In this document: positions 1-64,000 of the stretch, one piece after another
How the letters are laid out: each line of letters opens with the position of its first letter
Numbering within the stretch: position 1 is the stretch's first letter
DNA from: Dehalococcoidia bacterium
GTDB taxonomy: Bacteria > Chloroflexota > Dehalococcoidia > Lucifugimonadales > JAGWBF01
Assembly (NCBI GenBank): GCA_034423015.1
Contig: DAOUJG010000063.1
Location: 112,865-176,864 of the forward strand
Direction: 5' to 3'
DNA length: 64,000 nt
Notes under the pieces: model-generated
Told to the model about the DNA's origin: nothing
What the model saw: the letters and a program-made list of their open reading frames with translations, nothing else
Database searches by the model: none
Position numbers and translations under genes: made by a program

Positions 1-14
1 GCGGGCGCGGACGG

Positions 15-1223
15 CTAGCGACAGCGCGGCAGATCCAGATACGAAAGGTCATTCCGCTCCACCTTCCCTAGACCGCTCGGAATGCACCCGCTCAACTCAT
101 TCCCGCCGAGATGCAGCAATTCCAGATTTGGCAGGGCGCCCAACTCAGGCGGTATCTCCCCGCTCAACTGATTCACTTCGAGGTTCAGGTTCACAAGATT
201 AGACAGGCTGCCCAACTCGGGCGGTATCTCTCCACTCAACTGATTGAATCGGAGATACAGCTCTTTCAGGTTGGACAGGGCGCCCAACTCAGGCGGTATC
301 TCACCGCTCAACTCGTTCACGTTGAGGATCAGACTTTCCAAGCTGGACAGGGCGCCCAACTCAGGCGGTATCTCACCGCTCAACTCATTCCCGCCGAGAT
401 GCAGCAATTCCAGATTTGGCAAGCCGCCCAACTCAGGCGGTATCTCACCGCTCAACTCGTTCACGTTGAGGATCAGAAATACCAAGCTGGACAAGCCACC
501 CAGCTCCGACGGTATCTCACCACTCAGCTCATTTTCGTTGAGGAACAGCTCTTTCAGGTTGGACAGGCCGCCCAGCTCCGGCGGTATCTCACCGCTCAAC
601 TCGTTGAAGCTGAGGGAGAGCTCTTTCAGGTTGGACAGGCCGCCCAGCTCCGGCGGTATCTCACCGCTCAACCAATTGTTGTGGAGGGACAGCACTTCCA
701 GGTTGGACAGGCCGCCCAGCTCCGGCGGTATCTCACCGCTCAACCCATTCGAGCCGAGGTGCAACTCTTCCAGGTTGGACAGATCGCCCAGCTCCGCCGG
801 TATCTCCCCCCTCAACCCATCCCAGAAGAGGAACAACTCTATCACGCGCCCGCTGCTGTCAGTGGTTACGCCGTGCCACTCCCCAACGGGAGCGTCGCTC
901 AGCCAGTTGTCGCTGCTATGCCAGTCGGCTCCTCCAGCGGCTTCGTAGAGGGCCTCCAGCGCAGCCCTCTCTTCGGCCAGCGTGGACGCCGGCGCAGGCG
1001 TTTGCGCCGGAGACTCCGTGGGCACGGTCGTAGGCGTTTGCGCCGGAGACTCCGTGGGCGCGGTCGTTGGCGTTTGCCCTGAGCTCGCAGCCGACGCGGG
1101 CGTCTGCCCCGGAGACGCCGTAGAGTCCGGTTCACCGGAGCAGGAGGCCAGCAGCAGCGCCGCCACGACAGCCAGCGCGGTCAGAAATGCGAATCGGGAT
1201 ATACTGGTCGTCATCTCTTTCAT
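15..1223 (-). CDS. LRR lipoprotein 1 (lipobox, Pro/Thr linker, plant-type N-cap, 11 x 24-aa LRR, C-cap)
   Basis: Lipobox LLLASC; repeats LxxLxLxxNxLSGEIPPELGxLxN; GGAG 8 nt before the ATG at 1223; TAG stop at 15-17. Confidence 0.92.
   Translation of the reverse strand: MKEMTTSISRFAFLTALAVVAALLLASCSGEPDSTASPGQTPASAASSGQTPTTAPTESPAQTPTTVPTESPAQTPAPASTLAEERAALEALYEAAGGADWHSSDNWLSDAPVGEWHGVTTDSSGRVIELFLFWDGLRGEIPAELGDLSNLEELHLGSNGLSGEIPPELGGLSNLEVLSLHNNWLSGEIPPELGGLSNLKELSLSFNELSGEIPPELGGLSNLKELFLNENELSGEIPSELGGLSSLVFLILNVNELSGEIPPELGGLPNLELLHLGGNELSGEIPPELGALSSLESLILNVNELSGEIPPELGALSNLKELYLRFNQLSGEIPPELGSLSNLVNLNLEVNQLSGEIPPELGALPNLELLHLGGNELSGCIPSGLGKVERNDLSYLDLPRCR
997..1078. repeat. 36-bp tandem repeat encoding the 12-aa Pro/Thr linker of LRR gene 1
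   Basis: ggcgtttgcgccggagactccgtggg at 997 and 1033, partial copy at 1069. Confidence 0.85.
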
Positions 1224-1290
1224 ATGGCACACTCCAGTCTAATGCTGGGTCTCTCTCCGAGGGAAAGAGGGCCCCTACGGGCGCGGACGG
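1224..1290 (-). repeat. 67-bp conserved intergenic spacer, copy 1 (hairpin plus RBS)
   Basis: Near-identical to 2608-2674; ctctttcc/ggagagag stem and GGAG on the minus strand. Confidence 0.85.
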
Positions 1291-2607
1291 CTAGCCGCAG
1301 GGCGGCAGCCCCAGACCCGAGATGTCACTCTGCTCCACTTCTCCGAGACCACCGGGTATGCACCCGCTCAACTGGTTCCCGTTAAGGCGCAGCTCTTTTA
1401 GATTGGGCAGGCCGCCCAACTCCGGCGGTATCTCTCCCCTCAACTGATTCACTTTGAGTTGAAGCCGTTCCAGGTTGGACAGGCTGCCCAGCTCCGACGG
1501 TATTTCCCCGCTCAACTCATTCCAACTGAGGTCCAGGTTTCTAAGATTGGGCAGGCCGCCCAGCTCCGACGGTATCTCTCCGGTCAACTCATTCCCGAAG
1601 ATGTGCAGCAGCTCCAGATTGGACAGGCTGCCCAGTTCCGACGGTATCTCCCCACTCAGCTGATTATTGCTGAGGAGCAGCGACTCCAGGTTGGACAGGC
1701 TGCCCAGCTCCGACGGTATCTCCCCACTCAACTGATTTTGGCTGAGGAACAGCGACTCCAGGTTGGACAGGCTGCCCAACTCCGGCGGTATCTCCCCGCT
1801 CAACTCATTCCCGTGGAGGTCCAGCAATTGCAGATTGGACAGGCTGCCCAACCACGACGGTATCTCCCCGCTCAACCCGGTCCCGCTGAGTCCCAACTCT
1901 TCCAGATTGGACAGGCCACCCAGCCATGGCGGTATCTCCCCGCTCAGCTCGATCCCGCTGAGGCTCAACTCTTCCAGATTGGACAGGTTGACCAACTCCG
2001 GCGGTATTTCACCCCTCAACTCATTGTAGCTGAGGGACAGGCTTCTAAGATTGGACAGGCTACCCAACCACGATGGTATCTCCCCGCTCAACTCGTTCCA
2101 GCCAAGGCGCAGGGTTTCCAGATTGGATAGGCCTCCCAGCTCCGGCGGTATCTCCCCGCCCAACTCATTCCAGCCGAGGCGCAGGGCTTCCAGATTGGAC
2201 AGGCCTCCCAGCTCCGTCGGTATCTCCCCTCTCAACCCATTTTCTTCGAGGTCCAGTTCTATCACGCGCCCGCTGTTGTCAGTGGTTACGCCGTGCCACT
2301 CCCCAATGGGAGCATCGCTCAGCCAGTTGTCGCTGCTTTCCCAGCCGGCTCCCCCGGCGGCTTCGTAGAGAGCCTTCAGCGCAGCCCTCTCTTCGGCCAG
2401 CGTGGACGCCGGCGCAGGCGTTTGCGCCGGAGACTCCGTGGGCGTCGGTGCAAGCGTTTGCCCTGGGCTCGCAGCCGACGCGGGCGTCTGCCCCGGAGAC
2501 GCCGTAGAGTCCGGTTCACCGGAGCAGGAGGCCAGCAGCAGCGCCGCCACGACAGCCAGCGCGGTCAGAAACGTGAATCGGGATACGCCGGTCGCCATCT
2601 CTTTCAT
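1291..2607 (-). CDS. LRR lipoprotein 2 (13 x 24-aa LRR)
   Basis: Same signal peptide, N-cap and C-cap as gene 1; start moved to MKEM (ATG 2607) behind the same GGAG. Confidence 0.92.
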   Translation of the reverse strand: MKEMATGVSRFTFLTALAVVAALLLASCSGEPDSTASPGQTPASAASPGQTLAPTPTESPAQTPAPASTLAEERAALKALYEAAGGAGWESSDNWLSDAPIGEWHGVTTDNSGRVIELDLEENGLRGEIPTELGGLSNLEALRLGWNELGGEIPPELGGLSNLETLRLGWNELSGEIPSWLGSLSNLRSLSLSYNELRGEIPPELVNLSNLEELSLSGIELSGEIPPWLGGLSNLEELGLSGTGLSGEIPSWLGSLSNLQLLDLHGNELSGEIPPELGSLSNLESLFLSQNQLSGEIPSELGSLSNLESLLLSNNQLSGEIPSELGSLSNLELLHIFGNELTGEIPSELGGLPNLRNLDLSWNELSGEIPSELGSLSNLERLQLKVNQLRGEIPPELGGLPNLKELRLNGNQLSGCIPGGLGEVEQSDISGLGLPPCG

Positions 2608-2674
2608 ATGGCGCACTCCAGTCTAATGCTGGGTCTCTCTCTGAGGGAAAGAGGGCCCCTACGGGCGCGAACGG
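2608..2674 (-). repeat. 67-bp conserved intergenic spacer, copy 2
   Basis: Near-identical to 1224-1290. Confidence 0.85.
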
Positions 2675-2858
2675 CTAGCCGCAGGGCGGCAGCCCCAGAT
2701 CCGAGAGGTCACTCCGATCCACGTCTCCGAGATCTCTTGGTTTGCACCCGCTCAACTGATTCTTGCCGAGGCGCAGCGCTACCAGATTGGACAGGCTGCC
2801 CAGCTCCGGTCGTATCCCTCCGCTCAACTCGTTCCAGCCGAGGGACAGATCTCCCAGT
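2675..2858 (-). pseudogene. Orphan 3' end of an LRR lipoprotein (about 1.5 LRR plus complete C-cap)
   Basis: A different frame reads LSLGWNELSGGIRPELGSLSNLVALRLGKNQLSGCKPRDLGDVDRSDLSDLGLPPCG* and has no start or N-cap of its own. Confidence 0.8.
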
Positions 2859-3978
2859 CCACTTCTTCGATACCACCGGGTATGCACCCGCTCAGCTGGT
2901 TTCCGCTGACATGCAGCAATCGCAGATTGGACAGGCTGCCCATCTCCGGTGGTATGTGACCGCTCAGTTGATTGTCGTTTAGCCACAGCAGTTCCAAATT
3001 AGACAGGCTACCCAGCTCCGCCGGTATCTCCCCGCTCAACTCATTGAATCTGAGTCCCAGCACTTTCAGATTGGACAGGCCGCCCAGCTCCGTCGGTATC
3101 TCTCCGCTCAACCCATTGAAGCTGAGAGACAGCTCTTCCAGATTTGACAGGCTGCCCAGGTCCGCCGGTATCGCTCCGCTCAATTGATTATTGCCGAGGG
3201 ACATGTCTTCCAGATTGGTTAGGCCGCCCAACTCAGGCGGTATCTCACCACTCAACTCATTCTCAAAGAGCGACAGCTCTTTCAGGTTGGGCAGGCTGCC
3301 CAGCTCCGGCGGTATCTCACCGCTCAGCTTATTGAAGCTGAGGAACAGCGTTTCCAGGTTGGACAGGCCGCCCAGCTCCGGCGGTATCTCACCGCTCAAC
3401 CGATTATTGGCGAGAATCAGCTGTTCCAGATTGGACAGGCTGCCCAGTTCCGGCGGTATCTCACCGCTCAACTCATTCCCGGCGAGAGTCAGCTGTTCCA
3501 GATTGGACAGGCTGCCCAGTTCCGACGGTATCTCACCACTCAAATGATTATTGCCGAGGGCCAACGTTTCCAGGTTGGACAGGCCGCCCAGCTCCGGCGG
3601 TATCTCACCACCCAACCGATTTTCTTCGAGGTCCAGCTCTATCACGCGCCCGCTGGCGTCAGTGGTTACGTTGCTCCATTCTCCAAGGGGAGCGTCGCTC
3701 AGCCAATTGCGACTGTACCTCCAGCGGGATCCCCCGGCAGCTTCGTAGAGAGCCTCCAGCGTAGCCCGCTCTGCTGCCAGCACGGCCGCTGGCGCAGGCG
3801 CCTGATCCGGAGACTCCGTCGGAACGGTCGTCGGCGTTTGCCCTGAGGTCGCAGCCGACGCGGGCGTTTGCTCCGGAGACTCCGCGGAATCCGGCTCACC
3901 GGAACAGGAGGCCAGCAGCAGCGCCGCCACGACAGCCAGCATGGTAAGCATCCGTTTGGTCATTTCCGCTATACGCAA
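2824..3978 (-). CDS. LRR lipoprotein 3 (11 LRR), C-cap cut short by a frameshifting junction
   Basis: Lipobox LLLASC and LRRs; ends GCIPGGIEEVD then unrelated residues instead of the DLxxLxLPxC cap. Confidence 0.85.
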   Translation of the reverse strand: MRIAEMTKRMLTMLAVVAALLLASCSGEPDSAESPEQTPASAATSGQTPTTVPTESPDQAPAPAAVLAAERATLEALYEAAGGSRWRYSRNWLSDAPLGEWSNVTTDASGRVIELDLEENRLGGEIPPELGGLSNLETLALGNNHLSGEIPSELGSLSNLEQLTLAGNELSGEIPPELGSLSNLEQLILANNRLSGEIPPELGGLSNLETLFLSFNKLSGEIPPELGSLPNLKELSLFENELSGEIPPELGGLTNLEDMSLGNNQLSGAIPADLGSLSNLEELSLSFNGLSGEIPTELGGLSNLKVLGLRFNELSGEIPAELGSLSNLELLWLNDNQLSGHIPPEMGSLSNLRLLHVSGNQLSGCIPGGIEEVDWEICPSAGTS

Positions 3979-4406
3979 CCTGCCTCGTCGAGCACCTCTA
4001 GGAGAACCTTCTCGGCCTATCCATGGTGGTATTGTCGTCGCCGTCGTTCCCGTCGCTTCGCTGGACCCAGGAGGATTTCGTTTCGATCATTCTCCAGTGG
4101 AGCAATCCTGGCAGTCCTCATCTCCCACTGGATTCTCAGTAGTCAGCTCTACCGACAATCGGAATGATCGCAGTTATGGCGGCGATCATCGCCAGAATGA
4201 TGGCGAACTCTATACCCAGGAGCGCCAGCCCTGTAGATCACTTCACTTATCTTCCAGGGCGTGTGCGCCAATACGGCCCAGGCGTCTCTTATTCGCGCCG
4301 GACCCAGCCGCACCTGTAGTCACCCGTTCTTCCTGTGCGGAAGCCAAGCGAACACTTCCCGACCGTGTCGCGGGCATACTCCCCCCAGAGGATACCACCG
4401 CATGCA

Positions 4407-4454
4407 TAACAGAGGGATAACAATTTGCGATAAGTTCAGTAACAGCTTGTAACA
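4407..4454. promoter_or_regulatory. Candidate OmpR/PhoB-type direct-repeat operator (4 x TAACA)
   Basis: TAACA at 4407, 4418, 4440 and 4450 (spacing 11/22/10) in an AT-rich patch upstream of the wHTH-containing regulator. Confidence 0.55.
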
Positions 4455-4528
4455 GTTCGCGGAATCCGGCATAATTGCCCCTGTAGCCGCCCATTCACTC
4501 TCCATAGGCAGACCATCGAGGTGACCAG

Positions 4529-6895
4529 TTGAAGAGACGGGACGAAGTGATGAGAGAGAACGATGCCCTGCGGGAGCGCCTTTCGCGCCTGAGCAGGGCC
4601 AGCCTTCGCATCACCGAAGACCTGGACTTCAACGCCGTGCTCCAGGGGGTGGTGGACAGCGCACGGTCGCTCACCTCCTCGCGCTACGGCGCGATCACCG
4701 TCACTGGGGAGGGCGGACACACGTCCGACTTCATCGTCTCCGGAATGACCAATGAGGAGCATCAGGGGCTCTGGAACATGCCGGAGGGTCTGGGGTTCTT
4801 CGAGTACCTCAGCGGCCTTACCGAGCCCCTGCGGGTCTCGAATATCGACAATCACCTGAGAGAGCTGGGTATGCCGGAGTTCTCGCCCTCCGTCCCGGTG
4901 ACCTCCCTACTGGTGGCTCCGATTCGCCACGGAAGGGGCTGGGTCGGCACCATCTTCCTGGGCCACGATACGCATGACCGGGAGTTCACCCAGGAGGATG
5001 AGGAGACGCTGGTGCTCTTCGCCTCCCAGGCGGCGATGGCCATCGCCAACGCCCGCAGGCATCGGGAGGAGCGGCGGGCCAGGGCAGACCTGGAGACGCT
5101 GGTGGACACCTCCCCGGTGGGCGTGGTGGTCTTCGACGCCGCGACCGGAGCCCCGAAGTCCTTCAACCGCGAGGCCATGAGGATCGTCGATAGCCTCCGC
5201 GACCCCGGGCAGTCCCCCGAGGACCTTCTCACCGTGGTGACCTTCAGGCGGGCCGATGGGCGGGTGGTGTCGCTGCGGGAGTTCCCGGTCGTGGAGGCGC
5301 TGCGCTCGGGCGAGACGCTGCGGGCCGAGGAGGTGGTCATCAACGTACCGGACGGGCGGAGCGTCACGCTGCTGCTCAACGCGACTCCCATCGTCTCGCC
5401 CGAGGGCGAGATAGAGTCGATGGTCGTCACCATGCAGGACATGGCCGACGTGGAGGAGCTGGAGCGGCTGCGGGCGGAGTTCCTGGCGATGGTGAGCCAC
5501 GAGCTGAGGACTCCCCTGACCTCCATCATGGGGTCGGTCACCGCGATCATGGACGCGGGTACGGACCTCGACCCCGCCGTGGTCCGCCAGTTCCTCCGCA
5601 TCATCGGGGACCAGGCCGGCAACATGAACGCCCTGGTCGCCGACCTTCTGGACGTGGCCCGCATCGAGACGGGCGAGCTGCCAATCGGTCCCGAGCCCGC
5701 CGAGGTTGCCGTGCTGGTGGACCGGGCGAGAATCGCCTTCAAGAGCGCGGGAGGCGGGAACGACCTTGCCATCGACATCGAGCCCGGCCTGCCCCTGGTG
5801 ATGGCGGACAGGCGGCGCATCGTCCAGGTGCTGGTCAACCTGCTCTCCAACGCGGCCCGGCACTCCCCCGAGTCGTCGGTCATCAGGATGAGCGCCGTGC
5901 GGGACGGCGTTCACGTGGCGTTCTCAGTGGCCGACGAGGGGCGGGGCATCCCGGCCGAGAGCCTGCCCGATCTGTTCCGCAAGTTCTCCGGGGTGCAGAC
6001 CGAGGAGCAGGGAGGGGACACGGGCCTGGGCCTCGCCATCTGCAAGGGCATCGTGGAGGCGCACGGGGGCCGCATCTGGGCCGAGAGCGACGGGCCGGGA
6101 GCGGGGGCGTGCTTCACCTTCACGCTGCCGACGGTCGAGGACTCCGGGGGCGGGCTCCCTTCGACATCGACGCGGCGTGACCGGATTGCGGAGGAGAAGA
6201 GGCCGCGCATCCTGGCGGTGGACGACGACCCCAACGACCTCCGCTACGTCCGCGACACCCTCGCCAAGTCTGGCTACGACCCGGTGGTGACCGGGGAGCC
6301 GGAGGAGGCGGTCCGCCTCGTGGCCGACGAGAGGCCGGAGCTTGTGCTGCTGGACATGATGCTCCCGGGTACGGACGGCATCGAGCTGATGAAGGACATC
6401 CTCGACGTGGCCGACGTGCCGGTCATCTTCCTGTCCGTCTACGGGCGGGAGGAGCTCATCGCCAAAGCCTTCGACACAGGGGCCGCCGACTACGTGGTCA
6501 AGCCCTTCTCGCCCACGGAGCTTTCGGCGAGGATCAGGGCTGCCCTTCGCCGGAGGGCCGCCGCGGAGCCGTCGGAGCCGTACGTGCGTGGCGACCTGAC
6601 CGTCGACTACTCAGGGCGCAGGGTGGTCCTGGCCGGGCGTCCCCTGCATCTCACGCCGAATGAGTACGGGGTGCTGGCCGAGCTTTCGGCCAACGCCGGG
6701 CGGCTGGTGACCTACGAGCGCCTCCTGAATCGGGTCTGGGGCGAGAAGAATGATGGGGATGTGCGGACCCTACGCACCACCATCGGCAGGCTCCGCCGCA
6801 AGCTGGGCGACGATGCGGACACCCCCACTTACATCTTCAACGAGCCCCGCGTCGGCTACCGGATGCCGGAGAGGGAGGATGACTCCGAGGGGTAA
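4529..6895 (+). CDS. Single-chain hybrid sensor kinase/response regulator: GAF-PAS-HisKA-HATPase-REC-OmpR-type wHTH
   Basis: H-box VSHELRTPL, N-box NLLSNA, G-boxes DEGRGI and GLGLAI, receiver VDDD...LLDMMLP...KPF, C-terminal LTPNEY...RLRRKLG...VGYR; no obvious TM helix. Confidence 0.92.
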   Translation: MKRRDEVMRENDALRERLSRLSRASLRITEDLDFNAVLQGVVDSARSLTSSRYGAITVTGEGGHTSDFIVSGMTNEEHQGLWNMPEGLGFFEYLSGLTEPLRVSNIDNHLRELGMPEFSPSVPVTSLLVAPIRHGRGWVGTIFLGHDTHDREFTQEDEETLVLFASQAAMAIANARRHREERRARADLETLVDTSPVGVVVFDAATGAPKSFNREAMRIVDSLRDPGQSPEDLLTVVTFRRADGRVVSLREFPVVEALRSGETLRAEEVVINVPDGRSVTLLLNATPIVSPEGEIESMVVTMQDMADVEELERLRAEFLAMVSHELRTPLTSIMGSVTAIMDAGTDLDPAVVRQFLRIIGDQAGNMNALVADLLDVARIETGELPIGPEPAEVAVLVDRARIAFKSAGGGNDLAIDIEPGLPLVMADRRRIVQVLVNLLSNAARHSPESSVIRMSAVRDGVHVAFSVADEGRGIPAESLPDLFRKFSGVQTEEQGGDTGLGLAICKGIVEAHGGRIWAESDGPGAGACFTFTLPTVEDSGGGLPSTSTRRDRIAEEKRPRILAVDDDPNDLRYVRDTLAKSGYDPVVTGEPEEAVRLVADERPELVLLDMMLPGTDGIELMKDILDVADVPVIFLSVYGREELIAKAFDTGAADYVVKPFSPTELSARIRAALRRRAAAEPSEPYVRGDLTVDYSGRRVVLAGRPLHLTPNEYGVLAELSANAGRLVTYERLLNRVWGEKNDGDVRTLRTTIGRLRRKLGDDADTPTYIFNEPRVGYRMPEREDDSEG

Positions 6896-6940
6896 GCGGC
6901 GTTGTAGGTCCTTATGGATTCAAAGGGAGGGTGGAGACAA

Positions 6941-7390
6941 ATGAGATCGACTCTGTTGGAGTTCATACCCCGCATGGCGCTTATGGCGGTGATTGCCCTG
7001 GCCGTGGCAGCCTGCGGCGGCAATGGTGAGGAGACGGGGGCTGCTCAGGACGCAGCAACGTCGGCGCTGGCCGCGGAGTCTGGCACGCCCGCTCTCCCGC
7101 TCGACACACCGGCCCCGACCGCCAACGAGACTGTCCCTGGGGGGATAGAGGATGCGGCCCGCAAGCTCCTGGCGGACGAGTTGGGAGTAGGCGAGGGCGA
7201 CTTCACGCTCGATAGCTCCGAGGGGATGGGATGGTCCGACGCCAGCCTTGTATGCCCGAAGGAGGGCTTCATGTACGCCCAAGTCCTCACTCCGGGCTAC
7301 AAGCTGGTCTTCGATCTCGCGGGCACGTCAGACGCCGTGCATACCAACTCCGACGCCTCACACATGGTGATCTGCGGAGACGGGCAGTAG
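6941..7390 (+). CDS. Lipoprotein with WxDxSLxCP...Q..TPGY...HT...C domain of unknown function
   Basis: Strong RBS before ATG 6941; lipobox LAVAAC; paired Cys motif recalled from uncharacterised Chloroflexota/cyanobacterial lipoproteins. Confidence 0.75.
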   Translation: MRSTLLEFIPRMALMAVIALAVAACGGNGEETGAAQDAATSALAAESGTPALPLDTPAPTANETVPGGIEDAARKLLADELGVGEGDFTLDSSEGMGWSDASLVCPKEGFMYAQVLTPGYKLVFDLAGTSDAVHTNSDASHMVICGDGQ

Positions 7391-7500
7391 TTTGCGGAGG
7401 ATGCGTTGAGACTCAAGATTGAGGACATCCCCATCACGAAGGAGTTCAGGCGTGAGAACGATAGTCCTCACTGTATGACTGAGCACGCAGTACGCGTTTA

Positions 7501-7773
7501 CATCTCCCGCCGCCGCCCCACACTCATGGACCGGACCTCTCCGCCAAGAAATCCCGCTCCACCTTCAGCTGGCCGATCTCCTGGTACAACCGGGCCACCA
7601 GGGCGGCCTCATTCTTGGCCTTCTTCTCCTGGCCGTTGCCGAAGACGCCAGAGGCCCCTTCTATGAAGGCCTTCTTCCAGGTCTGAATCTGGCCCGGGTG
7701 CACCTCGTACCGGGCGGCCAGCTGGGCCACCGTATCCTGGCCCTTCACTGCCTCCAAAGCCACCTTGGCCTTG
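7501..7773 (-). mobile_element. IS3-family remnant (5'-truncated orfA plus first codons of orfB)
   Basis: KAKVALEA...VHPGQI..WKK...LYQEIGQLKVERDFL HTH transposase motif, followed by overlapping MSVGRRREM that then stops resembling orfB. Confidence 0.8.
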
Positions 7774-8156
7774 TTCGCGCATGCAGGCAGGCAGGGCCAC
7801 ACCGCGGCCTGCCGCCTCTCATTCAACCCGGTCTACATCTCATTCGGCTGTCCATGAGAACCGTAGTCTTCTGTCGATTGGAGGACGGACAACGAGGAGC
7901 AAGCCAGGGAGGAGGCTTGAGAGACGCATGGATAGGGGTGACTCGGTCTCCGACGGCCGCTGGGACTTGTATCACCGCCAGCTGGCGCAATGGGATCAGG
8001 AGAGCGAGGGGCTCCAGGGGTGTGCCACCTTGTATTTAGACACGAGCACTGTTCCCAGGCTCCTGCATGGGGTCCCTGCCAATGCTCGTGAGAATGGTGG
8101 GGCAATGATCTTGTCGGTCTTGCCGGTGCCACAAGACCGCCCAGTGAGGTAGAAGA

Positions 8157-8558
8157 TCACCCTTGATAGTACGCCTTCAAGAGAAAACCAGAAAGCGGAG
8201 ACGCCCGCCCACAGCAACGGGCAAATATTAGAAGTGCTAGGGAAGCAACGAAACCACCGGCAGCGACAATTGGCGCCCATCCGACCTCGCGCTCAGTGCC
8301 TCCATGCAAGCTGACGACGACAAGGGGAACCCCAATCGTCACGGTCGTGATGAAGACCGTGAATCGCTCTATTCGCTCCTCTACGGCCACCAAGCGTCTT
8401 AAGCTATACTCATAGACACTCGGTACGAATTCCCACGCGAAGTCTAGAGCCGTCTTCTCCCGTGGCTTAGACAAGTCACTCCCCATTCTTTTGGAGCATG
8501 TCCTCAACATCGACATTTTGCATAAGTGGTAACAAACATGGGAACAACCCCGACTCAA
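8157..8558 (-). CDS. Hypothetical membrane protein, possibly degenerate
   Basis: Two hydrophobic segments after YEYSLRRLVAVEERI; atypical composition; C-terminus looks frameshifted. Confidence 0.4.
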   Translation of the reverse strand: MSRGCSHVCYHLCKMSMLRTCSKRMGSDLSKPREKTALDFAWEFVPSVYEYSLRRLVAVEERIERFTVFITTVTIGVPLVVVSLHGGTEREVGWAPIVAAGGFVASLALLIFARCCGRASPLSGFLLKAYYQG

Positions 8559-8590
8559 TAGGGAGATGTGCAGCTACATAAGGGATTTAC

Positions 8591-8665
8591 TGGCTCCCCA
8601 GGTAGGATTCGAACCTACGACCTAGCGGTTAACAGCCGCCCGCTCTACCACTGAGCTACTGGGGA
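8591..8665 (-). tRNA. tRNA-Asn (GTT)
   Basis: TCCCCAG acceptor stem, D-arm GCTC/GAGC, anticodon loop CT-GTT-AA, TTCGAAT T-loop, encoded CCA; 75 nt. Confidence 0.98.
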
Positions 8666-8730
8666 ACAGTCGTGAAGGGTGGGCCGGTGAAGGCCCACAT
8701 AACGATTTTATCACCAGGGGGCGTTGGGTC

Positions 8731-9750
8731 TCAAGCGTTGCTCTCACCGGCCAGCCGCGGTATCACGTGCCTGGCCATCAGCTCGAGCTGCTTCATGACC
8801 TTGTCCTGCTCCAGGCCCGGCCACTGTAGGCGGAAGATCATGTGGGTGACGCCCAGCTCCTCCTCGTACCGCCGTATCTCCGAGACGATGTCGTCGGGGG
8901 TCCCGATGAGGAACCGGTCCCTGGCCAGGTCTTCGAAGGGCATCTCGAAGCTCTCCTCGCCGGGCAGCGCCTTGTCCTGGCCCCAGTCGGCATAGGCCTG
9001 GTACTTGCACTCCAGGTGAGGGCGGCTCTCGTACATGGCCACCTCCCTGTCCTCGGCAACGTACATCTCCCGCATCATGGGCAGGGCCAGCGGCCCGGCG
9101 ACGCCGGACTCCTCCAGCGCCCCCCGGTAGATGTCCATCTGGGCCCTGATGGTGGCCACCGTAGCGTGGGGATTGACCAGCCAGGAATATCCCAGGCGTC
9201 CGGCCCGCCGTATGGCGCCGTCGTTGTTGGCGGCGACCCATATGGGAGGGTGGGGCTGCTGCACGCAGCGGACCGTCGAGGTCACCCTGGGCACCTGGTA
9301 GAAGCGGCCGTCGAACTCCACGTCCTCGCCGGTCCAGAGCAGCTTCATCACCTCCAGGGCCTCCACCATGCGGGGCACCCTCTCCTCGCGCTTGACTCCG
9401 AAGGCCGTGTACTCCTCCTCCCTGTAGCCGAGGCCGACGCCGAAGATGAACCTGCCGGAGCAGATGGCGTCCATGGTCGCCACCATCTCGGCCATCTCCA
9501 CGGGGTTGTGCAGCGGCACGAGCACGATGCTGGAGGCCACCTCCATGCCGTCTGCCTCGGCCGCCATCCTGGCCAGGAAGGGGATGCTCGTCGGCATGGT
9601 GAAGGGCGCGGAGAGGTAGTGCTGGCCGGCGCAGATCATGCCGAACCCGCCCTCCCTGGCCGCCCGGACCTGCTCCAGGTTGTCCTGTATCTTCCGCTCC
9701 ATCGATTCTCCGGCCATATACTGGTTGGTCAGCAGCAGTCCCAGCTTCAT
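8731..9750 (-). CDS. LLM-class flavin-dependent oxidoreductase (luciferase-like)
   Basis: GQHY, PLHNPVEMAE..AT.D..C.GRFIFGVGLGYR..EY motifs. Confidence 0.93.
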   Translation of the reverse strand: MKLGLLLTNQYMAGESMERKIQDNLEQVRAAREGGFGMICAGQHYLSAPFTMPTSIPFLARMAAEADGMEVASSIVLVPLHNPVEMAEMVATMDAICSGRFIFGVGLGYREEEYTAFGVKREERVPRMVEALEVMKLLWTGEDVEFDGRFYQVPRVTSTVRCVQQPHPPIWVAANNDGAIRRAGRLGYSWLVNPHATVATIRAQMDIYRGALEESGVAGPLALPMMREMYVAEDREVAMYESRPHLECKYQAYADWGQDKALPGEESFEMPFEDLARDRFLIGTPDDIVSEIRRYEEELGVTHMIFRLQWPGLEQDKVMKQLELMARHVIPRLAGESNA

Positions 9751-9878
9751 CGTTACCTCCGAAGGCTCCGTAGACGTGAGACAATTGTAGCCCGCCGACG
9801 GGCTGATGACCAGAGACGGCTGTTGCCCCGGAGCCCACCAGCCGGTAGAATCCTCTACGTACCAACGGGGAGGCAGGG

Positions 9879-10664
9879 ATGAAGATAGCCAGGTTCCGAC
9901 AGAAGCGAAGGATGGCCTACGGCGTGGTCGAGGGCGACGAGGTCGCCGAGGTGCGGGGCAGCATCTTCACCCGGTTCAGGATAACGGACACCCGCCACAA
10001 GCTGGACGACGTGGAGCTGCTGGCGCCCACGAACCCGTTGCAGATCTGGTGTCCCGGGCTCAACTTCGCGGAGCACCTGGAGTTCGCCGGGTCGGTGCTG
10101 GGAGAGGAGAAGACCCCGGGGTCCCAGCACCCGGAGCCGTGGCAAAAGGGCAGAAACGCCCTCAACGCCCACGAGGGCCGCATAGTCATACCCAAGGACT
10201 CGTGGGGCGGCGTCCACTACGAGGGCGAGGCCGTGGCGGTCATCGGCAGGCAATGCCGGAGGGTGGCGCCGGACCAGGCGCTGAGCCACGTGCTGGGGTT
10301 CACCTGCGGCAACGACGTCAGCGAGCGCGCCTGGCAGCGGGACGACTGGACCTTCTGGAGGGCCAAGGGCTCGGATACCTTCGCCCCCGTCGGGCCTTGG
10401 ATCGAGACCGACGTGGACCCGGGCAACCTGGAGATGGTGGTCAGGCTAAACGGCGGCGAGGTGCAGAGGGCCAACACCCGGGACATGCTTCACAACTTCC
10501 CCACGGTGATCAGCTACATCAGCCAGCAGGTCACCCTCTACGCGGGAGACCTGGTGTTCTCGGGGACCACGGGCAGCACCACCGCCATGAAGCCCGACGA
10601 CGTGGTGGAGGTGGATATCCGGGGCATTGGCGTACTCCGCAACTACGTACACTCCGAGGAGTAG
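9879..10664 (+). CDS. Fumarylacetoacetate hydrolase family protein
   Basis: GLNFAEH, HYEGE, GFTCGNDVSER, KGSDTFAPVGPW, GDLVFSGT motifs. Confidence 0.93.
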   Translation: MKIARFRQKRRMAYGVVEGDEVAEVRGSIFTRFRITDTRHKLDDVELLAPTNPLQIWCPGLNFAEHLEFAGSVLGEEKTPGSQHPEPWQKGRNALNAHEGRIVIPKDSWGGVHYEGEAVAVIGRQCRRVAPDQALSHVLGFTCGNDVSERAWQRDDWTFWRAKGSDTFAPVGPWIETDVDPGNLEMVVRLNGGEVQRANTRDMLHNFPTVISYISQQVTLYAGDLVFSGTTGSTTAMKPDDVVEVDIRGIGVLRNYVHSEE

Positions 10665-10684
10665 CCCGCGGCACGCCCCTCGTA

Positions 10685-10713
10685 TTGTCTTTCCAGCCTG
10701 TCAATTCTATACT
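10685..10713 (+). promoter_or_regulatory. Sigma70-type promoter for the LON-domain gene
   Basis: TTGTCT-17 bp-TATACT, 10 nt before ATG 10724. Confidence 0.6.
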
Positions 10714-10723
10714 GTCACCTGAT

Positions 10724-11395
10724 ATGGAGGACGCCCAGACCCAACCCGACGGGCCCACGGAAGAGCTCCGGCTGTTCCCGCTGAACGTGGTACTGTTCCC
10801 CGGGATGACGATGCCCCTGCGCATCTTCGAAGAGCGGTACAAGCTGATGATCGGCGAGTGCCTGGATGCCAAGGAGCCCTTCGGCGTGACCCTCATCCAG
10901 GCGGGGGCAGAGGTCGGGGGCGGGGCCACTCCCCACCTGACCGGCACCACGGCCCGGATCACCAACGTGGAGCGCCTGGAGGACGGGCGCATGAACCTCG
11001 CCACCAAGGGCGAGAGGCGGTTCCGCATCGTCGACACCGTCCACGAGGTGCCCTACTTGAAGGCACGGGTCCGCTATCTTCCCGAGGAGGCCGGAGAGGT
11101 GGACCCCGAGGAGCTGGCCAAGCTTCGCGGCCTGTTCAAGGAGTACCTGCGCGGCCTGGCCTCCCTGCAGGGTGGATGGGTGAGGCAGGCGCAGGCTCCG
11201 GAGGATCCGGGGCCGCTGTCCCACACCGTGGCCCACTACATGGAGCTCCCGGCCATGGCCAAGCAACGCCTGCTGGAGCTGGCTTTTATCGGAGAGCGGA
11301 TACACTACGAGGTACCCCTCCTGGAGGGAGCGAACCGCCGCCTCAGGGAGCAGATCGTGGGCCGCAGCCCCTACAAGGGCGCCCGCCTGAACTAG
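10724..11395 (+). CDS. LON peptidase substrate-binding domain protein
   Basis: LRLFPLNVVLFPG..MPLRIFEERYK.MI..C motif; real start is ATG 10724, not the 9806 extension. Confidence 0.9.
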   Translation: MEDAQTQPDGPTEELRLFPLNVVLFPGMTMPLRIFEERYKLMIGECLDAKEPFGVTLIQAGAEVGGGATPHLTGTTARITNVERLEDGRMNLATKGERRFRIVDTVHEVPYLKARVRYLPEEAGEVDPEELAKLRGLFKEYLRGLASLQGGWVRQAQAPEDPGPLSHTVAHYMELPAMAKQRLLELAFIGERIHYEVPLLEGANRRLREQIVGRSPYKGARLN

Positions 11396-11552
11396 GCCTC
11401 GCCCCCATAGTTGCTTGAACAACTACGGCCTCGCCCACTGGTTTCGCTCACCCCTGGGGCTTCTTCTCCCGGAGCCTGGCACCAACAGTCCGCTTTGACG
11501 CAAGAGTCTTGCCTTGCGACCCGTCTTACCGCTTGCGTAGCCCGGGGTAGAC

Positions 11553-11789
11553 TTATCTGACTCTTGTGGCGCACAATCTCAGGGCATCAGGGCCCCGGCC
11601 TTCTCTGATAATCCTACGAGCATGGCTGACGCGGCTTCGATATGACCGTTCGGTATAATTCCGTTGCTCCCTCAGTAATGCGACAATCTGCTGGTTGGTC
11701 AACGACTCATCGGCAAACTGCTTATAGAAGGTCTCAAAGACTTCCATGCCAACCGATTGGAGGGTTCGTTTCAACGTCTGGTCATCCAT
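11553..11789 (-). CDS. Small hypothetical helical protein (78 aa)
   Basis: ATG-started ORF directly after the phosphatase; amphipathic, basic C-terminal half (YTERSYRSRVSHARRIIREG). Confidence 0.6.
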   Translation of the reverse strand: MDDQTLKRTLQSVGMEVFETFYKQFADESLTNQQIVALLREQRNYTERSYRSRVSHARRIIREGRGPDALRLCATRVR

Positions 11790-11821
11790 CGTGGGCAGTC
11801 AGTAGGCAGGCAGCCATCGAG

Positions 11822-12394
11822 TCATTTGGGCCTGTGGACACTGGGTAGCCCGATGAATCCTTCAGCCATGCCCCAGCGGTCTCGCTTGGAAGCGATGTAT
11901 GCAGCTACCGGGCTGGTTCTGTCGATGCCGGCACTGCAATGCACGAGCACTGGCTTGGGCAATTGGTCGAATGCTCTCAAGACCCTCTCCTTGTCATCTT
12001 CGGACGGCTCTTGGTAGTCAGCCATTGGGATATGGCGAAACTCGAACCCTTGCGAACGATAATACCCATACAGCCCATCAGGATGCAGTTCGAGTCCGCC
12101 TCTGATGTAGTACTTCTCGTGCTGAGCTTCTTCAAGTAGGCTCACAATTGAGCGAATTCCTGAAGACCTTACCTGTTCAACCCAGACTTCGACGAGTGTC
12201 CTAGCCTCTGGAGGCAACGGGTTACGTCCTCCATAGTCGGGATGGTCCCGAAGTGGCCGCGTTGAACACGCCAAGCTTCCGTCCAGTAGCCAAACTAGAA
12301 GCTCCGAATCGTTTCCTACTTGACTGCGAAATCTAGTGCTTCGGATCTTTGCCCGAATCCCCTTGGTCAACTCTGCCAATTCCATAAGGTGCAA
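11822..12394 (-). CDS. Protein-tyrosine/dual-specificity phosphatase family protein
   Basis: CX5R P-loop VHCSAGIDRTS; general-acid region IPMAD. Confidence 0.88.
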   Translation of the reverse strand: MHLMELAELTKGIRAKIRSTRFRSQVGNDSELLVWLLDGSLACSTRPLRDHPDYGGRNPLPPEARTLVEVWVEQVRSSGIRSIVSLLEEAQHEKYYIRGGLELHPDGLYGYYRSQGFEFRHIPMADYQEPSEDDKERVLRAFDQLPKPVLVHCSAGIDRTSPVAAYIASKRDRWGMAEGFIGLPSVHRPK

Positions 12395-12410
12395 TTTGCT
12401 CCAAGATCGC

Positions 12411-14183
12411 TTAGCTTGAAGGGCGGGGCCACACCTTCGTTATCGTCTCCGCCAACGCCTCGCTCCGTTGTTTGATGGCGGTTTCATCCCAACGATCGGA
12501 GGCTGAATCCAACACTTCCTTGTTGAGCATCAAAGTGCTAAAGGTATCCAATGCCCGCCGCTTGTCCCCCCATGAACGGTTGGACATCGACGAGTTCAGC
12601 GCTCTTGTTGCTAGGGTCAAGTTACCAATAAGGCCAATATGCTCCTTGCGCAATTCCTCTGCTCGGGCCTCGTCAATGTCTTGGTGAGGGAAAGGCCACC
12701 CATCCGAAGTCCAGCGCTGGGGCATCAAATGCTCTACAGTGAGGTTTGTCGGGACAGCTAGTTGTTCAGTCATGGATGGTCTCTTGCTAAGCTCGATGGT
12801 TTCCAGGATCATCTTACGCCTGGCCGCGTTCCCCGGCATCGGCCTCATGGACAGATAGTCTATTACCTGCTTGTCGTCTGGCCAGGTCCGATTTTCCGCG
12901 GTCTGGCTGACTAGGTAGTCAATAAGCACTTGATTGGCGGGCTCCTGCGTGTGTTGTGCCAAATGACTCACCAGTTCGATGAACAGGGCGTTAAGCCCCT
13001 GAGTACCCAAGTTGCATAGCACCCGCCGGACGAGAAAGCTTTCCACTGCACGAACCGCAGACTGCCGCTCTTGGTCGTTGATGTCCTGGGTGTAAAGCCA
13101 GAGCAGTGGCGGCATGACGACGCTTATTTCCAAGACCTTAAGGCGCTTCAGGATGTCGTCTATTCCCGGTTGTCTGTTTTCTTCGATGTTCTTGTAGACC
13201 ATGCCGACATTCCGCACATCTACGGCCACAGCTTCAATCGTCCGCTCTGTCTCTCCCACATACCTCCTAAAGGCTGCGGCCGTGCGATGCATTTGGACAT
13301 ATTCACGAAGGCGCATGATACACCAGTAGTTGAGGAAGCGGTCCAGTTGTATCTGAAGAACCCGCCCGCGGCTTTCCTCCTGCCTCCACCAGTCGTCTTC
13401 AAACATCCCCCAAAGCGTACGTGCCTTGGTTTCGTCATCAATTAGGTCGGCTTCGTACATCACCGTGTTCTTGATGTAGTCGGCCTGTTTGAGGGGTTCG
13501 CCTCGACTGTTCAGTATCTCAAAGGTGAAGTGGGGTTGGTCTCCCTTGTCCAGCTCTATGGTGGCAACTTTCAGATACTTCTTCACAACGTCGTAGAGCG
13601 CGTGTGCTCGGGCATCGACATGCACCGGATCCTCATTGAGCCAATTCGTTACCCACTCGCGCAGGTGCGAGTAAGCTTCAACTATGGGCCTCGACGGCCG
13701 ATTGGGGCTTAGTCTACCGTTGATAATGTCCTGGAAGTCCGCTTGGTCCAAACGATTTGACTGACGCATCTTCGTGGCATTTAGGTGGTCTCCGCCCGTA
13801 AGCGAATCCCTGTTGAATAGGTAGTCACGGAGGGAAGCGAAGTCCGACGTATCCACCAGTGCCGCCGTAAACGCCCCATCCAGGACCTTGATAAGCAGCT
13901 GCAGAGTCGTCAGGCGCTGCTGGCCATCGACGATCAAGATTGGCTGTACTTCGGAGAGCGGCGCGTCGCTCTCTCGCGGCTGCACGACTATCGCGCCCAT
14001 GAAGTGTAGGCGCACGTCCGATGCGCTCGGTGCCTTCAGCAAATCCTCCGCGACTTTCTGGACGTCGTCCCATAGAGCCTTCCACTCCTCATTCCCCCAG
14101 GCATACGGACGTTGAAATACTGGAATCCGATAGGACACGTCACGGTCAAACAGATCTTTCATGCCCATGATGCTCGCTTCCAT
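12411..14183 (-). CDS. GmrSD-family type IV restriction endonuclease (DUF262 + DUF1524/HNH)
   Basis: IPVFQRPYAW, VDGQQRLTT, FEILNSRG (DUF262); TVEHLMPQ...GNLTL...N...N (DUF1524); AAGGAG RBS. Confidence 0.93.
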   Translation of the reverse strand: MEASIMGMKDLFDRDVSYRIPVFQRPYAWGNEEWKALWDDVQKVAEDLLKAPSASDVRLHFMGAIVVQPRESDAPLSEVQPILIVDGQQRLTTLQLLIKVLDGAFTAALVDTSDFASLRDYLFNRDSLTGGDHLNATKMRQSNRLDQADFQDIINGRLSPNRPSRPIVEAYSHLREWVTNWLNEDPVHVDARAHALYDVVKKYLKVATIELDKGDQPHFTFEILNSRGEPLKQADYIKNTVMYEADLIDDETKARTLWGMFEDDWWRQEESRGRVLQIQLDRFLNYWCIMRLREYVQMHRTAAAFRRYVGETERTIEAVAVDVRNVGMVYKNIEENRQPGIDDILKRLKVLEISVVMPPLLWLYTQDINDQERQSAVRAVESFLVRRVLCNLGTQGLNALFIELVSHLAQHTQEPANQVLIDYLVSQTAENRTWPDDKQVIDYLSMRPMPGNAARRKMILETIELSKRPSMTEQLAVPTNLTVEHLMPQRWTSDGWPFPHQDIDEARAEELRKEHIGLIGNLTLATRALNSSMSNRSWGDKRRALDTFSTLMLNKEVLDSASDRWDETAIKQRSEALAETITKVWPRPSS

Positions 14184-14495
14184 CTCGCTTCTCCTTACTG
14201 CAAGCTCTCCATTTGGACTCTAGCTACTGGAGCGACTCCCATCGTCTATAGCCTCCCCAGTCGTTGGTCCGTAATCGCCAAATAGGACGGGTCAATGTCG
14301 GCACCGATGAATGCGCATCCCAACTCCCCCACCACGATGGCAGTAGTCCCGCCGCGAGAAACAGGTCGCAGACGACCAGCCCCGCGAAGACGCGAATATC
14401 CAGCAAGGGGTTGAATCCCCCTTCATTCTGGCCCCATTCGTGATAGCGGGTATCTTGGGATGTCAGAACCGGCGCGGTAACGACATCAAAGTCAG

Positions 14496-15455
14496 CTAGA
14501 CTCCGGACTTTCGATGCAAAGCCTTCGCAGGGACCACCTGGCCGGTGACCTTGATGGCGCCCCCGGTGGGCACGAACCCGGAGAAGAGCTCGGGATGCAG
14601 TATCTCGGCCATGATCTCCAGGCCGTCGATGAGCCGCGGCCCTGACCTGCTGAAGTAGGCGCTGGCATCCACCACGAACACTCTGGATTGCTCCACCGCG
14701 GGGAGAGAGCTCCAGCCCTCCCGCTCGGTGAGCAGGGACACCTCCTGCAGCGCACGCTTGGCGTCGAAGCCGCAGGGAGTGACCAGTATCACCTCGGGAC
14801 GGGCCTCGAGGACCCGTTCCCACTCGATGCGAAACGACGGAGTGTGCTTGTCGCCCAGGACGTCCTCGCCCCCGGACATCTCCACCATCTCGGGCACCCA
14901 GTGCCCGGCCGCCAGCACCGGGTCCATCCACTCGAGGCACGCCACCCGGGGCCTCGTGTCCGCCAGGGCCGCCCTTGCCTCGACCGCCTCCACCCTGCGG
15001 CTCAGGGAGCCGGCGAACCGTTCCGCCTCGTCCCGGGCCCCCGTGGCGTCGCCCACCTTCAACACGTCCCCTATCACGTCGCCCACCGAGCTGGGGTCCA
15101 GGGACAGTATCTCCGGCTTCCTGGCCAGGGTCTCAGTTGCGTCGGCAACCTGCCGCGCGGTTATCGCTCACTCTCCGCATAGCTCCTGGGTGAGGAGCAG
15201 GTCGGGTTCCAGCTTCTCCAGAAGCTCCACGTCGATGTCGTAGATGCCCTTCCCCTCGGTGAGCCGCTCCTCGATGATCCGGTGTATATCGCCGCTGGAG
15301 TAGTCGCCGTCCTGGAAGATGCTGTGCACGATCCAGGGCAGCTTCCGGGCCTCGGGCGGGTAGTCGCACTCGTGGCTCACACCGAGCAGATGGTCGCCCA
15401 GACCCAGGGAGTAGACGATCTCCGTGGCGCTGGGCAGGAAGGAGCAGATGCGCAT
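14496..15455 (-). CDS. BtuF-like (cobalamin-binding-type) protein without signal peptide, 319 aa, in-frame UGA at codon 96 (candidate selenocysteine, CxxU)
   Basis: MRICSFLPSATEI...HECDYP...TQELCGE[TGA]AIT...LEW...PCGF...FSRSGPRL; ORFs 15168-15455 and 14496-15086 share one frame; real stop is TAG. Confidence 0.85.
15134..15152 (-). promoter_or_regulatory. Candidate bacterial SECIS hairpin (BtuF-like gene)
   Basis: CA(G)GUUGC-CGAC-GCAAC-UG at +16 to +34 after the UGA; loop G at +25. Confidence 0.6.
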
Positions 15456-15664
15456 CGGACCTCCTCGCGTCGTCGGCCGGGGCCGGCTACCCGCCATTAT
15501 GCCACGGCAGGGGCCCGATTGGTAGGAGCATGACAATCGACGCCATGCGGCCATCGGGCCTTGCGGGCATCCGGCGTTGTTGGGGCCGCCGCCATGTATG
15601 GTATAGTGTTGGCGGCCCGCCCACCCCGGCTGCAGGCCGGGCGCTCGGCCCAGACCCCTCTCGG

Positions 15665-15709
15665 CCCGACCAGCGTACCCCAGACCGACGTACCCCCGAC
15701 CAACGTACC
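15665..15709 (+). repeat. 3 x 15-bp tandem repeat in the leader of the LVIVD gene
   Basis: cccgaccagcgtacc / ccagaccgacgtacc / cccgaccaacgtacc directly before AAGGAGG. Confidence 0.8.
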
Positions 15710-15717
15710 AAGGAGGA

Positions 15718-16932
15718 GTGATGGCCCAGCAAGGGGAGATACACAACCTCCGTCTGGTGTCCCACAGCGACCTCGGCGGCTTCGGCAACATCGGCGAGGG
15801 CGTGGCCCTTCAGCAGGCCTCCGACGGGCGTCGCGTGCTCTGGCTGGCCCACGAGGGCCCTCCCAAGGACGTGACCGCGGTGGACGTCAGCGACCCGGCC
15901 AACCCCCGGGTGGTCGCCCAGACGGAGCTGCCCCACCAGCAGATCCGGTCCAACTCCCTGGCGGTGGTCGACGACCTGCTCCTGGTGGCCTACCAGGTCT
16001 CGCGGCCTGGGATCTCCGACGCCGGCATGGGCGTGTACGACATCTCCAGACCCGAGGAGCCCAGGCGGGTAAGCTTCTTCGACACCTCGGGGCCCAGCTC
16101 CCGGGGGACCCACTGCCTCTGGTGCGTCGACGGGCAGTACGCCCACCTGAGCACCGGGGCCGCCGACTTCACGCCGACCGACCCCAAGGACGACCAGTTT
16201 CACATGATAGTCGACGTCGGCGACCCGGCCAGGCCTGCGGAGGTGGGCCGCTGGTGGCTGCCGGGCACACGGGAGGGAGACGACGCCCCTCCGCCGGTCC
16301 GCCATCCGGAGCACGACGTGGGCTACCGGGTGCACAACGTCAACGTCTATCCCGGCCGGCCCGACCGGGCATACCTGGGCTACGTGGACGCCGGCATCGT
16401 CATCCTGGACATCGCGGACCTCTCGCGCCCTAGCATGGTCACCCAGCTCGACTATCACCCCCCACTGACGGGGTTCACCCACACCGTGCTGCCCCTGTTC
16501 GACAGGGGTCTGCTGGTGGTGGCGGAGGAGGCCAGCGAGCACGACAACTGCGAGGACTGGCCCAAGGTCGTGTGGGTGGTGGACTCCAGCGTGGAGACCA
16601 ACCTCGTTATGTTGAGCACCCTGCCCACCGACAAGGACAAGTACTGCGCCATCCCGGGGCGGTACGGGGCCCACAACCTCCACGAGAACCTGCCAGTACC
16701 CACCTCCCACGTTTCCGACACCATCGTGTACAGCACCTTCTTCAACGCGGGCCTGCGGATCCACGACATCTCCGACCCCTTCCGTCCCCAGGAGATAGCC
16801 TACTTCGTGCCGCCGGTGCCCGAGGGAGCCCGGGCCAACTCGGTGAACGACGTTTACGTGGACGAGGGGGAGCTGATCTACACCGTGGACCGGATAAAGG
16901 GCGGCCTCTACATCCTGGAGCCGGCCTGGTAG
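15718..16932 (+). CDS. LVIVD-repeat beta-propeller protein
   Basis: Repeated xxxVDVSDP-type motifs; GFTHT and GAHNLHEN; AGLRIHDISDP. Confidence 0.85.
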   Translation: MMAQQGEIHNLRLVSHSDLGGFGNIGEGVALQQASDGRRVLWLAHEGPPKDVTAVDVSDPANPRVVAQTELPHQQIRSNSLAVVDDLLLVAYQVSRPGISDAGMGVYDISRPEEPRRVSFFDTSGPSSRGTHCLWCVDGQYAHLSTGAADFTPTDPKDDQFHMIVDVGDPARPAEVGRWWLPGTREGDDAPPPVRHPEHDVGYRVHNVNVYPGRPDRAYLGYVDAGIVILDIADLSRPSMVTQLDYHPPLTGFTHTVLPLFDRGLLVVAEEASEHDNCEDWPKVVWVVDSSVETNLVMLSTLPTDKDKYCAIPGRYGAHNLHENLPVPTSHVSDTIVYSTFFNAGLRIHDISDPFRPQEIAYFVPPVPEGARANSVNDVYVDEGELIYTVDRIKGGLYILEPAW

Positions 16933-16937
16933 CCGGG

Positions 16938-18143
16938 ATGAGCCCCAAGCGCATAGCCGAGCCCGACCACTTTCCCTGGCTGGACTACCGGCGTTACACC
17001 TTCTCCCTGGGGGTCGAGAAGGCCGGGGTCGTCTTCCTCTCTGGGGAAACGGCCAGCGAGTATGACGCGGCCAGCGACCGGGTGGTATGCCACGGAAACG
17101 TGGTGGATCAAATGCGCCTGGCCTACGAGAAGCTGAGGCTGTCGCTGGAGTCCCTGGGGGGCGGGTTCGACGACGTGGTCAAGACCGTCGACTATGTGGC
17201 GCCGGCCGGCCTCGCCGACTACCGGGGCACGGCCGACGTGCGCCGGGAGCACTTCAAGGGCCGCTGGCCCGCCTCCACGGGCATCATCGTGGAGCGCCTG
17301 CTGCGGTCAGACGCCCTGATCGAGGTGGACGCCGTGGCCGTCCTGGGCCACGAAAAGGAGCCCGTGGACCCCGGCTGGCCCCGTTACCAACGGCTGACCT
17401 ACGCTCCCGGCGTCAAAGCCGGAGACCTGCTCTGCGTCTCCGGGTTCACCGGGGCCATCGAGGACGCCGACGGGCAGCGCAGGTACCCGGGCTCCCCCGC
17501 CGAGCAGACCGCCGCCGCCCACGACTCCATCGGCCAGGTGCTGCACGCGGCGGGAGCGGGACCCGGGGACGTGGGGAAGTCCCTGGACTACATCACCCCC
17601 GCCTGCCTGGAGGGATACGCCGACACCGGGGAGGCCAGACACCAGTTCCCCAAGGACCGGCTGCCGGCCTCGACGGGCGTGGGCGTCAACCGCCTGCTCC
17701 ACCCCGAGGCGCTAATCGAGGTCGAGGCCACGGCCGTGCTCGGAGCGCCCCGTCAGGAGATCGAGGTGCCCGGCTGGCTTGCCCCGGACGGGCCGCCGGC
17801 CCCAGCCGCCGTCCGCCAGGGGCGGTTCCTGTTCATCTCGGGGCAGACGGCGGTGGACCACAGGACGGGGGACGTCGTCGGGGAGGGGGACGTCCTGGCC
17901 CAGACCACCCAGGCATACAGCAACCTGAAAGCCGTGCTGGAGGCCGCGGGCGGGTCCATGGCGGACGTGGTGAAGACCACGGAGCTCATCACTCCACCGG
18001 GCCTGAGGGGGTACCGGGGCGTGGGAGACATACGGCGGAGGTTCTTCGGCGATGAGTTCCCCGCGGCCACCGGCGTGGTGGTCAGCTCCCTGCTGCGGCC
18101 CGAGCTGCTCATCCAGGTGGACGCCACGGCCATTCTCGACTAG
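16938..18143 (+). CDS. Triple-domain Rid (YjgF/YER057c/UK114) family protein
   Basis: Three copies of (F/C)xSG...DVxK...PA(S/A)T...V..LL....LIEV.A; start ATG 16938. Confidence 0.85.
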   Translation: MSPKRIAEPDHFPWLDYRRYTFSLGVEKAGVVFLSGETASEYDAASDRVVCHGNVVDQMRLAYEKLRLSLESLGGGFDDVVKTVDYVAPAGLADYRGTADVRREHFKGRWPASTGIIVERLLRSDALIEVDAVAVLGHEKEPVDPGWPRYQRLTYAPGVKAGDLLCVSGFTGAIEDADGQRRYPGSPAEQTAAAHDSIGQVLHAAGAGPGDVGKSLDYITPACLEGYADTGEARHQFPKDRLPASTGVGVNRLLHPEALIEVEATAVLGAPRQEIEVPGWLAPDGPPAPAAVRQGRFLFISGQTAVDHRTGDVVGEGDVLAQTTQAYSNLKAVLEAAGGSMADVVKTTELITPPGLRGYRGVGDIRRRFFGDEFPAATGVVVSSLLRPELLIQVDATAILD

Positions 18144-18178
18144 GGAGCCAGCATGACGACGCCCGGAGGACCAGGCCT

Positions 18179-19177
18179 ATGAACACCGGGGCGGCACTGA
18201 CCCCCGACATCAAGGCCCTGATAGGACGGGAGTGGGTCTACCACGCGCCCGAGGAGATCGGGGCGGCCTCCATCCGCAAGTTCGCCCTTTCCATCGGGGA
18301 CTCGAACCCCGTCTATTCCGACGGGGCCTACGCCTCCGGCACGTCTTACGGGGGAATTATCGCGCCGCCCACCTTCGTGTGCGAGACGATGCAGTACATG
18401 GTCGGCGCGCTGGACGAGGCAGGGGGCCCCGCCGCGCGAGTCCAGCTTCCCCTGGGCCTGGAGATCCGCGGCTCCAACGACTACCACTTTCACCAGGCCC
18501 TGCGCCCCGACGACCTGCTCACCGTCCGTTGGAGGGTGGCCGACATCCGGGAGCGGGACGGCAGCACGGGGAAGCTGCTCATCGTCACCTCGGAGATCAG
18601 CTACTGGAACCAGCACGGGGCGCTGCTGGCCACCAACACCGAGACGAACCTGTTCCGCGTGTCGGATGCCCCGTTGCGGGCCGGCCCGGCAGCCCCGCCG
18701 GAGGCCTCCTCCACAGGGGAGGGTCCAGGAAGCTCGACGCCTCCCCGCCGCCTGGACCGGCCCCTCTCGTTCAGGGACGTAGGAGACGGAGACCCGCTGG
18801 CGGAGCTGGAAAAGCGGGTCAGCCTGCCTATGATGGTCTTTTACGCCGCGGCCACGTGGGACTTCCACCGGTACCACTACGACCTGGAATACGTGCGGCA
18901 GAAGGGGTTCGACCGCCCCTTCGTGGACGGCCAGATGCTGGGGGCCTTCCTGGGCCAGATGCTGTCCGACTGGACGGGTGACCCGGGGACCATACGCCGG
19001 CTGGGCTTCCGCTTCAGGGAGTTCGCCTTCCCCGGGGATACCCTCACCTGCAGGGGACGGGTGACCGGGACCGAGGCTGGTGAACGGGGAGGCTCGGTGA
19101 CCTGCGAGCTGTCCATCGTGCGGCAGGACGGCGCGCTGGTGCTGGGGCCGGGGCACGCGGTATTGGCGCTGCCCTGA
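18179..19177 (+). CDS. Double hotdog-fold MaoC-like dehydratase
   Basis: IRKFA.SIGDSNPVY...IIAPPTF N-domain; WDFHRYHYD...PFVDGQM C-domain. Confidence 0.85.
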   Translation: MNTGAALTPDIKALIGREWVYHAPEEIGAASIRKFALSIGDSNPVYSDGAYASGTSYGGIIAPPTFVCETMQYMVGALDEAGGPAARVQLPLGLEIRGSNDYHFHQALRPDDLLTVRWRVADIRERDGSTGKLLIVTSEISYWNQHGALLATNTETNLFRVSDAPLRAGPAAPPEASSTGEGPGSSTPPRRLDRPLSFRDVGDGDPLAELEKRVSLPMMVFYAAATWDFHRYHYDLEYVRQKGFDRPFVDGQMLGAFLGQMLSDWTGDPGTIRRLGFRFREFAFPGDTLTCRGRVTGTEAGERGGSVTCELSIVRQDGALVLGPGHAVLALP

Positions 19178-19208
19178 GGCGGCGCCTTTTTCTATGCGGC
19201 GCTTTTTT

Positions 19209-20960
19209 CTATAACAAGGGGCCGCCGCGCCGCGACCGCCTGAGCAGGTCCGTGGCTTCCACGTCCACCGCCAGCCCGTCGACGACCACCGCATAGTCCC
19301 GCCGGGCGCCCTCCACCGTCACCTTTTCGTTCAGCACGTCGTCGAGCACCAGGGCCGGGTCCCGCTCCAGGGGGTCTCCGAAGCCTCCGCCGCCGCCGGA
19401 GACGATGGTGACCACGTCCGAGGCGTCCACGGGGATGAACGCCCCCTCCCTGGGCAGCTCCTGGGACTCGGACCCGTCGAGGTTGCGCACGATGCGCGTG
19501 AGCGTGCCGTCGCTGGCCCCCAGAAGGCCGGGCCCGGGGACCTTGTGCCGGTTGGAGTGGGTCCCCACGTAGGTGTCCACCAGCATCCGGTAGTCCTTCC
19601 GAATCCCCACACCGCCCCTGAACCGCCCGGCCCCCGCCGAGTCGGGTATGTACTCCAGGCGGTCGGCCATCATGGGGAACTCCAGCTCCATGGCCTCTAT
19701 GGGCAGGTTGGACGCAGTGTGCACACCCTCTATGCCGTCCTTGACGGGCCTGGCCCCACCGCCGCCGGCCAGCGTCTCGTAGTAGATGAAGGTGGGCGGC
19801 CCCTGGCTGCTGAAGCCCATTCCGTGAACGCCGTGACTGCCGGCCTCCAGGTTGGAGTCGGTGGCCGCCCTGTCGCTGGAACCGCCGAGGGCGGCGAAGA
19901 GCAGGTCCGGAAGCTGGGAGCACACCTCGAACCGCGCCCCCACCGGGGAGGGGGGCCTCGGATTGAGGATGGACCCCTCGGGGATGATCATCTCGATGGG
20001 CCTCCAGAACCCGTCGTTGCCCAGGGCGCTGGGGTCCAGCAGGGAGCGCAGCACCCAATAGGCGCAGGCGGCCGTCCCCGAGTAGGGGTTGTTGAGGCCC
20101 CACCTGGTGGGCCCGCCGGTGCCGGTGTAGTCCAGGGTGATGGTGGGCTGGGGTTCGTGCTTTACCGTGACCTTCACCCTCATGGGAATGGGCTCGTCGC
20201 TGTCCAGGTCGTCATCCAGGTAGTCCACGGCCTCGTAGACGCCCTCCCGCAACCGCCGGATACCCTCGCGCACCTTGGTCTCGGAGACCCGGAGCAGCTC
20301 GTCCATGCCCGAGCGCAGCACGTCGATGCCGTACCGCCGGGCCAGCTCCTGCATCCGGCGAACGCCCACCTGGACCGAGCCCACCTGGGCACGAATGTCC
20401 CCATCCCGGCCGTCGGGGTCCCGCACGTTGAGCAGGACCACCTCCAGCACCTCCCGTTGGAGCTCTCCGGCCCTGTACATGCGGATGGGCGGGTACCGGA
20501 TGGCCTCCTGGTATATCTCGGTGGCGTCGCCCAAGGCGCACTGGCCCGGAGCCTTGCCTCCCACGTCGGGCCAGTGGCCGGTGTTTCCCACGAAGCCCAA
20601 GAGCTCGCCGCCGTGGAACACGGGACCCACGAAGGTCACGTCGGCCAGGTGCGATGGGCCGCCGCTGTAGGGGTCGTTGACCATGAACACGTCGCCTTCC
20701 CGGATGGACTCCCTGGGGAACCGCTCCAGGATGGCGGACCCGGTGAACATGAAGGAGCTCATGTGTACGGGCTGGCTGATGTCCCCGATGCAGACGATGC
20801 GACCGTCGGCGTCCAGTATGACGCTGGAGCAGTCCTGCCGCTCCTTGATGTTGGTGGAGTACGCGGACTTTATCAGCGCCGCCAGGATCTCGTCGGCGAT
20901 GGATACCAGGGCGTTGCCCAGGACCTCGGTGGTCACGGGGTTCAGTCTAGCGCCGGCCAT
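19209..20960 (-). CDS. Hydantoinase B/5-oxoprolinase beta-subunit family protein
   Basis: AYSTNIKERQDCS, NDPYSGGPSHLAD, HWPDVGG, GGGGFGDPLER; start ATG 20960. Confidence 0.92.
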   Translation of the reverse strand: MAGARLNPVTTEVLGNALVSIADEILAALIKSAYSTNIKERQDCSSVILDADGRIVCIGDISQPVHMSSFMFTGSAILERFPRESIREGDVFMVNDPYSGGPSHLADVTFVGPVFHGGELLGFVGNTGHWPDVGGKAPGQCALGDATEIYQEAIRYPPIRMYRAGELQREVLEVVLLNVRDPDGRDGDIRAQVGSVQVGVRRMQELARRYGIDVLRSGMDELLRVSETKVREGIRRLREGVYEAVDYLDDDLDSDEPIPMRVKVTVKHEPQPTITLDYTGTGGPTRWGLNNPYSGTAACAYWVLRSLLDPSALGNDGFWRPIEMIIPEGSILNPRPPSPVGARFEVCSQLPDLLFAALGGSSDRAATDSNLEAGSHGVHGMGFSSQGPPTFIYYETLAGGGGARPVKDGIEGVHTASNLPIEAMELEFPMMADRLEYIPDSAGAGRFRGGVGIRKDYRMLVDTYVGTHSNRHKVPGPGLLGASDGTLTRIVRNLDGSESQELPREGAFIPVDASDVVTIVSGGGGGFGDPLERDPALVLDDVLNEKVTVEGARRDYAVVVDGLAVDVEATDLLRRSRRGGPLL

Positions 20961-21027
20961 CGGCACCTCCTTTAGTGGGTCGGGCGTGGGTCCGGCAGCG
21001 TAGCCGGCGGCAGGGACCGGGCCGCGC

Positions 21028-22482
21028 CTACGGGCGGCTGATCTCGTGCCCGCCCCGGGCGTAGGAGGCGGTGTTGGGGTCGCCCGCCAGGAACTCGCCG
21101 CGGCCCTTGGTGCCCACGACCTCGTCGTTCTCAATGACCACGTGGCCCCGGGACATGGTCAGGTCGGGCATGCCCAGCAGCTTGAAGCCGTCGAAGGCCG
21201 AGTGGTCGGTGTTGCCGTGCTGGCCGTCCACCACGTGCACCCTGGCCGGGTCCCAGATCACCAGGTCGGCGTCGGACCCCGGGTTGAGGCAGCCCTTCTT
21301 GGGATAGAGACCGAAGAGCTTGGCGGGGTTCTCGCAGAACACCTGCACCAACCTGGGCAGCGTGATGCGGCCCCTGTTCACCCCGTAGCTCCAGACCACG
21401 GGCACCATGAACTCGATGGTGTTCAGGCCGTAGCGGCCCTCGAAGATGTTCTCCCCCGTGGCCCCCGCGGGCGTGTCCTTCAGGGTGGCGTCCATGCCGC
21501 CGGTCAGCTTCTGGCGCTTGTTGGTGCCGCCGGAATCGCTGGCGATGGTGTCGATGGTGCCGTCGGCCAGGGCGGCCCACAGGGCCTCGCAGTCATCCGC
21601 CTCACGCAGGGGCGGGCCTACCTTGCCTATGGGCCCCTTGGTCAGCACCTCGTCGTTGGTCAGGGTCAGGTAGTGGGGGCAGGTCTCGGCGAACATTTTG
21701 AGGCCCTCACCCTTGTACCGGCGCACCACGGCCATGGCCTCTTTGGTGCTGAGGTGCACCGGGTAGAGGGGGCAGTCCAGCACCTGGGAGAACACGGCCG
21801 ACCGGTTCACTCCCTCGGCCTCCAGTATGTTGGGCTGGGAGCGGAGGAAGTAGGGGGGCGAGGTGTTCCCCTCGGCGGTGTACTGGTCTATCAGGAAGTC
21901 GATGCATGGCCCGTTCTCGGCGTGGACCATGGCCATGCCCCCGTCCTTGGAGGCCAGGTCCATGATGCGGATCATGTTGTCCTCGGGGATCTCCATGCCC
22001 CGGCGCCGGTAGGCCAGGAACATCTTGAAGGAGATGACGCCCATGCGGATGATCTCCCCCACGGACTTGTTGAAGCTCTCCCCGTCCGCCGGCGTGTAGG
22101 TGCCGTGGATGGCGTAGTCCAGGTAGGAGAGCTTCTCGGCCTCGTCGATGAACTGCTTGATGACGTCCGACGTGTAGCCTTCGAACCCCCAGGACCTGAC
22201 GTTGCCCACGAAGGCGATGACGGTGGTTATGCCCCCGTAGGCGGCGGTGATGGAGTAGTCGTCCATCTTGTCGTTGTACACCGGATGGCAATGGGAGTCG
22301 ATGGCCCCGGGGAGCACGTACTTGCCGGTGGCGTCGATTACCCTGCCGGCCTCCCGCGACGGGTCGTCGGTGAGCTCCACGACCTTGCCTTCGCTGATGA
22401 CCACGTCCCGGCGGGTGATGTCCTGGCCGGTGACCAGCATCCCTCCCCTGACTATCACGTCGGCCCTGGTACTGGTTGTCAT
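21028..22482 (-). CDS. Dihydropyrimidinase/hydantoinase-like cyclic amidohydrolase
   Basis: PGAIDSHCH, FKMF (carbamylated Lys), VHAENG, VHLS, ETCPHYL, ASD, NPAKLFG. Confidence 0.9.
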   Translation of the reverse strand: MTTSTRADVIVRGGMLVTGQDITRRDVVISEGKVVELTDDPSREAGRVIDATGKYVLPGAIDSHCHPVYNDKMDDYSITAAYGGITTVIAFVGNVRSWGFEGYTSDVIKQFIDEAEKLSYLDYAIHGTYTPADGESFNKSVGEIIRMGVISFKMFLAYRRRGMEIPEDNMIRIMDLASKDGGMAMVHAENGPCIDFLIDQYTAEGNTSPPYFLRSQPNILEAEGVNRSAVFSQVLDCPLYPVHLSTKEAMAVVRRYKGEGLKMFAETCPHYLTLTNDEVLTKGPIGKVGPPLREADDCEALWAALADGTIDTIASDSGGTNKRQKLTGGMDATLKDTPAGATGENIFEGRYGLNTIEFMVPVVWSYGVNRGRITLPRLVQVFCENPAKLFGLYPKKGCLNPGSDADLVIWDPARVHVVDGQHGNTDHSAFDGFKLLGMPDLTMSRGHVVIENDEVVGTKGRGEFLAGDPNTASYARGGHEISRP

Positions 22483-22504
22483 GGCATATTCTCGCTTTCA
22501 GGCA

Positions 22505-22568
22505 GTTTTGTTGGGCAGCCGTTTTGCTGGACAGCCGGTTCGCTGAACAGCCGGGGCGCTGGACAGAA
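22505..22568 (-). repeat. 4 x 16-bp tandem repeat in the leader of the amidohydrolase gene
   Basis: gttttgttgggcagcc / gttttgctggacagcc / ggttcgctgaacagcc / ggggcgctggacagaa, beside an extended -10 (TGcTACATT, minus strand). Confidence 0.8.
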
Positions 22569-22604
22569 TGTAGCACGTGAGGCGGGCTGGTTCAAGGGGA
22601 CGGG

Positions 22605-23906
22605 CTAGTCAGCCACCGCCACCTGCCCGCCTATTGTCGGCCGCGGCTCCCGCATGTAGTAGACCAGCGCCGCGGAGATGGTGAGCAGGACAAGGTTCGA
22701 CCATATGGCGATGTCGTAGGTCCCCCGCCAGTCGTAGAGGACCCCGCCGAGGTAGGCGCCCAGACCGGAGCCCAGGGGCATGACGCCGAACATGGTGCCG
22801 TATATGGTGGCCAGGTTGGACACGCCGAACCTATCCGAAGCGTAGGCCGCGGTGATCCCGATGACGGCGTTCCACGACGAGCCCACCAGCATGATGCCGA
22901 TGAGGAGCGCGGCCAGCCCCAGGGACGGGATTCCCATGAAGGAGATGCCCATGGACAGGAGGACTATTACGAACCCAAGGGCCCGGAGCTCGTAGGAGAA
23001 GGCGAGAAGGAACTTGCGGCTCCTGGAGCGGTCGGACAGGTGTCCCAGTATGAGGGTCCCGACTATGGCCCAGAGTCCGATGAGGCTGAAGCCGGCCGCT
23101 CCCACCATGGGATGGTAGCCGAGGTCCTGGGCGTAGGAGACGAAGTGAGCATTCACGAAGCTCATGGAGTACCCTCAGACGAAGTAGCCGAAGGTCAGCC
23201 TCCAGAAGAACCCCGTGCGCAGCGCCTCGCCGAAGGTGGCGTCAGGCCCAGCTTCCACCGCAGGGTTGGCGGGCTCGGAGGACGGGGAAGGCTCCGCCCG
23301 GCGGGGCGCAAGCCCCACGTCGCTGGGACGGTTCTTGACGAACAGCAGCCCCACCGGCAGGACCACGGCCAGCAGGAGCACCCCCAGGAAGAGGTACGCC
23401 TCCCTCCAGTCGAAAAGCACGACGAAGCTGGAAGCGGCGGGCACCAGTACGATGGCGCCGATGGAGCCGCCGCCGGTGATGAGACCCAAAGTAAGGCCCC
23501 GGTTGGTATGGAACCAGGCGCTTACTATCTTGGTGAGAGTCGATCCTGTCCCCAGGGTGAGGCCGACGCTCATCACGGCGAAGATGACGTACAGTTGGGC
23601 CAGGTTGCTTGTGAGGGGCAGGAGCAGGAGCATGATGCCCATCAGCACCACGCCCGACAGGGCCACCACCTTTGGGCTGTACCGGTCGGCCAGGAACCCG
23701 GCCACGGGACGCAGCAGGCCCGACAACATGAAGGTGGTCCCGAAGGCCAGGGAGAGGGTCGCCCTGCTCCACTCGAACTCCTCGGTCATGGGTTTCAGGA
23801 ACACGCCGAAGGAGAACTGCGTGCCGGTCATGCCCATGGCTATCAGCGCGCCGCCGATGACGACGAACCAGCCGTAGAAGATGTTGGTGCGCCCTACAAT
23901 CCTCAT
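22605..23906 (-). CDS. MFS transporter, 433 aa, in-frame UGA at codon 244 (candidate selenocysteine)
   Basis: N-half ...FFWRLTFGYFV[TGA]GYSMSFVNAHF... continues in frame into the C-half; the two ORFs are the two 6-TM halves of one MFS; real stop is TAG. Confidence 0.85.
23146..23164 (-). promoter_or_regulatory. Candidate bacterial SECIS hairpin (MFS gene)
   Basis: UGAGCUU-CGUG-AA(U)GCUCA at +11 to +29 after the UGA; GU in the apical loop. Confidence 0.55.
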
Positions 23907-23980
23907 CGTTAGACTCGACGGTGCATCGGGGTAAGGGGGAAGGCCGCGTTACCGGGGCCCTCTTGTTGGCGGTTGTAGCT

Positions 23981-24340
23981 CTACGCCATGCGCCCCCGCA
24001 GCGGGGAGGTAATCAACTCCTGATTGGCGGGGTCGACTCGCAGGCTAAATGTCTCCAACGTGGTTGCTCCCAGCAGCCGCTGGTCATGGGGAGAGAACAG
24101 CACCGGGCACGGCCATTCCCGGCCGGCATAGGCGATTCTGGCCTCTCCTATAGGCCATGTTTCACTTTCCCCATTGGCGAAGTTTATCGTACGAGTGTCC
24201 TTGGGGTCTATGCTCATCTGCCTGAGCATCTCGTCCGGAAGAACCGTATGCGTGGCGCCGGTGTCCACCAGCACTTCCACTTCCCTGAGGTCTCCGCCGT
24301 CTATGTTGCCAAAGGCAATTACTACTGTGAAAGTGCCCAT
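23981..24340 (-). CDS. Clan AA (retropepsin-like) aspartic protease
   Basis: LVDTGA catalytic motif; LLGATTLE; start ATG 24340. Confidence 0.85.
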   Translation of the reverse strand: MGTFTVVIAFGNIDGGDLREVEVLVDTGATHTVLPDEMLRQMSIDPKDTRTINFANGESETWPIGEARIAYAGREWPCPVLFSPHDQRLLGATTLETFSLRVDPANQELITSPLRGRMA

Positions 24341-24435
24341 CAAGGTCCTCTTGTGGCGAACCTGAAGCCGCTGAGCGCGCCCACGCTCATGTGAGTTTCC
24401 TAACGATAGCGACAGGGCATAACCGTTGTCAACAG

Positions 24436-25326
24436 TCAGTAGACCTGGGCCTGGTCCCTCCACCGGCTGGGCTGGCCCGCCAGGGCCTGGAACCCCAGCT
24501 CGCCGCACAGCTCCCGGAAGGGCTCCCGCGGGACCCCGGTCCACCGCAGGTCCTCCAGGCGCTCCGTGATGGGAACGTCGGTGCGGAGGGTGGCCAGCAA
24601 CTTGTAGAGGGCGGCCCTCTCCCGGTGCTCCTCCAGGCTGGCGGATGCCGCCGCCGCGCCACGAACGGCCACGTCCCACTCCGCGGGGTCGGGGGGGATG
24701 TCCTCGATGTGCCCGTAGCGGGAGAGGAGGCGGGCGCTGGTCCCCGCGCCCCACCTGGGAACGCCGGGTATGCCGTCGTTGGCATCGCCCACAAGGGCCA
24801 GGTAGTCGGGGATGGACCGGGGCTCGACCCCGAACTTCTCCCTGACGCCGGCCTCATCCAGCCAGGTTCCCCTGCGCCTGTCCAGGCAGACCACCCGGTC
24901 GCTCGTGACCATCTGGGCCAGGTCCTTGTCGGGGGAGCAGATGACAACCCGCCCGGCCTCCTCCACACCGCACCAGCGAGCGGCGGCTGTGGCGATGGCG
25001 TCGTCGGCTTCGAACCCGACCATGGGCCAGACCACCATGCCCAGGGCGGATGCCGCCCGCTCCGCCAGGGGGAACTGGGACGCCAGGTCGCCTGGGACAC
25101 CCTCGCCGGTCTTGTAGCCTTCGAAGAGCCGGTTCCTGAAGGACTCGATAACGTGGTCGAAGGCGCAGGCCACGTGGGTGACGTCCTCGTCGTGCACCAG
25201 GGTGATGAGGGTCTGGAGGAGGCCGCGGACGGCCGCCACGGGCCGCCCGTCGGGGGCATACATGGGGGGCATGGCGTGGTGGGCCCGGAAGAGCTCGAAG
25301 GTGCCGTCGACCAGGTAGAGGCTCAT
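24436..25326 (-). CDS. Stand-alone 5'-3' exonuclease/flap endonuclease
   Basis: LVDG, FEADDAIAT, SPDKDL, DYLALVGD..DGIPGVP..G helix-3-turn-helix. Confidence 0.92.
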   Translation of the reverse strand: MSLYLVDGTFELFRAHHAMPPMYAPDGRPVAAVRGLLQTLITLVHDEDVTHVACAFDHVIESFRNRLFEGYKTGEGVPGDLASQFPLAERAASALGMVVWPMVGFEADDAIATAAARWCGVEEAGRVVICSPDKDLAQMVTSDRVVCLDRRRGTWLDEAGVREKFGVEPRSIPDYLALVGDANDGIPGVPRWGAGTSARLLSRYGHIEDIPPDPAEWDVAVRGAAAASASLEEHRERAALYKLLATLRTDVPITERLEDLRWTGVPREPFRELCGELGFQALAGQPSRWRDQAQVY

Positions 25327-25354
25327 GGACCCTTACGGGACCCCGGCCCGGTCC

Positions 25355-25672
25355 CTACTCCGTGGCCCGCTCGTTCAGCTCGGTCTGCATGATGAACCAG
25401 ACGGCGGGAGAGAAGACGAACCACAGTATGAATATGATCCACCTGCTTATGATGCCGTCGGTCAGGTACTCGGTGGCCTCGCCCTGCTTGTACCAGGAGT
25501 AAATGCCGACGATGGGTATCAACGTCAGGACCGTCCACAGGCCCGCGCTGCCCGGCAGGTTCTTGTACCTGATCATCTCCTTGGAGGTCACGTAGAATCA
25601 GTAGCTACCGTAGATGGTCAGCGTGATGAGGAACAGGAGCACCTGCACCCACATGTTGCGCCGCCTTATCAT
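25355..25672 (-). pseudogene. DUF4234-like membrane protein interrupted by an in-frame UGA at codon 25
   Basis: MIRRRNMWVQVLLFLITLTIYGSY[TGA]FYVTSKEM...; the family pattern here is IYxxYWFY (recalled); good RBS before ATG 25672. Confidence 0.7.
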
Positions 25673-25731
25673 GCGAGCCTCCCCCCTACACCTCAGTCAG
25701 GCCTTCCCAGTGGTCCGGGCCCTGACCGCAC

Positions 25732-27483
25732 TCAGACGTTCCCCGTGCTCCCGGCCAGCCTCTTCCTCAGCCGGGCCGTGGCCCGCTCGTCCACAGCGCC
25801 GTCTTTCACGACCACCCCGTACACCTCTTTAGCCGCTTCCGGGGATATCCGGTCGTCCACCAGGTCCGCCAGGACCAGGGACGGCTCCCGGAGCAGGGGG
25901 TCGCCGAAGCCGCCGCCGCCGGCTGTCCGCACGCTGACCACGTCCCCCGCCTGCAGGTGAATGCCCGCGGTCACGGCCCTCACGGACCGCTCCCCGGGCG
26001 TATCCGGGTTTATGACGAAGGCGCTGGGGGAGCCGCTCAGGCCTCCCTCCAGGCCCTCCGCCGGATGGGTCTCCCGGTCGGCGGTGGTCGACAGGATGGT
26101 GTCCTCGGCCAGAACGCGGGTGTCCCGCCGGATGGGCATGCCCCCGCGGAAGCTGCCCGGGCCGCCGCCGTCCCGCAGGAGCTCGTACCGGAGCACCTGC
26201 AGCGGGTACGCCAGCTCCATGCTCTCCACCGGCAGGTTGGCGGAGCCCGAGGCGTGGATGCGGACGGCATCGGTGCCGTCCCGGGTGCGCCGGGCTCCCA
26301 GGGCTCCGGCGAAGGTCTCGTAGTCCACCCACGGCTGGTCGGAGCCAGGCAGCGTGCCCCCGTAGGTGCACAGGGAGTGGGGCCCCGAGGGAGCCAGGGA
26401 CTTCTCGGGCATCGCCTGGACCAGCGCGCCCACAACGACGTCGCCCAGGATGCCGCAGCTCGTCGCCCGGGCGCCCACCGCCGCGGGGGGCACCGGGTTC
26501 ACCAGGCACCCTTCGGGCGCGACGACGCGGACGGGCTTGTAGGTGCCCGAGTTGGGGGGCAGGTCAGGGTCCAGGAGCATCTTGAGGACGAAGTACACGA
26601 CGGACAGGGTGGCGACCATGGGGACGTTCTTGCCGCTGTCCATCTGGGGGTCCGTGCCGGTGAAATCGAACTCCACCACACCGTCCTTCACGGTGGCGGC
26701 GCACTCGATGCGCACCGGGGTGTCCTGAAAGCCATCGCTGTCCAGGTAGTCGACGAACCTGTAGGTGCCCTCCTTCAGCCTCCCGATGAGGCGGCGCATC
26801 CGCCTCTCGCTGTAGTCCAGGAAGTGCTCGACGCAATCCAGCATGGTGCCGGCGCCGTACCGCTCGCACACCTGGTGGACGCCCCGGACCCCAACGTGGA
26901 GGGCCGCCATCTGGGCCTGCAGGTCCCCCAGGCGCTCCTCGGGCGTGCGGCTGTTGGACATGATGATCTGGGTGACACCGTCGTCCTCTCCCAGCTCGGG
27001 GTACACCCGCACGGGAGGCAGGCGGATGCCCTCCTCGTATATGGTCTTGCACGCCGCCGACTCGCTGCCCGGCACCATGCCGCCCACGTCGGCGTGGTGG
27101 GCTATGTCGGCGACGAAGGCCACCAGGGAGTCCTCATAGAACACCGGGGAGACGGCGGTGATGTCGGGCAGGTGGGCGCCCCCGCCACGGTAGGGGTCGT
27201 TGGCCAGGAACATGTCGCCGGGTTTCAGTTTGTCCTTGGGAAACCTCTTCAGCACCTCGTCGATCAACCCCACCATGGAGCCCAGGTGCATGGGCACGAA
27301 GGGCGCCTGGGCGATGATCTGGCCCTCGGGCCCGAATATGCAGGTGGAGCAGTCTCTCCGCTCGCGGATGTTGGGAGAGTGGGACGCCGTGATCATGGCG
27401 AGCCCCAGCTCGTCGGACACGGACAGGAGCAGGTTCGCGACCACCTCGGCCAGGATCGGGTCTACTTCCGTCTTGGTGCTCAA
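25732..27483 (-). CDS. Hydantoinase B/5-oxoprolinase beta-subunit family protein
   Basis: SHSPNIRERRDCS, PMHLGSM, NDPYRGGGAHLPD, HHADVGG. Confidence 0.93.
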   Translation of the reverse strand: MSTKTEVDPILAEVVANLLLSVSDELGLAMITASHSPNIRERRDCSTCIFGPEGQIIAQAPFVPMHLGSMVGLIDEVLKRFPKDKLKPGDMFLANDPYRGGGAHLPDITAVSPVFYEDSLVAFVADIAHHADVGGMVPGSESAACKTIYEEGIRLPPVRVYPELGEDDGVTQIIMSNSRTPEERLGDLQAQMAALHVGVRGVHQVCERYGAGTMLDCVEHFLDYSERRMRRLIGRLKEGTYRFVDYLDSDGFQDTPVRIECAATVKDGVVEFDFTGTDPQMDSGKNVPMVATLSVVYFVLKMLLDPDLPPNSGTYKPVRVVAPEGCLVNPVPPAAVGARATSCGILGDVVVGALVQAMPEKSLAPSGPHSLCTYGGTLPGSDQPWVDYETFAGALGARRTRDGTDAVRIHASGSANLPVESMELAYPLQVLRYELLRDGGGPGSFRGGMPIRRDTRVLAEDTILSTTADRETHPAEGLEGGLSGSPSAFVINPDTPGERSVRAVTAGIHLQAGDVVSVRTAGGGGFGDPLLREPSLVLADLVDDRISPEAAKEVYGVVVKDGAVDERATARLRKRLAGSTGNV

Positions 27484-27492
27484 CCGTTCCCC

Positions 27493-29580
27493 CTACGTAG
27501 ATATTAGCAGGCTCAGGTACTGGTCCACGTTGGCCTCCTGGCCGGGCAGCAGGACGGTGGTCGAGTCCATCTGCTCGATCACCGCCGGACCGGGAACTCT
27601 GTCCCCCGGCTCCAGGCTGGGCCTCCAGTACACCGGGCACTCGCCGAACCCGTGCTCCTGGCCAAGATAAACTTCCCTGGTGGAGCTGAGAGCCCGGGCG
27701 TGGTCGCCGTCCCCCGGGGAGCGGGCTTTTAGCTCCGGCTGGGGCCCCGGGGCGCTCACCTGGAGGCGAAAGTGGACCATCTCCACCGGAGTGCCCCTGC
27801 GGGCGTAGCCGTAACCTTCTTCGTAGGTGGCATGGAAGTCTTCCAGGAGCCGCTCCACGGCGCCGGCCGGGCTCCCGTCGGGGTGCGCGACGATGGGTAA
27901 CTGGTGGCCCTGTCCCGCGTACCGCATCTCCACCACCCGGGTACTTCCCGCCGAGGACCGGTCGATGCCCTCGCTCCTGAGCCACCTGTACGCGCGACTC
28001 TCCAGGCCCGCAAAGACGCGTTCCACAGTACGATGGGCTACCGTGCGATGGGAGGTGGATGCGTGGTCCCGCCCGTTCCCGTCCAGGGCCAGCACGTGGG
28101 ACTGGCTGAACTCGGCGCGGACATCGGCCATCAGCAGCCCCAGGGCGCAAAGCACCCCCGGGGCCTCGGGGACCAGCACAGTGCCGATGTCCATCTCGGC
28201 GGCAAGCTGGACCGCGTGCATAGGGCCGGCCCCTCCGAAGGCCACCAGCGTAAAGGTACGCGGGTCGTGGCCCCTCTCCACCGAGACCACGCGGACGGCC
28301 CGGGCGAGGTTGCTGGTCATCACCCCGTTGGCGCCGTAGAGGGCCCTCTCGATGGAGAACCCCATGGGGCCGCAAACGTCCGTCTCCAGGGCGCGGCGGG
28401 CCGGGGCCTCCTGGAGGGCGACCCGGTCCCCGAGCTCCCGGCTGGGGCTGAGGCGGCGGGCCACCAGGTTGGCGTCGGTTACCGTGGCCCGCGTGCCGCC
28501 CAGTCCATAGCAGGCCGGGCCCGGCCGGGCCCCGGCGCTCTGGGGGCCGACCCGCAGGTAGCCGCCCTCGTCCACCCACAGGATGCTGCCGCCCCCGGCG
28601 CCGATGGAGTGGACGTCCAGGGACGGCTCCAGCACCGGCCACCCCCCTATCTGACGCTCCCGGGAGACGAGGGGGGTGCCGCCGTGGACCAGACAGACGT
28701 CGGTGCTGGTGCCTCCCATGTCCAGGGTTATCAGGTCCCGGTACCCGCTGGCCCCGGCGACCGCGGCGGCCCCCACGACCCCGGCGCTGGGCCCGGACAT
28801 CAGGGTCACGGTGGGGCGTTCTTTGGCGGTGCGCAGCGCCACGGTGCCGCCGTAGGAGCTTGAGATGCGCGGCGGCGAGGACACGCCCAGGGCCTTCACC
28901 CGCCGTCCCAGACGGTCCAGGTACCGGCGCATGACGGGCAGGAGGGCGGCGTTGAGAGTGGTGGTGGAGAAACGCTCGAACTCGCGAAACTCCCTCAAGA
29001 CCTCCGACGAGAGGGAGACCAGGGCCCGGGGAAACGAGCGCTTGAGCAGCGTGCGGGCCCTGCGCTCATGGACGGAGTTGCCGTAGGCGTTGAGGAAACA
29101 GATGGCCACGGCCGGAACCCCTGCATCCCTCAGCTTCTCCGCCGCACGGGTCACCGCCTCTTCGTCCAGGGGGGTGAGCACCCTCCGGTGGACGTCCACG
29201 CGCTCCGGGACCTCCAGGCGGAGGCGCCTGGGGGCCAGGGGCCGGGGCTTTTCGATGTCCAGGTTGTACAGGTGGGGACGCCTCTGCCGGGCCAGCTCCA
29301 GGACGTCCCGGAACCCCTCGGTGGTGATCATGCCTATCTCGGGGAGGCGGTCCTGGAGGACGGCGTTGATAGCCACGGTGGTGCCGTGGGCCAGGGAGTC
29401 GAGCTCCGCCGGGGTGATCCCCTGCTCCGGCAGGACCTCTCCCAGCCCCTCTACCGTGGCCGCCGAAGGCTCGTGGGGGGTGGAGGGGTACTTGTGCAGG
29501 TGCAGGGTCTGGGTCTCGGTGTCGAAGATGACGAAGTCGGTGAAGGTGCCGCCGGTGTCTACGCCTGCGAAATAGGTCAT
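27493..29580 (-). CDS. Hydantoinase A/5-oxoprolinase alpha (ATPase) subunit
   Basis: DTGGTFTD, HGTT, SGPSAG, DMGGTSTD, AFGGAGPMHA. Confidence 0.95.
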   Translation of the reverse strand: MTYFAGVDTGGTFTDFVIFDTETQTLHLHKYPSTPHEPSAATVEGLGEVLPEQGITPAELDSLAHGTTVAINAVLQDRLPEIGMITTEGFRDVLELARQRRPHLYNLDIEKPRPLAPRRLRLEVPERVDVHRRVLTPLDEEAVTRAAEKLRDAGVPAVAICFLNAYGNSVHERRARTLLKRSFPRALVSLSSEVLREFREFERFSTTTLNAALLPVMRRYLDRLGRRVKALGVSSPPRISSSYGGTVALRTAKERPTVTLMSGPSAGVVGAAAVAGASGYRDLITLDMGGTSTDVCLVHGGTPLVSRERQIGGWPVLEPSLDVHSIGAGGGSILWVDEGGYLRVGPQSAGARPGPACYGLGGTRATVTDANLVARRLSPSRELGDRVALQEAPARRALETDVCGPMGFSIERALYGANGVMTSNLARAVRVVSVERGHDPRTFTLVAFGGAGPMHAVQLAAEMDIGTVLVPEAPGVLCALGLLMADVRAEFSQSHVLALDGNGRDHASTSHRTVAHRTVERVFAGLESRAYRWLRSEGIDRSSAGSTRVVEMRYAGQGHQLPIVAHPDGSPAGAVERLLEDFHATYEEGYGYARRGTPVEMVHFRLQVSAPGPQPELKARSPGDGDHARALSSTREVYLGQEHGFGECPVYWRPSLEPGDRVPGPAVIEQMDSTTVLLPGQEANVDQYLSLLIST

Positions 29581-29735
29581 CGGGCCCTTTCCGTAGGGGC
29601 GCTACGTAGCCGAGGTTGGGAGGGTGGAAGTGCTTGGCCCCGCAACGGACAGCGCAGCCGCAGCCGCCGAGGCCGGAGCAATCGTAGCAGCCGAGTCATG
29701 GGCCGTCAAGCTTGCCGGCTGCTATACTGCCTGGA

Positions 29736-30611
29736 ATGAACGGCCTAGCCCTGGGCATGGTGGTGCTCTCCGCCGTGGCCCACGCGACCTGGAACTACCT
29801 GCTCAAGGACGCCCTTCGCCCGGAGGTGTTCAGCTGGTGGTTGCTGGCGGCCATCAGCGTCCTGCTGCTGCCTTTGGGTGCGGTGCTGGCGTGGCAGACC
29901 TCGGTCGAGTCCCCGGGCTGGTGGTACGTCCTGGGCACGGTGGGGCTGCACGCCCTCTACTTCCTCTTCCTGGGGAGGGGATACACCCACGGAGACCTGT
30001 CCCTGGTCTACCCCGTCGCCCGGGGCATGGGCCCCATGGCCGTGCCAGTGCTGGGAGTGATCCTGTTGGACGAGGCGGTCTCCGCCCTGGCCGCGGGAGG
30101 GATAGCCGCTATCGTGATCGGCATATACACCGTGTACTGGTGGGGGAGCATCCAGGCAGTCCTGAGCGACCCCCTCCGGTTTCTGAAGGACCCGGGGGCC
30201 AGGTACGCGCTCCTCACCGGGGCAGTTATCGCGGCCTACTCGGTGTGGGACAAGGTGGGGATACGGTACGTGGACCCGCTGCTGTACATGTACCTCATGT
30301 CCCTGGGCACGGGCCTGACGCTGACGCCCTACATGGCGCGGGTCCACGGACTGGGCAAGCTGGCCGACGAGTTTCGGGCGGGGCCCCTCCGTATCGCCGC
30401 GGCGGGCCTGCTGACCTTTCTGGCCTACGGGCTGGTGCTGTCGGCGTTGGAGTTCTCGCGGGTCAGCTACATATCCCCGGCCAGGGAGGTGGGCATCGTG
30501 TTCGGCGTGGTCCTGGGGGCCACCCTGCTGAAGGAGCCGCTGGCGTGGGGCAGGCTGCTGGGCTCCGCGGCCATCGTGGCCGGAGTGATACTCATAGCCG
30601 TGGCGCCGTGA
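29736..30611 (+). CDS. EamA/DMT family transporter
   Basis: About 10 hydrophobic helices, GDLSLVYPVARG; ATG 7 nt after TGcTATACT (leaderless). Confidence 0.9.
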   Translation: MNGLALGMVVLSAVAHATWNYLLKDALRPEVFSWWLLAAISVLLLPLGAVLAWQTSVESPGWWYVLGTVGLHALYFLFLGRGYTHGDLSLVYPVARGMGPMAVPVLGVILLDEAVSALAAGGIAAIVIGIYTVYWWGSIQAVLSDPLRFLKDPGARYALLTGAVIAAYSVWDKVGIRYVDPLLYMYLMSLGTGLTLTPYMARVHGLGKLADEFRAGPLRIAAAGLLTFLAYGLVLSALEFSRVSYISPAREVGIVFGVVLGATLLKEPLAWGRLLGSAAIVAGVILIAVAP

Positions 30612-30641
30612 GGCCCATCCATGGCCTACTCCTGCGAGGCG

Positions 30642-32072
30642 CTACCGGCTCTCCGTCAGCCGATAGATGCCTTCGTTCCGGGAGAGGACATACAGGTTGC
30701 CCTCCAGGTCCTCGCCAAAGGAGGTGATGAAGAGCTCCGACTCGGCCAGCAGGGCCTGCTCCCCTACCGAACCGCCTTCGAGGCGAAGCCCCCATATCCG
30801 CCCGGAGCAATAGTCGCCGTACACGTAGGCGCCGGCCAGGTCGGGTATCGCGCCGCCCCGGTACACGTAGCCGCCGGTGACCGAGCAGTTGTCCCCGGTC
30901 CGGGGGTACTCCCACACCGGAGACGCGAGCACGGCGGAGTCGCACGCCGCCTCCCACCGGAAGCGGTGAAGGCCCTCCATGCACCTCCAGCCGTAGTTGC
31001 CCCCGCCCTCCAGGACGCCTATCTCCTCCCACGCGTTCTGGCCCACGTCGGCCGCCCACAGGCGCCCGGAGGCTTCGAAGGAGAACCTCCAGGGGTTTCT
31101 CAGGCCGTAGGCCCATATCTCCCAGCGCACTCCCGGCTCTCCGACGAAGGGGTTGTCGTGGGGTATCCGGTACGGCTCCCCGGGTGACGATTGGGACACG
31201 TCTATCCGCAGGACCGACCCCAGCAGGGTCTCCAGGTCCTGGCCGTTGTCCCCGGGGTCGCCGGCGCTGCCGCCGTCGCCCAGAGCCACGTACAGGTATC
31301 CATCGGGCCCGAAGGCGATCTGCCCGCCGTTGTGGTTTCCGAAGGGCTGGGGTATCTCCATGACGACCAGCTCGCTGCCGGGGTCCGCCCTCAGCGGGTC
31401 GCCCGGGCTCACGGAGAAGCGGGACACCACCGACCGCCTGGGACTGCCGGCCGAGTAGTGGACATAGAAGAAGCCGTTCCCGGCGTAGCCGGGATCGAAG
31501 GCCAGCCCCAGGAGGCCCTCCTCGTTGTTTACCTCCCTGACCCTATCCCTGATATCAAGGAACACGCCGGCCTCGGCGGCGTCCTGCCGGTTGGGAAAGA
31601 GACGCACCAAGCCCGCCTGCTCGGTGACGAAGAGCATCCCTCGACCGTCGTCGGGCTGGGCCAGGTTGGTCAGCCTGCGGAACTCGAGGTCGGGAAACGC
31701 CCGCTCCACGTCCACCTGGGGCAACGGACCTGGGGCTGCGGGCCGAGCGGCGTTCCCGGTGGGTTCCGGAGACTGAGTTAGCGCCGGAGGTGTCTCCGGC
31801 TCCCCGGTCGGAGGAGCCGGAGTGGCATCGGAGGTCGGCGAAGCCGGCCACGGGGGCGGCGAGAGGGCCGGGGCCGTTTCCGGCACGGGTACGGCCGTGC
31901 CAGCGGCCGGCGACGGGGTTGCTACGTCGGGCGCCGGGGTGTCCGACGAGTCGCAGGCGGCCGCCAGCAGGGCCAGGAGGACCAGGGCCTTGCCCAGGGT
32001 CTTCCCGATGGAGCCCGGGCCAATGGAGGCCAGCCCGACGGCGCCCAACGGGTCACGCCAGGGGCTCGGCAA
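30642..32072 (-). CDS. PQQ-dependent glucose/sorbosone dehydrogenase family lipoprotein
   Basis: Lipobox LAAAC, Pro-rich linker, NHNGGQIAFGPDGYLY, YGLRNPWRFSF; start approximate. Confidence 0.9.
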   Translation of the reverse strand: MPSPWRDPLGAVGLASIGPGSIGKTLGKALVLLALLAAACDSSDTPAPDVATPSPAAGTAVPVPETAPALSPPPWPASPTSDATPAPPTGEPETPPALTQSPEPTGNAARPAAPGPLPQVDVERAFPDLEFRRLTNLAQPDDGRGMLFVTEQAGLVRLFPNRQDAAEAGVFLDIRDRVREVNNEEGLLGLAFDPGYAGNGFFYVHYSAGSPRRSVVSRFSVSPGDPLRADPGSELVVMEIPQPFGNHNGGQIAFGPDGYLYVALGDGGSAGDPGDNGQDLETLLGSVLRIDVSQSSPGEPYRIPHDNPFVGEPGVRWEIWAYGLRNPWRFSFEASGRLWAADVGQNAWEEIGVLEGGGNYGWRCMEGLHRFRWEAACDSAVLASPVWEYPRTGDNCSVTGGYVYRGGAIPDLAGAYVYGDYCSGRIWGLRLEGGSVGEQALLAESELFITSFGEDLEGNLYVLSRNEGIYRLTESR

Positions 32073-32403
32073 AGCTCAGCTCGTGCCCGTCGGGGTCGGT
32101 GATGTGGAAGTACCGCTCGCCCCACTCGCCGTCCCTCGGCTCGTCGGGCTCCAGGCCGCTCCCTCTGAGCTGCCGATACCGCTCGTCCACCCCCTCGACG
32201 TGCAGGATGACGCGGCCCCACCAGGCGGGCTCCCGGGAGGGGTCCAGGACCAGATTGAGGGAGTCCCTGCCGACCCGGAAGCTGGTGAAGGAGGCGTTCT
32301 CCCCGCCGTAGGACATCTCCAGCCCCACCTTATGGTAGAACCGCACCGCCCTGGCCATGTCCCGCACGGCCAGGGTCACGGCGCTGATGTGCTTCATTGT
32401 CAT
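32053..32403 (-). CDS. VOC/glyoxalase family protein
   Basis: VTL.V.DM..A..FY; WGERYFHITDPDGHELSF. Confidence 0.9.
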   Translation of the reverse strand: MTMKHISAVTLAVRDMARAVRFYHKVGLEMSYGGENASFTSFRVGRDSLNLVLDPSREPAWWGRVILHVEGVDERYRQLRGSGLEPDEPRDGEWGERYFHITDPDGHELSFAEPLA

Positions 32404-32583
32404 CGGGGCCCGTCACCTCCGCGGGTCTCGTCCCACCCTCGACCCGGCCACCGGCGATTGTATCGGCCAGCCGCCGATTCCACAAGACCCGCTCCGTTTG
32501 ATATTCTCGGTACTCGAACATAGAATGATGGCACGAGGATGGCACGAGGCGAAGACGGCCCTCGGACTGTGGAGGAGGGTAGC

Positions 32584-33366
32584 ATGCTGCTGGAAGGTAA
32601 GGCCGCCCTGGTCACGGGGGGCGGACGCGGCCTGGGACGGGCCATCTCCCTGCGACTGGCCGAGGGGGGAGCCCGCGTCGCCGTCGCAGATATAGACGCC
32701 GCGACGGCGGGAGGTACGTGTCAGGCGATCCGCGACGCAGGCGGGGAGGGCGTGGCCATCCAGGCCGACGTGGCCGACCTGGACCAGATCGACCGCATGG
32801 TCCGGGAGGCCGTAGGAGCCTTCGACGGCCTGGACATCTTCGTGAACAACGCCGCGGTGACCCAGGCGGCCCGGATCATGGACATCGACGAGGAGCTGTG
32901 GGACCGCATCCACCGGGTGAACGCCAAGGGGGCCTTCTTCTGCATGCAGAGGGTAGCCCGGGAGATGATGCGCCTGGGCAAGGGGGGCCGCATCGTCAAC
33001 ATGTCCTCGGTGGCGGGCAAGGGGTTTCCCGGCGGCTCCAACGCCGCCTATGCTGCCGCCAAGGCCGGCATCATCGCCATGACCCAGCTTGCGACGCACC
33101 CCTTTGCCGAGCACGACATCAACGTGAACTCCATCTGCCCCGGGGCCGTGCGGACGCCGATGCTGGAGGCCACCAGCTCCCAGAGGGCCCGGGAGGAGGG
33201 GGTTTCCCTGGAGGAGATGATGCGGCGGGCAGAGGCGTCCATCCCCCTGGGCCGGATCATCGAGCCCGGGGACATAGCCGAGATGGCGGCGTTCCTCGCC
33301 GGGCCGGGCGGGCGCAACATCACGGGACAGGCCTTCAACGTCGACGGCGGCGTGGTGATGCACTGA
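32584..33366 (+). CDS. SDR family oxidoreductase
   Basis: TGGGRGLG, NNAA, YAAAK; start ATG 32584. Confidence 0.95.
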   Translation: MLLEGKAALVTGGGRGLGRAISLRLAEGGARVAVADIDAATAGGTCQAIRDAGGEGVAIQADVADLDQIDRMVREAVGAFDGLDIFVNNAAVTQAARIMDIDEELWDRIHRVNAKGAFFCMQRVAREMMRLGKGGRIVNMSSVAGKGFPGGSNAAYAAAKAGIIAMTQLATHPFAEHDINVNSICPGAVRTPMLEATSSQRAREEGVSLEEMMRRAEASIPLGRIIEPGDIAEMAAFLAGPGGRNITGQAFNVDGGVVMH

Positions 33367-33405
33367 CGGGCCGTCGCACTCGACCCTGAGCCATTAGGAG
33401 GCGGC

Positions 33406-33693
33406 ATGATAGGAGTTCTCACCCACCACTGGGCCAAGGAGGACAGGCTGGAGGAGGCCCGGGCCCTGCTGGACAGGAACGGCGCGGCCCAGAGTAGGGC
33501 GCCCGGGTTCGGCAGCCGCTGGACCCTCTATTCCCTGACGGACCCCACCAAGATCACGACCCTGGTGACCTGGGACAGCAACGAGATCTACGACGCCTGG
33601 CGGGCCAGCCCCCAGCGAGCGGAGGTGATGGCGGGGGCCGACCAGCTCTGGTCGCGGCACCCGGAGTCGGAGCGGTTCGAGGTGGTCGACTAG
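33406..33693 (+). CDS. Antibiotic biosynthesis monooxygenase (ABM) family protein
   Basis: APGF...TWDSNEIYDAWRAS pattern; RBS AGGAGG. Confidence 0.75.
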   Translation: MIGVLTHHWAKEDRLEEARALLDRNGAAQSRAPGFGSRWTLYSLTDPTKITTLVTWDSNEIYDAWRASPQRAEVMAGADQLWSRHPESERFEVVD

Positions 33694-34001
33694 CCGGGCA
33701 CGTCGATGTCCAGCAGGGGCGCGTGCTGCTGGCCGCCGTAGATGTCGCTGTCGCCCAGGTCTCCGGAGAAGACGGGCCGGGGTATGCTGAACTTGATGGC
33801 CAGCGCGTTGTCGCAGTGGAAGAAGAGGACGTCGTCCTCATCCTGACGGTACATGCGGGCCACCAGTTCCCTGGTGATGGCGTTGGACTCCTTCACTCGC
33901 TGGTACACGTCGGCGTCGTCGAACATGATGTCGAAGGTCAGCACAAAGGGGCCCGCGTTCTTGCTACGGACCAGCTTGGTCACTTCCCACAGCTTGGGCA
34001 T
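33690..34001 (-). CDS. DUF4387 family protein
   Basis: VRSKNAGPF.LTFDI...D.YGGQQHAPL. Confidence 0.9.
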   Translation of the reverse strand: MPKLWEVTKLVRSKNAGPFVLTFDIMFDDADVYQRVKESNAITRELVARMYRQDEDDVLFFHCDNALAIKFSIPRPVFSGDLGDSDIYGGQQHAPLLDIDVPG

Positions 34002-34085
34002 GTCACCTCCGACGTGCGGCGGGCACCGGCCTGCCGCCTCGGGGCTTGGGCTTGCCCCGCCCCGTAGGCGGTCGAGGCCCGACCG

Positions 34086-35456
34086 CTATACTTGCACCAT
34101 CTCCCGGGGGAACATCTCGTAGGGGTCGTCGGGCTCGACCACGTGGTTCAGGTTGAACCTGTGGACGGGCCCCCGGTTGAGCACCGGCGGGCTGTACGGG
34201 TACGCCATCCCGGTGATCAGCCCGTGCCACTCGGGCACCGGGTGGTGCAGGGCCAGGCCGGCGCAGCTCGTGCATATGGACTCGGCGAGACCCTGCTCCG
34301 GCGCGGTGACCTCGATGAAGAGGCACAGCTCGTGGGCCGGGGTCTCCACCGGCTCCAGGGAGCCCATGGCCCCGTTCCGCCCGTAAACCCGGAAGTGTAA
34401 GGAGTAGTCCTTGTCCACCTCCAGGCCGCCGAAGGCCTCGTGGATCCGGTCCACCTGCTTCTCCCGCAGGCTCTCCAGCCAGCTATCGATCTGCCGGATG
34501 ATGATGGGGTCGCGTATGCCGCCGATGGCCACGCTCTGCTGCCCGGCCAGCTCCACCCCCTCCAGCTTGACCGTATACCTGTCCGCGGGCACCCACCGGC
34601 TGTCCGACACCTTCACGGCCCGGTCCGAGACGGCCTCGTAGCGGGAGCTCGAGGTGTCCAGCATGCCGGAGCACTCGTAGAGGTGGTAGGGGTCGGCGTT
34701 CTCGTACAGCGTGTGGGACGCCACGCTCTGTGGGGTGCACCAGAGCTGCTCGCCCGGAGGCTCCACGACGAAGTGGTCCTTCCTGATGTAGGCGAACATG
34801 CAGTCCGGCGACTTCCGGATGGCGGCGCAGGCGGCGCCGCACTCCAAAGTCTTGGCCGCGTGCCACACCGGGGCCTCGGGGAAGCCATGGACCATAGGCA
34901 GGGCGGCGAACAGAGACGTATCGCTGGACCGCCCGGCCAGCACCACGTCGGCCCCCTCCTCCAAGGCCTTGGCGATGGGCTCGGGGCCCATCATCCCGAC
35001 GATGTGGATGCTGCGGTTGATCACCTCTTCGTCCAGGGCCGGGGCCGGCTTCAGGGGGGTAATCTTGCCGTCGTGGAGTTTGCCCTGCAGGTACTCGCGG
35101 TCCTGCTCCGAGCGGACCAGGGCCAGCTTGAAGTGGAGGTCCTCCTCCTTGGCCACCTCCAGGGTTACGTCCCGGACCAGGTCCAGGCCCAGGTTGCCGC
35201 CGCCGGTGCCGCAGGAGCCGATGATCAGGGGCACGCCGGCCTTCCTGGCCGCCAGCAGCATCAGCCGCAGGTCCCTCTTGATGGCCGACCTGGGGAACTG
35301 TCCCCTGCCCGTGGCCAGCGGGTCGGGCCCGGTGTCGGTGGAGCCGGCGTCGCAGGCGACGAAGTGGGGATCCAGCCCCATGGCCTTGGTCAGAGAACTC
35401 TCCAGGAAGCCGGAGCCCAGCATACCCGTCGGGGCCACGGCCCGTATCTCGTCCAC
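34086..35456 (-). CDS. AtuA (DUF1446) family protein
   Basis: PTGMLGSG, DAGSTD.GP, GADVVLAGRSSD, HTLYENADP; GTG start at 35456. Confidence 0.9.
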   Translation of the reverse strand: MDEIRAVAPTGMLGSGFLESSLTKAMGLDPHFVACDAGSTDTGPDPLATGRGQFPRSAIKRDLRLMLLAARKAGVPLIIGSCGTGGGNLGLDLVRDVTLEVAKEEDLHFKLALVRSEQDREYLQGKLHDGKITPLKPAPALDEEVINRSIHIVGMMGPEPIAKALEEGADVVLAGRSSDTSLFAALPMVHGFPEAPVWHAAKTLECGAACAAIRKSPDCMFAYIRKDHFVVEPPGEQLWCTPQSVASHTLYENADPYHLYECSGMLDTSSSRYEAVSDRAVKVSDSRWVPADRYTVKLEGVELAGQQSVAIGGIRDPIIIRQIDSWLESLREKQVDRIHEAFGGLEVDKDYSLHFRVYGRNGAMGSLEPVETPAHELCLFIEVTAPEQGLAESICTSCAGLALHHPVPEWHGLITGMAYPYSPPVLNRGPVHRFNLNHVVEPDDPYEMFPREMVQV

Positions 35457-35516
35457 GCAGCACCTCCTCATGGAATGGGATTCAAGACGGCCCTGGGGCG
35501 CCTTGGCCCGGCCGAC

Positions 35517-36269
35517 CTACTGGGCGGTGTAGCCGCCGTCCACGGCCAGCTCCGCGCCCGTGATGTAGGAGGCCTCGTCCGACGCCAGGAACAGGACGGC
35601 GTTGGCGACCTCCTCCTGGCGGCCCCGCCTGCGCATGGGGGTACCGTCGATCACCAGCCGCTCCTCGTCGTCGGAGTAGGCGGGTTGGTTCATCATGGGG
35701 GGCATGAACCCGGGGTGGACTGAGTTGACCCGGACGCCCTCCTGGGCGTGGCGGACGGCCATGGCCTTGGTGAACAGCCTGACCGCGCCCTTGGAGGCGT
35801 GGTAGGCGCCGTGCCCGAAGGGGTTGCCTACCAGCCCCATGATGGACGATATGTTGACGATGGAGCCACCGCCCGCCTCGATCATGTGGGGGACCGCGTG
35901 AATGGTGCCCAGGTACACGCCCTTGGCGTTGATGTCCATGATGCGGTCCCACCCGTCGACACTGGAGGAGTCGGGGTAGAGGCGACTGCTGATGCCGGCG
36001 TTGTTCACCAGGATGTCCAGCTTGCCGAACCTCTCCACCGTCTTCGACACCACCGTCTTCCAGTCCTGTTCGCTGGTCACGTCCATGGGCAGGAACATCG
36101 CTTCGCCCCCGGCCTCGGCGATCTCCGCCTCCACCTGCCGGCCCTCGGCCTCCAGGACGTCGCCGATCACCACCCTGGCCCCTTCCCGCACGAACATCCT
36201 GGCTTCCACCGCGCCCATGCCGTGGGCCCCTCCGGTGATTATGGCAACCTTGCCCTCGAGTCTCATCAC
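35517..36269 (-). CDS. SDR family oxidoreductase
   Basis: TGGAHGMG, NNAGI, YHASK. Confidence 0.95.
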   Translation of the reverse strand: MMRLEGKVAIITGGAHGMGAVEARMFVREGARVVIGDVLEAEGRQVEAEIAEAGGEAMFLPMDVTSEQDWKTVVSKTVERFGKLDILVNNAGISSRLYPDSSSVDGWDRIMDINAKGVYLGTIHAVPHMIEAGGGSIVNISSIMGLVGNPFGHGAYHASKGAVRLFTKAMAVRHAQEGVRVNSVHPGFMPPMMNQPAYSDDEERLVIDGTPMRRRGRQEEVANAVLFLASDEASYITGAELAVDGGYTAQ

Positions 36270-37576
36270 ACGTTACCGTCCTCGTTGGTAGCTGCCCTCG
36301 ACGGGGGCGATACAGTAGCCATTATAAACGCGGTGGCAAGATACACGCCCATCAGCATCCACCAGGCCTGGTCGTAGCTGCCCAGGACGTCGCGCATGTA
36401 ACCCGCCGCCGGGGCGCCCACGCCCGAGGCTATCAGGGTGACCGGAAACACGATCCCCCTGATGGCCCCCAGGAACGCCCTACCGTAGTAGGCCGCGAAT
36501 ATGTAGGACTGAACCACCATCCCGACCCCCACGGCCATGCCGAAGGTGATGACCGAGGCGAAGAGGGCGGCCTCGTTGAGGGCATAGATCATCAGGAGCA
36601 CGGCCAGCGCGAAGCCCAGGTAGGACGCCACCGCAACCCACCGTATGGGAAACCTGTCCACGACCCACCCGGTGGCCAGGGCCATGATGGCGGCCCCCGC
36701 GGCGTCGGCGGAGAAGGCGTAGGACACGACCAGAGGATCGAAGCCCCGCTCCTCGACGAAATAGGGTATGCGGTGCAGGCTGGCGGCGCCCATCCCCAGG
36801 CCGGCCAACGCGAAGACGAGCATCAGCTTCCACATGGTGGTGGTGCGCAGGGTCTCGCCCACGGTCCAGACCGCCTCGGCGCCGGGGTCCCCGGTCATGG
36901 TGGAGCCAGATGGCACGGCTTCGGGAGAGGGGTCTCCGTCCACCGCCAGCCCGAAGTCCTCGGGCTGGCGTCTGAGGAACAGGGCGCCCAGGGGTATGGA
37001 CACCCCCATGAAGACGATGGCCAGTATGACCCACGCCTCCCGCCACTGCACCTGGTCGATGAGCTGCTGGGTGATGGGGAGAAAGGCCACGCCGCCCAGG
37101 CCCAACCCGGTGCTGGCCAGGGCCAGGGCCCGGCCCCTGGCCCGCCGGAACCACTTGGCAACCGGCACCGACGTCACGAGGCTGTTGGGCGCGGCCAAGC
37201 CGCACACCCCCAGGATGCCAAACAGAAGGACCACGTGCCAGCCGGCCTCCGACCTCGAGACGCCAAGAAGACAGACGCCGATTATGGTCGCTGCAACGAC
37301 CACGAGGACCCGGGGCCCGTACCGGTCCAGTATCCGTCCAATCAGAAAGCTGGACAGCCCCGCCGACAGCCCCCGGGTCGTCTGCGCCCACCCGAACTGG
37401 CCACGGCTCATGCCCAGGGCCGTCCCCATGGGCAGGACGAACAGGCCGAAGTTGAGGGTGCCCGTGGCCATGGTGGAGAAGTTGATGGCGAAGGTGCTGG
37501 CGACGATCACCCAGCCGTAGAAGAGGCGTTTCTGGACAAGACCCACCAACCCGCCGGTGGAGGTGGTGGCGGCCAC
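36266..37576 (-). CDS. MFS transporter
   Basis: About 12 TM helices; GRILDRYGPR motif A. Confidence 0.92.
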   Translation of the reverse strand: MAATTSTGGLVGLVQKRLFYGWVIVASTFAINFSTMATGTLNFGLFVLPMGTALGMSRGQFGWAQTTRGLSAGLSSFLIGRILDRYGPRVLVVVAATIIGVCLLGVSRSEAGWHVVLLFGILGVCGLAAPNSLVTSVPVAKWFRRARGRALALASTGLGLGGVAFLPITQQLIDQVQWREAWVILAIVFMGVSIPLGALFLRRQPEDFGLAVDGDPSPEAVPSGSTMTGDPGAEAVWTVGETLRTTTMWKLMLVFALAGLGMGAASLHRIPYFVEERGFDPLVVSYAFSADAAGAAIMALATGWVVDRFPIRWVAVASYLGFALAVLLMIYALNEAALFASVITFGMAVGVGMVVQSYIFAAYYGRAFLGAIRGIVFPVTLIASGVGAPAAGYMRDVLGSYDQAWWMLMGVYLATAFIMATVSPPSRAATNEDGNV

Positions 37577-37580
37577 GTCC

Positions 37581-38147
37581 CTACGGCCGTCGCCCGCCGG
37601 GGGCCCCTTCGTCCGACGCGGGGTCCGAGGGTGGACGCTTGCGGGTGGGAGACTCCCAGAGGCAGGTGTAATCGTACTCCGCCACCAGCTCTCCCCTCTG
37701 GTTGTGCGCGGTCACCCGGAAGGTGACGAACTTGTTGTCGCGCCGCTGGAACTTGTCCACGACCTCGGTAACCGAGGAGATCACGTCGCCCGGACGCACC
37801 AGGGTCTCCTGGAAGCGGACGTCGGTGGACACGAACGGGGTGCTCCGGGGGGCGGCCACAGACTGCTCGGGGGCGATGTATCCCCGCGCCTCGATGAGGT
37901 CGTTGCGCCGTTGGGGAGCGTAGGTGTAGAGCATCGTTGGAGGCGCGAACACCCCTGGGAAACCCATCTCCCGCGCCGCGGCGTCGTTGACGTATACGGG
38001 GTTCTCGTAGCGTACGGCCCTGCAGTAGTCGGCGATGTTCTCGGCCGTGACCTCGTAGACGAACTCAGGGGAGCGGTCTCCCACCTGGGCCACGTCCCAC
38101 TCGTATAGTATTTCGGCGCCCGCGTGTTGTTCTCCGGTCATGTGCAT
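37581..38147 (-). CDS. MaoC/FAS1-like hotdog-fold dehydratase domain protein
   Basis: IADYCRAVRYENPVY...FAPPT; VRPGDVI. Confidence 0.82.
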   Translation of the reverse strand: MHMTGEQHAGAEILYEWDVAQVGDRSPEFVYEVTAENIADYCRAVRYENPVYVNDAAAREMGFPGVFAPPTMLYTYAPQRRNDLIEARGYIAPEQSVAAPRSTPFVSTDVRFQETLVRPGDVISSVTEVVDKFQRRDNKFVTFRVTAHNQRGELVAEYDYTCLWESPTRKRPPSDPASDEGAPGGRRP

Positions 38148-38237
38148 CCCCCATTATACCGCGCCCAGGCCGCCGACAACCTACGGGGTTCCTAAGATTC
38201 CTCGCCTACGGCTCGGAATGACAGGTGAGGGCTCTCT

Positions 38238-38669
38238 TCAACTGGGAGGCCTGCCCCACCAGGTGACCCGCTCGGGACTGATGCGGATGACCGGGTTGGC
38301 GTCGATCTCCATCTGCTCGTACTGGGCGTACTTGCGTCTCAGGAGCCCTATGGCCCGGCGGTGCTCCGGCCCCGACCGGAGCAGCAGGGCCCTCCCCGTG
38401 ACCAGGCCGTACCAGAGCCGGGACCAGTCCTCGTCGTAGTGGTCCAGCACCAGCGAGACCCTGGGGTTGGCAAGGATGTTGCGGACCCTCTTCAGCCGCT
38501 CGACGGGAGCCCGCTTGGGCTTCTGGTCCAGGACGGAGTAGAAGCTCTCTCCGTCGTAGGCGAAGCAGACCGGCACCACGTGGGGGGTCCCGGAGGGGTC
38601 CGCCGTGGCAAGGCGAGCGACCCTGATGGAGTTGACGAAGGAGGGACCGGGAGAGGCGTCTTGTGACAT
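38238..38669 (-). CDS. PPOX-class, probably F420-dependent, oxidoreductase (TIGR03668-like)
   Basis: RVARLATAD..G.PHVVPVCFA...D.KPK...LKR.RNI..NP.V.L..DHY.EDWS.L. Confidence 0.88.
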   Translation of the reverse strand: MSQDASPGPSFVNSIRVARLATADPSGTPHVVPVCFAYDGESFYSVLDQKPKRAPVERLKRVRNILANPRVSLVLDHYDEDWSRLWYGLVTGRALLLRSGPEHRRAIGLLRRKYAQYEQMEIDANPVIRISPERVTWWGRPPS

Positions 38670-38871
38670 CTTCCTAGGGATGCTCCGAACAACCCATGCC
38701 CCTTCCGAGTTGTCGAGCCCGCCCTCCCACCCCGCGCTCTGCGCGGGCAAGGAATCTCCACCCACCGGTGGGCGGCCAGGGGACTTCTTCAGACCACCCC
38801 TGACCCATGCCGCCCCAAGGGACCGGGCGCCCTTCCGGGTTGGAAGACACGACCGCGGGGTGATGGGGGCG

Positions 38872-39795
38872 CTACGCGTCGTGGGCGAACCCCAGGGGGT
38901 CCTCCATGGTCCTGATATTCTCCAGGGCAGTCCTGGCGGCGTCCTCCAGGACCGGGTCTTCCCGTTTGACGCACCGGACGAGGGCCTTCTTGGCCAGGCT
39001 GCCGCCGATCTCCCCCAGGGCCCCTACGGCCGCCAGCTGTACCTGGCTATCGTCGTCGTGGAGGAGGGCGATGAGGTGGGGCGCCACCTCCTGGTCGTCC
39101 ATCTCCCCGCAGGCGTTGGCCGCCTCGTACCTGACCGGCGGGTTGGGGTTCTGGAGCTCACGGACCAGGAGTTCCAGCCAGGCGGGCTCGCCGGTCTTGC
39201 CCATGGCGTAGATGGAGCTGCACTTCAGCTTGAGGTCATCGCTGTCGTAGGCCCAGCGGATGTACCCGTTCACGTCCTCCGCCCGGAAGGGGGCCACGGA
39301 CTCCAACGCCCGCCGGCGCACCTCGAGCCACTCTTCGACGTTGGTCAGGGCCCCCAGGAGAGCGCACCTCACGGCGTCCGCGTCCTTCTGCAGGAGCTTT
39401 CCGTCCTGGGCCAAGGCCGCGAACCGGCCCAGGGCCACGGCGGCCGCCGCCCGGACCTCTCCGGCCCCGTCCGAGTGAAGGAGGGCGACGAGGGGCCCGA
39501 TGAGGGAGCGGTCCTCGTACTCCCACAACCCGGAGATGGACCGCTCCCTGACCCCCCGGTCAGGGTCCTTGAGCCCCACCTTGAATATGGCGCTGAACTC
39601 CAGCTCCGCGTCGTCCTCGGCCATCTCGACGAGACCCTCGATGACCTCGCACTTCCGGGCGGCGGAGACACTGGCCCAGGTCCGGGCAAACTGGCCGAGG
39701 TCCGCGGGCGACAGGTCCGACAGGTCGGTAAGGACCGGGTAGCTCAGGGCCGCGTGCTGGTCGGCTATGTGCTCCAGGCAGGTATCCAGGGACAA
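38872..39795 (-). CDS. HEAT-repeat protein
   Basis: Repeated VR..A..ALG helical units. Confidence 0.85.
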   Translation of the reverse strand: MSLDTCLEHIADQHAALSYPVLTDLSDLSPADLGQFARTWASVSAARKCEVIEGLVEMAEDDAELEFSAIFKVGLKDPDRGVRERSISGLWEYEDRSLIGPLVALLHSDGAGEVRAAAAVALGRFAALAQDGKLLQKDADAVRCALLGALTNVEEWLEVRRRALESVAPFRAEDVNGYIRWAYDSDDLKLKCSSIYAMGKTGEPAWLELLVRELQNPNPPVRYEAANACGEMDDQEVAPHLIALLHDDDSQVQLAAVGALGEIGGSLAKKALVRCVKREDPVLEDAARTALENIRTMEDPLGFAHDA

Positions 39796-39889
39796 AACAC
39801 CACTCCTTGCGCGATGTTGCCCGTTGTCTTGGGGGACGGGCCCCGCGGCGGCAGCTCCACCGCGTCCGCTTGCCCGTTTACTTGCCCTC

Positions 39890-41257
39890 TTACTTGGACG
39901 ACACCGATACGTTGTCGGCGTACAGGGAGGGCACTTTGACGGCCCCCCCTACCCAACGGGCCTCACTCTCGATCCCGCGGATGTTTTCCAGGACCCGGTA
40001 TACGTTGCCGGATATGACGGTGTTCTTCACCCGCCCGGTCACCCGGCCTCCCTCCACCCTGTACCCCAGCAGGACATTGGCGTTGAAGTCCCCGCCAAGA
40101 ATGTTGCTCTGGCCCGCCCCAAGGAGCCGCTCCACCACCAGGCCGGTACCCATGTCCTGGATCATCTCCTCGTAGCTGATGTCGCCGCCGTCCACTACTA
40201 TTACGCTGGACCCCGGGGACGGCAGGCTGCTTACGCCCCGGTGGGCGCTGGCCGTGCTCTCGACGCCGGCCTGGGCCGCGCTCTGCAGGTCGTAGAGGAA
40301 GCTGCCCACGGTCCCCCTGTCCACCAGGGACAGCTTCCGAGTCGGCATCCCCTCGTCGTCGCACATGCGGCTGCCGGGCGAGTAGGCCATTTGCGGGTCG
40401 TCCCACAGGCTGAACCGCTCATCCATCAGCCGTTGGCCCTGCTTGCCCACGAGGGGAGACACGCCCTGGAGAACGGCCTTGCCGCTGAATCCCGCCATGA
40501 GAGGCGACAACAACGCGCCGGCGAACCCCCTGGGGGTGAACACGACAGGAACGGCGCCCACCGGCGCCTCGACCACCGTCCGGGACAGGTCGAGCTGGGT
40601 CTCGATGGACTCTACGATCTCCGTGGTGTCCCGGATGGGGCTGCACCAGCTTCTCCCGTCGGACACCAGCAGCATGTCCTCGCCCTTTACGACGGTGCCG
40701 TGGAAGAACACGGAGAACACGCTCTTGGTGTAGCTGGCGGCGCCCCCGGAGGAGTTGAGCACCGTAACCGTGGTCACGCCCTTGGCGACCACGCCGTCGC
40801 AGGTCAGGTCCGGGGTGTGGCGGGCCAGCCGGTCCACGGCGGCCTGTCCCATCTCGGCCATGTCCTCCACTTCGACGGAGGGCGTTTCCTCGTCATAGAC
40901 CTCCACCGGCGAGAAGTCGTGGGGGCCTGGGAACTCCAGACGGGCTTCCGGCCCATAGGGGCCCATCTCCAGCGCCTTGTCGACGAGCTTGCCCGGGTCG
41001 CGGAAGTCCGACGTGGAGGAGAACCCTATCCTGCCGTCCTTGACGAGGCGCAGGGCAACCCCGGAGCTTTCGCGGCTCTCTACCAGCTTCAGCCGGTTGG
41101 CCTCGAACATCACAGGCTCGTCTCTGCGGCTGACGTGGAAGACCTCGGCTGCCTGGGAGACCCTTCCGGCCCGCTCCAAGAGCGCCTCCAGGAAGGGGTC
41201 GATGGCGGGGGACTCTCCAGCTCCGGAGGGCATCAGGCCGTCCCCCCGATGAGGCAT
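39890..41257 (-). CDS. pmbA: TldD/PmbA family protein (PmbA-like)
   Basis: DDEGMPTRKLSLVDRG, GDFNAN; lacks HExxH; directly after tldD. Confidence 0.85.
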   Translation of the reverse strand: MPHRGDGLMPSGAGESPAIDPFLEALLERAGRVSQAAEVFHVSRRDEPVMFEANRLKLVESRESSGVALRLVKDGRIGFSSTSDFRDPGKLVDKALEMGPYGPEARLEFPGPHDFSPVEVYDEETPSVEVEDMAEMGQAAVDRLARHTPDLTCDGVVAKGVTTVTVLNSSGGAASYTKSVFSVFFHGTVVKGEDMLLVSDGRSWCSPIRDTTEIVESIETQLDLSRTVVEAPVGAVPVVFTPRGFAGALLSPLMAGFSGKAVLQGVSPLVGKQGQRLMDERFSLWDDPQMAYSPGSRMCDDEGMPTRKLSLVDRGTVGSFLYDLQSAAQAGVESTASAHRGVSSLPSPGSSVIVVDGGDISYEEMIQDMGTGLVVERLLGAGQSNILGGDFNANVLLGYRVEGGRVTGRVKNTVISGNVYRVLENIRGIESEARWVGGAVKVPSLYADNVSVSSK

Positions 41258-42609
41258 TTCTGTATCCGTATGTGGGGGCTGCCATTGGAAACGGGAAGGG
41301 GCGACTGGCCGCCCTTGCCGCAGCCGCCTCCCTGGTTCATGTCCAGGTCGTCGCCGATGGAGTCCAGGTTCTCCAGGGTCGTGAACAGGTTCCCGGAGAG
41401 GAGGACGGGGCGCATGAGCTCCTCCACCTTGCCGTTGCGGATGGCGAAGGACTCACCCGCCGAGAAGGTGAACTGCTCCATGGTCGTCATGCCGCCGTAC
41501 CAGTTCCGGACGTACAGGCCGTCCTTGATGTCCGAGATCATGTCCTGGAAGGTGGTGTCTCCGGGCTCTATGTAGGTGTTGGTCATGCGCACTATGGGCG
41601 GGAACTGGGAGCTGATCGCCCGGGCGTTCCCCGTGGGGGTCTCGCCCATGGCGGCGGCGGTCTCCCTGGAGTGGAGCCGGCCCACCAGGTGACCCTCCCT
41701 GAGCAGGTAGGTCTTGGTGGAGGGGACGCCCTCGGAGTCGTACTTGTAGCTGCCCCGGAGGCCGGGGACGGCCGCTCCGTCGACCACGTTGATATGGGGG
41801 CCTCCGAAGCGGCGGCCCATTACCATTATGTCCCGTAGCTGCTGGTTTTCGTAGACGTGGTCCGCCTCGGACAGGTGCCCGAAGGCCTCGTGGATGAACA
41901 CGCCCGCCAGCACCGGGTCCAGCACGACAGTGTACTCGCCGCCCTTGACCTGGGGCGCCTTCACCAGGTCCACCGCGCGGCGGGCCATGGTCTCCGCGTC
42001 CTCGTGAAGCGTCTCGACGAAGGAGTAGTCGCCGTTGGAGCCAAGGCTGAGGCTGGACTGCTGGACCTCACCGCCGTCCCGGACGGCCGCGCTCAGGTTC
42101 ATGCTGACGTCGACCTGGCCCTGCTCGACATAGGCGCCCTCGGAGGTGGCGAAGATGCGCTTCCGGCGGCCGTCCCCGTACCGTATGGACGACGTGGTCA
42201 CGCCGGGCACTCCCCAGATGGTCTCGACGTACTGGTCTAGGAGGGATTTCTTGTCGCGAATCGGTATGACCAGGGGGTCCTTCACCACCACCGGCGGAAC
42301 CGAGTCCACCACCGGCTCGACGGGAGAGAGGGAGATATCCCTCTCGCCGACCAGGCGGGCGTTGCGGACCGCAGTGGCCACCTTCTCCCGGAGGCCTTCC
42401 AGATCGTTGAAGGAAACGAAGCCCCACCCGCCGGAGAGGGCCCGGACGCACCCGCCGACCCCGGTGGAGTGCCCTATCTCCTCCAGATCCCTACCCCGGT
42501 AGCGGATGTGGGAGCCCTCCACCTCTTCGACGCGTATCTCGATGTACCGGGCATCGTGCCCGGCCAGGGCGTCCTGAATCCTGTCGCGGATGTTGCCGTT
42601 ATCGTCCAT
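41233..42609 (-). CDS. tldD: TldD metalloprotease
   Basis: FIHEAFGH, RMTNTYI, GGCGKGGQ.PLPV..G.PH. Confidence 0.93.
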   Translation of the reverse strand: MDDNGNIRDRIQDALAGHDARYIEIRVEEVEGSHIRYRGRDLEEIGHSTGVGGCVRALSGGWGFVSFNDLEGLREKVATAVRNARLVGERDISLSPVEPVVDSVPPVVVKDPLVIPIRDKKSLLDQYVETIWGVPGVTTSSIRYGDGRRKRIFATSEGAYVEQGQVDVSMNLSAAVRDGGEVQQSSLSLGSNGDYSFVETLHEDAETMARRAVDLVKAPQVKGGEYTVVLDPVLAGVFIHEAFGHLSEADHVYENQQLRDIMVMGRRFGGPHINVVDGAAVPGLRGSYKYDSEGVPSTKTYLLREGHLVGRLHSRETAAAMGETPTGNARAISSQFPPIVRMTNTYIEPGDTTFQDMISDIKDGLYVRNWYGGMTTMEQFTFSAGESFAIRNGKVEELMRPVLLSGNLFTTLENLDSIGDDLDMNQGGGCGKGGQSPLPVSNGSPHIRIQKCLIGGTA

Positions 42610-42908
42610 GCGCCTTCACTACTCTAGGGGGTATATGCGAGCCGGCGGGGCCAACGGACCGTTCCGTACGTCCGGGGAAACAGTCCAGCCAGTATAACAC
42701 ACCGGGCAGGCCGGGACCGCTGCTGCGGAGAATGTAGTGTCTCCCCAAACCGGGACACTACCCGAAGAAAGGTCGCGGAGCCCCCAGCACCACTTCCCGG
42801 TCGAAGGCCGGATGATATAATCCGGACAGGCCGGGGCGCCAGGGTGGCCGGTTACGTTCGGCCCCGGGCGGCCCCGGGCGAATCTCTAGAGGTTGGGGGC
42901 CATATGCC

Positions 42909-44651
42909 ATGCAGATGCGATCCATAACGGCCAATCCGTCCCAGGTAATCGTAGAACAGCTCGTGGCGTCGGGCGTGAAGTACGTTTTCTACAACTCGGG
43001 CTCCCGCGAGGCCCACTTCTTCGACGCCCTCCACGAAAACCCGTCCGTCAACGGCATCCTGGCCCTTCACGAGGGGAGCGTGACCGCCATGGCCGGCGGA
43101 TACACCCAGGCCAAGCTGGACCCGGCGGTCATGGTGGTCCATCTTGGCGCGGGCCTCGCCCAGTGCCTGGGCCAGCTCATCAACGTGTGGACGGGCAGCC
43201 TGCCCGTGGTGGTCATCACCTTCGCCGGCGACACGGGGAGCTTCGCCGACGCCATCGGCCTCGACCTGAGCCACAACTTCGGACCGACGTCCATCTCCAC
43301 GCCGTTCACGAAGGCAAGCTGGACCGTCATCGAGCCCGAGGGGTTGCCCCAGGCCATCGACCGCGCCATCCGGGTGGCCACCACTCCCCCGGTGGGCCCG
43401 GTCCACATCGCCGTATACGACCGGCTGCTGGGGCCGGGCCAGGTGACCACCAACATCGTCGAGGGCGCCATCCCGGACGTCCGGTCCGGCCATCCCGACG
43501 ACGGCGACGTGGAGCAGATCGTCCAGGCGCTGAACGACGCCAGGCGCCCGGTGCTCCACGTGGGCGACGGCGTGTGGAAGGGCGGCGCCGAAGGACAGGC
43601 GGCGGCCCTTGCCGAGCACTTCGGCCTTCCCGTCGTGTCCGACATGCGGGACCTGCGCTCCGTCCCCACAAAGCACCCCCTCCACGCCGGACGGGCCGTC
43701 CAGTCGCTGGAGACCCTGGACCCGGACCTGATCCTCTGTGTCGGCGTCCGCCACAGCGGAGACGGCCTGGCGTCCGACTACGGGCCGTTCATGAAGGCCC
43801 GGAAGGTCATCGCCGTGGGCCCGGACATGGAGAACCTGAAGAACGTCCCGGGCCTGGACTTGGCCGTGATGGCTGACGTGCGCCGGACCCTGGACAGAGT
43901 TTTGGTCGCGGCCCGCAGCGGCAGGGAGCCGGAAGAGCTGGCGAACAGGCGGGCCCGCGCCCGGGAGGAGGCGGCCTCCCTGCGGGCCCAACGCAGGAAG
44001 GCCGCGGAGAGCGCGGGACCGGAGGCGTCCCGGATACGCGCGTTGGTGCTGGGCGATACCCTAGACGAAGCGCTGGAGAGGAGGGGCGGCGGCATGGTGC
44101 TGATCGAGCAGTTCGCCGTGCCTCTCGACGTCCTCGGCGGCTCGGGAGACCCGGGGAACAACGTGTACATCCGGCCCGCGGGCGGGTCCGAGGGATACGG
44201 CGTCGGCGGGGCCATAGGCGTCAAGCTGGCGGCCCCCGACCGCCCCGTAGTGGGGCTGGTGGGAGACGGTTCCGTGTACTATGCGGACTCGGGAATGTGG
44301 ACCGCCGCCCATCACGATATTCCACTGCTGTACGTCATACCTAACAACGAGGCCTACGGCATCGTGGCCGGGTACTTCGGCCAGGCCGGCGGGTACATGA
44401 AGCAGAGCGGCGACTACGGCGGCGTGGTGCTGGACAAGATAGACCCCGTCAAGATCGCCGAGGCCTTCGGCGTGGAGGGGATGCACGTCGAGGAGGAGGA
44501 ACGGCTGCAGGAAGCCATCGACCACGGCCTGGACGTGGTGGAGAGGGAGAAGCGCCCCTTCCTCCTCGACGCGCGCCTGATCCGCGGCCTGCCCGAGGGC
44601 GGGCGGGCGGAGACGCCCTTCAGCTTCCGGGACTCCGTGCTGAACGCCTAG
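42909..44651 (+). CDS. Thiamine diphosphate-dependent enzyme (benzoylformate decarboxylase-like)
   Basis: LHEGSVTAMAGGY; TPP motif GDGS...NNEAYG. Confidence 0.9.
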   Translation: MQMRSITANPSQVIVEQLVASGVKYVFYNSGSREAHFFDALHENPSVNGILALHEGSVTAMAGGYTQAKLDPAVMVVHLGAGLAQCLGQLINVWTGSLPVVVITFAGDTGSFADAIGLDLSHNFGPTSISTPFTKASWTVIEPEGLPQAIDRAIRVATTPPVGPVHIAVYDRLLGPGQVTTNIVEGAIPDVRSGHPDDGDVEQIVQALNDARRPVLHVGDGVWKGGAEGQAAALAEHFGLPVVSDMRDLRSVPTKHPLHAGRAVQSLETLDPDLILCVGVRHSGDGLASDYGPFMKARKVIAVGPDMENLKNVPGLDLAVMADVRRTLDRVLVAARSGREPEELANRRARAREEAASLRAQRRKAAESAGPEASRIRALVLGDTLDEALERRGGGMVLIEQFAVPLDVLGGSGDPGNNVYIRPAGGSEGYGVGGAIGVKLAAPDRPVVGLVGDGSVYYADSGMWTAAHHDIPLLYVIPNNEAYGIVAGYFGQAGGYMKQSGDYGGVVLDKIDPVKIAEAFGVEGMHVEEEERLQEAIDHGLDVVEREKRPFLLDARLIRGLPEGGRAETPFSFRDSVLNA

Positions 44652-44704
44652 AAGATTTAGGAAACGGGGAGCCGGCTGGAAGGCGCAGCGCCAAGCCGAA
44701 AATA

Positions 44705-44733
44705 TTGACAGTTACGGGGGACGGCAGTACGAT
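44705..44733 (+). promoter_or_regulatory. Sigma70 promoter for the tandem hydantoinase B genes
   Basis: TTGACA-17 bp-TACGAT. Confidence 0.75.
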
Positions 44734-44791
44734 TCGCTAGGTATCCCGGCGAGTCCGACCCCCGCATCCTTCGATGCGACAGGAGACGGGA

Positions 44792-46546
44792 ATGCAGCAG
44801 ACCACGGACCCGATCAGCCGCGAGGTCATCAAGAACGCCCTGCTAAGCGCCGCCGACACCATGGCCCTGACGGTGGTCCGCACCGCCCGATCGGCGGTGA
44901 TCAAGCACGCGATGGACTTCTCCACGGCCCTCTTCACCGCCGACGGTCAGCAGGTGGCCCAGGGCCTGACCATCCCCGTCCACCTGGGAGCGATGGCCCC
45001 GGCGCTGCACGGGGTCATGAACGCCTTCGGCGACGACGTGCAGCCGGGCGACGTGTTCGCCAACAACGACCCTTACGAGGGGGGCAGCCACCTCCCCGAC
45101 ATCTTCTTGTTCAAGCCCATCTTCTCCAGGGACACGTTGGTGGGCTGGAGCTGCTGCATCGGGCACCAGACGGACATCGGCGGCAGGGTGCCCGCGGGGA
45201 ACGCCACCGACAGCACGGAGATATACCAGGAGGGCATCCAGATCCCGCCCATCAAGCTCATCGAGGGCGGTGTCCTGAACCGGGCCGTCTGGCGCATCCT
45301 GGAGAAGAACGTGCGGGTGTCCGACAAGGTGATGGGGGACATCCAGGCCCTGCTGGCCGCCACCCGCTTCGGCGAACGGGACCTGCTGAAGCTGGTGGAC
45401 GACTACGGCGTGGAGGAGATGAAGCTCTACATGGCGGACATCCTGGACACGACGGAGCGCCTTGCCAGGGCGGACATCGCCAAGCTGCCCAAGGGCGAGT
45501 GGGAGTTCACCGACTACCTGGACAACGACGGCCTGGACCTGCGGCCCATCGCCATACACGCCCGGCTGAAGATAGAGGACGACCAGGTGTTCGTGGACTT
45601 CGACGGCACCTCCCCCCAGGCCAGGGGCTCCATCAACCCCAACTTCGCCTTCACCAAGTCGATGGTGTACGCGGCGGTGAAGTGCGTGATAGACAACGAC
45701 ATAGAGTCCAACAGCGGCTTCTTCAGGGCCTTCCACATAACGGCCCCCGAAGGATGCTTCGTGAACCCCCAGCACCCCGCGCCGGTGGCCGCCAGGGGCA
45801 TGTCGGGCCTGCGGGTTTCCCAGGTCATCTTCGGCGCCCTGGCGCAGGCGCTGCCCGAAAAGGTGCCCGGCGTGTGGGGCGGCGGCGAGGTGGGCCTGAG
45901 CTTCGGCGGGTACGACCAGGACCGCAGGGGCTGGGTGTACCTGGAGTTCAACAACGACGGGCCAAGGGGGGGCGGGCCCTTCCAGGACGGGCCCGACGGC
46001 CTGCCCAGCCCGGTGTCCAACACCGCCAACACGCCGATAGAGAGCGTGGAGGCCGACCACCCCCTCATGGTGGAACGGTTCGAGCTGGTCCCGGACTCGG
46101 GCGGCCCTGGCAAGTACAGAGGGGGCCTGGCCTACACCCGGAAGTTCCGCATCCTGGCCGACGAGGCCACCTTCCACCTGCGCTCGGACCGGCACGACTT
46201 CCCCACCTGGGGCGTGCAGGGGGGCAAGCCCGGCACCCCCATCGAGAACTACATCCTGAGGGACAACGAAGGGCCGGACACGAACCCGGACCAGGTGGCG
46301 CCCAAGCTCCTGACGACCATGAAGAAGGACGACGTGTACCACCTGATCCAGGCCGGCGCGGGCGGATACGGAGACCCCCTGGAACGGGACCTGGACTCCA
46401 TCCTGGACGACCTCCAGCAGGAGAAGCTGACCGTCGACCACGTGCGGCGGGAGTACGGCGTGGTGGTCGACCCCGCCACGCTGCAGATCGACCTGAAGGC
46501 AACCGAGGAGCTGCGGGCGTCCATGAGGGCGGACCGAGCCGGGTAG
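44792..46546 (+). CDS. Hydantoinase B/oxoprolinase beta family protein (tandem copy 1)
   Basis: ARSAVIKHAMDFS, NDPYEGGSHLPD, HQTDIGG; AGGAG before ATG 44792. Confidence 0.92.
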   Translation: MQQTTDPISREVIKNALLSAADTMALTVVRTARSAVIKHAMDFSTALFTADGQQVAQGLTIPVHLGAMAPALHGVMNAFGDDVQPGDVFANNDPYEGGSHLPDIFLFKPIFSRDTLVGWSCCIGHQTDIGGRVPAGNATDSTEIYQEGIQIPPIKLIEGGVLNRAVWRILEKNVRVSDKVMGDIQALLAATRFGERDLLKLVDDYGVEEMKLYMADILDTTERLARADIAKLPKGEWEFTDYLDNDGLDLRPIAIHARLKIEDDQVFVDFDGTSPQARGSINPNFAFTKSMVYAAVKCVIDNDIESNSGFFRAFHITAPEGCFVNPQHPAPVAARGMSGLRVSQVIFGALAQALPEKVPGVWGGGEVGLSFGGYDQDRRGWVYLEFNNDGPRGGGPFQDGPDGLPSPVSNTANTPIESVEADHPLMVERFELVPDSGGPGKYRGGLAYTRKFRILADEATFHLRSDRHDFPTWGVQGGKPGTPIENYILRDNEGPDTNPDQVAPKLLTTMKKDDVYHLIQAGAGGYGDPLERDLDSILDDLQQEKLTVDHVRREYGVVVDPATLQIDLKATEELRASMRADRAG

Positions 46547-46601
46547 CCCCCGGACCCCGATACGAGGACCGGACGCGGCCCCGCAGCAGGAGAGCTACAC
46601 G

Positions 46602-48365
46602 ATGCAACAGGCCACCGATCCCGTCACCCGGGAGATCATCAAGAACGCGCTGATGAGCAGCGCCGACACCATGGCGCTCACGGTGGTCCGCACCGCGCGC
46701 TCCGCCGTCATCAAGCACTCCATGGACTTCTCCACGGCCCTCTTCTCCGCCGACGGACAGCAGGTGGCCCAGGGCCTCACCCTCCCCTCCCACCTGGGCT
46801 CCATGGCCCCGGCCCTGGAGGGCATCATGAACGCCTTCGGGGACGACGTCCACCCGGGGGACATCTTCGCCAACAACGACCCCTACGAGGGCGGCAGCCA
46901 CCTGCCGGACATATTCCTCTTCAAGCCCATCTTCGCCTACGACACCCTGGTGGGCTGGAGCTGCTGCATCGGCCACCAGACGGACATAGGCGGCCGCATT
47001 CCCGGGGGCAACGCCTGCGACAACACGGAGATATACCAGGAGGGGCTACTGCTGCCTCCCCTGAAGCTGTACGACAGGGGCGTACTGAACCAAGCCGTCT
47101 GGCGCATCCTGGGAAAGAACGTCAGGGTGCCCGAGAAGGTGCTCGGGGACGTTCAGGCCCTCCTGGCCGCCGTCAGGTTCGGCGAACGGGACCTCCTCCG
47201 CCTGGTCGACGACTACGGCGTCGAGGAGATGAAGAGCTACATGACCGACATCCTGGACACCACGGAGCGCATGACCCGGGCGGAGATACAGGGTCTGCCC
47301 GACGGCGAGTGGGAGTTCACCGACTACATCGACAACGACGGCATCGACGAACAGCCCATCGCCATCCACGCCAAGGTGAAGATCCAGGGCGATACCGTGT
47401 ACGTGGACTTCAAGGGCACCTCGCCCCAGGCCAGGGGCTCCATCAACCCCAACTTCGCGTACACCAAGTCCCAGGTGTACGCGGTCATGAAGCACCTCAT
47501 CGACGAGTCCATCCAGTCCAACAGCGGCTTCTTCAGGGCCTTCGAGATCACCGCGCCCGAGGGCTGCTTCGTCAACCCACAGCACCCCGCGCCCGTGGCT
47601 GCCCGCGGCCTCTCGGGGTTCCGCATCACGGCGACCCTCTTCGGCGCCATGGCCCAGGCCCTTCCGGGCAGGGTGCCGGGGGCCTTCGGCGGAGGCGAGG
47701 TGGGCCTCACATTCGGAGGCTACGACCGCAACCGCAAGGCCTGGGTCTACCTGGAGTTCAACAACGACGGGCCCAGGGGCGGCGGACCCTACTTCGACGG
47801 CGCGGACGGCCTGGCCGCCCCCGGGCGGAACACCGCCAACACCCCCATCGAGAGCATCGAGGCCGACCAGCCCCTGATGGTCGAGCGTTTCGCCCTTGTC
47901 CCGGACACGGGCGGCCCCGGGAAGTACCGGGGCGGCCTGGCCATAACGCGGGAGTTCAGGGTCCTGGCCGACGAGGCCACCTTCCAGCTACGCTCCGACC
48001 GCCACGACTTCCCGCCCTGGGGCGTAGAGGGCGGCAAGCACGGCACACCGACCCGCAGCTACATCTCTAAGGAAAGCGAAGGGCCGGACGCGGACTCGGG
48101 AGAGATCCCCAGTAAGCACCTGACGACGTTGAAGAGCGGCGACCTATACCGGCTCATCCAGTCCAGCGCCGGCGGGTATGGCGATCCCCTGGACCGGGAC
48201 GTGGACTCAGTGCTGGACGACGTGGAGCAGGAGAAGATGACCCAGGGCCACGCCCGCGCCGAGTACGGGGTCGTCGTCGACCCCGACACCCTGGCGCTGG
48301 ACCCGAGGGCCACCGCGGAACTCCGGGACAGAATGCGCCAAGCGCGAAACGAGAAGCAGGGATAG
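46602..48365 (+). CDS. Hydantoinase B/oxoprolinase beta family protein (tandem copy 2)
   Basis: Collinear close paralog of 44792-46546. Confidence 0.92.
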   Translation: MQQATDPVTREIIKNALMSSADTMALTVVRTARSAVIKHSMDFSTALFSADGQQVAQGLTLPSHLGSMAPALEGIMNAFGDDVHPGDIFANNDPYEGGSHLPDIFLFKPIFAYDTLVGWSCCIGHQTDIGGRIPGGNACDNTEIYQEGLLLPPLKLYDRGVLNQAVWRILGKNVRVPEKVLGDVQALLAAVRFGERDLLRLVDDYGVEEMKSYMTDILDTTERMTRAEIQGLPDGEWEFTDYIDNDGIDEQPIAIHAKVKIQGDTVYVDFKGTSPQARGSINPNFAYTKSQVYAVMKHLIDESIQSNSGFFRAFEITAPEGCFVNPQHPAPVAARGLSGFRITATLFGAMAQALPGRVPGAFGGGEVGLTFGGYDRNRKAWVYLEFNNDGPRGGGPYFDGADGLAAPGRNTANTPIESIEADQPLMVERFALVPDTGGPGKYRGGLAITREFRVLADEATFQLRSDRHDFPPWGVEGGKHGTPTRSYISKESEGPDADSGEIPSKHLTTLKSGDLYRLIQSSAGGYGDPLDRDVDSVLDDVEQEKMTQGHARAEYGVVVDPDTLALDPRATAELRDRMRQARNEKQG

Positions 48366-48449
48366 GCCCTCCGCCGTGGAACGGTCTGTTTATCATGAGG
48401 CGACGGTCGGGCACCATGTGACGGGCAGGCGGCGCGTTCCGGGAGGCAA

Positions 48450-48920
48450 GTGATGGACGCCAGGTTCACGCTGCCGCGCCGGGCCGGTGAGCCCCCGCGG
48501 GTGGGGAGCGTGGTCCCGCAGCTCCAGGAGACCCAAAAGAGCCCCGCCGAGGTGTACGAGAAGGTGGCGGCCTGGGCGTTCTCCGCCCTTGCCGGGGTAC
48601 GGGAGGAGCCCACCCGGATATCCGTTCCGACGACCCGGGCCCTGTGGCTGGACGAGGGACTGGACACGGTCCACGACGACGCCTTCATGCCTCCCAGCGG
48701 CGGACGGGAGTTCGCTCATCTCCACGCCGACGGGAGCATGCACCTCCACGTGGACGGCCAAGTCGCCCGGGAGGTGTACGACAAGGGGTGGGGATGCGCC
48801 CATCCCCTGGACCCCAGGAGCTGCATGGTCTACGCCGCCAGGGACGACCGCGAGATCGAGGTCGTCAAGCTGGTGATAGCCGAATCGTATCGCTACGCAA
48901 CGGGGAGGGGCATTCCTTAG
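48450..48920 (+). CDS. Luciferase-domain (DUF5519-like) protein
   Basis: REFAHLH.DGS.H...GWG..HP...MVY.ARD..E.EVV..I..SY motif. Confidence 0.7.
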   Translation: MMDARFTLPRRAGEPPRVGSVVPQLQETQKSPAEVYEKVAAWAFSALAGVREEPTRISVPTTRALWLDEGLDTVHDDAFMPPSGGREFAHLHADGSMHLHVDGQVAREVYDKGWGCAHPLDPRSCMVYAARDDREIEVVKLVIAESYRYATGRGIP

Positions 48921-48982
48921 CCGGGATGTGATTGGCCGCACCAAGCCTCCGTCCACAAGCCTCGCCCACTAGGGAGGACGCC

Positions 48983-49666
48983 GTGACGATACCCGATACC
49001 CTGACGTTCTATCGCGAGCACGCCCAGGACTACTCCAAGGTGTCGCACGACTTCCTGGGACAGCAGTACACGGACCCATCCCACCCGGAGATCTCCAACG
49101 ACCGCCAGATCCTGGCGCGCCTCAAGGCGCTGTCCCCGGGCAAGAGGGGCCTCGACGCGGGCTGCGGCGCGGGGGCCCGGGACGTTTTCCTGCTATACCG
49201 GGAGGGGTTCGACATGAGCGGGGTCGACGCGGTTCCCGAGAACATAGCGGAGGCCGCCCGCCGCCATCCCGAGATCGCCGGCCGGGTGTCGGTTGCCGAC
49301 CTGAGGGAGCCGCTGCCGTTCGCCGACGCCTCCTTCGACTTCGTCATGTGCAACGCCGTGATCCAGCACATCCCCCCGGAGGTCATCCGGACTGTGACCC
49401 TGCCCGAGCTTGCCAGGGTCCTGCGTCCCTTGGGAGTCCTGCAGCTCATGTTCAAGAACGGGCGGGGAGTGACCACGGTGCTGGACCCGGACTACGGCAT
49501 CCGGCGCAGTTTCCGGCTCTACGACGAGCACGAGGTGGCGGGGATCCTGGAGAGCCACGGCTGCCGGGTGCTGCAGCCCGAGTCTCCGGGCGGGCCCGGC
49601 GGCTTCATGTACGTGACAGACGTGAAGCCCATGCGGTACTGCGTGTTCCACGCCAGGAAGCGGTAG
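48983..49666 (+). CDS. Class I SAM-dependent methyltransferase
   Basis: LDAGCGAG, DLREPLPF...FD.V.CNAV, RVLRP.G; GTG start behind GGAGG. Confidence 0.9.
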   Translation: MTIPDTLTFYREHAQDYSKVSHDFLGQQYTDPSHPEISNDRQILARLKALSPGKRGLDAGCGAGARDVFLLYREGFDMSGVDAVPENIAEAARRHPEIAGRVSVADLREPLPFADASFDFVMCNAVIQHIPPEVIRTVTLPELARVLRPLGVLQLMFKNGRGVTTVLDPDYGIRRSFRLYDEHEVAGILESHGCRVLQPESPGGPGGFMYVTDVKPMRYCVFHARKR

Positions 49667-49714
49667 CCGACCTGCTGGAATGGTTATGTCAACGGACCTC
49701 GAGGGGAGTGTGAC

Positions 49715-50443
49715 ATGAGCCCCACGGCACGGCTGGAGCCTGTCCCGGAGGACTGGGAGAGGGCCCTTGCCATCGCCGCCCACCCCGACGACCTGGAGTA
49801 CGGAGCGGCCGCCGCCATCGCCAGGTGGACCGACCAGGGAAAGCGGGTGGTCTACCTGATGGTCACCCGGGGAGAGGCGGGCATCGACGGCATGCCTCCC
49901 CACGAGACAGGGCCCATCCGGGCGGAGGAGGAGCGCCGCAGCGCCGCGGTGGTGGGCGTGGACCAGGTGGAGTTCCTGGACCACCGGGACGGCGTCATAG
50001 AGTACGGTCTGCCCCTGCGCAGGGACCTGGCGCTGGCGATACGGAAACACCGTCCCCAGGTGGTGATCACCCTGAACCACCGCCTGACGTGGCCCGGCGG
50101 CGGCCTGAACATGGCGGACCACCGCAACGTGGGCCTGGCCGTTTTGGACGCCGTGAGGGATGCGGGCAACAGGTGGGTCTTCACAAATGAGTCCGGAGAG
50201 GGTCCCGAGCCCTGGAACGGCGTGGAGACGGTCCTCCTCAGCGGCTCTCCCGAGCCCACCCACGGGGTGGACGTGACGGACCACTTCGACCGGGGGGCCG
50301 CCTCCCTGGCGGAGCACAGAACGTACCTGGAGGCCCTGGGCAACGCCGACCGGACCCACGAGATGCTGCGCGAGTTCGCCAGGGACGCAGGCAGGGCGCT
50401 GGGATGCGACCTGGGCGTCCTGTTCCAGGCGGTCCGGCCATGA
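49715..50443 (+). CDS. PIG-L/LmbE family deacetylase
   Basis: AHPDDLE, TRGEAG, DH. Confidence 0.92.
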   Translation: MSPTARLEPVPEDWERALAIAAHPDDLEYGAAAAIARWTDQGKRVVYLMVTRGEAGIDGMPPHETGPIRAEEERRSAAVVGVDQVEFLDHRDGVIEYGLPLRRDLALAIRKHRPQVVITLNHRLTWPGGGLNMADHRNVGLAVLDAVRDAGNRWVFTNESGEGPEPWNGVETVLLSGSPEPTHGVDVTDHFDRGAASLAEHRTYLEALGNADRTHEMLREFARDAGRALGCDLGVLFQAVRP

Positions 50444-50464
50444 AGCCATCGGGACGTCCTGCAC

Positions 50465-50875
50465 GTGGGAACGCCCGCGGCTAGAGACCGGACGGTGTTC
50501 TACTACGACGGCGGCTGCGGCTTCTGCAGGTCCGTGGTGGCGGTGCTGTCGCGAATCGACGTCCGCCGACGGGTCACCTGGACTCCCTACCAGTCGCTGG
50601 AGACGCCGCCCGACGGCCTAACGTGGGAAGACCTGGAGCGGTCGGCCCACCTGGAAACGGAGCAAGGCGGCCTTCACGAAGGCTTCCACGCCTTTCGCAG
50701 GCTGACCCTTCTGCTGCCTCCCCTATGGCCACTGGCGCCCTTCCTGTGGCTGCCAGGCGTGCCCTCATTGGGCACGGGCCTCTACCGGTGGGTCGCCCGA
50801 AACCGGCACTGCATATGGGCGTGCGGGACCGCCCCACTGAGGCGGACGGGCGGGCGAGAGCATCGCGCTCCGTGA
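50465..50875 (+). CDS. DUF393 (DCC-type thiol-disulfide) family protein
   Basis: YDGGCGFC; YRWVARNR. Confidence 0.88.
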   Translation: MGTPAARDRTVFYYDGGCGFCRSVVAVLSRIDVRRRVTWTPYQSLETPPDGLTWEDLERSAHLETEQGGLHEGFHAFRRLTLLLPPLWPLAPFLWLPGVPSLGTGLYRWVARNRHCIWACGTAPLRRTGGREHRAP

Positions 50876-50947
50876 GCAGTGTACCCACATCGCCCACGGA
50901 AGTCGCACTCAACGCAACCGGCCTCCTTGCAAGGAGGCCGGTATAGA

Positions 50948-50976
50948 CCCCGGGCCGGGCGGCGCCCGGCCCGGGG
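50948..50976. terminator. GC hairpin between convergent genes
   Basis: 13-bp perfect stem ccccgggccgggc/gcccggcccgggg with a 3-nt loop. Confidence 0.6.
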
Positions 50977-50995
50977 CTTGGGATGAAGGAAACCC

Positions 50996-52024
50996 TTAAG
51001 CCTTGGCAGCCATGGCGCCGCAGACCGTCTCCATGATCAGGCGTGTGACCACGTACGGGTCCATGTTGGCGTTGGGCCGCCTGTCCTCTATGTACCCCTT
51101 CTGGTTCTTCTCCACCTGCCAGGGGATCCTGATGGAAGCGCCCCGGTCCGACACGCCGTACCGGAACTCCCTGTAGGAGCAGGTCTCGTGCAGCCCGGTC
51201 AGACGCTCTTCGATGGCGAACCCGTAGTTGGCGATGTGCAGCTCATGCCTGGTCCCCAGGGCCTCGGCCGCGTCTACGCACGCCTGGTAGTTGGACCTCA
51301 TGGTCTTGGTCGAGAAGTTGGTGTGGGCGCCCGCACCGTTCCAGTCGCCCCGGGCGGGCTTGGGGTACAGGGTGGCGTTCACGTCGTGGTCCTCACCCAC
51401 CCGGTACAGCAGCCACCTGGCCACCCATAGCTGGTCCGAAACGGCCAGGGCAGGGGTGGGGCCTATCTGGAACTCCCACTGGCCCGGCATGACCTCCGCG
51501 TTGATGCCGGAGATGTCCAGACCGGCGTCCAGGCACCTCTCCAGGTGCTCCTCCACCGCCGGCCGGCCGAACACCTCGTCGGCCCCAACGCCGCAGTAGT
51601 AGCCACCCTGGGGAGCGGGGAACCCGTGGTCTGGGAAGCCCAGGGGCCTCATCCCCTTGAAGAAGGTGTACTCCTGCTCGATGCCGAAGATGAACTCCTG
51701 GTCCGCGTACCTCTCGGCGGCCTCGGCACACGCGGCCCGCGTGTTCGACCTATGAGGGCTGAGGTCCGTGTTCAACACCTCGGTCATCACCAGAAGGCTG
51801 TTCCCTCCCCTTATCGGGTCCGGACAGCAGAACACCGGCCTCAGGACGCAGTCCGAGGCCGACCCCATGGCCTGGTTGGTGCTGGACCCATCGAAGCCCC
51901 ATATGGGTAGGTCTTCATGACTGGGCATATCCTTATCCGAGGCCACAATCATGGTCTTGGATCGAAGCTTCGGCGTGGGAATACTCCCGTCTATCCAGAT
52001 GTATTCGGCTCTGTACGTACTCAT
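50996..52024 (-). CDS. glnII: Glutamine synthetase type II
   Basis: AEYIWIDG, WGFDGSST.QA.G..SD, NAEVMPGQWEFQIGP, DWNGAG.HTNFST, EDRRP.AN.DPY; start ATG 52024. Confidence 0.93.
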   Translation of the reverse strand: MSTYRAEYIWIDGSIPTPKLRSKTMIVASDKDMPSHEDLPIWGFDGSSTNQAMGSASDCVLRPVFCCPDPIRGGNSLLVMTEVLNTDLSPHRSNTRAACAEAAERYADQEFIFGIEQEYTFFKGMRPLGFPDHGFPAPQGGYYCGVGADEVFGRPAVEEHLERCLDAGLDISGINAEVMPGQWEFQIGPTPALAVSDQLWVARWLLYRVGEDHDVNATLYPKPARGDWNGAGAHTNFSTKTMRSNYQACVDAAEALGTRHELHIANYGFAIEERLTGLHETCSYREFRYGVSDRGASIRIPWQVEKNQKGYIEDRRPNANMDPYVVTRLIMETVCGAMAAKA

Positions 52025-52185
52025 CCTGCCTCTCAACTCATTTGGATTTCCGGCTTGCGGCCATATTCCAACCGCAGTTGGCCGGGCCAGATATAGAATA
52101 ACGTATTTCCAGACTCCGGGCAACCTAGACGGTGGTCACAACCCCGCCCGAGAGGCACACTGCAACACCCGGCTTTCTCCCGGCG

Positions 52186-53286
52186 TCAGCTCGCCGAGGA
52201 GGGCGCCATGGCAGGGTCACGGCTGGCTTCGACAGCCCGCCGGAAGGAGTCGACGAGCCCGTCTTCGGACCGCCGGAGCACGGTGGTGTTGACCGTGAGC
52301 AGGATGCGCCGGGGGGACCGGTCGTCGGGGTAGACGAACACCCCCTCCCGCTCCAGGGAGGAGGCCAGCCTGCCCACGTCGATGTGGGGCCCCACCGTCA
52401 TCGGGAATATGTTGGAGCCGTCTGCGAAGGGCCGTACCTCGATGCCCGGAATGTCGTTCAGGCGGGCGAACACCGACCTGGCCCTGTCCATGGCGGCGTA
52501 GAACCGCTCCTCGAACCCGTCGGTGCCCTGGAGGGCCAGAGCCGCCGCCAGGGACGCCGAGGGGAGCCCCCCTCCGAACATCCTCCTGTGGTGGTACATG
52601 TCCTCGACGAACCCCGCGGCGCCCGCCAGGATTGCACCGAAGGGGGCCCCGAAGTACTTGTACAGCGACACGTAGACGCTGTCGTAGAGGCCCGTGTAAC
52701 GCTTTGGGTCGACCCCGGTGGCCGAGGCCATCATGTAGAGACGCGCGGCGTCCAGATGGGTGGCGATGCCCCGCTCGGCGCAGAACCCGGTGACCTCCTC
52801 CATGCGTTGGAAGGACACCACCCGGCCCTCCTGGCGGCGCACCGGGCTCTCGACAATCACTGCGCCTATGCGGTTGGCCACCCTGCCCGTCTCCGACCGC
52901 TCCACCGCTTCCTTCAGCTCGTCGAGGGTGAATTCGGGCCGCCCCTGGCCCAGGGGGACGAGGTTGATGCCGCTGAGGCCGGCAACTGAGTCTCCGGTGT
53001 CGTTGTACACGTGGCCCTGCTCCTGGACAACCGCCCGGGGCTTGACCCCGCAGTGCTTCCGGATGGCCAGGTGGTTGGCCATGGTGCCCGTGGGCATGAA
53101 CACCGCGGCCTCCTTGCCCAGCATCCCGGCCAACCGCAGCTCCAGCTTCTCCACGGTGCCGCCCCGGGAGAAGTCGTCCAGCTCCAGGCCGATGTCCCGG
53201 TGGAACTCGGAGAGGCGCCGGAGCATGTCGCCGGGCTCCTTGGGCTCCCCGTCTCCCCTGAAGACCACGTCGGTGGACTGGCTCAC
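52186..53286 (-). CDS. Threonine aldolase/beta-eliminating lyase family PLP enzyme
   Basis: FMPTGTMAN, HLDAARL, SLYKYFGAPFGA; GTG start at 53286. Confidence 0.85.
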   Translation of the reverse strand: MSQSTDVVFRGDGEPKEPGDMLRRLSEFHRDIGLELDDFSRGGTVEKLELRLAGMLGKEAAVFMPTGTMANHLAIRKHCGVKPRAVVQEQGHVYNDTGDSVAGLSGINLVPLGQGRPEFTLDELKEAVERSETGRVANRIGAVIVESPVRRQEGRVVSFQRMEEVTGFCAERGIATHLDAARLYMMASATGVDPKRYTGLYDSVYVSLYKYFGAPFGAILAGAAGFVEDMYHHRRMFGGGLPSASLAAALALQGTDGFEERFYAAMDRARSVFARLNDIPGIEVRPFADGSNIFPMTVGPHIDVGRLASSLEREGVFVYPDDRSPRRILLTVNTTVLRRSEDGLVDSFRRAVEASRDPAMAPSSAS

Positions 53287-53288
53287 GG

Positions 53289-54359
53289 CTACTCTACCCT
53301 GAGCAGCTTCTGCAGGTTGCCGCCCATGACCAGGGCCCGGTCCTCGGGGGTCATGAAGTCGCAGTGGAGGCGGATGAGGTCCAGGTTCTGCTGGTAGGTG
53401 CAGGTCCTGAGGGCCCAGGGCATGTCCGAGCCCCACACCATCGCCTCGGGGCCGAAGTTCTCGTACACGGTCCTGATGATCTGCTCGTGCCGGGGGTACG
53501 GGTACTCGAACTCCTTGCCCCAGATGCCCCAGTTCTCGTAGGCGAGGACGTAGCCCATCTCCAGATGGAAGTTCCCCAGTTTGAATAGGGGGAAGAACTC
53601 CCTGGGATTGTCCACGTACTCCGGATGGCTGGGATGCTTGACCCAGGCCCCAAGGTGGCAGTCGATGACGTGCATGTCGGGGTACTTCTGCAGCACGTTC
53701 CTGATGTGGTCGATCTCCTCCAGGTACGCCTCGCGGCCGTTGAACCCGGTGTCCATGTAGACGGGTATGCCGAGGCGCAGGCACTCCTTCCACAGAGGGT
53801 CGCACTTGGGGTCGTCCACCGGCTGGCCCTTGATGACGTGGGTATGCAGGGCCCGGAAGCCGTTCTCCTCCACGGCCCTGGTCAGCTTCTCGATCTCCCC
53901 CCGCAGGTACTTCTCGTCCCGGGTGACGTCGTACTCGATGGCCACGGTCCCGATCAGCCTGTCGGGGTGCTCCCTGATGGCGTCGGCGAAGTACACCTCC
54001 CGGCCCCAGCTATGCTCCATGTACCCCGCCAGCACGACCCCCTTGTCGACCCCGATGAAGTCCATGTTCGCGATGAGCTGGTCGGGGGTGTACTCCATCT
54101 TCTCCATGGACACGGCGCCCCGCTGAAGCCAGACGTCCTCTCCGTGCTTCTTCCACTGGAAGCGGTTGAACCGACCCACGCGGAACTCGACGTCCTCGCC
54201 GGCCTCGGCTATGTACTTGGGGTCCTCGTGGCTGCTGTACATCCTGCCCCAGGATGGGCGAACGATCTTCTGGAGCTCCGCCCTGTAGGCCGCCTCGTCC
54301 TTGTACCCGGCGGGCCCCGCCTGGTCGGGAAAGACGTGAACGTGGTTGTCGATTATCAA
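53289..54359 (-). CDS. Amidohydrolase_2 family protein
   Basis: IIDNHVH; CHLG; WGSDMPW. Confidence 0.88.
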   Translation of the reverse strand: MIIDNHVHVFPDQAGPAGYKDEAAYRAELQKIVRPSWGRMYSSHEDPKYIAEAGEDVEFRVGRFNRFQWKKHGEDVWLQRGAVSMEKMEYTPDQLIANMDFIGVDKGVVLAGYMEHSWGREVYFADAIREHPDRLIGTVAIEYDVTRDEKYLRGEIEKLTRAVEENGFRALHTHVIKGQPVDDPKCDPLWKECLRLGIPVYMDTGFNGREAYLEEIDHIRNVLQKYPDMHVIDCHLGAWVKHPSHPEYVDNPREFFPLFKLGNFHLEMGYVLAYENWGIWGKEFEYPYPRHEQIIRTVYENFGPEAMVWGSDMPWALRTCTYQQNLDLIRLHCDFMTPEDRALVMGGNLQKLLRVE

Positions 54360-54411
54360 TCCGTTGACCTCCGTTCTATCGACCTCCGCAGAATGTCCTG
54401 CGGTCTCGCCA

Positions 54412-55557
54412 CTATTCGAACAGGGCCGCGATGCGCTCTCCGACGATCGTGTCCTCGCCCTCGCTGAGACCGAAGACGTGGATGGCGATGAAGTCCTCCC
54501 CGTCGCGGACCCTGGTCCATATGGGCGGGTCTCCCGCCTTCAGACGGTCCACCACGTCGGTAAGGCTCATGCCCGTGGCCTCCTGGTCGACCCTCAGGAC
54601 CACGCCGTAGGGCATGTGGCCGACCACGTTGTCGATGCGCTGGACCGTAATGCCCGGTACGCCCGCCAGGGGGGCCATGATGGCCAGGCACTGCCCCTCG
54701 GCCTGGGCCAGCCTCTCCTCGTGGTTCATGGTCATCCAGCGTCTCACGGCGGCCACCGCCCCGATCATCTCCTGGCGGTCCACCTTGTGGGGCCTGCCCA
54801 CGCCCCGTATCCGGCGTCCCTCGTAGCTGGCGAAGGACTGGAGGCCCAGCTTCCGTATCATGTCCTTGGTGCCCAGGGCCAGCCCCGTGGACTGGGGCGC
54901 GCCCATGTACTTGGCCGCGATGCACTGGAAGTCTGCCCCCATCCGCACGTGCTTGCCGAAGACGTCCAGGGGATATATCTGGCCCGCCGAGTCCACCAGG
55001 ACGGGCACGTCGTGGGCGTGGGCGATCTCGATGATGTCCTCCAGGGGCAGGGCCTTGGGGTCGGGCTCCTGCTCCACGGCGTAGAAGTGCACCGCGGCAG
55101 TCTTGGGGCCGATGGCCTTCTCCAGGTCCTCCCGGGTGGTGCCGTCCTTGTCTCCGAACTCCACCAGCTTGGCCCCGGCGAGCTGCAGGCAGCGGTCGTA
55201 CCAGTAGCGCTGCCTGGTCTGGATCAGGATCTCGTCCTTCATGCCCGTGGTGTCGGGCAGCTGCTGTATCTTGTCGTCGTCGTCCCCGGCCATCACGGCC
55301 GCCGTGGCCAGGGTCAGCGCGGAGCCGGCCCCCGAGGTGATGTAGGCCGCGGGCACGTCGGCCATCTTGGCGATGGCCTCACCGGCCTTCTCCTGCAGGT
55401 GCATCAGGGGGATGTAGGGACCGTCGGCCCGCTCCATCGCCTCCTTGACCTCGGGCACCGGCGTCGACCCGCCCAGCATCGTCACGCTTCCGATGGCGTT
55501 GATAACCGGGGTCGCCCCCAGCTCCTTGTAGATGTCTCCCCAATCTCCGGCTGCCAT
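54412..55557 (-). CDS. SelA-like PLP enzyme (DgaE/D-glucosaminate-6-phosphate ammonia-lyase-like)
   Basis: INAIGSVT.LGGS, ITSGA, VDSA, AAKYMGAP, RPHKVD; 381 aa without the SelA N-terminal domain. Confidence 0.85.
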   Translation of the reverse strand: MAAGDWGDIYKELGATPVINAIGSVTMLGGSTPVPEVKEAMERADGPYIPLMHLQEKAGEAIAKMADVPAAYITSGAGSALTLATAAVMAGDDDDKIQQLPDTTGMKDEILIQTRQRYWYDRCLQLAGAKLVEFGDKDGTTREDLEKAIGPKTAAVHFYAVEQEPDPKALPLEDIIEIAHAHDVPVLVDSAGQIYPLDVFGKHVRMGADFQCIAAKYMGAPQSTGLALGTKDMIRKLGLQSFASYEGRRIRGVGRPHKVDRQEMIGAVAAVRRWMTMNHEERLAQAEGQCLAIMAPLAGVPGITVQRIDNVVGHMPYGVVLRVDQEATGMSLTDVVDRLKAGDPPIWTRVRDGEDFIAIHVFGLSEGEDTIVGERIAALFE

Positions 55558-55639
55558 GAGTCCTCCTTGTTATCTTTATGTCAACGTGTGGCCGGCCAAA
55601 CCCCCGGCCGCAGGCCAGTTCGGGCACGCGGGGCGCGCC

Positions 55640-56545
55640 CTAGTCGTCGGCCTGCAGGACGGCTGCGGAGCCGATGCCCAACGCGGCCAAGGTCCGTACC
55701 ACCTCGGCCCTGCCCTCGGGGCTGATGGGCCGCCCGGGCGGGCGCGGGGCCCCGCAGTCGATGCCCAGCCGCTCGCTGATAGCCGCCTTGACCGTAGCGT
55801 GCAGGCCGAACCTGTCCACCAGAAGGTTGAGGTTGGTCGCCTTGTCCTGGGCCTCCTCGGCGCGCCCCAGGTCGCCGGCGACATAGGCGTCCCAAAGCTC
55901 CACCCACAGCTCGGGGGCTATGTTGGGCGGCCCGTCTATGCAACCGACGGCGCCGATGGTGAGGGCGGGCAGCATGAGGTGGGAGTGGCCCACGAAGCAG
56001 CTCAGCCCCATCTTCGCGAAGGCGCGGATGTTGGAGATGTCCATGGGCGAGTGCTTGAGCCCCGTTAGCTGAGGGACCCGGTCCTGGATCTTCCGCATGA
56101 GGTCCGGCTTGACCTCGACGCCGGTGGCCTTGGGTATGTTGTACACGAAGAAGGGCAGGTCCGCGGCCGCGGCTACGACCCGGTAGTGCTCCACCATCTC
56201 GTCGTCGCTGCGACCGTAGAAGTAGGGCGGCACGCAGCATATGGCGTCCACCCCTGCCCTGGCCGCGTGCTCGGCCATCCTGGCGGACCGCAGCGTCGTC
56301 GGCGACCCCACGTGCATGATGTTCTTTATCCTGCCCCTGGCCTGGTCCGCGGCTATCTCGGCGATGCGCATGTTCTCCGCGTCGTCCAGGAGAACACTCT
56401 CGCCGGTGCCTCCGGCCACCCAGAAGCCGTGGGCGCCCTGCTGGATGTTGAACTCCATCACTTCCCTGAAGGCTCCCTCGTTCAGCCCTCCGTCCTGCGT
56501 CATGGGGGTCAGGAAGGCGGGGTACACGCCACGGAACTCGGACAT
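55640..56545 (-). CDS. DHDPS/N-acetylneuraminate lyase family aldolase
   Basis: GGTGE, YNIP, catalytic LKHS; start ATG 56545. Confidence 0.92.
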   Translation of the reverse strand: MSEFRGVYPAFLTPMTQDGGLNEGAFREVMEFNIQQGAHGFWVAGGTGESVLLDDAENMRIAEIAADQARGRIKNIMHVGSPTTLRSARMAEHAARAGVDAICCVPPYFYGRSDDEMVEHYRVVAAAADLPFFVYNIPKATGVEVKPDLMRKIQDRVPQLTGLKHSPMDISNIRAFAKMGLSCFVGHSHLMLPALTIGAVGCIDGPPNIAPELWVELWDAYVAGDLGRAEEAQDKATNLNLLVDRFGLHATVKAAISERLGIDCGAPRPPGRPISPEGRAEVVRTLAALGIGSAAVLQADD

Positions 56546-56714
56546 CGACTCACCTCCCGGAATCGTACTTGGCCGCCCGTGAAACGCCGCAGGCACAGAC
56601 GGTTTACAGCGTTCGTATTATACACGCGACCCGCCCGGTGGCCTAGACCGTCCGAGGCTTGCGTGCTAAACTCCCCCAAAAGCACACCCCAAAGGTGCAA
56701 AAAAGGAGGAAGAT

Positions 56715-57461
56715 ATGCCTCTCCACGGAAAGCAGAGAATCGGCCTGATGGTGCCCCCCGCCAACACCACGATGGAGGACGACTTCGACCGCTGGCTGCC
56801 GGACTCGGTGCGCGTCCACGTGAACCGCATGTACTCCCCACCGACCCCACCGAAGAACCTGGTGGAGGCCCTGCAGGCCTATGGCGACCACATCGAGGAC
56901 ACGGCCCGGACCATGGCCCAGGTCCCCCTGGACGTCATGGCCTTCGGCTGCACCAGCGGCAGCTTCCTCAACGGGGTGGGCTACGATGCCCAGATCATCG
57001 ACAAGATCCAGGGCGTGTCGGGCGGGGTGAGGACCGTCGCCACGGCCAAGGCGGTAGCCGACGCCCTCAAGGAGCTGGGGGTCACGAAGATCGCCGCCTG
57101 CTCCCCCTACCCGGCGGAGGTCAACGAACGGCTGCGCCAGTACTACACCGACTCCGGGTTCGACATAGTCAACTTCCAGCCCGTCGACAGTGAAAAGTAC
57201 CCCATGGACTACAACCAGTTCCCGCCCGGAGTGGCGAAGGACCTAGCCCTCAGCGTGGACCGCCCGGAGGCGGAGGCCATATTCATGAGCTGCACCGCCT
57301 TCAAGGGGGCGGCCGAGTCCATAGAGGCGATAGAAGAGGCGACAGGCAAGCCGGTGGTCACAGCCAACCAGGCCACCTTCTGGGCGTGCATGAGGGCGCT
57401 GGAGGTCACGGAGCCCATCCAGGGCGGCGGCGTTCTGATGCGGGAGCGGGTGGCGGCGTAG
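56715..57461 (+). CDS. Maleate isomerase/arylmalonate decarboxylase/Asp-Glu racemase family protein
   Basis: GLMVPPANTT.E; both Cys motifs FGCTSGS and SCT. Confidence 0.9.
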   Translation: MPLHGKQRIGLMVPPANTTMEDDFDRWLPDSVRVHVNRMYSPPTPPKNLVEALQAYGDHIEDTARTMAQVPLDVMAFGCTSGSFLNGVGYDAQIIDKIQGVSGGVRTVATAKAVADALKELGVTKIAACSPYPAEVNERLRQYYTDSGFDIVNFQPVDSEKYPMDYNQFPPGVAKDLALSVDRPEAEAIFMSCTAFKGAAESIEAIEEATGKPVVTANQATFWACMRALEVTEPIQGGGVLMRERVAA

Positions 57462-57542
57462 ACGAGGCCGCCGGAGCACGCGAGCGCGCCTCGCCCCCAT
57501 ATCCAAAGATGGCCGGACCATGAGCCAAAGGAGAGGTGCAAC

Positions 57543-58451
57543 ATGGGCGCCATAGAAGACATCGCCCTGGACCTGATAGGCGGGGTCCGGGGCGGCAAGC
57601 CCGCCCCCCGGCTGGTGGAGCTCAGGCCCTACCTGGCCTCCGACTACATGGAGGACGCGGCCCGGTTCATGCTGGACCACCCCAACCGGGCCATGATTAT
57701 CACCGGCTTCTTCATCCCCGTTCCGTACAAGTTCCCCCTGCCCGAGGGCGGCTCCGTGGAGACCGACGGTCCGCCGGGGGCCTACTTCCTGGGAGAGGCG
57801 CTTAGGGCGCTGGACTTCCACGTGACCTACGTGGCCGACCGGTGGTTCAGCTTCGTGTTCGACGGGGTGCCGGGCGCCGAGGACTACGTCGAGTTCCCGA
57901 TGGCCGACTTCAAGGAGAGCGACAACTACAGCAGGAAGCTGCTGGAGGATAAGGACCCATCGGTGGTGATCTCCACCGAGAGGTGCGGCCTGACCCGGGA
58001 GCGCCGCTACCTGAACATGATGGGCTGGGACATCAGCGAGTTCACCGCGAAGCTGGACTATCTCCTGGAGAACCATCCCCACACCGTGGCCGTGGGAGAT
58101 GCGGGCAACGAGCTGGGGATGGGAAACTTCGCCCCGTTCATCGGGGACCTCCCCCACCCGTTGGCGGAGCCGGCGGTGGTTCCGTCCACCAAGCCGGTCC
58201 TGGGACGCTCCTCGGACTGGGGCTGCTACGGGCTGGTGACCGCCCTATCCAAGCTGGCGGGCCGCGACCTTCTCCCGACGGGCAAGCAGGTGCAGGAGTT
58301 CATAGTAGACATCTGCGACAGGGGAGTCGTCCGGGGAGACGGCCGCAAGGGATACGAGGTGGACAACCGGACCCTGGAGGAGCAGGGAGAGGTGCTGGAC
58401 AGGCTGCGCGGCGTCCTTAAGGACGCGGGCATCGAGGTGAAGAGCGGCTAG
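57543..58451 (+). CDS. DUF4392/D-glutamate cyclase-like protein
   Basis: TGF...ETDGPPGA..LG.AL; ERCG; VGDAGNELGMG; SDWG.YG. Confidence 0.85.
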   Translation: MGAIEDIALDLIGGVRGGKPAPRLVELRPYLASDYMEDAARFMLDHPNRAMIITGFFIPVPYKFPLPEGGSVETDGPPGAYFLGEALRALDFHVTYVADRWFSFVFDGVPGAEDYVEFPMADFKESDNYSRKLLEDKDPSVVISTERCGLTRERRYLNMMGWDISEFTAKLDYLLENHPHTVAVGDAGNELGMGNFAPFIGDLPHPLAEPAVVPSTKPVLGRSSDWGCYGLVTALSKLAGRDLLPTGKQVQEFIVDICDRGVVRGDGRKGYEVDNRTLEEQGEVLDRLRGVLKDAGIEVKSG

Positions 58452-58551
58452 AGGCCCGGACACGTCATCGGGCGCCGGGGTCAGGGGGTGCCGGATTCCA
58501 CTGGCCCAGAGCCCGTGCGGAAAGACGGGCGGCCGTCTCCCCTCTGACGTA

Positions 58552-58977
58552 CTGCCTTCGGCCGGGGGAACCTACGCCCTCCTCTTCCGATTGAACAACG
58601 TCCATATCTTGACGGCGGGCAGTCTGGGTCCAGCGACCTACGCGAAAGGGTTCTACTTCTACCTGGGCAGCGCCCTGAATGGCCTGGCGGGACGCGTCGG
58701 GCGGCACCTGACCCAGGGAAAACGCCTCCACTGGCACATCGACGCGCTGACGGAGGTGTCCTGCCCCGTTTGGGTATGGTGGCGTGAAGGGCCCGAGCGG
58801 CTGGAGTGTCATTGGGCCCGGAACGTCCTCTCCGTCCCCGGCTCCCAGATACCCGTGCCTGGATTCGGCTCCTCGGACTGCCGGTGCCCAAGCCACCTGG
58901 TCTTCTTTCCCGATACTGCGTCTCCGCCTATGAATGCCGTCTCGGTTCCAGGAATGCTGATGGGCGCGGCCGGATGA
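58552..58977 (+). CDS. DUF123/GIY-YIG nuclease family protein
   Basis: GTYAL...Y.Y.GSA..GL..RV.RH...K..HWHID; FGSSDC.CPSHL; homology extends upstream of 58591, start uncertain (CTG 58552). Confidence 0.8.
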   Translation: MPSAGGTYALLFRLNNVHILTAGSLGPATYAKGFYFYLGSALNGLAGRVGRHLTQGKRLHWHIDALTEVSCPVWVWWREGPERLECHWARNVLSVPGSQIPVPGFGSSDCRCPSHLVFFPDTASPPMNAVSVPGMLMGAAG

Positions 58978-58999
58978 CAAACCCGTCTTCCTACATGGC

Positions 59000-59403
59000 T
59001 TACGCGTGTATGCTGGACAAGAACTGGGGAGCGTTGAGGATTCTCGCGCCCCGATACTCCCCAAGGGGCAACAGATGCCGCCGGTCGCCGGTGACCAGGT
59101 AGTCGGCGTTCGCGGCCGCCGCACAATCCAGTATGCGGTTGTCGGCGTGGCCTCCAGCGATCACCTCCGGGAGCCCGGGGGGTGGACGACCGTGGCAGCA
59201 TCCGCCAGAGTCCTGAGAGCGTGGGACGAGCGTTCTTCGTCCCAATCGAACTTGCCGCCGAGCACCCCCGCAACCTCGTTCAGGATGAAGGGAGAGAGGT
59301 AAAGATCGAACCGTCCCCTCAGGGCCAGCTCGAGGATGACGCGCTCGTTTCCAGGGAAGTTCAGACCGGAGATGATCACGTTGGTGTCCAGAACGACTCT
59401 CAC
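59000..59403 (-). pseudogene. PIN-domain toxin, frameshifted in a C6 run
   Basis: MRVVLDTNVIIS in one frame and DNRILDCA...DYLVTGD in another; one extra C at 59177-59182 restores the frame. Confidence 0.8.
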
Positions 59404-59657
59404 GTACGGGATGAGCTGACTTCCGCCCTGTGCTCTTCCACCAAACGGGCCACGTCCTCAGGGCCGAGTCCCTTCTCTCTGGCCTTCTCTTCACCGTACT
59501 GGAGCACCTGCCTCCACTCGCACTCCTCGATGTAGCGGAGCACCGCCTCCCGCAGAAACTCGCTCCTCGACCGGCGCTGCTGCCTCATCACCCGGTCCAC
59601 GCGGTCCGCCATCTCCGGCGGCAACGAGAAGGTAATGGTCTTGGTAGTTCGCGGCAT
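59400..59657 (-). CDS. Ribbon-helix-helix (CopG-type) antitoxin
   Basis: TITFSLPPEM...RSEFLREA; 4-nt overlap with the PIN gene. Confidence 0.88.
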   Translation of the reverse strand: MPRTTKTITFSLPPEMADRVDRVMRQQRRSRSEFLREAVLRYIEECEWRQVLQYGEEKAREKGLGPEDVARLVEEHRAEVSSSRT

Positions 59658-59856
59658 GCCAACCTCTTGTTATCGAGTCTTACTGGGATAGTGCACCAGT
59701 CGAGGACCCCTGTCAACAAATCTCTTGCCCCGTCGCCATTCGTAGGCTTGGCCCTGTATGTTCGGGTCGACGGGGGCAGATGACAAACCCGTGCTGCATG
59801 CCTTAGTATGTTGGGCAGGACGCAGCCCCACTCCAACACACGCGAGGTCCGGGACC

Positions 59857-60831
59857 GTGAACAGGTGGTTCGACTACTCTCCCATCGTTGACAGGCCGGT
59901 AATCCGGTGGCCGGGAGGCGCCCGGGTCGCCTTCTGGCTGTCCCCCAACGTGGAGTACCTGGAGTACGACCCGCCGGCCACCAGCAGGCCCCCGGGTTTC
60001 GTGGGGGCCGGGATTCCCACGCCCAACCTCCAGTGGTACAGGACCCGGGACTACGGCAACCGGGTGGCCTTCTGGCGCATGCTGGAGGTGATCGACAAAC
60101 ACAACATCCGTTGCACGGCCTCCCTCAACGAGGCAGTTCTGGACCACTTCCCCGAAATCAGGGACGCCATGGTGGCCCGGGACTGGGACTACATGTCCCA
60201 CGGCATCTACAACAACCGCACCCTCCACGGCGTAAGTGAAGAGGACGAGCGCCGCTTCTACGCGGACTGCGTCGAGACGCTGAAGAGGCACACGGGGAAG
60301 CGGCTCAAGGGGATGCTGGGCCCCGCCATATCGGCGACGGTGAACACGCCCGACCTGATGGCCGAGGCCGGGCTGATCTACCACACGGACTGGTGCCACG
60401 ACGACCAGCCCTTCCCTCTGAAGGTGAAGTCGGGCCGCCTCATCTCCCTGCCCTACACCCTGGAGATGAACGACAGCGCCGCCGTCGCCGAGTCCGCCAA
60501 CGACGCACCGTACTTCGCCCAGATCTGCAAAGACCAGTTCGACGTGCTCTACGAGCAGGGCGCCGAGAGCGGCCGGGTCATGTGCATCGCCCTGCACCCC
60601 TACTGGATAGGCGCCCCCCACCGCATCAAGCACCTGGACGACATCCTGACCCACATCCTGTCCCACGACGGCGTGTGGAAGACGACGGCCGAGGAGATCG
60701 CCGAGTACTACATGGACAACTACTACGACACGGTGGTGGCATACCTGGAGGAGCGCCGGCAGGACCTGAACCCGGCCCCCCGGGGCGAGGGTGCCGGTCC
60801 CCAGGATACGCGACGGGAGTTGGAGGCATGA
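59857..60831 (+). CDS. Polysaccharide deacetylase/PuuE-like protein, copy 1
   Basis: WPGGARVAFW...N.E, RDYGNRV.FWR, ALHPY; GTG start at 59857. Confidence 0.9.
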   Translation: MNRWFDYSPIVDRPVIRWPGGARVAFWLSPNVEYLEYDPPATSRPPGFVGAGIPTPNLQWYRTRDYGNRVAFWRMLEVIDKHNIRCTASLNEAVLDHFPEIRDAMVARDWDYMSHGIYNNRTLHGVSEEDERRFYADCVETLKRHTGKRLKGMLGPAISATVNTPDLMAEAGLIYHTDWCHDDQPFPLKVKSGRLISLPYTLEMNDSAAVAESANDAPYFAQICKDQFDVLYEQGAESGRVMCIALHPYWIGAPHRIKHLDDILTHILSHDGVWKTTAEEIAEYYMDNYYDTVVAYLEERRQDLNPAPRGEGAGPQDTRRELEA

Positions 60832-61742
60832 CCGCTGCACGTCAACCGGGGATGGACCACGACTTCTACCCGTTCTCGTCCATGGCGGCCAGGGAGCCCC
60901 TGGTGTGGCCCGACGGAGCGCGGGTGGCCTTCTGCGTCATCGTCAACCTGGAGCACTACGAGCTGGAGCCCCCCGAGGACGCCTTCACCCTGAACCGCCG
61001 GTACGGCCCGGCCCGCATGCGGCCCTTCCCGGACATCACCCGGGCCTCCCACCGGGAGTACGGCAACCGGGTGGGCATATTCGGGATCATGAAGCTCCTG
61101 GACAGCTACGGGATGAGGGCCACGGCCGCCATGGACGCCGTCATCGCGGAGACCAATCCCTTCCTGGTAAACGAGGCGATGAAGCGCGACTGGGACGTCA
61201 TCGGCCACGGGGTAAGCGCCAACCGGCTCATCACCTCGGAGATGTCCGAGGAGCAGGAGCGGGCCCACATAGCCAGGTGCGTCGGGGCCATCGAAAGGGC
61301 CACCGGACGGGGACCCTCGGGATGGCTCGGGGTCGAGTACAGCGAGTCCAGGCGGACGCCGCACCTGCTGGCGGAGCACGGCATCCGCTACGTGTGCGAC
61401 TGGACGGTGGACGAGCAGCCACACCGGATGAACGTCGACGGAGGCACTCTCTACTCCCTACCGGTCACCACCGAGCTGGACGACCATACGGTCCTGGGCA
61501 TCCGCAACATGCCCATCACCGAGTACGCGCAGGCGGCCAGGGACACCTTCGACGTGCTGCACCGGGAAGGCGCACAGAACGGCCGGACCCTCGTGTACAG
61601 CATCCACCCGTGGATAATGGGCCAGCCCTATCGACTCAAGTACCTGGATCGCATCCTGGCCCACATCGCGGGCCGCGGGCAGGTCTGGAAGGCCACGGGG
61701 GCCGAGATAGTCGACTGGTACGCCGGGCGCCAGAACGGATAG
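60828..61742 (+). CDS. Polysaccharide deacetylase/PuuE-like protein, copy 2
   Basis: WPDGARVAF, REYGNRVG, SIHPW; ATGA overlap with copy 1. Confidence 0.9.
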   Translation: MTAARQPGMDHDFYPFSSMAAREPLVWPDGARVAFCVIVNLEHYELEPPEDAFTLNRRYGPARMRPFPDITRASHREYGNRVGIFGIMKLLDSYGMRATAAMDAVIAETNPFLVNEAMKRDWDVIGHGVSANRLITSEMSEEQERAHIARCVGAIERATGRGPSGWLGVEYSESRRTPHLLAEHGIRYVCDWTVDEQPHRMNVDGGTLYSLPVTTELDDHTVLGIRNMPITEYAQAARDTFDVLHREGAQNGRTLVYSIHPWIMGQPYRLKYLDRILAHIAGRGQVWKATGAEIVDWYAGRQNG

Positions 61743-61832
61743 GTCCGGCCTGCGGCACGGGCCGTTCCAACCGGTCCTGACCGCGGCAAGCCCGCCCAAA
61801 CGCCGTAGAGACATTCACCTGGGAGACGCGCC

Positions 61833-62666
61833 ATGATAATCATGTGCCCGCCGGTGGCCCTGGGCGACGACGCCGAGTCCCGCGCCGACATGCTGCGGAA
61901 GGCCAGGGAGCTGGAGTGCACCGCCATCGCCTCCCACGTTCCCGAGGAGTGGCCCGACGGCAAGGTGGCCCAGGCCCGGGCCTTCCTGGACGAGCACGGC
62001 CTGCGCGTGGGCGAATACGTCCAGTTCCGGTTCGACTTCGCGTCGGCAGTGCCCGAGGAGCACCGGGCGGCCATGGCCGACTACAGGCGTCAGCTACGCC
62101 ACGCCAGGACCATTGGCGCGGCCTTCGTCGGGTTCAACATCGTGTGCGACCGTGCGACTCCCCGGATGTGGACGGATGAGACGTGGCGGCGGTGCATAGG
62201 GGCGGTCGCCGAGCTGGCCGCCGAGGCCGAGGGCGCCGGGATGGACGTGGCCGCGCATCCCCACTACATGAGCCCCCTGTTCTCCATCGAAAGGGTGGAG
62301 GAGCTGCTGGCCTCGGTGCCCTCCCCGCGGCTGAAGGTCCTCATAGACATCGTGAACCTGACCAGCCCGGAGATGGTCTACAGGACTACGGAGCTGGTGA
62401 ACGACGTCTTCGACCGCCTGGGGGACCGGATAGTGGGCCTGCACGCCAAGGACGTGGTGATGTCCGGGGGAGGCAACACCATCGTCCACGTGGACGAGTC
62501 CATCCCCGGGACGGGCCTGATGGACCTGTCCACGGCGCTCAGCCGGCTGGACGGGCTGGGGCGCGACGTCACCCTGCAGGTGGAGCACCTGGGCTACGAG
62601 GACACGCTCCAAGGCGTCGGCCACATCCGCGGTCTGGCGAGGGACGCCGGCATCACCCTGGGCTAG
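61833..62666 (+). CDS. Sugar phosphate isomerase/epimerase (xylose isomerase-like TIM barrel)
   Basis: DIVN, LHAKD, PGTG.MD, VEH. Confidence 0.85.
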   Translation: MIIMCPPVALGDDAESRADMLRKARELECTAIASHVPEEWPDGKVAQARAFLDEHGLRVGEYVQFRFDFASAVPEEHRAAMADYRRQLRHARTIGAAFVGFNIVCDRATPRMWTDETWRRCIGAVAELAAEAEGAGMDVAAHPHYMSPLFSIERVEELLASVPSPRLKVLIDIVNLTSPEMVYRTTELVNDVFDRLGDRIVGLHAKDVVMSGGGNTIVHVDESIPGTGLMDLSTALSRLDGLGRDVTLQVEHLGYEDTLQGVGHIRGLARDAGITLG

Positions 62667-62721
62667 GCGGGGGAGCCGCGAAGCCGGCACGACGTACCGA
62701 GCCCCTGACGGACCCCCGGTC

Positions 62722-63078
62722 CTAGTACATGATCAGGTGGGTGGGGACCAGGCGCTGTTCCACGGGGTCCACCGCCAGGGCCAGCCCCTCCAGGGTATAG
62801 GCTCCCAGCAGAGGCGGGGAGCCGTCTTCCCCGAAGATCACCAGGGTTGTCACGCTCTCACCGCCGACGGTTGCGCGGGCCTCCCCGTAGTCCATCTCAA
62901 TGCGGCGTCCGTCGGCCAGCAGGAAGCGGCGCTTCCCCAGGGGAGCTACGCCCAACTCTCGCAACAGGCTGCCGGGCAGCGTGGTGTAAGCCGCGCCGGT
63001 ATCCACCGTTGCCTCTATGTCACGGGCCTGTTGGCCGTCCAAACTGGCAATCCGCATCGGCCAGCTGAAGGTCCCCAT
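62722..63078 (-). CDS. Clan AA (retropepsin-like) aspartic protease, second copy
   Basis: VDTGA, LLGAYTLE; start ATG 63078. Confidence 0.88.
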   Translation of the reverse strand: MGTFSWPMRIASLDGQQARDIEATVDTGAAYTTLPGSLLRELGVAPLGKRRFLLADGRRIEMDYGEARATVGGESVTTLVIFGEDGSPPLLGAYTLEGLALAVDPVEQRLVPTHLIMY

Positions 63079-63104
63079 GCCGAACACCTCTCTTGGGGTC
63101 TTGT

Positions 63105-63998
63105 CTAGCCGGACTTGGCTTTTGCCCTGGAGCGGCGCTTCTTGGGAGCGGGCGCGTCCTCTGGCTCAGTGGGGGTCTCGGCGGGCGATTCGGCGGGTGG
63201 GCCGGGGGGCGCCGCCTCGGCCTTCTTGGTCGCGGCGATGCTGGCCTTCAGCGCGTCCATCAGGTCGCTCACCTTGCCCTTGGGCGGCGGCGGAGCGGCG
63301 GTCACGGGCTGCTGGGAGGTGAGCTTCCCCTCGATGGTGCGCTCCAGGGCCAGCCGGTACTCGTCCTGGAAGATCTCCGGCTGGTAGGGCGCGGTGAGCT
63401 GGTCTATGAGTATGGACGCCATGCCCATCTCCTGGTCGGTGATGGCGGTCCTCTCCTCGGGCAGGTCCAGTTCGTTGGTCCCCCGGATCTCATCGGGATA
63501 GTGCATGGTGTGCATGGAGATGGCCTTCTGGTAGGGCCGAAGGCAGCATATGTGCTCCTTCTGGCGCAAGGAGACCTTGGCGATGGCCACCCTGCCGCTG
63601 TCCTCGAGGGACTGCTTGAGCAGGTAGAATGGCTTGACCCCGACGCCCTCGGGCTCCAGCATGTAGGAGCGCTCGAAGTTGATGGGGTCGATGTCTCCCA
63701 GGTCCACGAACTGGGTGATCTCTATGACGTGGGTGGAAGGCACCGGGAGGTTTTCGAAGTCCGCCGGGTCCATCTCCAGGTACTGCTCCTTGGCATACTC
63801 GTAGCCGCGCACGATCTCCGAGGCCTCGACCTCGGCCTCGTGGTACGGGCAGTACCGCTTCTGGCGGATGCGGTTCATACACGTCTTGTGCAGGGTGACG
63901 AAGGAGAGGTCCTTGCTCTCGGTGGCGGTGTACAGCTTGATGGGGATGGCCACCATCCCGAAGCTCACCGCGCCTCTCCATATCGCTCTTCTGGCCAT
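63105..63998 (-). CDS. ku: Ku protein (non-homologous end joining)
   Basis: RAIWRGAVSFGMVAIPIKLYTATE, IVRGYEY, basic C-terminal tail. Confidence 0.96.
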   Translation of the reverse strand: MARRAIWRGAVSFGMVAIPIKLYTATESKDLSFVTLHKTCMNRIRQKRYCPYHEAEVEASEIVRGYEYAKEQYLEMDPADFENLPVPSTHVIEITQFVDLGDIDPINFERSYMLEPEGVGVKPFYLLKQSLEDSGRVAIAKVSLRQKEHICCLRPYQKAISMHTMHYPDEIRGTNELDLPEERTAITDQEMGMASILIDQLTAPYQPEIFQDEYRLALERTIEGKLTSQQPVTAAPPPPKGKVSDLMDALKASIAATKKAEAAPPGPPAESPAETPTEPEDAPAPKKRRSRAKAKSG

Positions 63999-64000
63999 GG

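What the first reader, a model, noticed from the sequence alone, without database searches (positions are those of the whole stretch)
14496..23906. Two UGA-for-Cys genes within 9.5 kb share a SECIS architecture and bracket two catabolic operons
Seen: both hairpins have a 7-bp stem with one bulged base and a 4-nt loop starting CG (CGAC, CGUG), and both genes use TAG as their true stop. Between them lie the LVIVD-Rid x3-MaoC operon and the amidohydrolase-hydantoinase B operon, each with a tandem-repeat leader. Inference: a lineage-specific SECIS consensus and a possible selenium-dependent uptake/handling module tied to breakdown of an unknown cyclic amide or organosulfur compound. Two independent Cys-position UGAs with similar hairpins would be unlikely if both were random nonsense mutations.
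Basis: inference. Interest (0 to 1): 0.75.

Follow-up and report, generated by a model that had tools for sequence, protein, structure and literature searches.

The report
Two selenoprotein genes; one new MFS family
Both in-frame UGA codons are very probably genuine selenocysteine codons in a Dehalococcoidia (Chloroflexota) genome: the BtuF-like binding protein belongs to an already catalogued selenoprotein family, whereas the membrane transporter (MFS) represents a widespread selenoprotein family that I could not find in current catalogues.

Summary
Both in-frame TGAs are real and conserved. MFS transporter (22605-23906, minus): 83 of 83 related loci, from Dehalococcoidia/SAR202 MAGs, carry TGA at this codon. 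None has TAA, TAG or Cys. Database homologues are all annotated as two half-proteins. The nearest full-length homologues (28-39% identity) have a near-invariant Cys there (F-x-C-G, mid TM7). Synonymous variation collapses over the hairpin UGAGCUU-CGUG-AA(U)GCUCA. BtuF-like protein (14496-15455, minus): the TGA replaces the second Cys of a CxxC motif, giving CxxU. It is kept in its own clade (seven related loci fetched) and in a second, about 55%-identical clade.

The conserved element is GCGCGGC(A)-GGU-(U)GCCG(A)CGC. With that correction, both loops place G22-U23 at the same distance from UGA and fit the general bacterial SECIS model, so the SECIS is not lineage-specific.

Known selenoprotein genes in related genomes (AhpD-like, UGSC, rhodanese, DUF3179) have similar hairpins.

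Synteny with the amidohydrolase/HyuB and LVIVD/Rid/MaoC genes holds only in close relatives, so a selenium-dependent catabolic module is not supported.

BtuF CxxU is already listed in a 2026 review. No MFS selenoprotein is listed there or in the other papers I could search. Selenium incorporation itself is untested.

The parts
22605..23906 (-). MFS transporter gene (433 codons, OFA/monocarboxylate-like) with one in-frame UGA; true stop TAG
   Evidence: Pfam MFS_1 E=1e-41. Best NCBIfam match is SfMCT/OFA, below cutoff. 83 of 83 related loci read through in frame.
23175..23177 (-). UGA = selenocysteine codon 244 of the MFS, in the motif GYFV-U-GYSMSF, mid TM7
   Evidence: TGA in 83 of 83 related loci (84 of 84 with the window), never TAA, TAG or TGY. 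The nearest full-length homologues have a near-invariant Cys here (A5).
23146..23164 (-). MFS SECIS hairpin UGAGCUU-CGUG-AA(U)GCUCA; the stem starts 11 nt after the UGA codon; loop G22-U23 counted from the U of UGA
   Evidence: 98.9% paired in 79 sequences. L022 and L055 switch AGC to UCG with compensating changes. Synonymous entropy is about 0 bits at codons +5 to +9, against 1.1-1.9 bits elsewhere. The same core occurs in L168, a member only 43% identical in the C-terminal half.
14496..15455 (-). BtuF-like (Peripla_BP_2) gene, 319 codons, no signal peptide, RBS GAGGAGG, one in-frame UGA, stop TAG. The longer ORF reaching 15791 is not coding.
   Evidence: Pfam PF01497 E=7e-23. Homologues all start at MRI(C/V)S. 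RBS seen.
15168..15170 (-). UGA = selenocysteine codon 96, motif LCGE-U-A (CxxU)
   Evidence: Aligns with the second Cys of LCxVCA in homologues 50-60% identical. TGA is kept in seven related loci and in a second clade (ICEV-U-A, 9 loci). Codon counts over 91 homologue loci: TGC 58, TGT 13, TGA 16.
15139..15158 (-). Binding-protein SECIS hairpin GCGCGGC(A)-GGU-(U)GCCG(A)CGC (bulged A; loop G21-G22-U23)
   Evidence: This is the MFE structure, -12.2 kcal/mol. It lies inside a 29-nt block that is invariant in relatives. 100% paired in 13 distinct sequences, and pair 15:30 occurs as G:C, U:A and U:G.
15134..15152 (-).
   Evidence: 75.8% paired, the same as shuffled controls. Synonymous sites on its 3' arm vary freely.
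21028..22482 (-). Amidohydrolase gene, downstream of the MFS on the same strand
   Evidence: Pfam Amidohydro_1
19209..20960 (-). Hydantoinase B/oxoprolinase gene (start ATG at 20960)
   Evidence: Pfam PF02538 E=3e-147; start codon
15718..19177 (+). LVIVD-repeat protein (15718-16932), triple-Rid fusion (16938-18143) and MaoC/FAS1-type dehydratase (18179-19177)
   Evidence: Pfam; start codon
22505..22566 (-). 16-nt tandem repeat (about 3.4 copies) in the amidohydrolase leader; a recent expansion
   Evidence: TRF. Single copy in L001, L086 and L004.
15668..15709 (+). 15-nt tandem repeat (2.8 copies) just before the LVIVD RBS; specific to the window
   Evidence: TRF. Single copy in relatives.

Best explanation
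Both genes are selenoprotein genes of a Dehalococcoidia bacterium.

Mechanism (inferred from the established bacterial pathway, not shown here): during translation, a hairpin whose 5' arm begins 10-13 nt after the UGA presents a small apical loop containing G-U, 22-23 nt from the U of UGA. The Sec-specific elongation factor SelB would bind this loop and deliver Sec-tRNA(Sec) to the UGA, so the ribosome inserts selenocysteine and continues to the real TAG stop.

MFS transporter: Sec replaces a Cys that is nearly invariant in the wider subfamily (F-x-C-G). It lies in the middle of cavity-lining helix TM7, about 10 residues to the cytoplasmic side of the conserved His that forms the proton site in the homologue SfMCT. 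It therefore most likely takes part in substrate or proton handling inside the translocation pathway. This role is inference.

BtuF-like protein: Sec is the second residue of a CxxC-type motif (CxxU) in a cytoplasmic protein. It most likely forms a redox-active or ligand-binding selenylsulfide pair at the inter-lobe cleft. This is also inference.

The two genes are independent selenoproteins that happen to lie in one catabolic gene cluster in this lineage. They are not a dedicated selenium module.
For: MFS transporter:
- TGA in 83 of 83 related loci from the Dehalococcoidia/SAR202 MAG set, with the frame intact on both sides.
- All top-120 database hits to either half are half-length proteins that end or start exactly at this codon.
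- An exhaustive HMMER search shows a gap between this family (at least 60% identity) and the nearest full-length homologues (42% or less). Those have a near-invariant Cys at the position.
- Codons +1 to +3 (GGN UAY UCN) vary only at third positions, so they are translated. Codons +5 to +9 are frozen (AGC 79/84, UUC 84/84, GUG 84/84, GCU 82/84), exactly over the hairpin.
- L022 and L055 show compensatory changes.
- L168, 43% identical in the C-terminal half, keeps the UGA and the same hairpin.

Binding protein:
- CxxU aligns with CxxC.
- TGA plus an invariant 29 nt in relatives 80-91% identical.
- A second Sec clade has the same hairpin core and a covarying pair.

Lineage:
- Unannotated AhpD-like (TIGR01926, 130 bits), UGSC (NF041046, 153 bits), rhodanese and DUF3179 genes with UGA at the known Sec positions and similar hairpins occur in the related loci.
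- BSepDB, whose entries come from species with the Sec pathway, lists the genome of L013 with 46 selenoprotein genes.
- TGA is still an ordinary stop in 10 of 38 window genes.
Against: - No selA, selB, selC or selD gene and no tRNA-Sec is in the window or in the fetched loci, so the machinery of this particular genome was not seen directly.
- The MFS hairpin alone is weak (-5.8 kcal/mol). Thermodynamic z-scores are not significant.
- Chance hairpins follow 3-7% of TGAs, including a clear nonsense mutation in L085.
- Covariation in both hairpins rests on few sequences. Most of the support is conservation.
- There is no protein-level evidence of selenium.
- The proposed roles of Sec in both proteins are inference.
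Confidence: 0.9

Rival explanations
1. The MFS is a genuinely split transporter. Translation terminates at UGA and re-initiates at the AUG 9 nt downstream (UGAGG resembles a Shine-Dalgarno site), giving two six-helix halves that assemble.
For: AUG is invariant four codons after the UGA, and UGAGG is invariant. Gene callers annotate two ORFs everywhere.
Against: - The 9-nt 'spacer' evolves as codons (GGN, UAY, UCN/ACN) and encodes G-Y-S/T, which matches C-G-F/Y-T-M in unsplit Cys homologues. The Gly and Met are protein constraints.
- The stop is TGA in 84 of 84 sequences, although TAG is the preferred stop of this genome.
- The frame is never shifted.
- The frozen synonymous sites lie downstream of the AUG, over a hairpin, not over an initiation region.
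- The lineage is rich in selenoproteins.
Confidence: 0.04
2. One or both TGAs are nonsense mutations or assembly errors, that is, pseudogenes.
For: Such events do occur in these MAGs: TGG to TGA in the LVIVD gene of L085 and a frameshift in the MFS of L004.
Against: The same codon is TGA across the whole family: 83 related MFS loci, and 16 TGA loci in two clades of the binding protein. Both flanks are under purifying selection and Cys is found in homologues. The genuine nonsense case replaces Trp and is seen in one genome only.
Confidence: 0.01
3. The UGA is read through by another mechanism (near-cognate Trp or Cys tRNA, or a local code change) and not as selenocysteine.
For: Selenium incorporation was not shown. 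The Sec machinery of this genome was not seen.
Against: UGA aligns with Cys in both families, which is the signature of Sec/Cys pairs. Hairpins have the SelB-type G-U loop at canonical spacing. TGA terminates 10 of 38 genes. Known Sec families behave the same way in related genomes.
Confidence: 0.03
4. One reading: the two selenoproteins and the enclosed operons form one selenium-dependent uptake and catabolic module.
For: The whole arrangement is kept in relatives with 78-95% identical MFS (L001-L005, L085, L086).
Against: - Beyond that clade, the Sec-MFS sits among variable neighbours. The commonest neighbour, a luciferase-like monooxygenase, is present in only 22 of 82 loci.
- Transposase or toxin-antitoxin genes interrupt the cluster in L001, L004, L005 and L085.
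- The amidohydrolase has its own conserved promoter-like site.
- The binding protein is cytoplasmic, has no ABC partners nearby, and is transcribed divergently.
Confidence: 0.1

Closest known systems
Cobalamin-binding protein BtuF selenoprotein family (cd01144, CxxU), listed as 'predicted with high confidence' in the 2026 review PMC13188914, Table 1 (source given there: Peng et al. 2016)
   Same: Same domain family (Peripla_BP_2/BtuF; NCBI names the Cys homologues 'cobalamin-binding protein'). Same CxxU motif and a single Sec.
   Different: I could not fetch the representative MDE0719563.1, so identity with that family is inferred from the domain and the motif. The window protein belongs to a small LCGE-U-A clade, distinct from the ICEV-U-A clade found in JGI metagenomes.
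SfMCT, L-lactate/H+ symporter of Syntrophobacter fumaroxidans (PDB 6G9X/6HCL), SLC16/OFA-type MFS
   Same: Best solved homologue (E=3e-25) and best NCBIfam match. TM7 shares the motif YF(x)CG...H...D, including His250 and Asp257 of the SfMCT proton site.
   Different: About 25-30% identity. SfMCT has Cys, not Sec. The NCBIfam score of 158 is below the cutoff of 320, so the substrate cannot be transferred. The role of the TM7 Cys was not addressed in that paper.
Other predicted Sec-containing transport proteins: YeeE/YedE family, MerT-like, P-type ATPase, SaoP permease, SO_0444 efflux protein (PMC13188914, Table 1)
   Same: Integral membrane transport proteins with a predicted Sec in or near the translocation path.
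   Different: None of them is an MFS secondary carrier. Most are linked to metal or metalloid handling. No such context is seen here.
General bacterial SECIS (bSECIS) model, as in E. coli fdhF
   Same: A hairpin directly after the UGA, inside the coding sequence; a small apical loop with G followed by G or U; spacing of 16-17 nt. From my memory of the fdhF element, its essential G23-U24 sit one nucleotide further from the UGA than G22-U23 here.
   Different: The bulge is on the 3' arm. From memory, fdhF has a bulged U on the 5' arm. The MFS stem is short and A/U-rich.

Membership tests
Bacterial selenoprotein gene (MFS transporter) | In-frame UGA conserved among orthologues, with an intact reading frame on both sides | tested here: met
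   83 of 83 related loci have TGA; 84 of 84 with the window
Bacterial selenoprotein gene (MFS transporter) | Cys-containing homologues with Cys aligned to the UGA | tested here: met
   24 nearest full-length homologues: Cys in at least 90% (A5). Paralogues in the loci have Cys, Ser, Thr or Ala.
Bacterial selenoprotein gene (MFS transporter) | [quoted passage not shown] | tested here: met
   Loop CGUG, 7 bp with one bulge, 17-nt spacing; conserved, with frozen synonymous sites
Bacterial selenoprotein gene (MFS transporter) | bSECIS free energy of -7.5 kcal/mol or lower | tested here: inconclusive
   -5.8 kcal/mol for the hairpin region alone. -10.5 kcal/mol for 48 nt, but that includes a lower stem that is not conserved.
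Bacterial selenoprotein gene (BtuF-like protein) | Conserved in-frame UGA, Cys homologues, and a bSECIS meeting all four model constraints | tested here: met
   (TGA in 16 loci, Cys in 71). Hairpin -12.2 kcal/mol, loop GGU/AGGUN, spacing 16-17 nt, 100% paired.
Bacterial selenoprotein gene (both) | The host encodes selA, selB, selC (tRNA-Sec) and selD | not tested
   None of these is in the window or the loci, and whole genomes could not be scanned. Indirect support: four known Sec families carry UGA in related genomes, and BSepDB lists the genome of L013 with 46 selenoprotein genes.
Bacterial selenoprotein gene (both) | Selenium demonstrated in the protein (75Se labelling or mass spectrometry) | not testable with these tools
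   Requires an experiment
BtuF CxxU selenoprotein family (review PMC13188914) | BtuF/cd01144-type domain with Sec as the second residue of CxxU | tested here: met
   PF01497; weak matches to the BtuF NCBIfam models; motif LCGE-U. Direct comparison with MDE0719563.1 was not possible.
Periplasmic ABC-transporter substrate-binding protein (functional BtuF) | Signal peptide or lipobox, and adjacent permease and ATPase genes | tested here: not met
   The protein and all homologues start directly at beta-strand 1 (MRICSFLPSATEI). No ABC transporter genes are among the neighbours.
SfMCT / L-lactate MFS transporter (NF049980) | Score above the curated cutoff (320 bits) | tested here: not met
   158 bits. 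Related fold and TM7 motifs only.

The most novel reading that the evidence does not exclude
The MFS gene represents a selenoprotein family that is absent from current catalogues. It would be the first major-facilitator secondary transporter with selenocysteine, fixed as Sec in every close relative found (83 related loci, more than 300 database fragments). The Sec sits mid-membrane in the cavity-lining helix TM7. A selenolate inside a translocation pathway could mean direct chemical participation in transport, for example coupling or binding of a soft or redox-active substrate. A more speculative extension is that termination at UGA followed by re-initiation at the conserved downstream AUG yields a two-piece, Sec-free transporter when selenium is scarce.
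Probability: 0.6. Interest if true: 0.7.

Novelty: new member of a known kind. Interest (0 to 1): 0.6.

Why it matters
- Annotation. The MFS family is annotated in public data as two unrelated half-length 'MFS transporter' proteins, in at least 80 species-level Dehalococcoidia/SAR202 genomes. These are abundant degraders of recalcitrant organic matter in the deep ocean and in groundwater. Recognising the gene as one selenoprotein corrects the annotation and adds a family to a catalogue of about 119 prokaryotic selenoprotein families.
- Biochemistry. It places selenocysteine inside the transport pathway of a secondary carrier, where a mechanistic role can be tested by comparing U244C and U244S variants.
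- Method. The binding-protein result is confirmatory, but it shows how a plausible hairpin drawn from one sequence can be the wrong one.
- Interpretation. The analysis warns against reading function from gene order that holds only among close relatives.

Tried and rejected
- Rfam, gathering and permissive thresholds: no SECIS or other relevant RNA family.
- ARAGORN on the window and all loci: no tRNA-Sec.
- Thermodynamic z-scores of the hairpins: not significant in this GC-rich sequence, so not used as evidence.
- Neighbourhood clustering of 82 MFS loci: no conserved partner gene.
- AlphaFold model of the MFS: abandoned. MAFFT aligned the C-terminal halves onto the N-terminal half because of the internal MFS symmetry, and the tool returns no coordinates from which to judge cavity exposure.
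The two elements share only generic bSECIS features, and whole genomes were not available to scan. I used a descriptor scan with background rates and known selenoprotein families as positive controls instead.
- P0418 as a candidate for a further Sec clade: it is only cut by a contig end, so it is uninformative.
- The metagenome scan found no close relatives of the window's binding protein. It did reveal the second Sec clade.
- Literature searches for an MFS selenoprotein returned nothing. Haft & Tolstoy 2025 (PMC12013261) was not available.


Full report
**What is at the coordinates**

The window is about 67% G+C. Two minus-strand genes each contain a single in-frame TGA.

- Gene 1 (14496-15455) is a Peripla_BP_2/BtuF-like protein of 319 codons (Pfam E=7e-23). 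The ORF lister splits it at 15168-15170. The long N-terminal extension up to 15791 is not coding. All homologues start at MRI(C/V)S, and a GAGGAGG ribosome-binding site precedes that ATG.
- Gene 2 (22605-23906) is an MFS_1 transporter of 433 codons, split at 23175-23177. Its best NCBIfam matches, all below cutoff, are SfMCT/L-lactate and oxalate/formate transporters.
- Between them lie LVIVD, a single protein with three Rid domains, and MaoC on the plus strand, and amidohydrolase and hydantoinase B on the minus strand.
- Both interrupted genes end in TAG. TAG is also the commonest stop in the window (24 of 38 genes; TGA 10; TAA 4). TGA therefore still works as an ordinary stop, and the TAG endings are not special.
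- A systematic scan for in-frame TGAs flanked by coding-like sequence found only these two credible cases in the window.

**The MFS transporter**

- Every one of the 120 best database hits to the full protein (59-100% identity) is an N-terminal half of about 245 residues ending exactly at ...LTFGYFV.
- Every one of the 120 best hits to the C-terminal part is a fragment of about 184 residues starting at the Met four codons after the TGA.
- A scan of one genome per species returned 80 loci. Nearly all are labelled Dehalococcoidia, SAR202 or Chloroflexota MAGs. One short contig is labelled Pseudomonadales, which is probably a binning error.
- In 83 of 83 related loci the codon is TGA and the frame continues. 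It is never TAA, TAG or a Cys codon.
- An exhaustive HMMER search of 1.84 billion representative proteins shows a gap between this family (at least 60% identity) and the nearest full-length homologues (42% or less). In 24 of those homologues the aligned residue is a near-invariant Cys in the motif F-(V/A)-C-G-(F/Y)-T.
- A much more divergent member (L168, 43% identical in the C-terminal half) still has the TGA and the same downstream sequence.

**The RNA element of the MFS gene**

It is 98.9% paired in 79 distinct sequences.
- Covariation is limited. In L022 and L055 the Ser codon AGC becomes UCG, and the opposite arm changes from AAUGCU to AACGC(A/G). This keeps seven pairs with a shifted bulge.
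- The stronger evidence is codon-level conservation. Codons +1 to +3 (GGN, UAY, UCN) show normal synonymous variation, so they are translated. Codons +5 to +9 are almost frozen: AGC 79/84, UUC 84/84, GUG 84/84 and GCU 82/84, although GCU is otherwise a rare Ala codon here. Comparable four-fold sites elsewhere carry 1.1-1.9 bits of entropy.
- This pattern also argues against the main rival, a split transporter with termination at UGA and re-initiation at the AUG 9 nt downstream. The 'spacer' evolves as codons. It matches C-G-F/Y-T-M in unsplit homologues. The stop is TGA every time, in a genome that prefers TAG.

**The BtuF-like protein**

- Full-length homologues (50-60% identity; NC10, Tectimicrobiota, SAR202 and others) carry L-C-x-V-C-A. 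The TGA aligns with the second Cys, giving CxxU.
- The closest relatives (77-89% identity) are annotated only as C-terminal fragments. Their contigs show the same TGA, an intact frame, and 29 identical nucleotides after it, while flanking synonymous sites vary.
- A metagenome scan found a second Sec clade (ICEV-U-A, nine loci, 52-57% identical). Across 91 homologue loci the codon is TGC 58, TGT 13 and TGA 16.
Its 3' arm lies on synonymous sites that change without regard to pairing, and it is 75.8% paired, the same as shuffled controls.
- The minimum-free-energy structure is a different, overlapping hairpin: GCGCGGC(A)-GGU-(U)GCCG(A)CGC, at -12.2 kcal/mol. It is 100% paired in 13 distinct sequences. 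One pair occurs as G:C, U:A and U:G, and no shuffle reaches the observed score.

**Do the two share an architecture, and is it lineage-specific?**

- With the corrected hairpin, both loops place G22-U23 (counted from the U of UGA) in a small apical loop. Both stems have 6-8 pairs and a single bulged base on the 3' arm.
- This fits the general bacterial SECIS model quoted in the 2026 review: a 3-9 nt loop with G followed by G or U in its first positions, a stem of at least 4 bp, and 16-37 nt spacing.
- The energy criterion of that model (-7.5 kcal/mol or lower) is met by the binding-protein element. It is borderline for the MFS element.
- As positive controls, I scanned the roughly 1.7 Mb of related loci for in-frame TGAs with such hairpins. 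This recovered unannotated genes of four known selenoprotein families, each with the TGA at the known Sec position: AhpD-like/TIGR01926 (CxxU), UGSC/NF041046, rhodanese (UxxG) and DUF3179 (UxxC). Their hairpins start 13-17 nt from the U of UGA and have G-U at positions 21-26.
- One caveat applies: my scan required a GU in the loop, so that shared feature is partly built in. Family membership and Sec position are independent of the scan.
- As a negative control, the LVIVD gene of L085 has TGG (Trp) changed to TGA in one genome only, and it is also followed by a chance 10-bp hairpin.
- Background rates: 7.1% of all TGA trinucleotides in the window have a qualifying hairpin of at least 6 bp, 3.3% one of at least 7 bp, and 1 of 10 true-stop TGAs has one.
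- The architecture is therefore shared but generic. A hairpin alone would not have been decisive.

**Sec machinery**

No selA, selB, selC or selD gene is in the window or the loci, and whole genomes could not be scanned. Indirect support is good. The known families above carry UGA in related genomes. BSepDB, whose entries come from species with the Sec pathway, lists the genome of L013 (which carries the Sec-MFS) with 46 selenoprotein genes, and another Dehalococcoidia genome with 49.

**Gene neighbourhood**

- The order MFS, amidohydrolase, HyuB / MaoC, Rid x3, LVIVD / binding protein is kept in L001-L005, L085 and L086, where the MFS is 78-95% identical. It is sometimes interrupted by transposase or toxin-antitoxin genes.
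- In about 75 other genomes (60-71% identity) the Sec-MFS has variable neighbours. The commonest, a luciferase-like monooxygenase, is present in 22 of 82 loci.
- A conserved promoter-like TTGAAC-N17-TACATT separates the MFS from the amidohydrolase.
- The leader tandem repeats are single-copy in most relatives.
- The binding protein has no signal peptide and no ABC partner genes nearby.
- I therefore reject a dedicated selenium-dependent module. The window is a typical SAR202-type catabolic region, with several hydantoinase A/B pairs, luciferase-like monooxygenases, FAA hydrolase, SDRs, and a second MFS that has Ala at the equivalent position.

**How it most likely works**

- Shown: the conserved UGA, the Sec/Cys pairing, and selection on the hairpins.
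- Inferred from the established bacterial pathway: SelB binds the G-U loop and delivers Sec-tRNA(Sec) to the UGA.
- Inferred for the MFS: Sec244 lies mid-TM7. In the solved homologue SfMCT, TM7 lines the central cavity. Its His250 and Asp257 form the proton site and align with H254 and D261 here. Sec therefore lies about 10 residues deeper, near the level of the substrate site. The near-invariance of Cys in the subfamily suggests a role in substrate or proton handling.
- Inferred for the binding protein: a CxxU redox or ligand-binding pair in a cytoplasmic BtuF-like fold.

**Comparison with what is known**

- The 2026 review of prokaryotic selenoproteomes lists 119 families. [quoted passage not shown]
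- No MFS or major-facilitator entry is in that table, in the deep-Sep paper, in the BSepDB text or in the GOS study. Full-text searches combining selenocysteine or selenoprotein with MFS terms found nothing relevant.
- NCBIfam has no model for it, and NCBI records name the two halves separately as 'MFS transporter'.
- I therefore rate the MFS as a probable new selenoprotein family that uses the ordinary mechanism. The caveat is that one relevant paper (PMC12013261) and the databases themselves could not be inspected.

**Verdict**

The core inference, two genuine Sec codons, is right. The 'lineage-specific SECIS' and 'selenium module' inferences are not supported. Interest is moderate to high because of the MFS family.

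Noticed in passing
window, 38 called genes: Stop-codon usage is TAG 24, TGA 10, TAA 4. TAG dominance is unusual for a 67% G+C genome, where TGA normally prevails. It might relate to heavy use of UGA for Sec in this lineage.
   Followed up: partly
window 12411-14183 (-): A GmrSD-type (type IV) restriction endonuclease gene lies in a 55% G+C island directly downstream of the binding-protein gene. Relatives L085-L087 have a LON_substr_bdg gene at that place, which suggests a recent insertion.
   Followed up: partly
MFS codon -1 (window 23178-23180) and 83 related loci: The Val codon before the UGA is GUU, GUC or GUA but never GUG (0 of 84), although GUG is the commonest Val codon at other aligned positions of the same genes. 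This may be a context constraint on the Sec codon.
   Followed up: no
L012:3764(+), L020:20358(-), L074:12835(-), L018:2122(-), L078:17948(+), L020:7781(-), L045:2563(-), L049:12126(-): Genes of known selenoprotein families (AhpD-like, UGSC, rhodanese, DUF3179) with in-frame TGA and SECIS-like hairpins occur in Dehalococcoidia MAGs.
   Followed up: yes
L085:8540-8542 and L004 about 345: The LVIVD gene of L085 has TGG (Trp) changed to TGA. The MFS of L004 has a frameshift about 25 codons after the Sec codon. These are assembly errors or gene decay in those MAGs.
   Followed up: partly
L168:445-447 (JGI 3300048637): A far more divergent MFS (43% identical in the C-terminal half) keeps the UGA and the identical hairpin core AUGAGCUUCGUGAAUGCUCAC. 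Other half-length fragments about 40% identical (P0388, P0392, P0396) may be further Sec clades.
   Followed up: partly
window 22483-22604 and 15456-15717: Conserved promoter-like motifs (TTGAAC-N17-TACATT before the amidohydrolase; TATAGT before LVIVD) are shared with relatives. The adjacent 15-16-nt tandem repeats are recent expansions, seen only in the window and, for the amidohydrolase leader, in L005.
   Followed up: partly
window 15-2616 (-), 4529-6895 (+): Two tandem leucine-rich-repeat proteins and a hybrid GAF-PAS-histidine kinase-receiver-OmpR-type regulator.
   Followed up: no
window 25732-29580 (-), 44774-46546 (+), 36266-37576 (-): Further hydantoinase A/B paralogues. A second, unsplit MFS (29% identical) has Ala at the position equivalent to Sec.
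   Followed up: partly
L032 and L035 (both from OZ240220.1): One genome carries two copies of the Sec-MFS about 127 kb apart, both with TGA.
   Followed up: no

What the first reader, a model, noticed from the sequence alone, without database searches (positions are those of the whole stretch)
22605..23906. Candidate selenocysteine-containing MFS transporter (U in the TM7 'CG' motif)
Seen: the ORF track splits this gene into two halves 12 nt apart in the same frame. The read-through is FFWRLTFGYFV[TGA]GYSMSFVNAHF, giving a complete 433-aa MFS with a TAG stop. At +11 to +29 there is a hairpin UGAGCUU-CGUG-AA(U)GCUCA with GU in the loop, and the codons forming it (AAT GCT) are atypically T-ending. 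Recalled: this MFS subgroup has FWLL...FF(V/I)CGF...H at the start of the C-terminal bundle, so the UGA occupies the conserved Cys. Inference: Sec lies in a helix that may line the transport pathway. Sec is known in an ABC permease (SaoP), but I know of no MFS selenoprotein.
Basis: partly seen in the sequence, partly recalled or inferred. Interest (0 to 1): 0.9.

Follow-up and report, generated by a model that had tools for sequence, protein, structure and literature searches.

The report
Selenocysteine-containing MFS transporter gene
A membrane transporter gene of marine Dehalococcoidia (SAR202-type) bacteria carries a conserved in-frame UGA that almost certainly encodes selenocysteine in the middle of a pore-lining helix, which would make it the first selenoprotein of the major facilitator superfamily in the inventories I could check.

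Summary
The gene lies on the minus strand at 22605..23906. A single TGA (23175-23177) splits a 433-codon MFS reading frame.

Evidence that the UGA encodes selenocysteine (Sec):
- The same codon is TGA in all 80 Dehalococcoidia species loci fetched, and in three further subfamilies that are 35-45% identical.
- No full-length homologue more than about 41% identical turned up among representatives of about 15 billion proteins. The clade never shows Cys or any other sense codon there.
- The nearest full-length homologues have Cys at that column, in the motif [FY][FY][VI]CG[FY][TS].
- Codons +5 to +9 after the UGA have the lowest synonymous variation in the gene. They form a hairpin with G22 and U23 in the loop.
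- That geometry matches the SECIS of a BtuF-like CxxU selenoprotein gene in the same window (14496..15455).
- TGA is otherwise an ordinary stop in this window.

Weak points:
- The hairpin is thermodynamically weak (-5.8 kcal/mol), below the published bSECIS threshold.
- selA, selB, selC and selD were not seen directly.

The Sec lies mid-way along TM7 of an SfMCT/OxlT-like, probably proton-coupled transporter, with no partner Cys. No MFS family appears in the 2025-2026 selenoprotein inventories searched. Verdict: a new selenoprotein family; the role of the Sec is unknown.

The parts
22605..23906 (-). Complete read-through gene: 433-residue MFS transporter (Sec at residue 244) plus TAG stop at 22605-22607
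   Evidence: NCBIfam best hits are SfMCT NF049980 (158 bits) and the OFA family TIGR00890 (117 bits), both below cutoff.
23178..23906 (-). Codons 1-243: N-terminal six-helix bundle, central loop and first half of TM7. Databases annotate this as a separate 243-aa 'MFS transporter'.
   Evidence: In one search all 120 best database hits are 238-251 aa N-halves. Of the 20 fetched, 17 end ...G[YF]FV and one ...GYFA at the same column; the other two have frameshifted tails.
23175..23177 (-). In-frame UGA, proposed Sec codon (residue 244), aligned with the conserved Cys of the CG motif in TM7
   Evidence: 80/80 loci plus L083, L084, L086 all TGA. Searches show Cys in 35/117 full-length representatives.
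23146..23164 (-). SECIS-like hairpin (nt 14-32 counted from the U of UGA): 7 bp with a bulged U27, apical loop C21 G22 U23 G24 at 23154-23157
   Evidence: Lowest synonymous entropy of the whole gene. Pair 16-30 appears as AU, GC, GU, UA and UG. Same G22/U23 position as the BtuF-like SECIS. Energy is only -5.8 kcal/mol.
22608..23174 (-). Codons 245-433: second half of TM7 through TM12, including H254, D261, D392 and Y397 (equivalents of the SfMCT proton-site residues) and R308
14496..15455 (-). Comparator in the same window: BtuF-like periplasmic-binding-protein selenoprotein, motif C-G-E-U, UGA at 15168-15170, strong SECIS hairpin
   Evidence: A Sec/Cys pair is seen across L088-L167. The family is listed as 'Cobalamin-binding protein BtuF, CxxU' in PMC13188914.

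Best explanation
This is one gene for a 12-helix MFS transporter of the SfMCT/oxalate-formate-antiporter/SLC16-like branch. UGA-244 is recoded to selenocysteine. Shown: the UGA, the reading frame on both sides and a downstream hairpin are conserved across at least 80 Dehalococcoidia species and several deeper subfamilies. The column is Cys in the nearest full-length relatives. The genome has at least one other gene of a recognised selenoprotein family, with a SECIS of the same geometry. Inferred: SelB carrying Sec-tRNA(Sec) binds the hairpin (stem starting 10 nt after the UGA, with G22 and U23 in the loop) and delivers Sec when the ribosome reaches the UGA. The product then has a lone selenol near the middle of TM7, one of the four cavity-forming helices, about 10 residues on the cytoplasmic side of His254. 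His254 is the equivalent of the SfMCT proton-site His250. Asp261, Asp392 and Tyr397 are also conserved, so proton-coupled transport is likely. The Cys/Sec subfamily lacks the TM8 Arg/Lys that binds carboxylate in SfMCT and MCT1 (Thr284 here). It has instead a subfamily-specific Arg308 and Tyr305 in TM9, so the substrate and binding site differ from lactate carriers. The role of the Sec is unknown; substrate contact or gating in the cavity is most likely.
For: - In-frame TGA with continuous frame.
- All 120 best protein hits are N-halves; of the 20 fetched, 18 end at the same residue.
- TGA is at the same codon in 79 of 80 loci by pattern match, and in the 80th (L071) by inspection.
- Three subfamilies at 35-45% identity have the same TGA, the same 9-nt distance to the Met codon and the same hairpin.
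- The same genes end in TAG 52, TGA 20, TAA 7. An always-TGA internal stop is therefore not simply stop-codon usage.
- Eleven of the 39 gene-like ORFs screened in the window end in TGA, one of them the N-half of this gene, so ten others do and the code is not reassigned.
- Only the third positions vary in GGN TAY, plus a Ser/Thr change in WCN, between the UGA and the Met codon. These codons evolve as translated codons.
- Synonymous-site entropy is lowest in the 7-codon windows that begin 1-4 codons after the UGA: AGC 72/77, TTC 77/77, GTG 77/77, GCT 75/77. The bulged nucleotide (AAT/AAC) and the codon after the stem vary freely.
- Compensatory and wobble changes occur in the stem.
- Cys sits at the column in 35/117 full-length representatives. 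No full-length relative exceeds 41% identity.
- PDB and fold matches are to SfMCT. An AlphaFold model of Cys homologue P0134 (pLDDT 91.2) puts the Cys at position 13 of a 30-residue TM7 helix.
- A second selenoprotein lies in the window, and 12 assemblies carry both a Sec-BtuF and the UGA-MFS.
- BSepDB lists the L033 genome with 46 selenoprotein genes.
Against: - The hairpin is weak: -5.8 kcal/mol as a 5-bp stem, -3.9 with the two inner A-U pairs. This is above the -7.5 kcal/mol limit of the published bSECIS model and no better than shuffled sequence.
- Rfam gives no hit.
- Covariation rests on one base pair and a few lineages.
- selA, selB, selC and selD were not found in the 0.83 Mb of sequence held. 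The only SelA-like hit in the window is a DgaE-family lyase.
- There is no experimental evidence of Sec insertion.
- UGAGG followed 7 nt later by an invariant AUG could also serve as a restart site.
Confidence: 0.87

Rival explanations
1. Naturally split transporter. UGA is a true stop. The N-half and a C-half restarted at the AUG four codons downstream (using UGAGG as a Shine-Dalgarno-like site) are made as two polypeptides that assemble in the membrane.
For: Gene callers predict two ORFs everywhere. GAGG lies 7 nt upstream of an invariant AUG.
Against: - The break falls in the middle of TM7 (helix 228-257 in the model), not in a loop, so neither fragment would hold an intact helix.
- The 9 nt between the stop and the AUG never change length. 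They vary only at third codon positions or conservatively, and they encode the same G-[YF]-[ST] residues found after the Cys in full-length homologues.
- The GAGG follows automatically from UGA+GGN and is lost in subfamily L083 (UGAUGU), which keeps the UGA and the hairpin.
- The AUG is a family-conserved Met also present in Cys homologues, and it is sequestered in the conserved stem.
- The stop is always TGA and aligns exactly with a conserved Cys.
Confidence: 0.06
2. UGA is read through as a standard amino acid (Trp, Cys, Gly or Arg) by a suppressor or near-cognate tRNA, or by lineage-wide reassignment of UGA, rather than as Sec.
For: Read-through of UGA without Sec is known in some bacteria. 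The Sec machinery was not seen directly here.
Against: - TGA ends ten other gene-like ORFs in the window and 20 of 79 orthologues of this very gene, so there is no reassignment.
- A conserved local hairpin with G and U in the loop at SECIS distance, and alignment with Cys, are the signatures of Sec.
- The same genomes hold a classical Sec/Cys family with a SECIS.
Confidence: 0.04
3. Pseudogene, or a sequencing or assembly error private to this assembly.
For: A single in-frame stop in an otherwise intact gene is what a fresh nonsense mutation looks like.
Against: The stop is identical in 80 species-level genomes from many projects and sequencing technologies, and in other assemblies of the same protein. 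Both halves are under purifying selection, at 56-94% protein identity to the window's N-half.
Confidence: 0.01

Closest known systems
SfMCT, the L-lactate/H+ MFS transporter of Syntrophobacter fumaroxidans (PDB 6G9X, 6HCL; NCBIfam NF049980), with OxlT and SLC16 MCTs as next neighbours
   Same: Same fold and branch of the MFS. It is the best PDB sequence hit (E 2.6e-25) and the best structural match for the model of a Cys homologue (TM-score 0.77-0.85). The residues of the SfMCT proton site (H250, D257, D378, Y383; PMC6573034) are conserved here as H254, D261, D392 and Y397.
   Different: The score is below the family cutoff (158 vs 320 bits). The carboxylate-binding Arg280 and Asn276 of TM8 are Thr284 and Ala280 here. 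The Cys/Sec subfamily has Arg308 and Tyr305 in TM9 instead. SfMCT has no Sec; its Cys239 sits one residue out of register with Sec244 in the ungapped alignment.
[quoted passage not shown]
   Same: These are membrane transport proteins predicted to carry Sec in place of Cys, recoded from UGA with a downstream bacterial SECIS.
   Different: None is an MFS or any proton-coupled secondary carrier of this fold. Most are linked to metal or metalloid handling and have Cys-Sec motifs (UxC, CU, GUxSG). Here Sec stands alone (0-1 other Cys per protein, none conserved). The genomic contexts are organic-acid and amide catabolism.
BtuF-like CxxU selenoprotein (Peripla_BP_2), encoded in the same window at 14496..15455
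   Same: Same genomes, the same position of G22 and U23 in the apical loop relative to the UGA, a stem starting at nt 13-14, and a clear Sec/Cys pair across lineages.
   Different: It is a soluble binding protein with a redox-type CxxU motif. Its SECIS is strong (about -12 kcal/mol) against -5.8 for the MFS. Cys forms occur inside Dehalococcoidia, whereas the MFS clade never shows Cys.

Membership tests
Bacterial selenoprotein gene (UGA recoded to Sec) | In-frame UGA conserved among orthologues, with an open frame on both sides | tested here: met
   80/80 species loci plus 3 divergent subfamilies.
Bacterial selenoprotein gene (UGA recoded to Sec) | Homologues with Cys aligned to the UGA (Sec/Cys pair) | tested here: met
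   35/117 full-length cluster representatives have Cys in the motif F[FY][VI]CG[FY][TS]. Cys is invariant in alignment A4 by construction.
Bacterial selenoprotein gene (UGA recoded to Sec) | bSECIS model: 3-9 nt apical loop, 4-16 bp stem, G in the first two loop positions followed by G or U, 16-37 nt between UGA and loop (PMC13188914) | tested here: met
   Loop CGUG, 7-bp stem with one bulge, 17 nt between the UGA and the loop. Conserved at synonymous sites.
Bacterial selenoprotein gene (UGA recoded to Sec) | bSECIS model: minimum free energy at or below -7.5 kcal/mol | tested here: not met
   -5.8 kcal/mol (5-bp form) or -3.9 (7-bp form), with z-scores near 0. About 12.6% of BSepDB entries also lack a canonical SECIS.
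Bacterial selenoprotein gene (UGA recoded to Sec) | Genome encodes tRNA-Sec, SelA, SelB and SelD | tested here: inconclusive
   None found in the window or in the 0.83 Mb of loci held, and whole genomes could not be fetched. Indirect support: a second selenoprotein in the window and the L033 genome listed in BSepDB among Sec-pathway species with 46 selenoprotein genes.
Bacterial selenoprotein gene (UGA recoded to Sec) | Selenium shown in the protein (75Se labelling or mass spectrometry) | not testable with these tools
   Requires an experiment.
Major facilitator superfamily (Pfam MFS_1, PF07690) | Profile match above the gathering score spanning both six-helix halves | tested here: met
   143.3 bits against a cutoff of 33.4, residues 21-346. 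12-TM fold in the model of a homologue.
L-lactate MFS transporter SfMCT (NF049980) / oxalate-formate antiporter family (TIGR00890) | Score at or above the curated cutoff | tested here: not met
   158 vs 320 bits and 117 vs 375 bits.
L-lactate MFS transporter SfMCT (NF049980) / oxalate-formate antiporter family (TIGR00890) | TM8 Arg (SfMCT R280) that binds the substrate carboxylate | tested here: not met
   Thr284 here. The Cys/Sec group has T, S or V where 74 of 82 other representatives have R or K.

The most novel reading that the evidence does not exclude
The selenol of Sec244 sits in the central cavity of a proton-coupled MFS carrier and takes a direct part in transport. It could do so by transient Se-S, Se-Se or Se-metal bonding to the cargo, or as a redox-sensitive gate. 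That would make this the first secondary active transporter whose mechanism depends on selenium. The clade never reverts to Cys, which suggests that sulfur cannot substitute. A further possibility is that the UGA-GGN...AUG arrangement makes output selenium-dependent: full-length carrier when Sec-tRNA is available, truncated products when it is not.
Probability: 0.25. Interest if true: 0.85.

Novelty: new member of a known kind. Interest (0 to 1): 0.68.

Why it matters
Nearly all known bacterial selenoproteins are soluble redox enzymes with a Sec-Cys motif. A Sec standing alone in the middle of a cavity-forming helix of a secondary transporter is a different use of selenium.

- The gene is conserved in at least 80 species of an abundant group, marine Dehalococcoidia (SAR202-type) from the open ocean, sponges and the subsurface.
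- It is mis-annotated everywhere as two half-length 'MFS transporter' genes, so transporter counts and selenoproteome sizes for these organisms are both slightly wrong.
- It shows that functional SECIS elements can fall below the energy threshold used by SECIS-based finders. That may be one reason the family is absent from current inventories.
- It offers a tractable test case (U244C, U244S) for what selenium contributes inside a transport pathway.

Tried and rejected
- Rfam, at gathering threshold over the window and at E up to 10 over 22950-23350, found no SECIS family.
- Folding energy against shuffled sequence was not significant, so energy alone cannot support the hairpin.
- The read-through protein could not be submitted to the representative search. 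The N-half was used instead.
- A search for Sec machinery in the sequence held found nothing: ARAGORN on all loci found no tRNA-Sec, and SelA and SelB motif searches found nothing. The only SelA-Pfam hit in the window (54412..55557) is a DgaE-family lyase next to a DHDPS-family gene, not SelA. I found no way to fetch whole genomes or to steer the collection scans toward Dehalococcoidia sel genes.
- Conserved gene neighbourhood did not reveal the substrate. Neighbours differ between species: luciferase-like monooxygenases, binding proteins, peptidases, other MFS. In the window the neighbours are hydantoinase A/B and an amidohydrolase; in subfamily L083 they are two CoA-transferases.
- A long-range pairing of UGAGG with CCUCGG about 50 nt downstream was rejected, because those downstream codons vary freely.
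- A covariance model built from the BtuF SECIS was considered and dropped. That alignment is dominated by primary sequence, so it would not test a shared structure fairly.

Full report
**What is in the sequence**

The gene is on the minus strand. It starts at ATG 23906. Codons 1-243 end ...FFWRLTFGYFV, and codon 244 is TGA (23177..23175). The same frame continues GGG TAC TCC ATG AGC TTC GTG AAT GCT CAC... (GYSMSFVNAHF...) to TAG at 22607..22605, giving 433 sense positions. Pfam MFS_1 matches residues 21-346, straight across the stop (E 1.2e-41).

**Is the stop real and conserved?**

- A search of 5.8 billion protein clusters with the read-through sequence returned, as its best 120 hits, only proteins of 238-251 aa. 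These cover the N-terminal 56% of the query at 59-100% identity. Of the 20 fetched, 17 end ...G[YF]FV and one ...GYFA at the same column; two have frameshifted tails.
- A scan of one genome per GTDB species returned 80 loci. Seventy-nine are titled Dehalococcoidia, SAR202 or Chloroflexota. The one titled Thaumarchaeota is probably a mis-binned contig.
- In 79 of the 80 loci a pattern match finds TGA at exactly this codon, followed in frame by GY[ST]MSFVNAH. The 80th (L071) also has it on inspection.
- Downstream the frame stays open for 186-205 codons in 77 of 80 cases.
- Three more distant subfamilies, 45%, 44% and 35% identical (L083, L084/L085, L086), have the same TGA, the same 9 nt before the Met codon and an open frame after it.
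- In a profile-free HMMER scan of 1.84 billion representatives of about 15 billion proteins, the best full-length relative is only 41% identical. No member of this clade has been seen with a sense codon at this position.
- A sequencing error or pseudogene is therefore excluded.

**Is UGA otherwise a stop here?**

Yes. Of the 39 gene-like ORFs screened in the window, 11 end in TGA; one of these is the N-half of this gene, so ten others do. The orthologues of this gene terminate in TAG (52), TGA (20) or TAA (7). The internal stop is TGA every time.

**Cys at the column**

- Among 117 full-length cluster representatives, 35 have Cys at the aligned column, in the motif [FY][FYM][VIA]-C-G-[FY]-[TS]. 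The others have assorted hydrophobic residues.
- The Cys group is the one closest to the UGA clade. It shares the following Gly245, Tyr305 and Arg308.
- It lacks the Arg/Lys of TM8 that 74 of the 82 other representatives have. The window protein has Thr284 there.
- Some Cys forms are themselves from Dehalococcoidia.

**The RNA element**

- I aligned 77 complete orthologues by codon and measured codon entropy at conserved, degenerate amino-acid columns.
- The four lowest 7-codon windows in the gene begin 1-4 codons after the UGA; the lowest covers codons +3 to +9.
- The counts are Ser AGC 72/77, Phe TTC 77/77, Val GTG 77/77 and Ala GCT 75/77. Flanking Val, Gly, Ala and Leu columns use three to six codons each.
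- GCT is otherwise the rare Ala codon in these high-GC3 genes.
- The constrained bases form U14-A32, G15-C31, A16-U30, G17-C29, C18-G28, U19-A26 and U20-A25, with U27 bulged and loop C21-G22-U23-G24.
- The bulged base (AAT/AAC) and the base just after the stem (CAC/CAT) vary freely, as the model predicts.
- Pair 16-30 occurs as AU, GC, GU, UA and UG. Pair 18-28 occurs as CG and UG.
- In L011 and L049 the Ser codon switched from AGC to UCG. This came with GCU changing to GCA or GCG and AAU to AAC, which re-forms a stem in a shifted register.
- Covariation is thin because the element hardly varies. The synonymous-site constraint is the stronger argument.

**Comparison with the published bacterial SECIS model**

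Against the published model (PMC13188914), loop size, stem length, G followed by U in the loop and the 17-nt spacing all fit. The energy does not: -5.8 or -3.9 kcal/mol against a threshold of -7.5. It is also no better than shuffled sequence, and Rfam has no hit. This may be one reason SECIS-based finders have not reported the family.

**Does this organism use Sec?**

- No tRNA-Sec, SelA, SelB or SelD lies in the window or in the other 0.77 Mb fetched. A SelA-Pfam hit at 54412..55557 is a DgaE-family lyase.
- A screen of the window for in-frame TGAs with coding signal on both sides found one other convincing case, at 15168-15170.
- This is a Peripla_BP_2/BtuF-like protein (14496..15455), with a GAGGAGG ribosome-binding site and the motif C-G-E-U.
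- Across 80 related loci it shows a textbook Sec/Cys pair: TGA in most Dehalococcoidia, an Entotheonella and some Planctomycetota, and CxxC elsewhere.
- The family is listed as 'Cobalamin-binding protein BtuF, CxxU' in the 2026 inventory.
- Its SECIS is strong (about -12 kcal/mol). It places G22 and U23 in the apical loop, at the same distance from the UGA as in the MFS gene.
- Fifteen assemblies appear in both locus lists, and twelve of them have the Sec form of BtuF.
- BSepDB covers species possessing the Sec pathway. It lists 'Dehalococcoidia bacterium 10f4566d-ab44-49ae-b774-fc9f760c6436' with 46 selenoprotein genes. That is the genome of locus L033, which carries the UGA-MFS.

**The main rival: a split gene**

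UGAGG followed 7 nt later by an invariant AUG could act as a restart site. Five points count against this.

- The break is in the middle of TM7 (helix 228-257 in the AlphaFold model of Cys homologue P0134, pLDDT 91.2, with the Cys at residue 240). Neither fragment would have an intact helix.
- The nine intervening nucleotides never change length. They vary at third codon positions or as Ser/Thr and Tyr/Leu changes, and they encode the same G-[YF]-[ST] that follows the Cys in full-length relatives.
- GAGG follows automatically from UGA+GGN. It is lost in subfamily L083 (UGA-UGU, a U-C dyad), which keeps the UGA and the hairpin.
- The Met is conserved in the Cys homologues too.
- The AUG is buried in the conserved stem.

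I give this rival about 6%. Occasional termination and restart as a side reaction is not excluded.

**What the protein is**

- The best family matches are the L-lactate transporter SfMCT and the oxalate/formate antiporter family, both below cutoff.
- The best solved relatives are SfMCT, MCT1/2 and OxlT.
- In SfMCT, His250 at the periplasmic end of TM7, together with Asp257, Asp378 and Tyr383, forms the proton site (PMC6573034). All four are conserved here as H254, D261, D392 and Y397, so proton coupling is likely.
- The lactate-binding Arg280 and Asn276 are not conserved.
- Sec244 lies 10 residues before His254, near mid-membrane.
- There is no conserved Cys elsewhere in the protein, with 0-1 per sequence. 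This is not a CxxU-type redox pair.
- The stretch LTFGYFV-U-GYSMSFVNAHF is invariant or nearly so in 77 species, including the seven residues upstream of the UGA, where no RNA constraint applies.
- The orientation of residue 244 toward the cavity could not be measured with the tools available.
- The substrate is unknown. Neighbours vary between species. In this window they are hydantoinase A/B and a dihydropyrimidinase-like amidohydrolase.

**Novelty**

- No paper in the held library combines selenoprotein, SECIS and MFS transporter.
- The 2026 inventory of prokaryotic selenoproteins lists these Sec-containing transport proteins: SaoP, SaoB/X, YeeE/YedE, SO_0444, a MerT-like protein and a cation ATPase. 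It lists no MFS.
- The main text of the BSepDB paper and the deep-Sep lists contain no MFS family either.
- NCBIfam release 20 has no matching selenoprotein model.
- No full-length translation exists in the protein collections.
- I therefore file it as a new selenoprotein family, a new member of a known kind. Two features are unusual: a lone Sec in a transmembrane helix of a secondary carrier, and a sub-threshold SECIS.

Noticed in passing
window 14496..15455 (-), UGA at 15168-15170: A second selenoprotein gene: a BtuF-like periplasmic-binding-protein family member with motif C-G-E-U and a strong SECIS (loop GGU). Gene callers split it into 95-aa and 196-aa ORFs.
   Followed up: yes
window 54412..55557 (-) and 55640..56596 (-): A PLP enzyme hits Pfam SelA weakly, but it is a DgaE-family (SelA-related) ammonia lyase (TIGR01437, 172 bits). 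It sits next to a DHDPS-family aldolase-like gene. It is not selenocysteine synthase.
   Followed up: partly
window 19209-20960 (-), 25732-27483 (-), 27493-29580 (-), 44774-46546 (+), 46602-48365 (+), 21028-22482 (-): An unusual density of hydantoinase/oxoprolinase genes: one HyuA, four HyuB paralogues and a dihydropyrimidinase-like amidohydrolase. This suggests cyclic-amide catabolism around the transporter.
   Followed up: no
window 36266..37576 (-): An intact SfMCT-like MFS paralogue (436 aa, 29% identical) with Ala at the Sec column. It belongs to the non-Cys group.
   Followed up: partly
L083:3724-3729: A 45%-identical subfamily has TGA followed by TGT, a U-C dyad, instead of U-G. It keeps the same hairpin, and two CoA-transferase family III genes lie directly downstream.
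   Followed up: partly
L067:2064 onward: The contig titled 'Thaumarchaeota archaeon' carries the Dehalococcoidia-type gene, but the sequence diverges right after GYTMSFVN. It is probably a chimeric or mis-binned contig.
   Followed up: no
proteins P0049 and P0118: Two N-half database entries end in frameshifted tails (…SSGGSPSDISSEGTR, …SPSGTSFEGTQ) just before the Sec position. These are possible assembly indels or real pseudogenes.
   Followed up: no
L096, L107, L120 vs L013, L011, L075: Three assemblies have the Cys form of the BtuF-like protein yet keep TGA in the MFS gene. The two families have therefore switched between Sec and Cys independently.
   Followed up: partly
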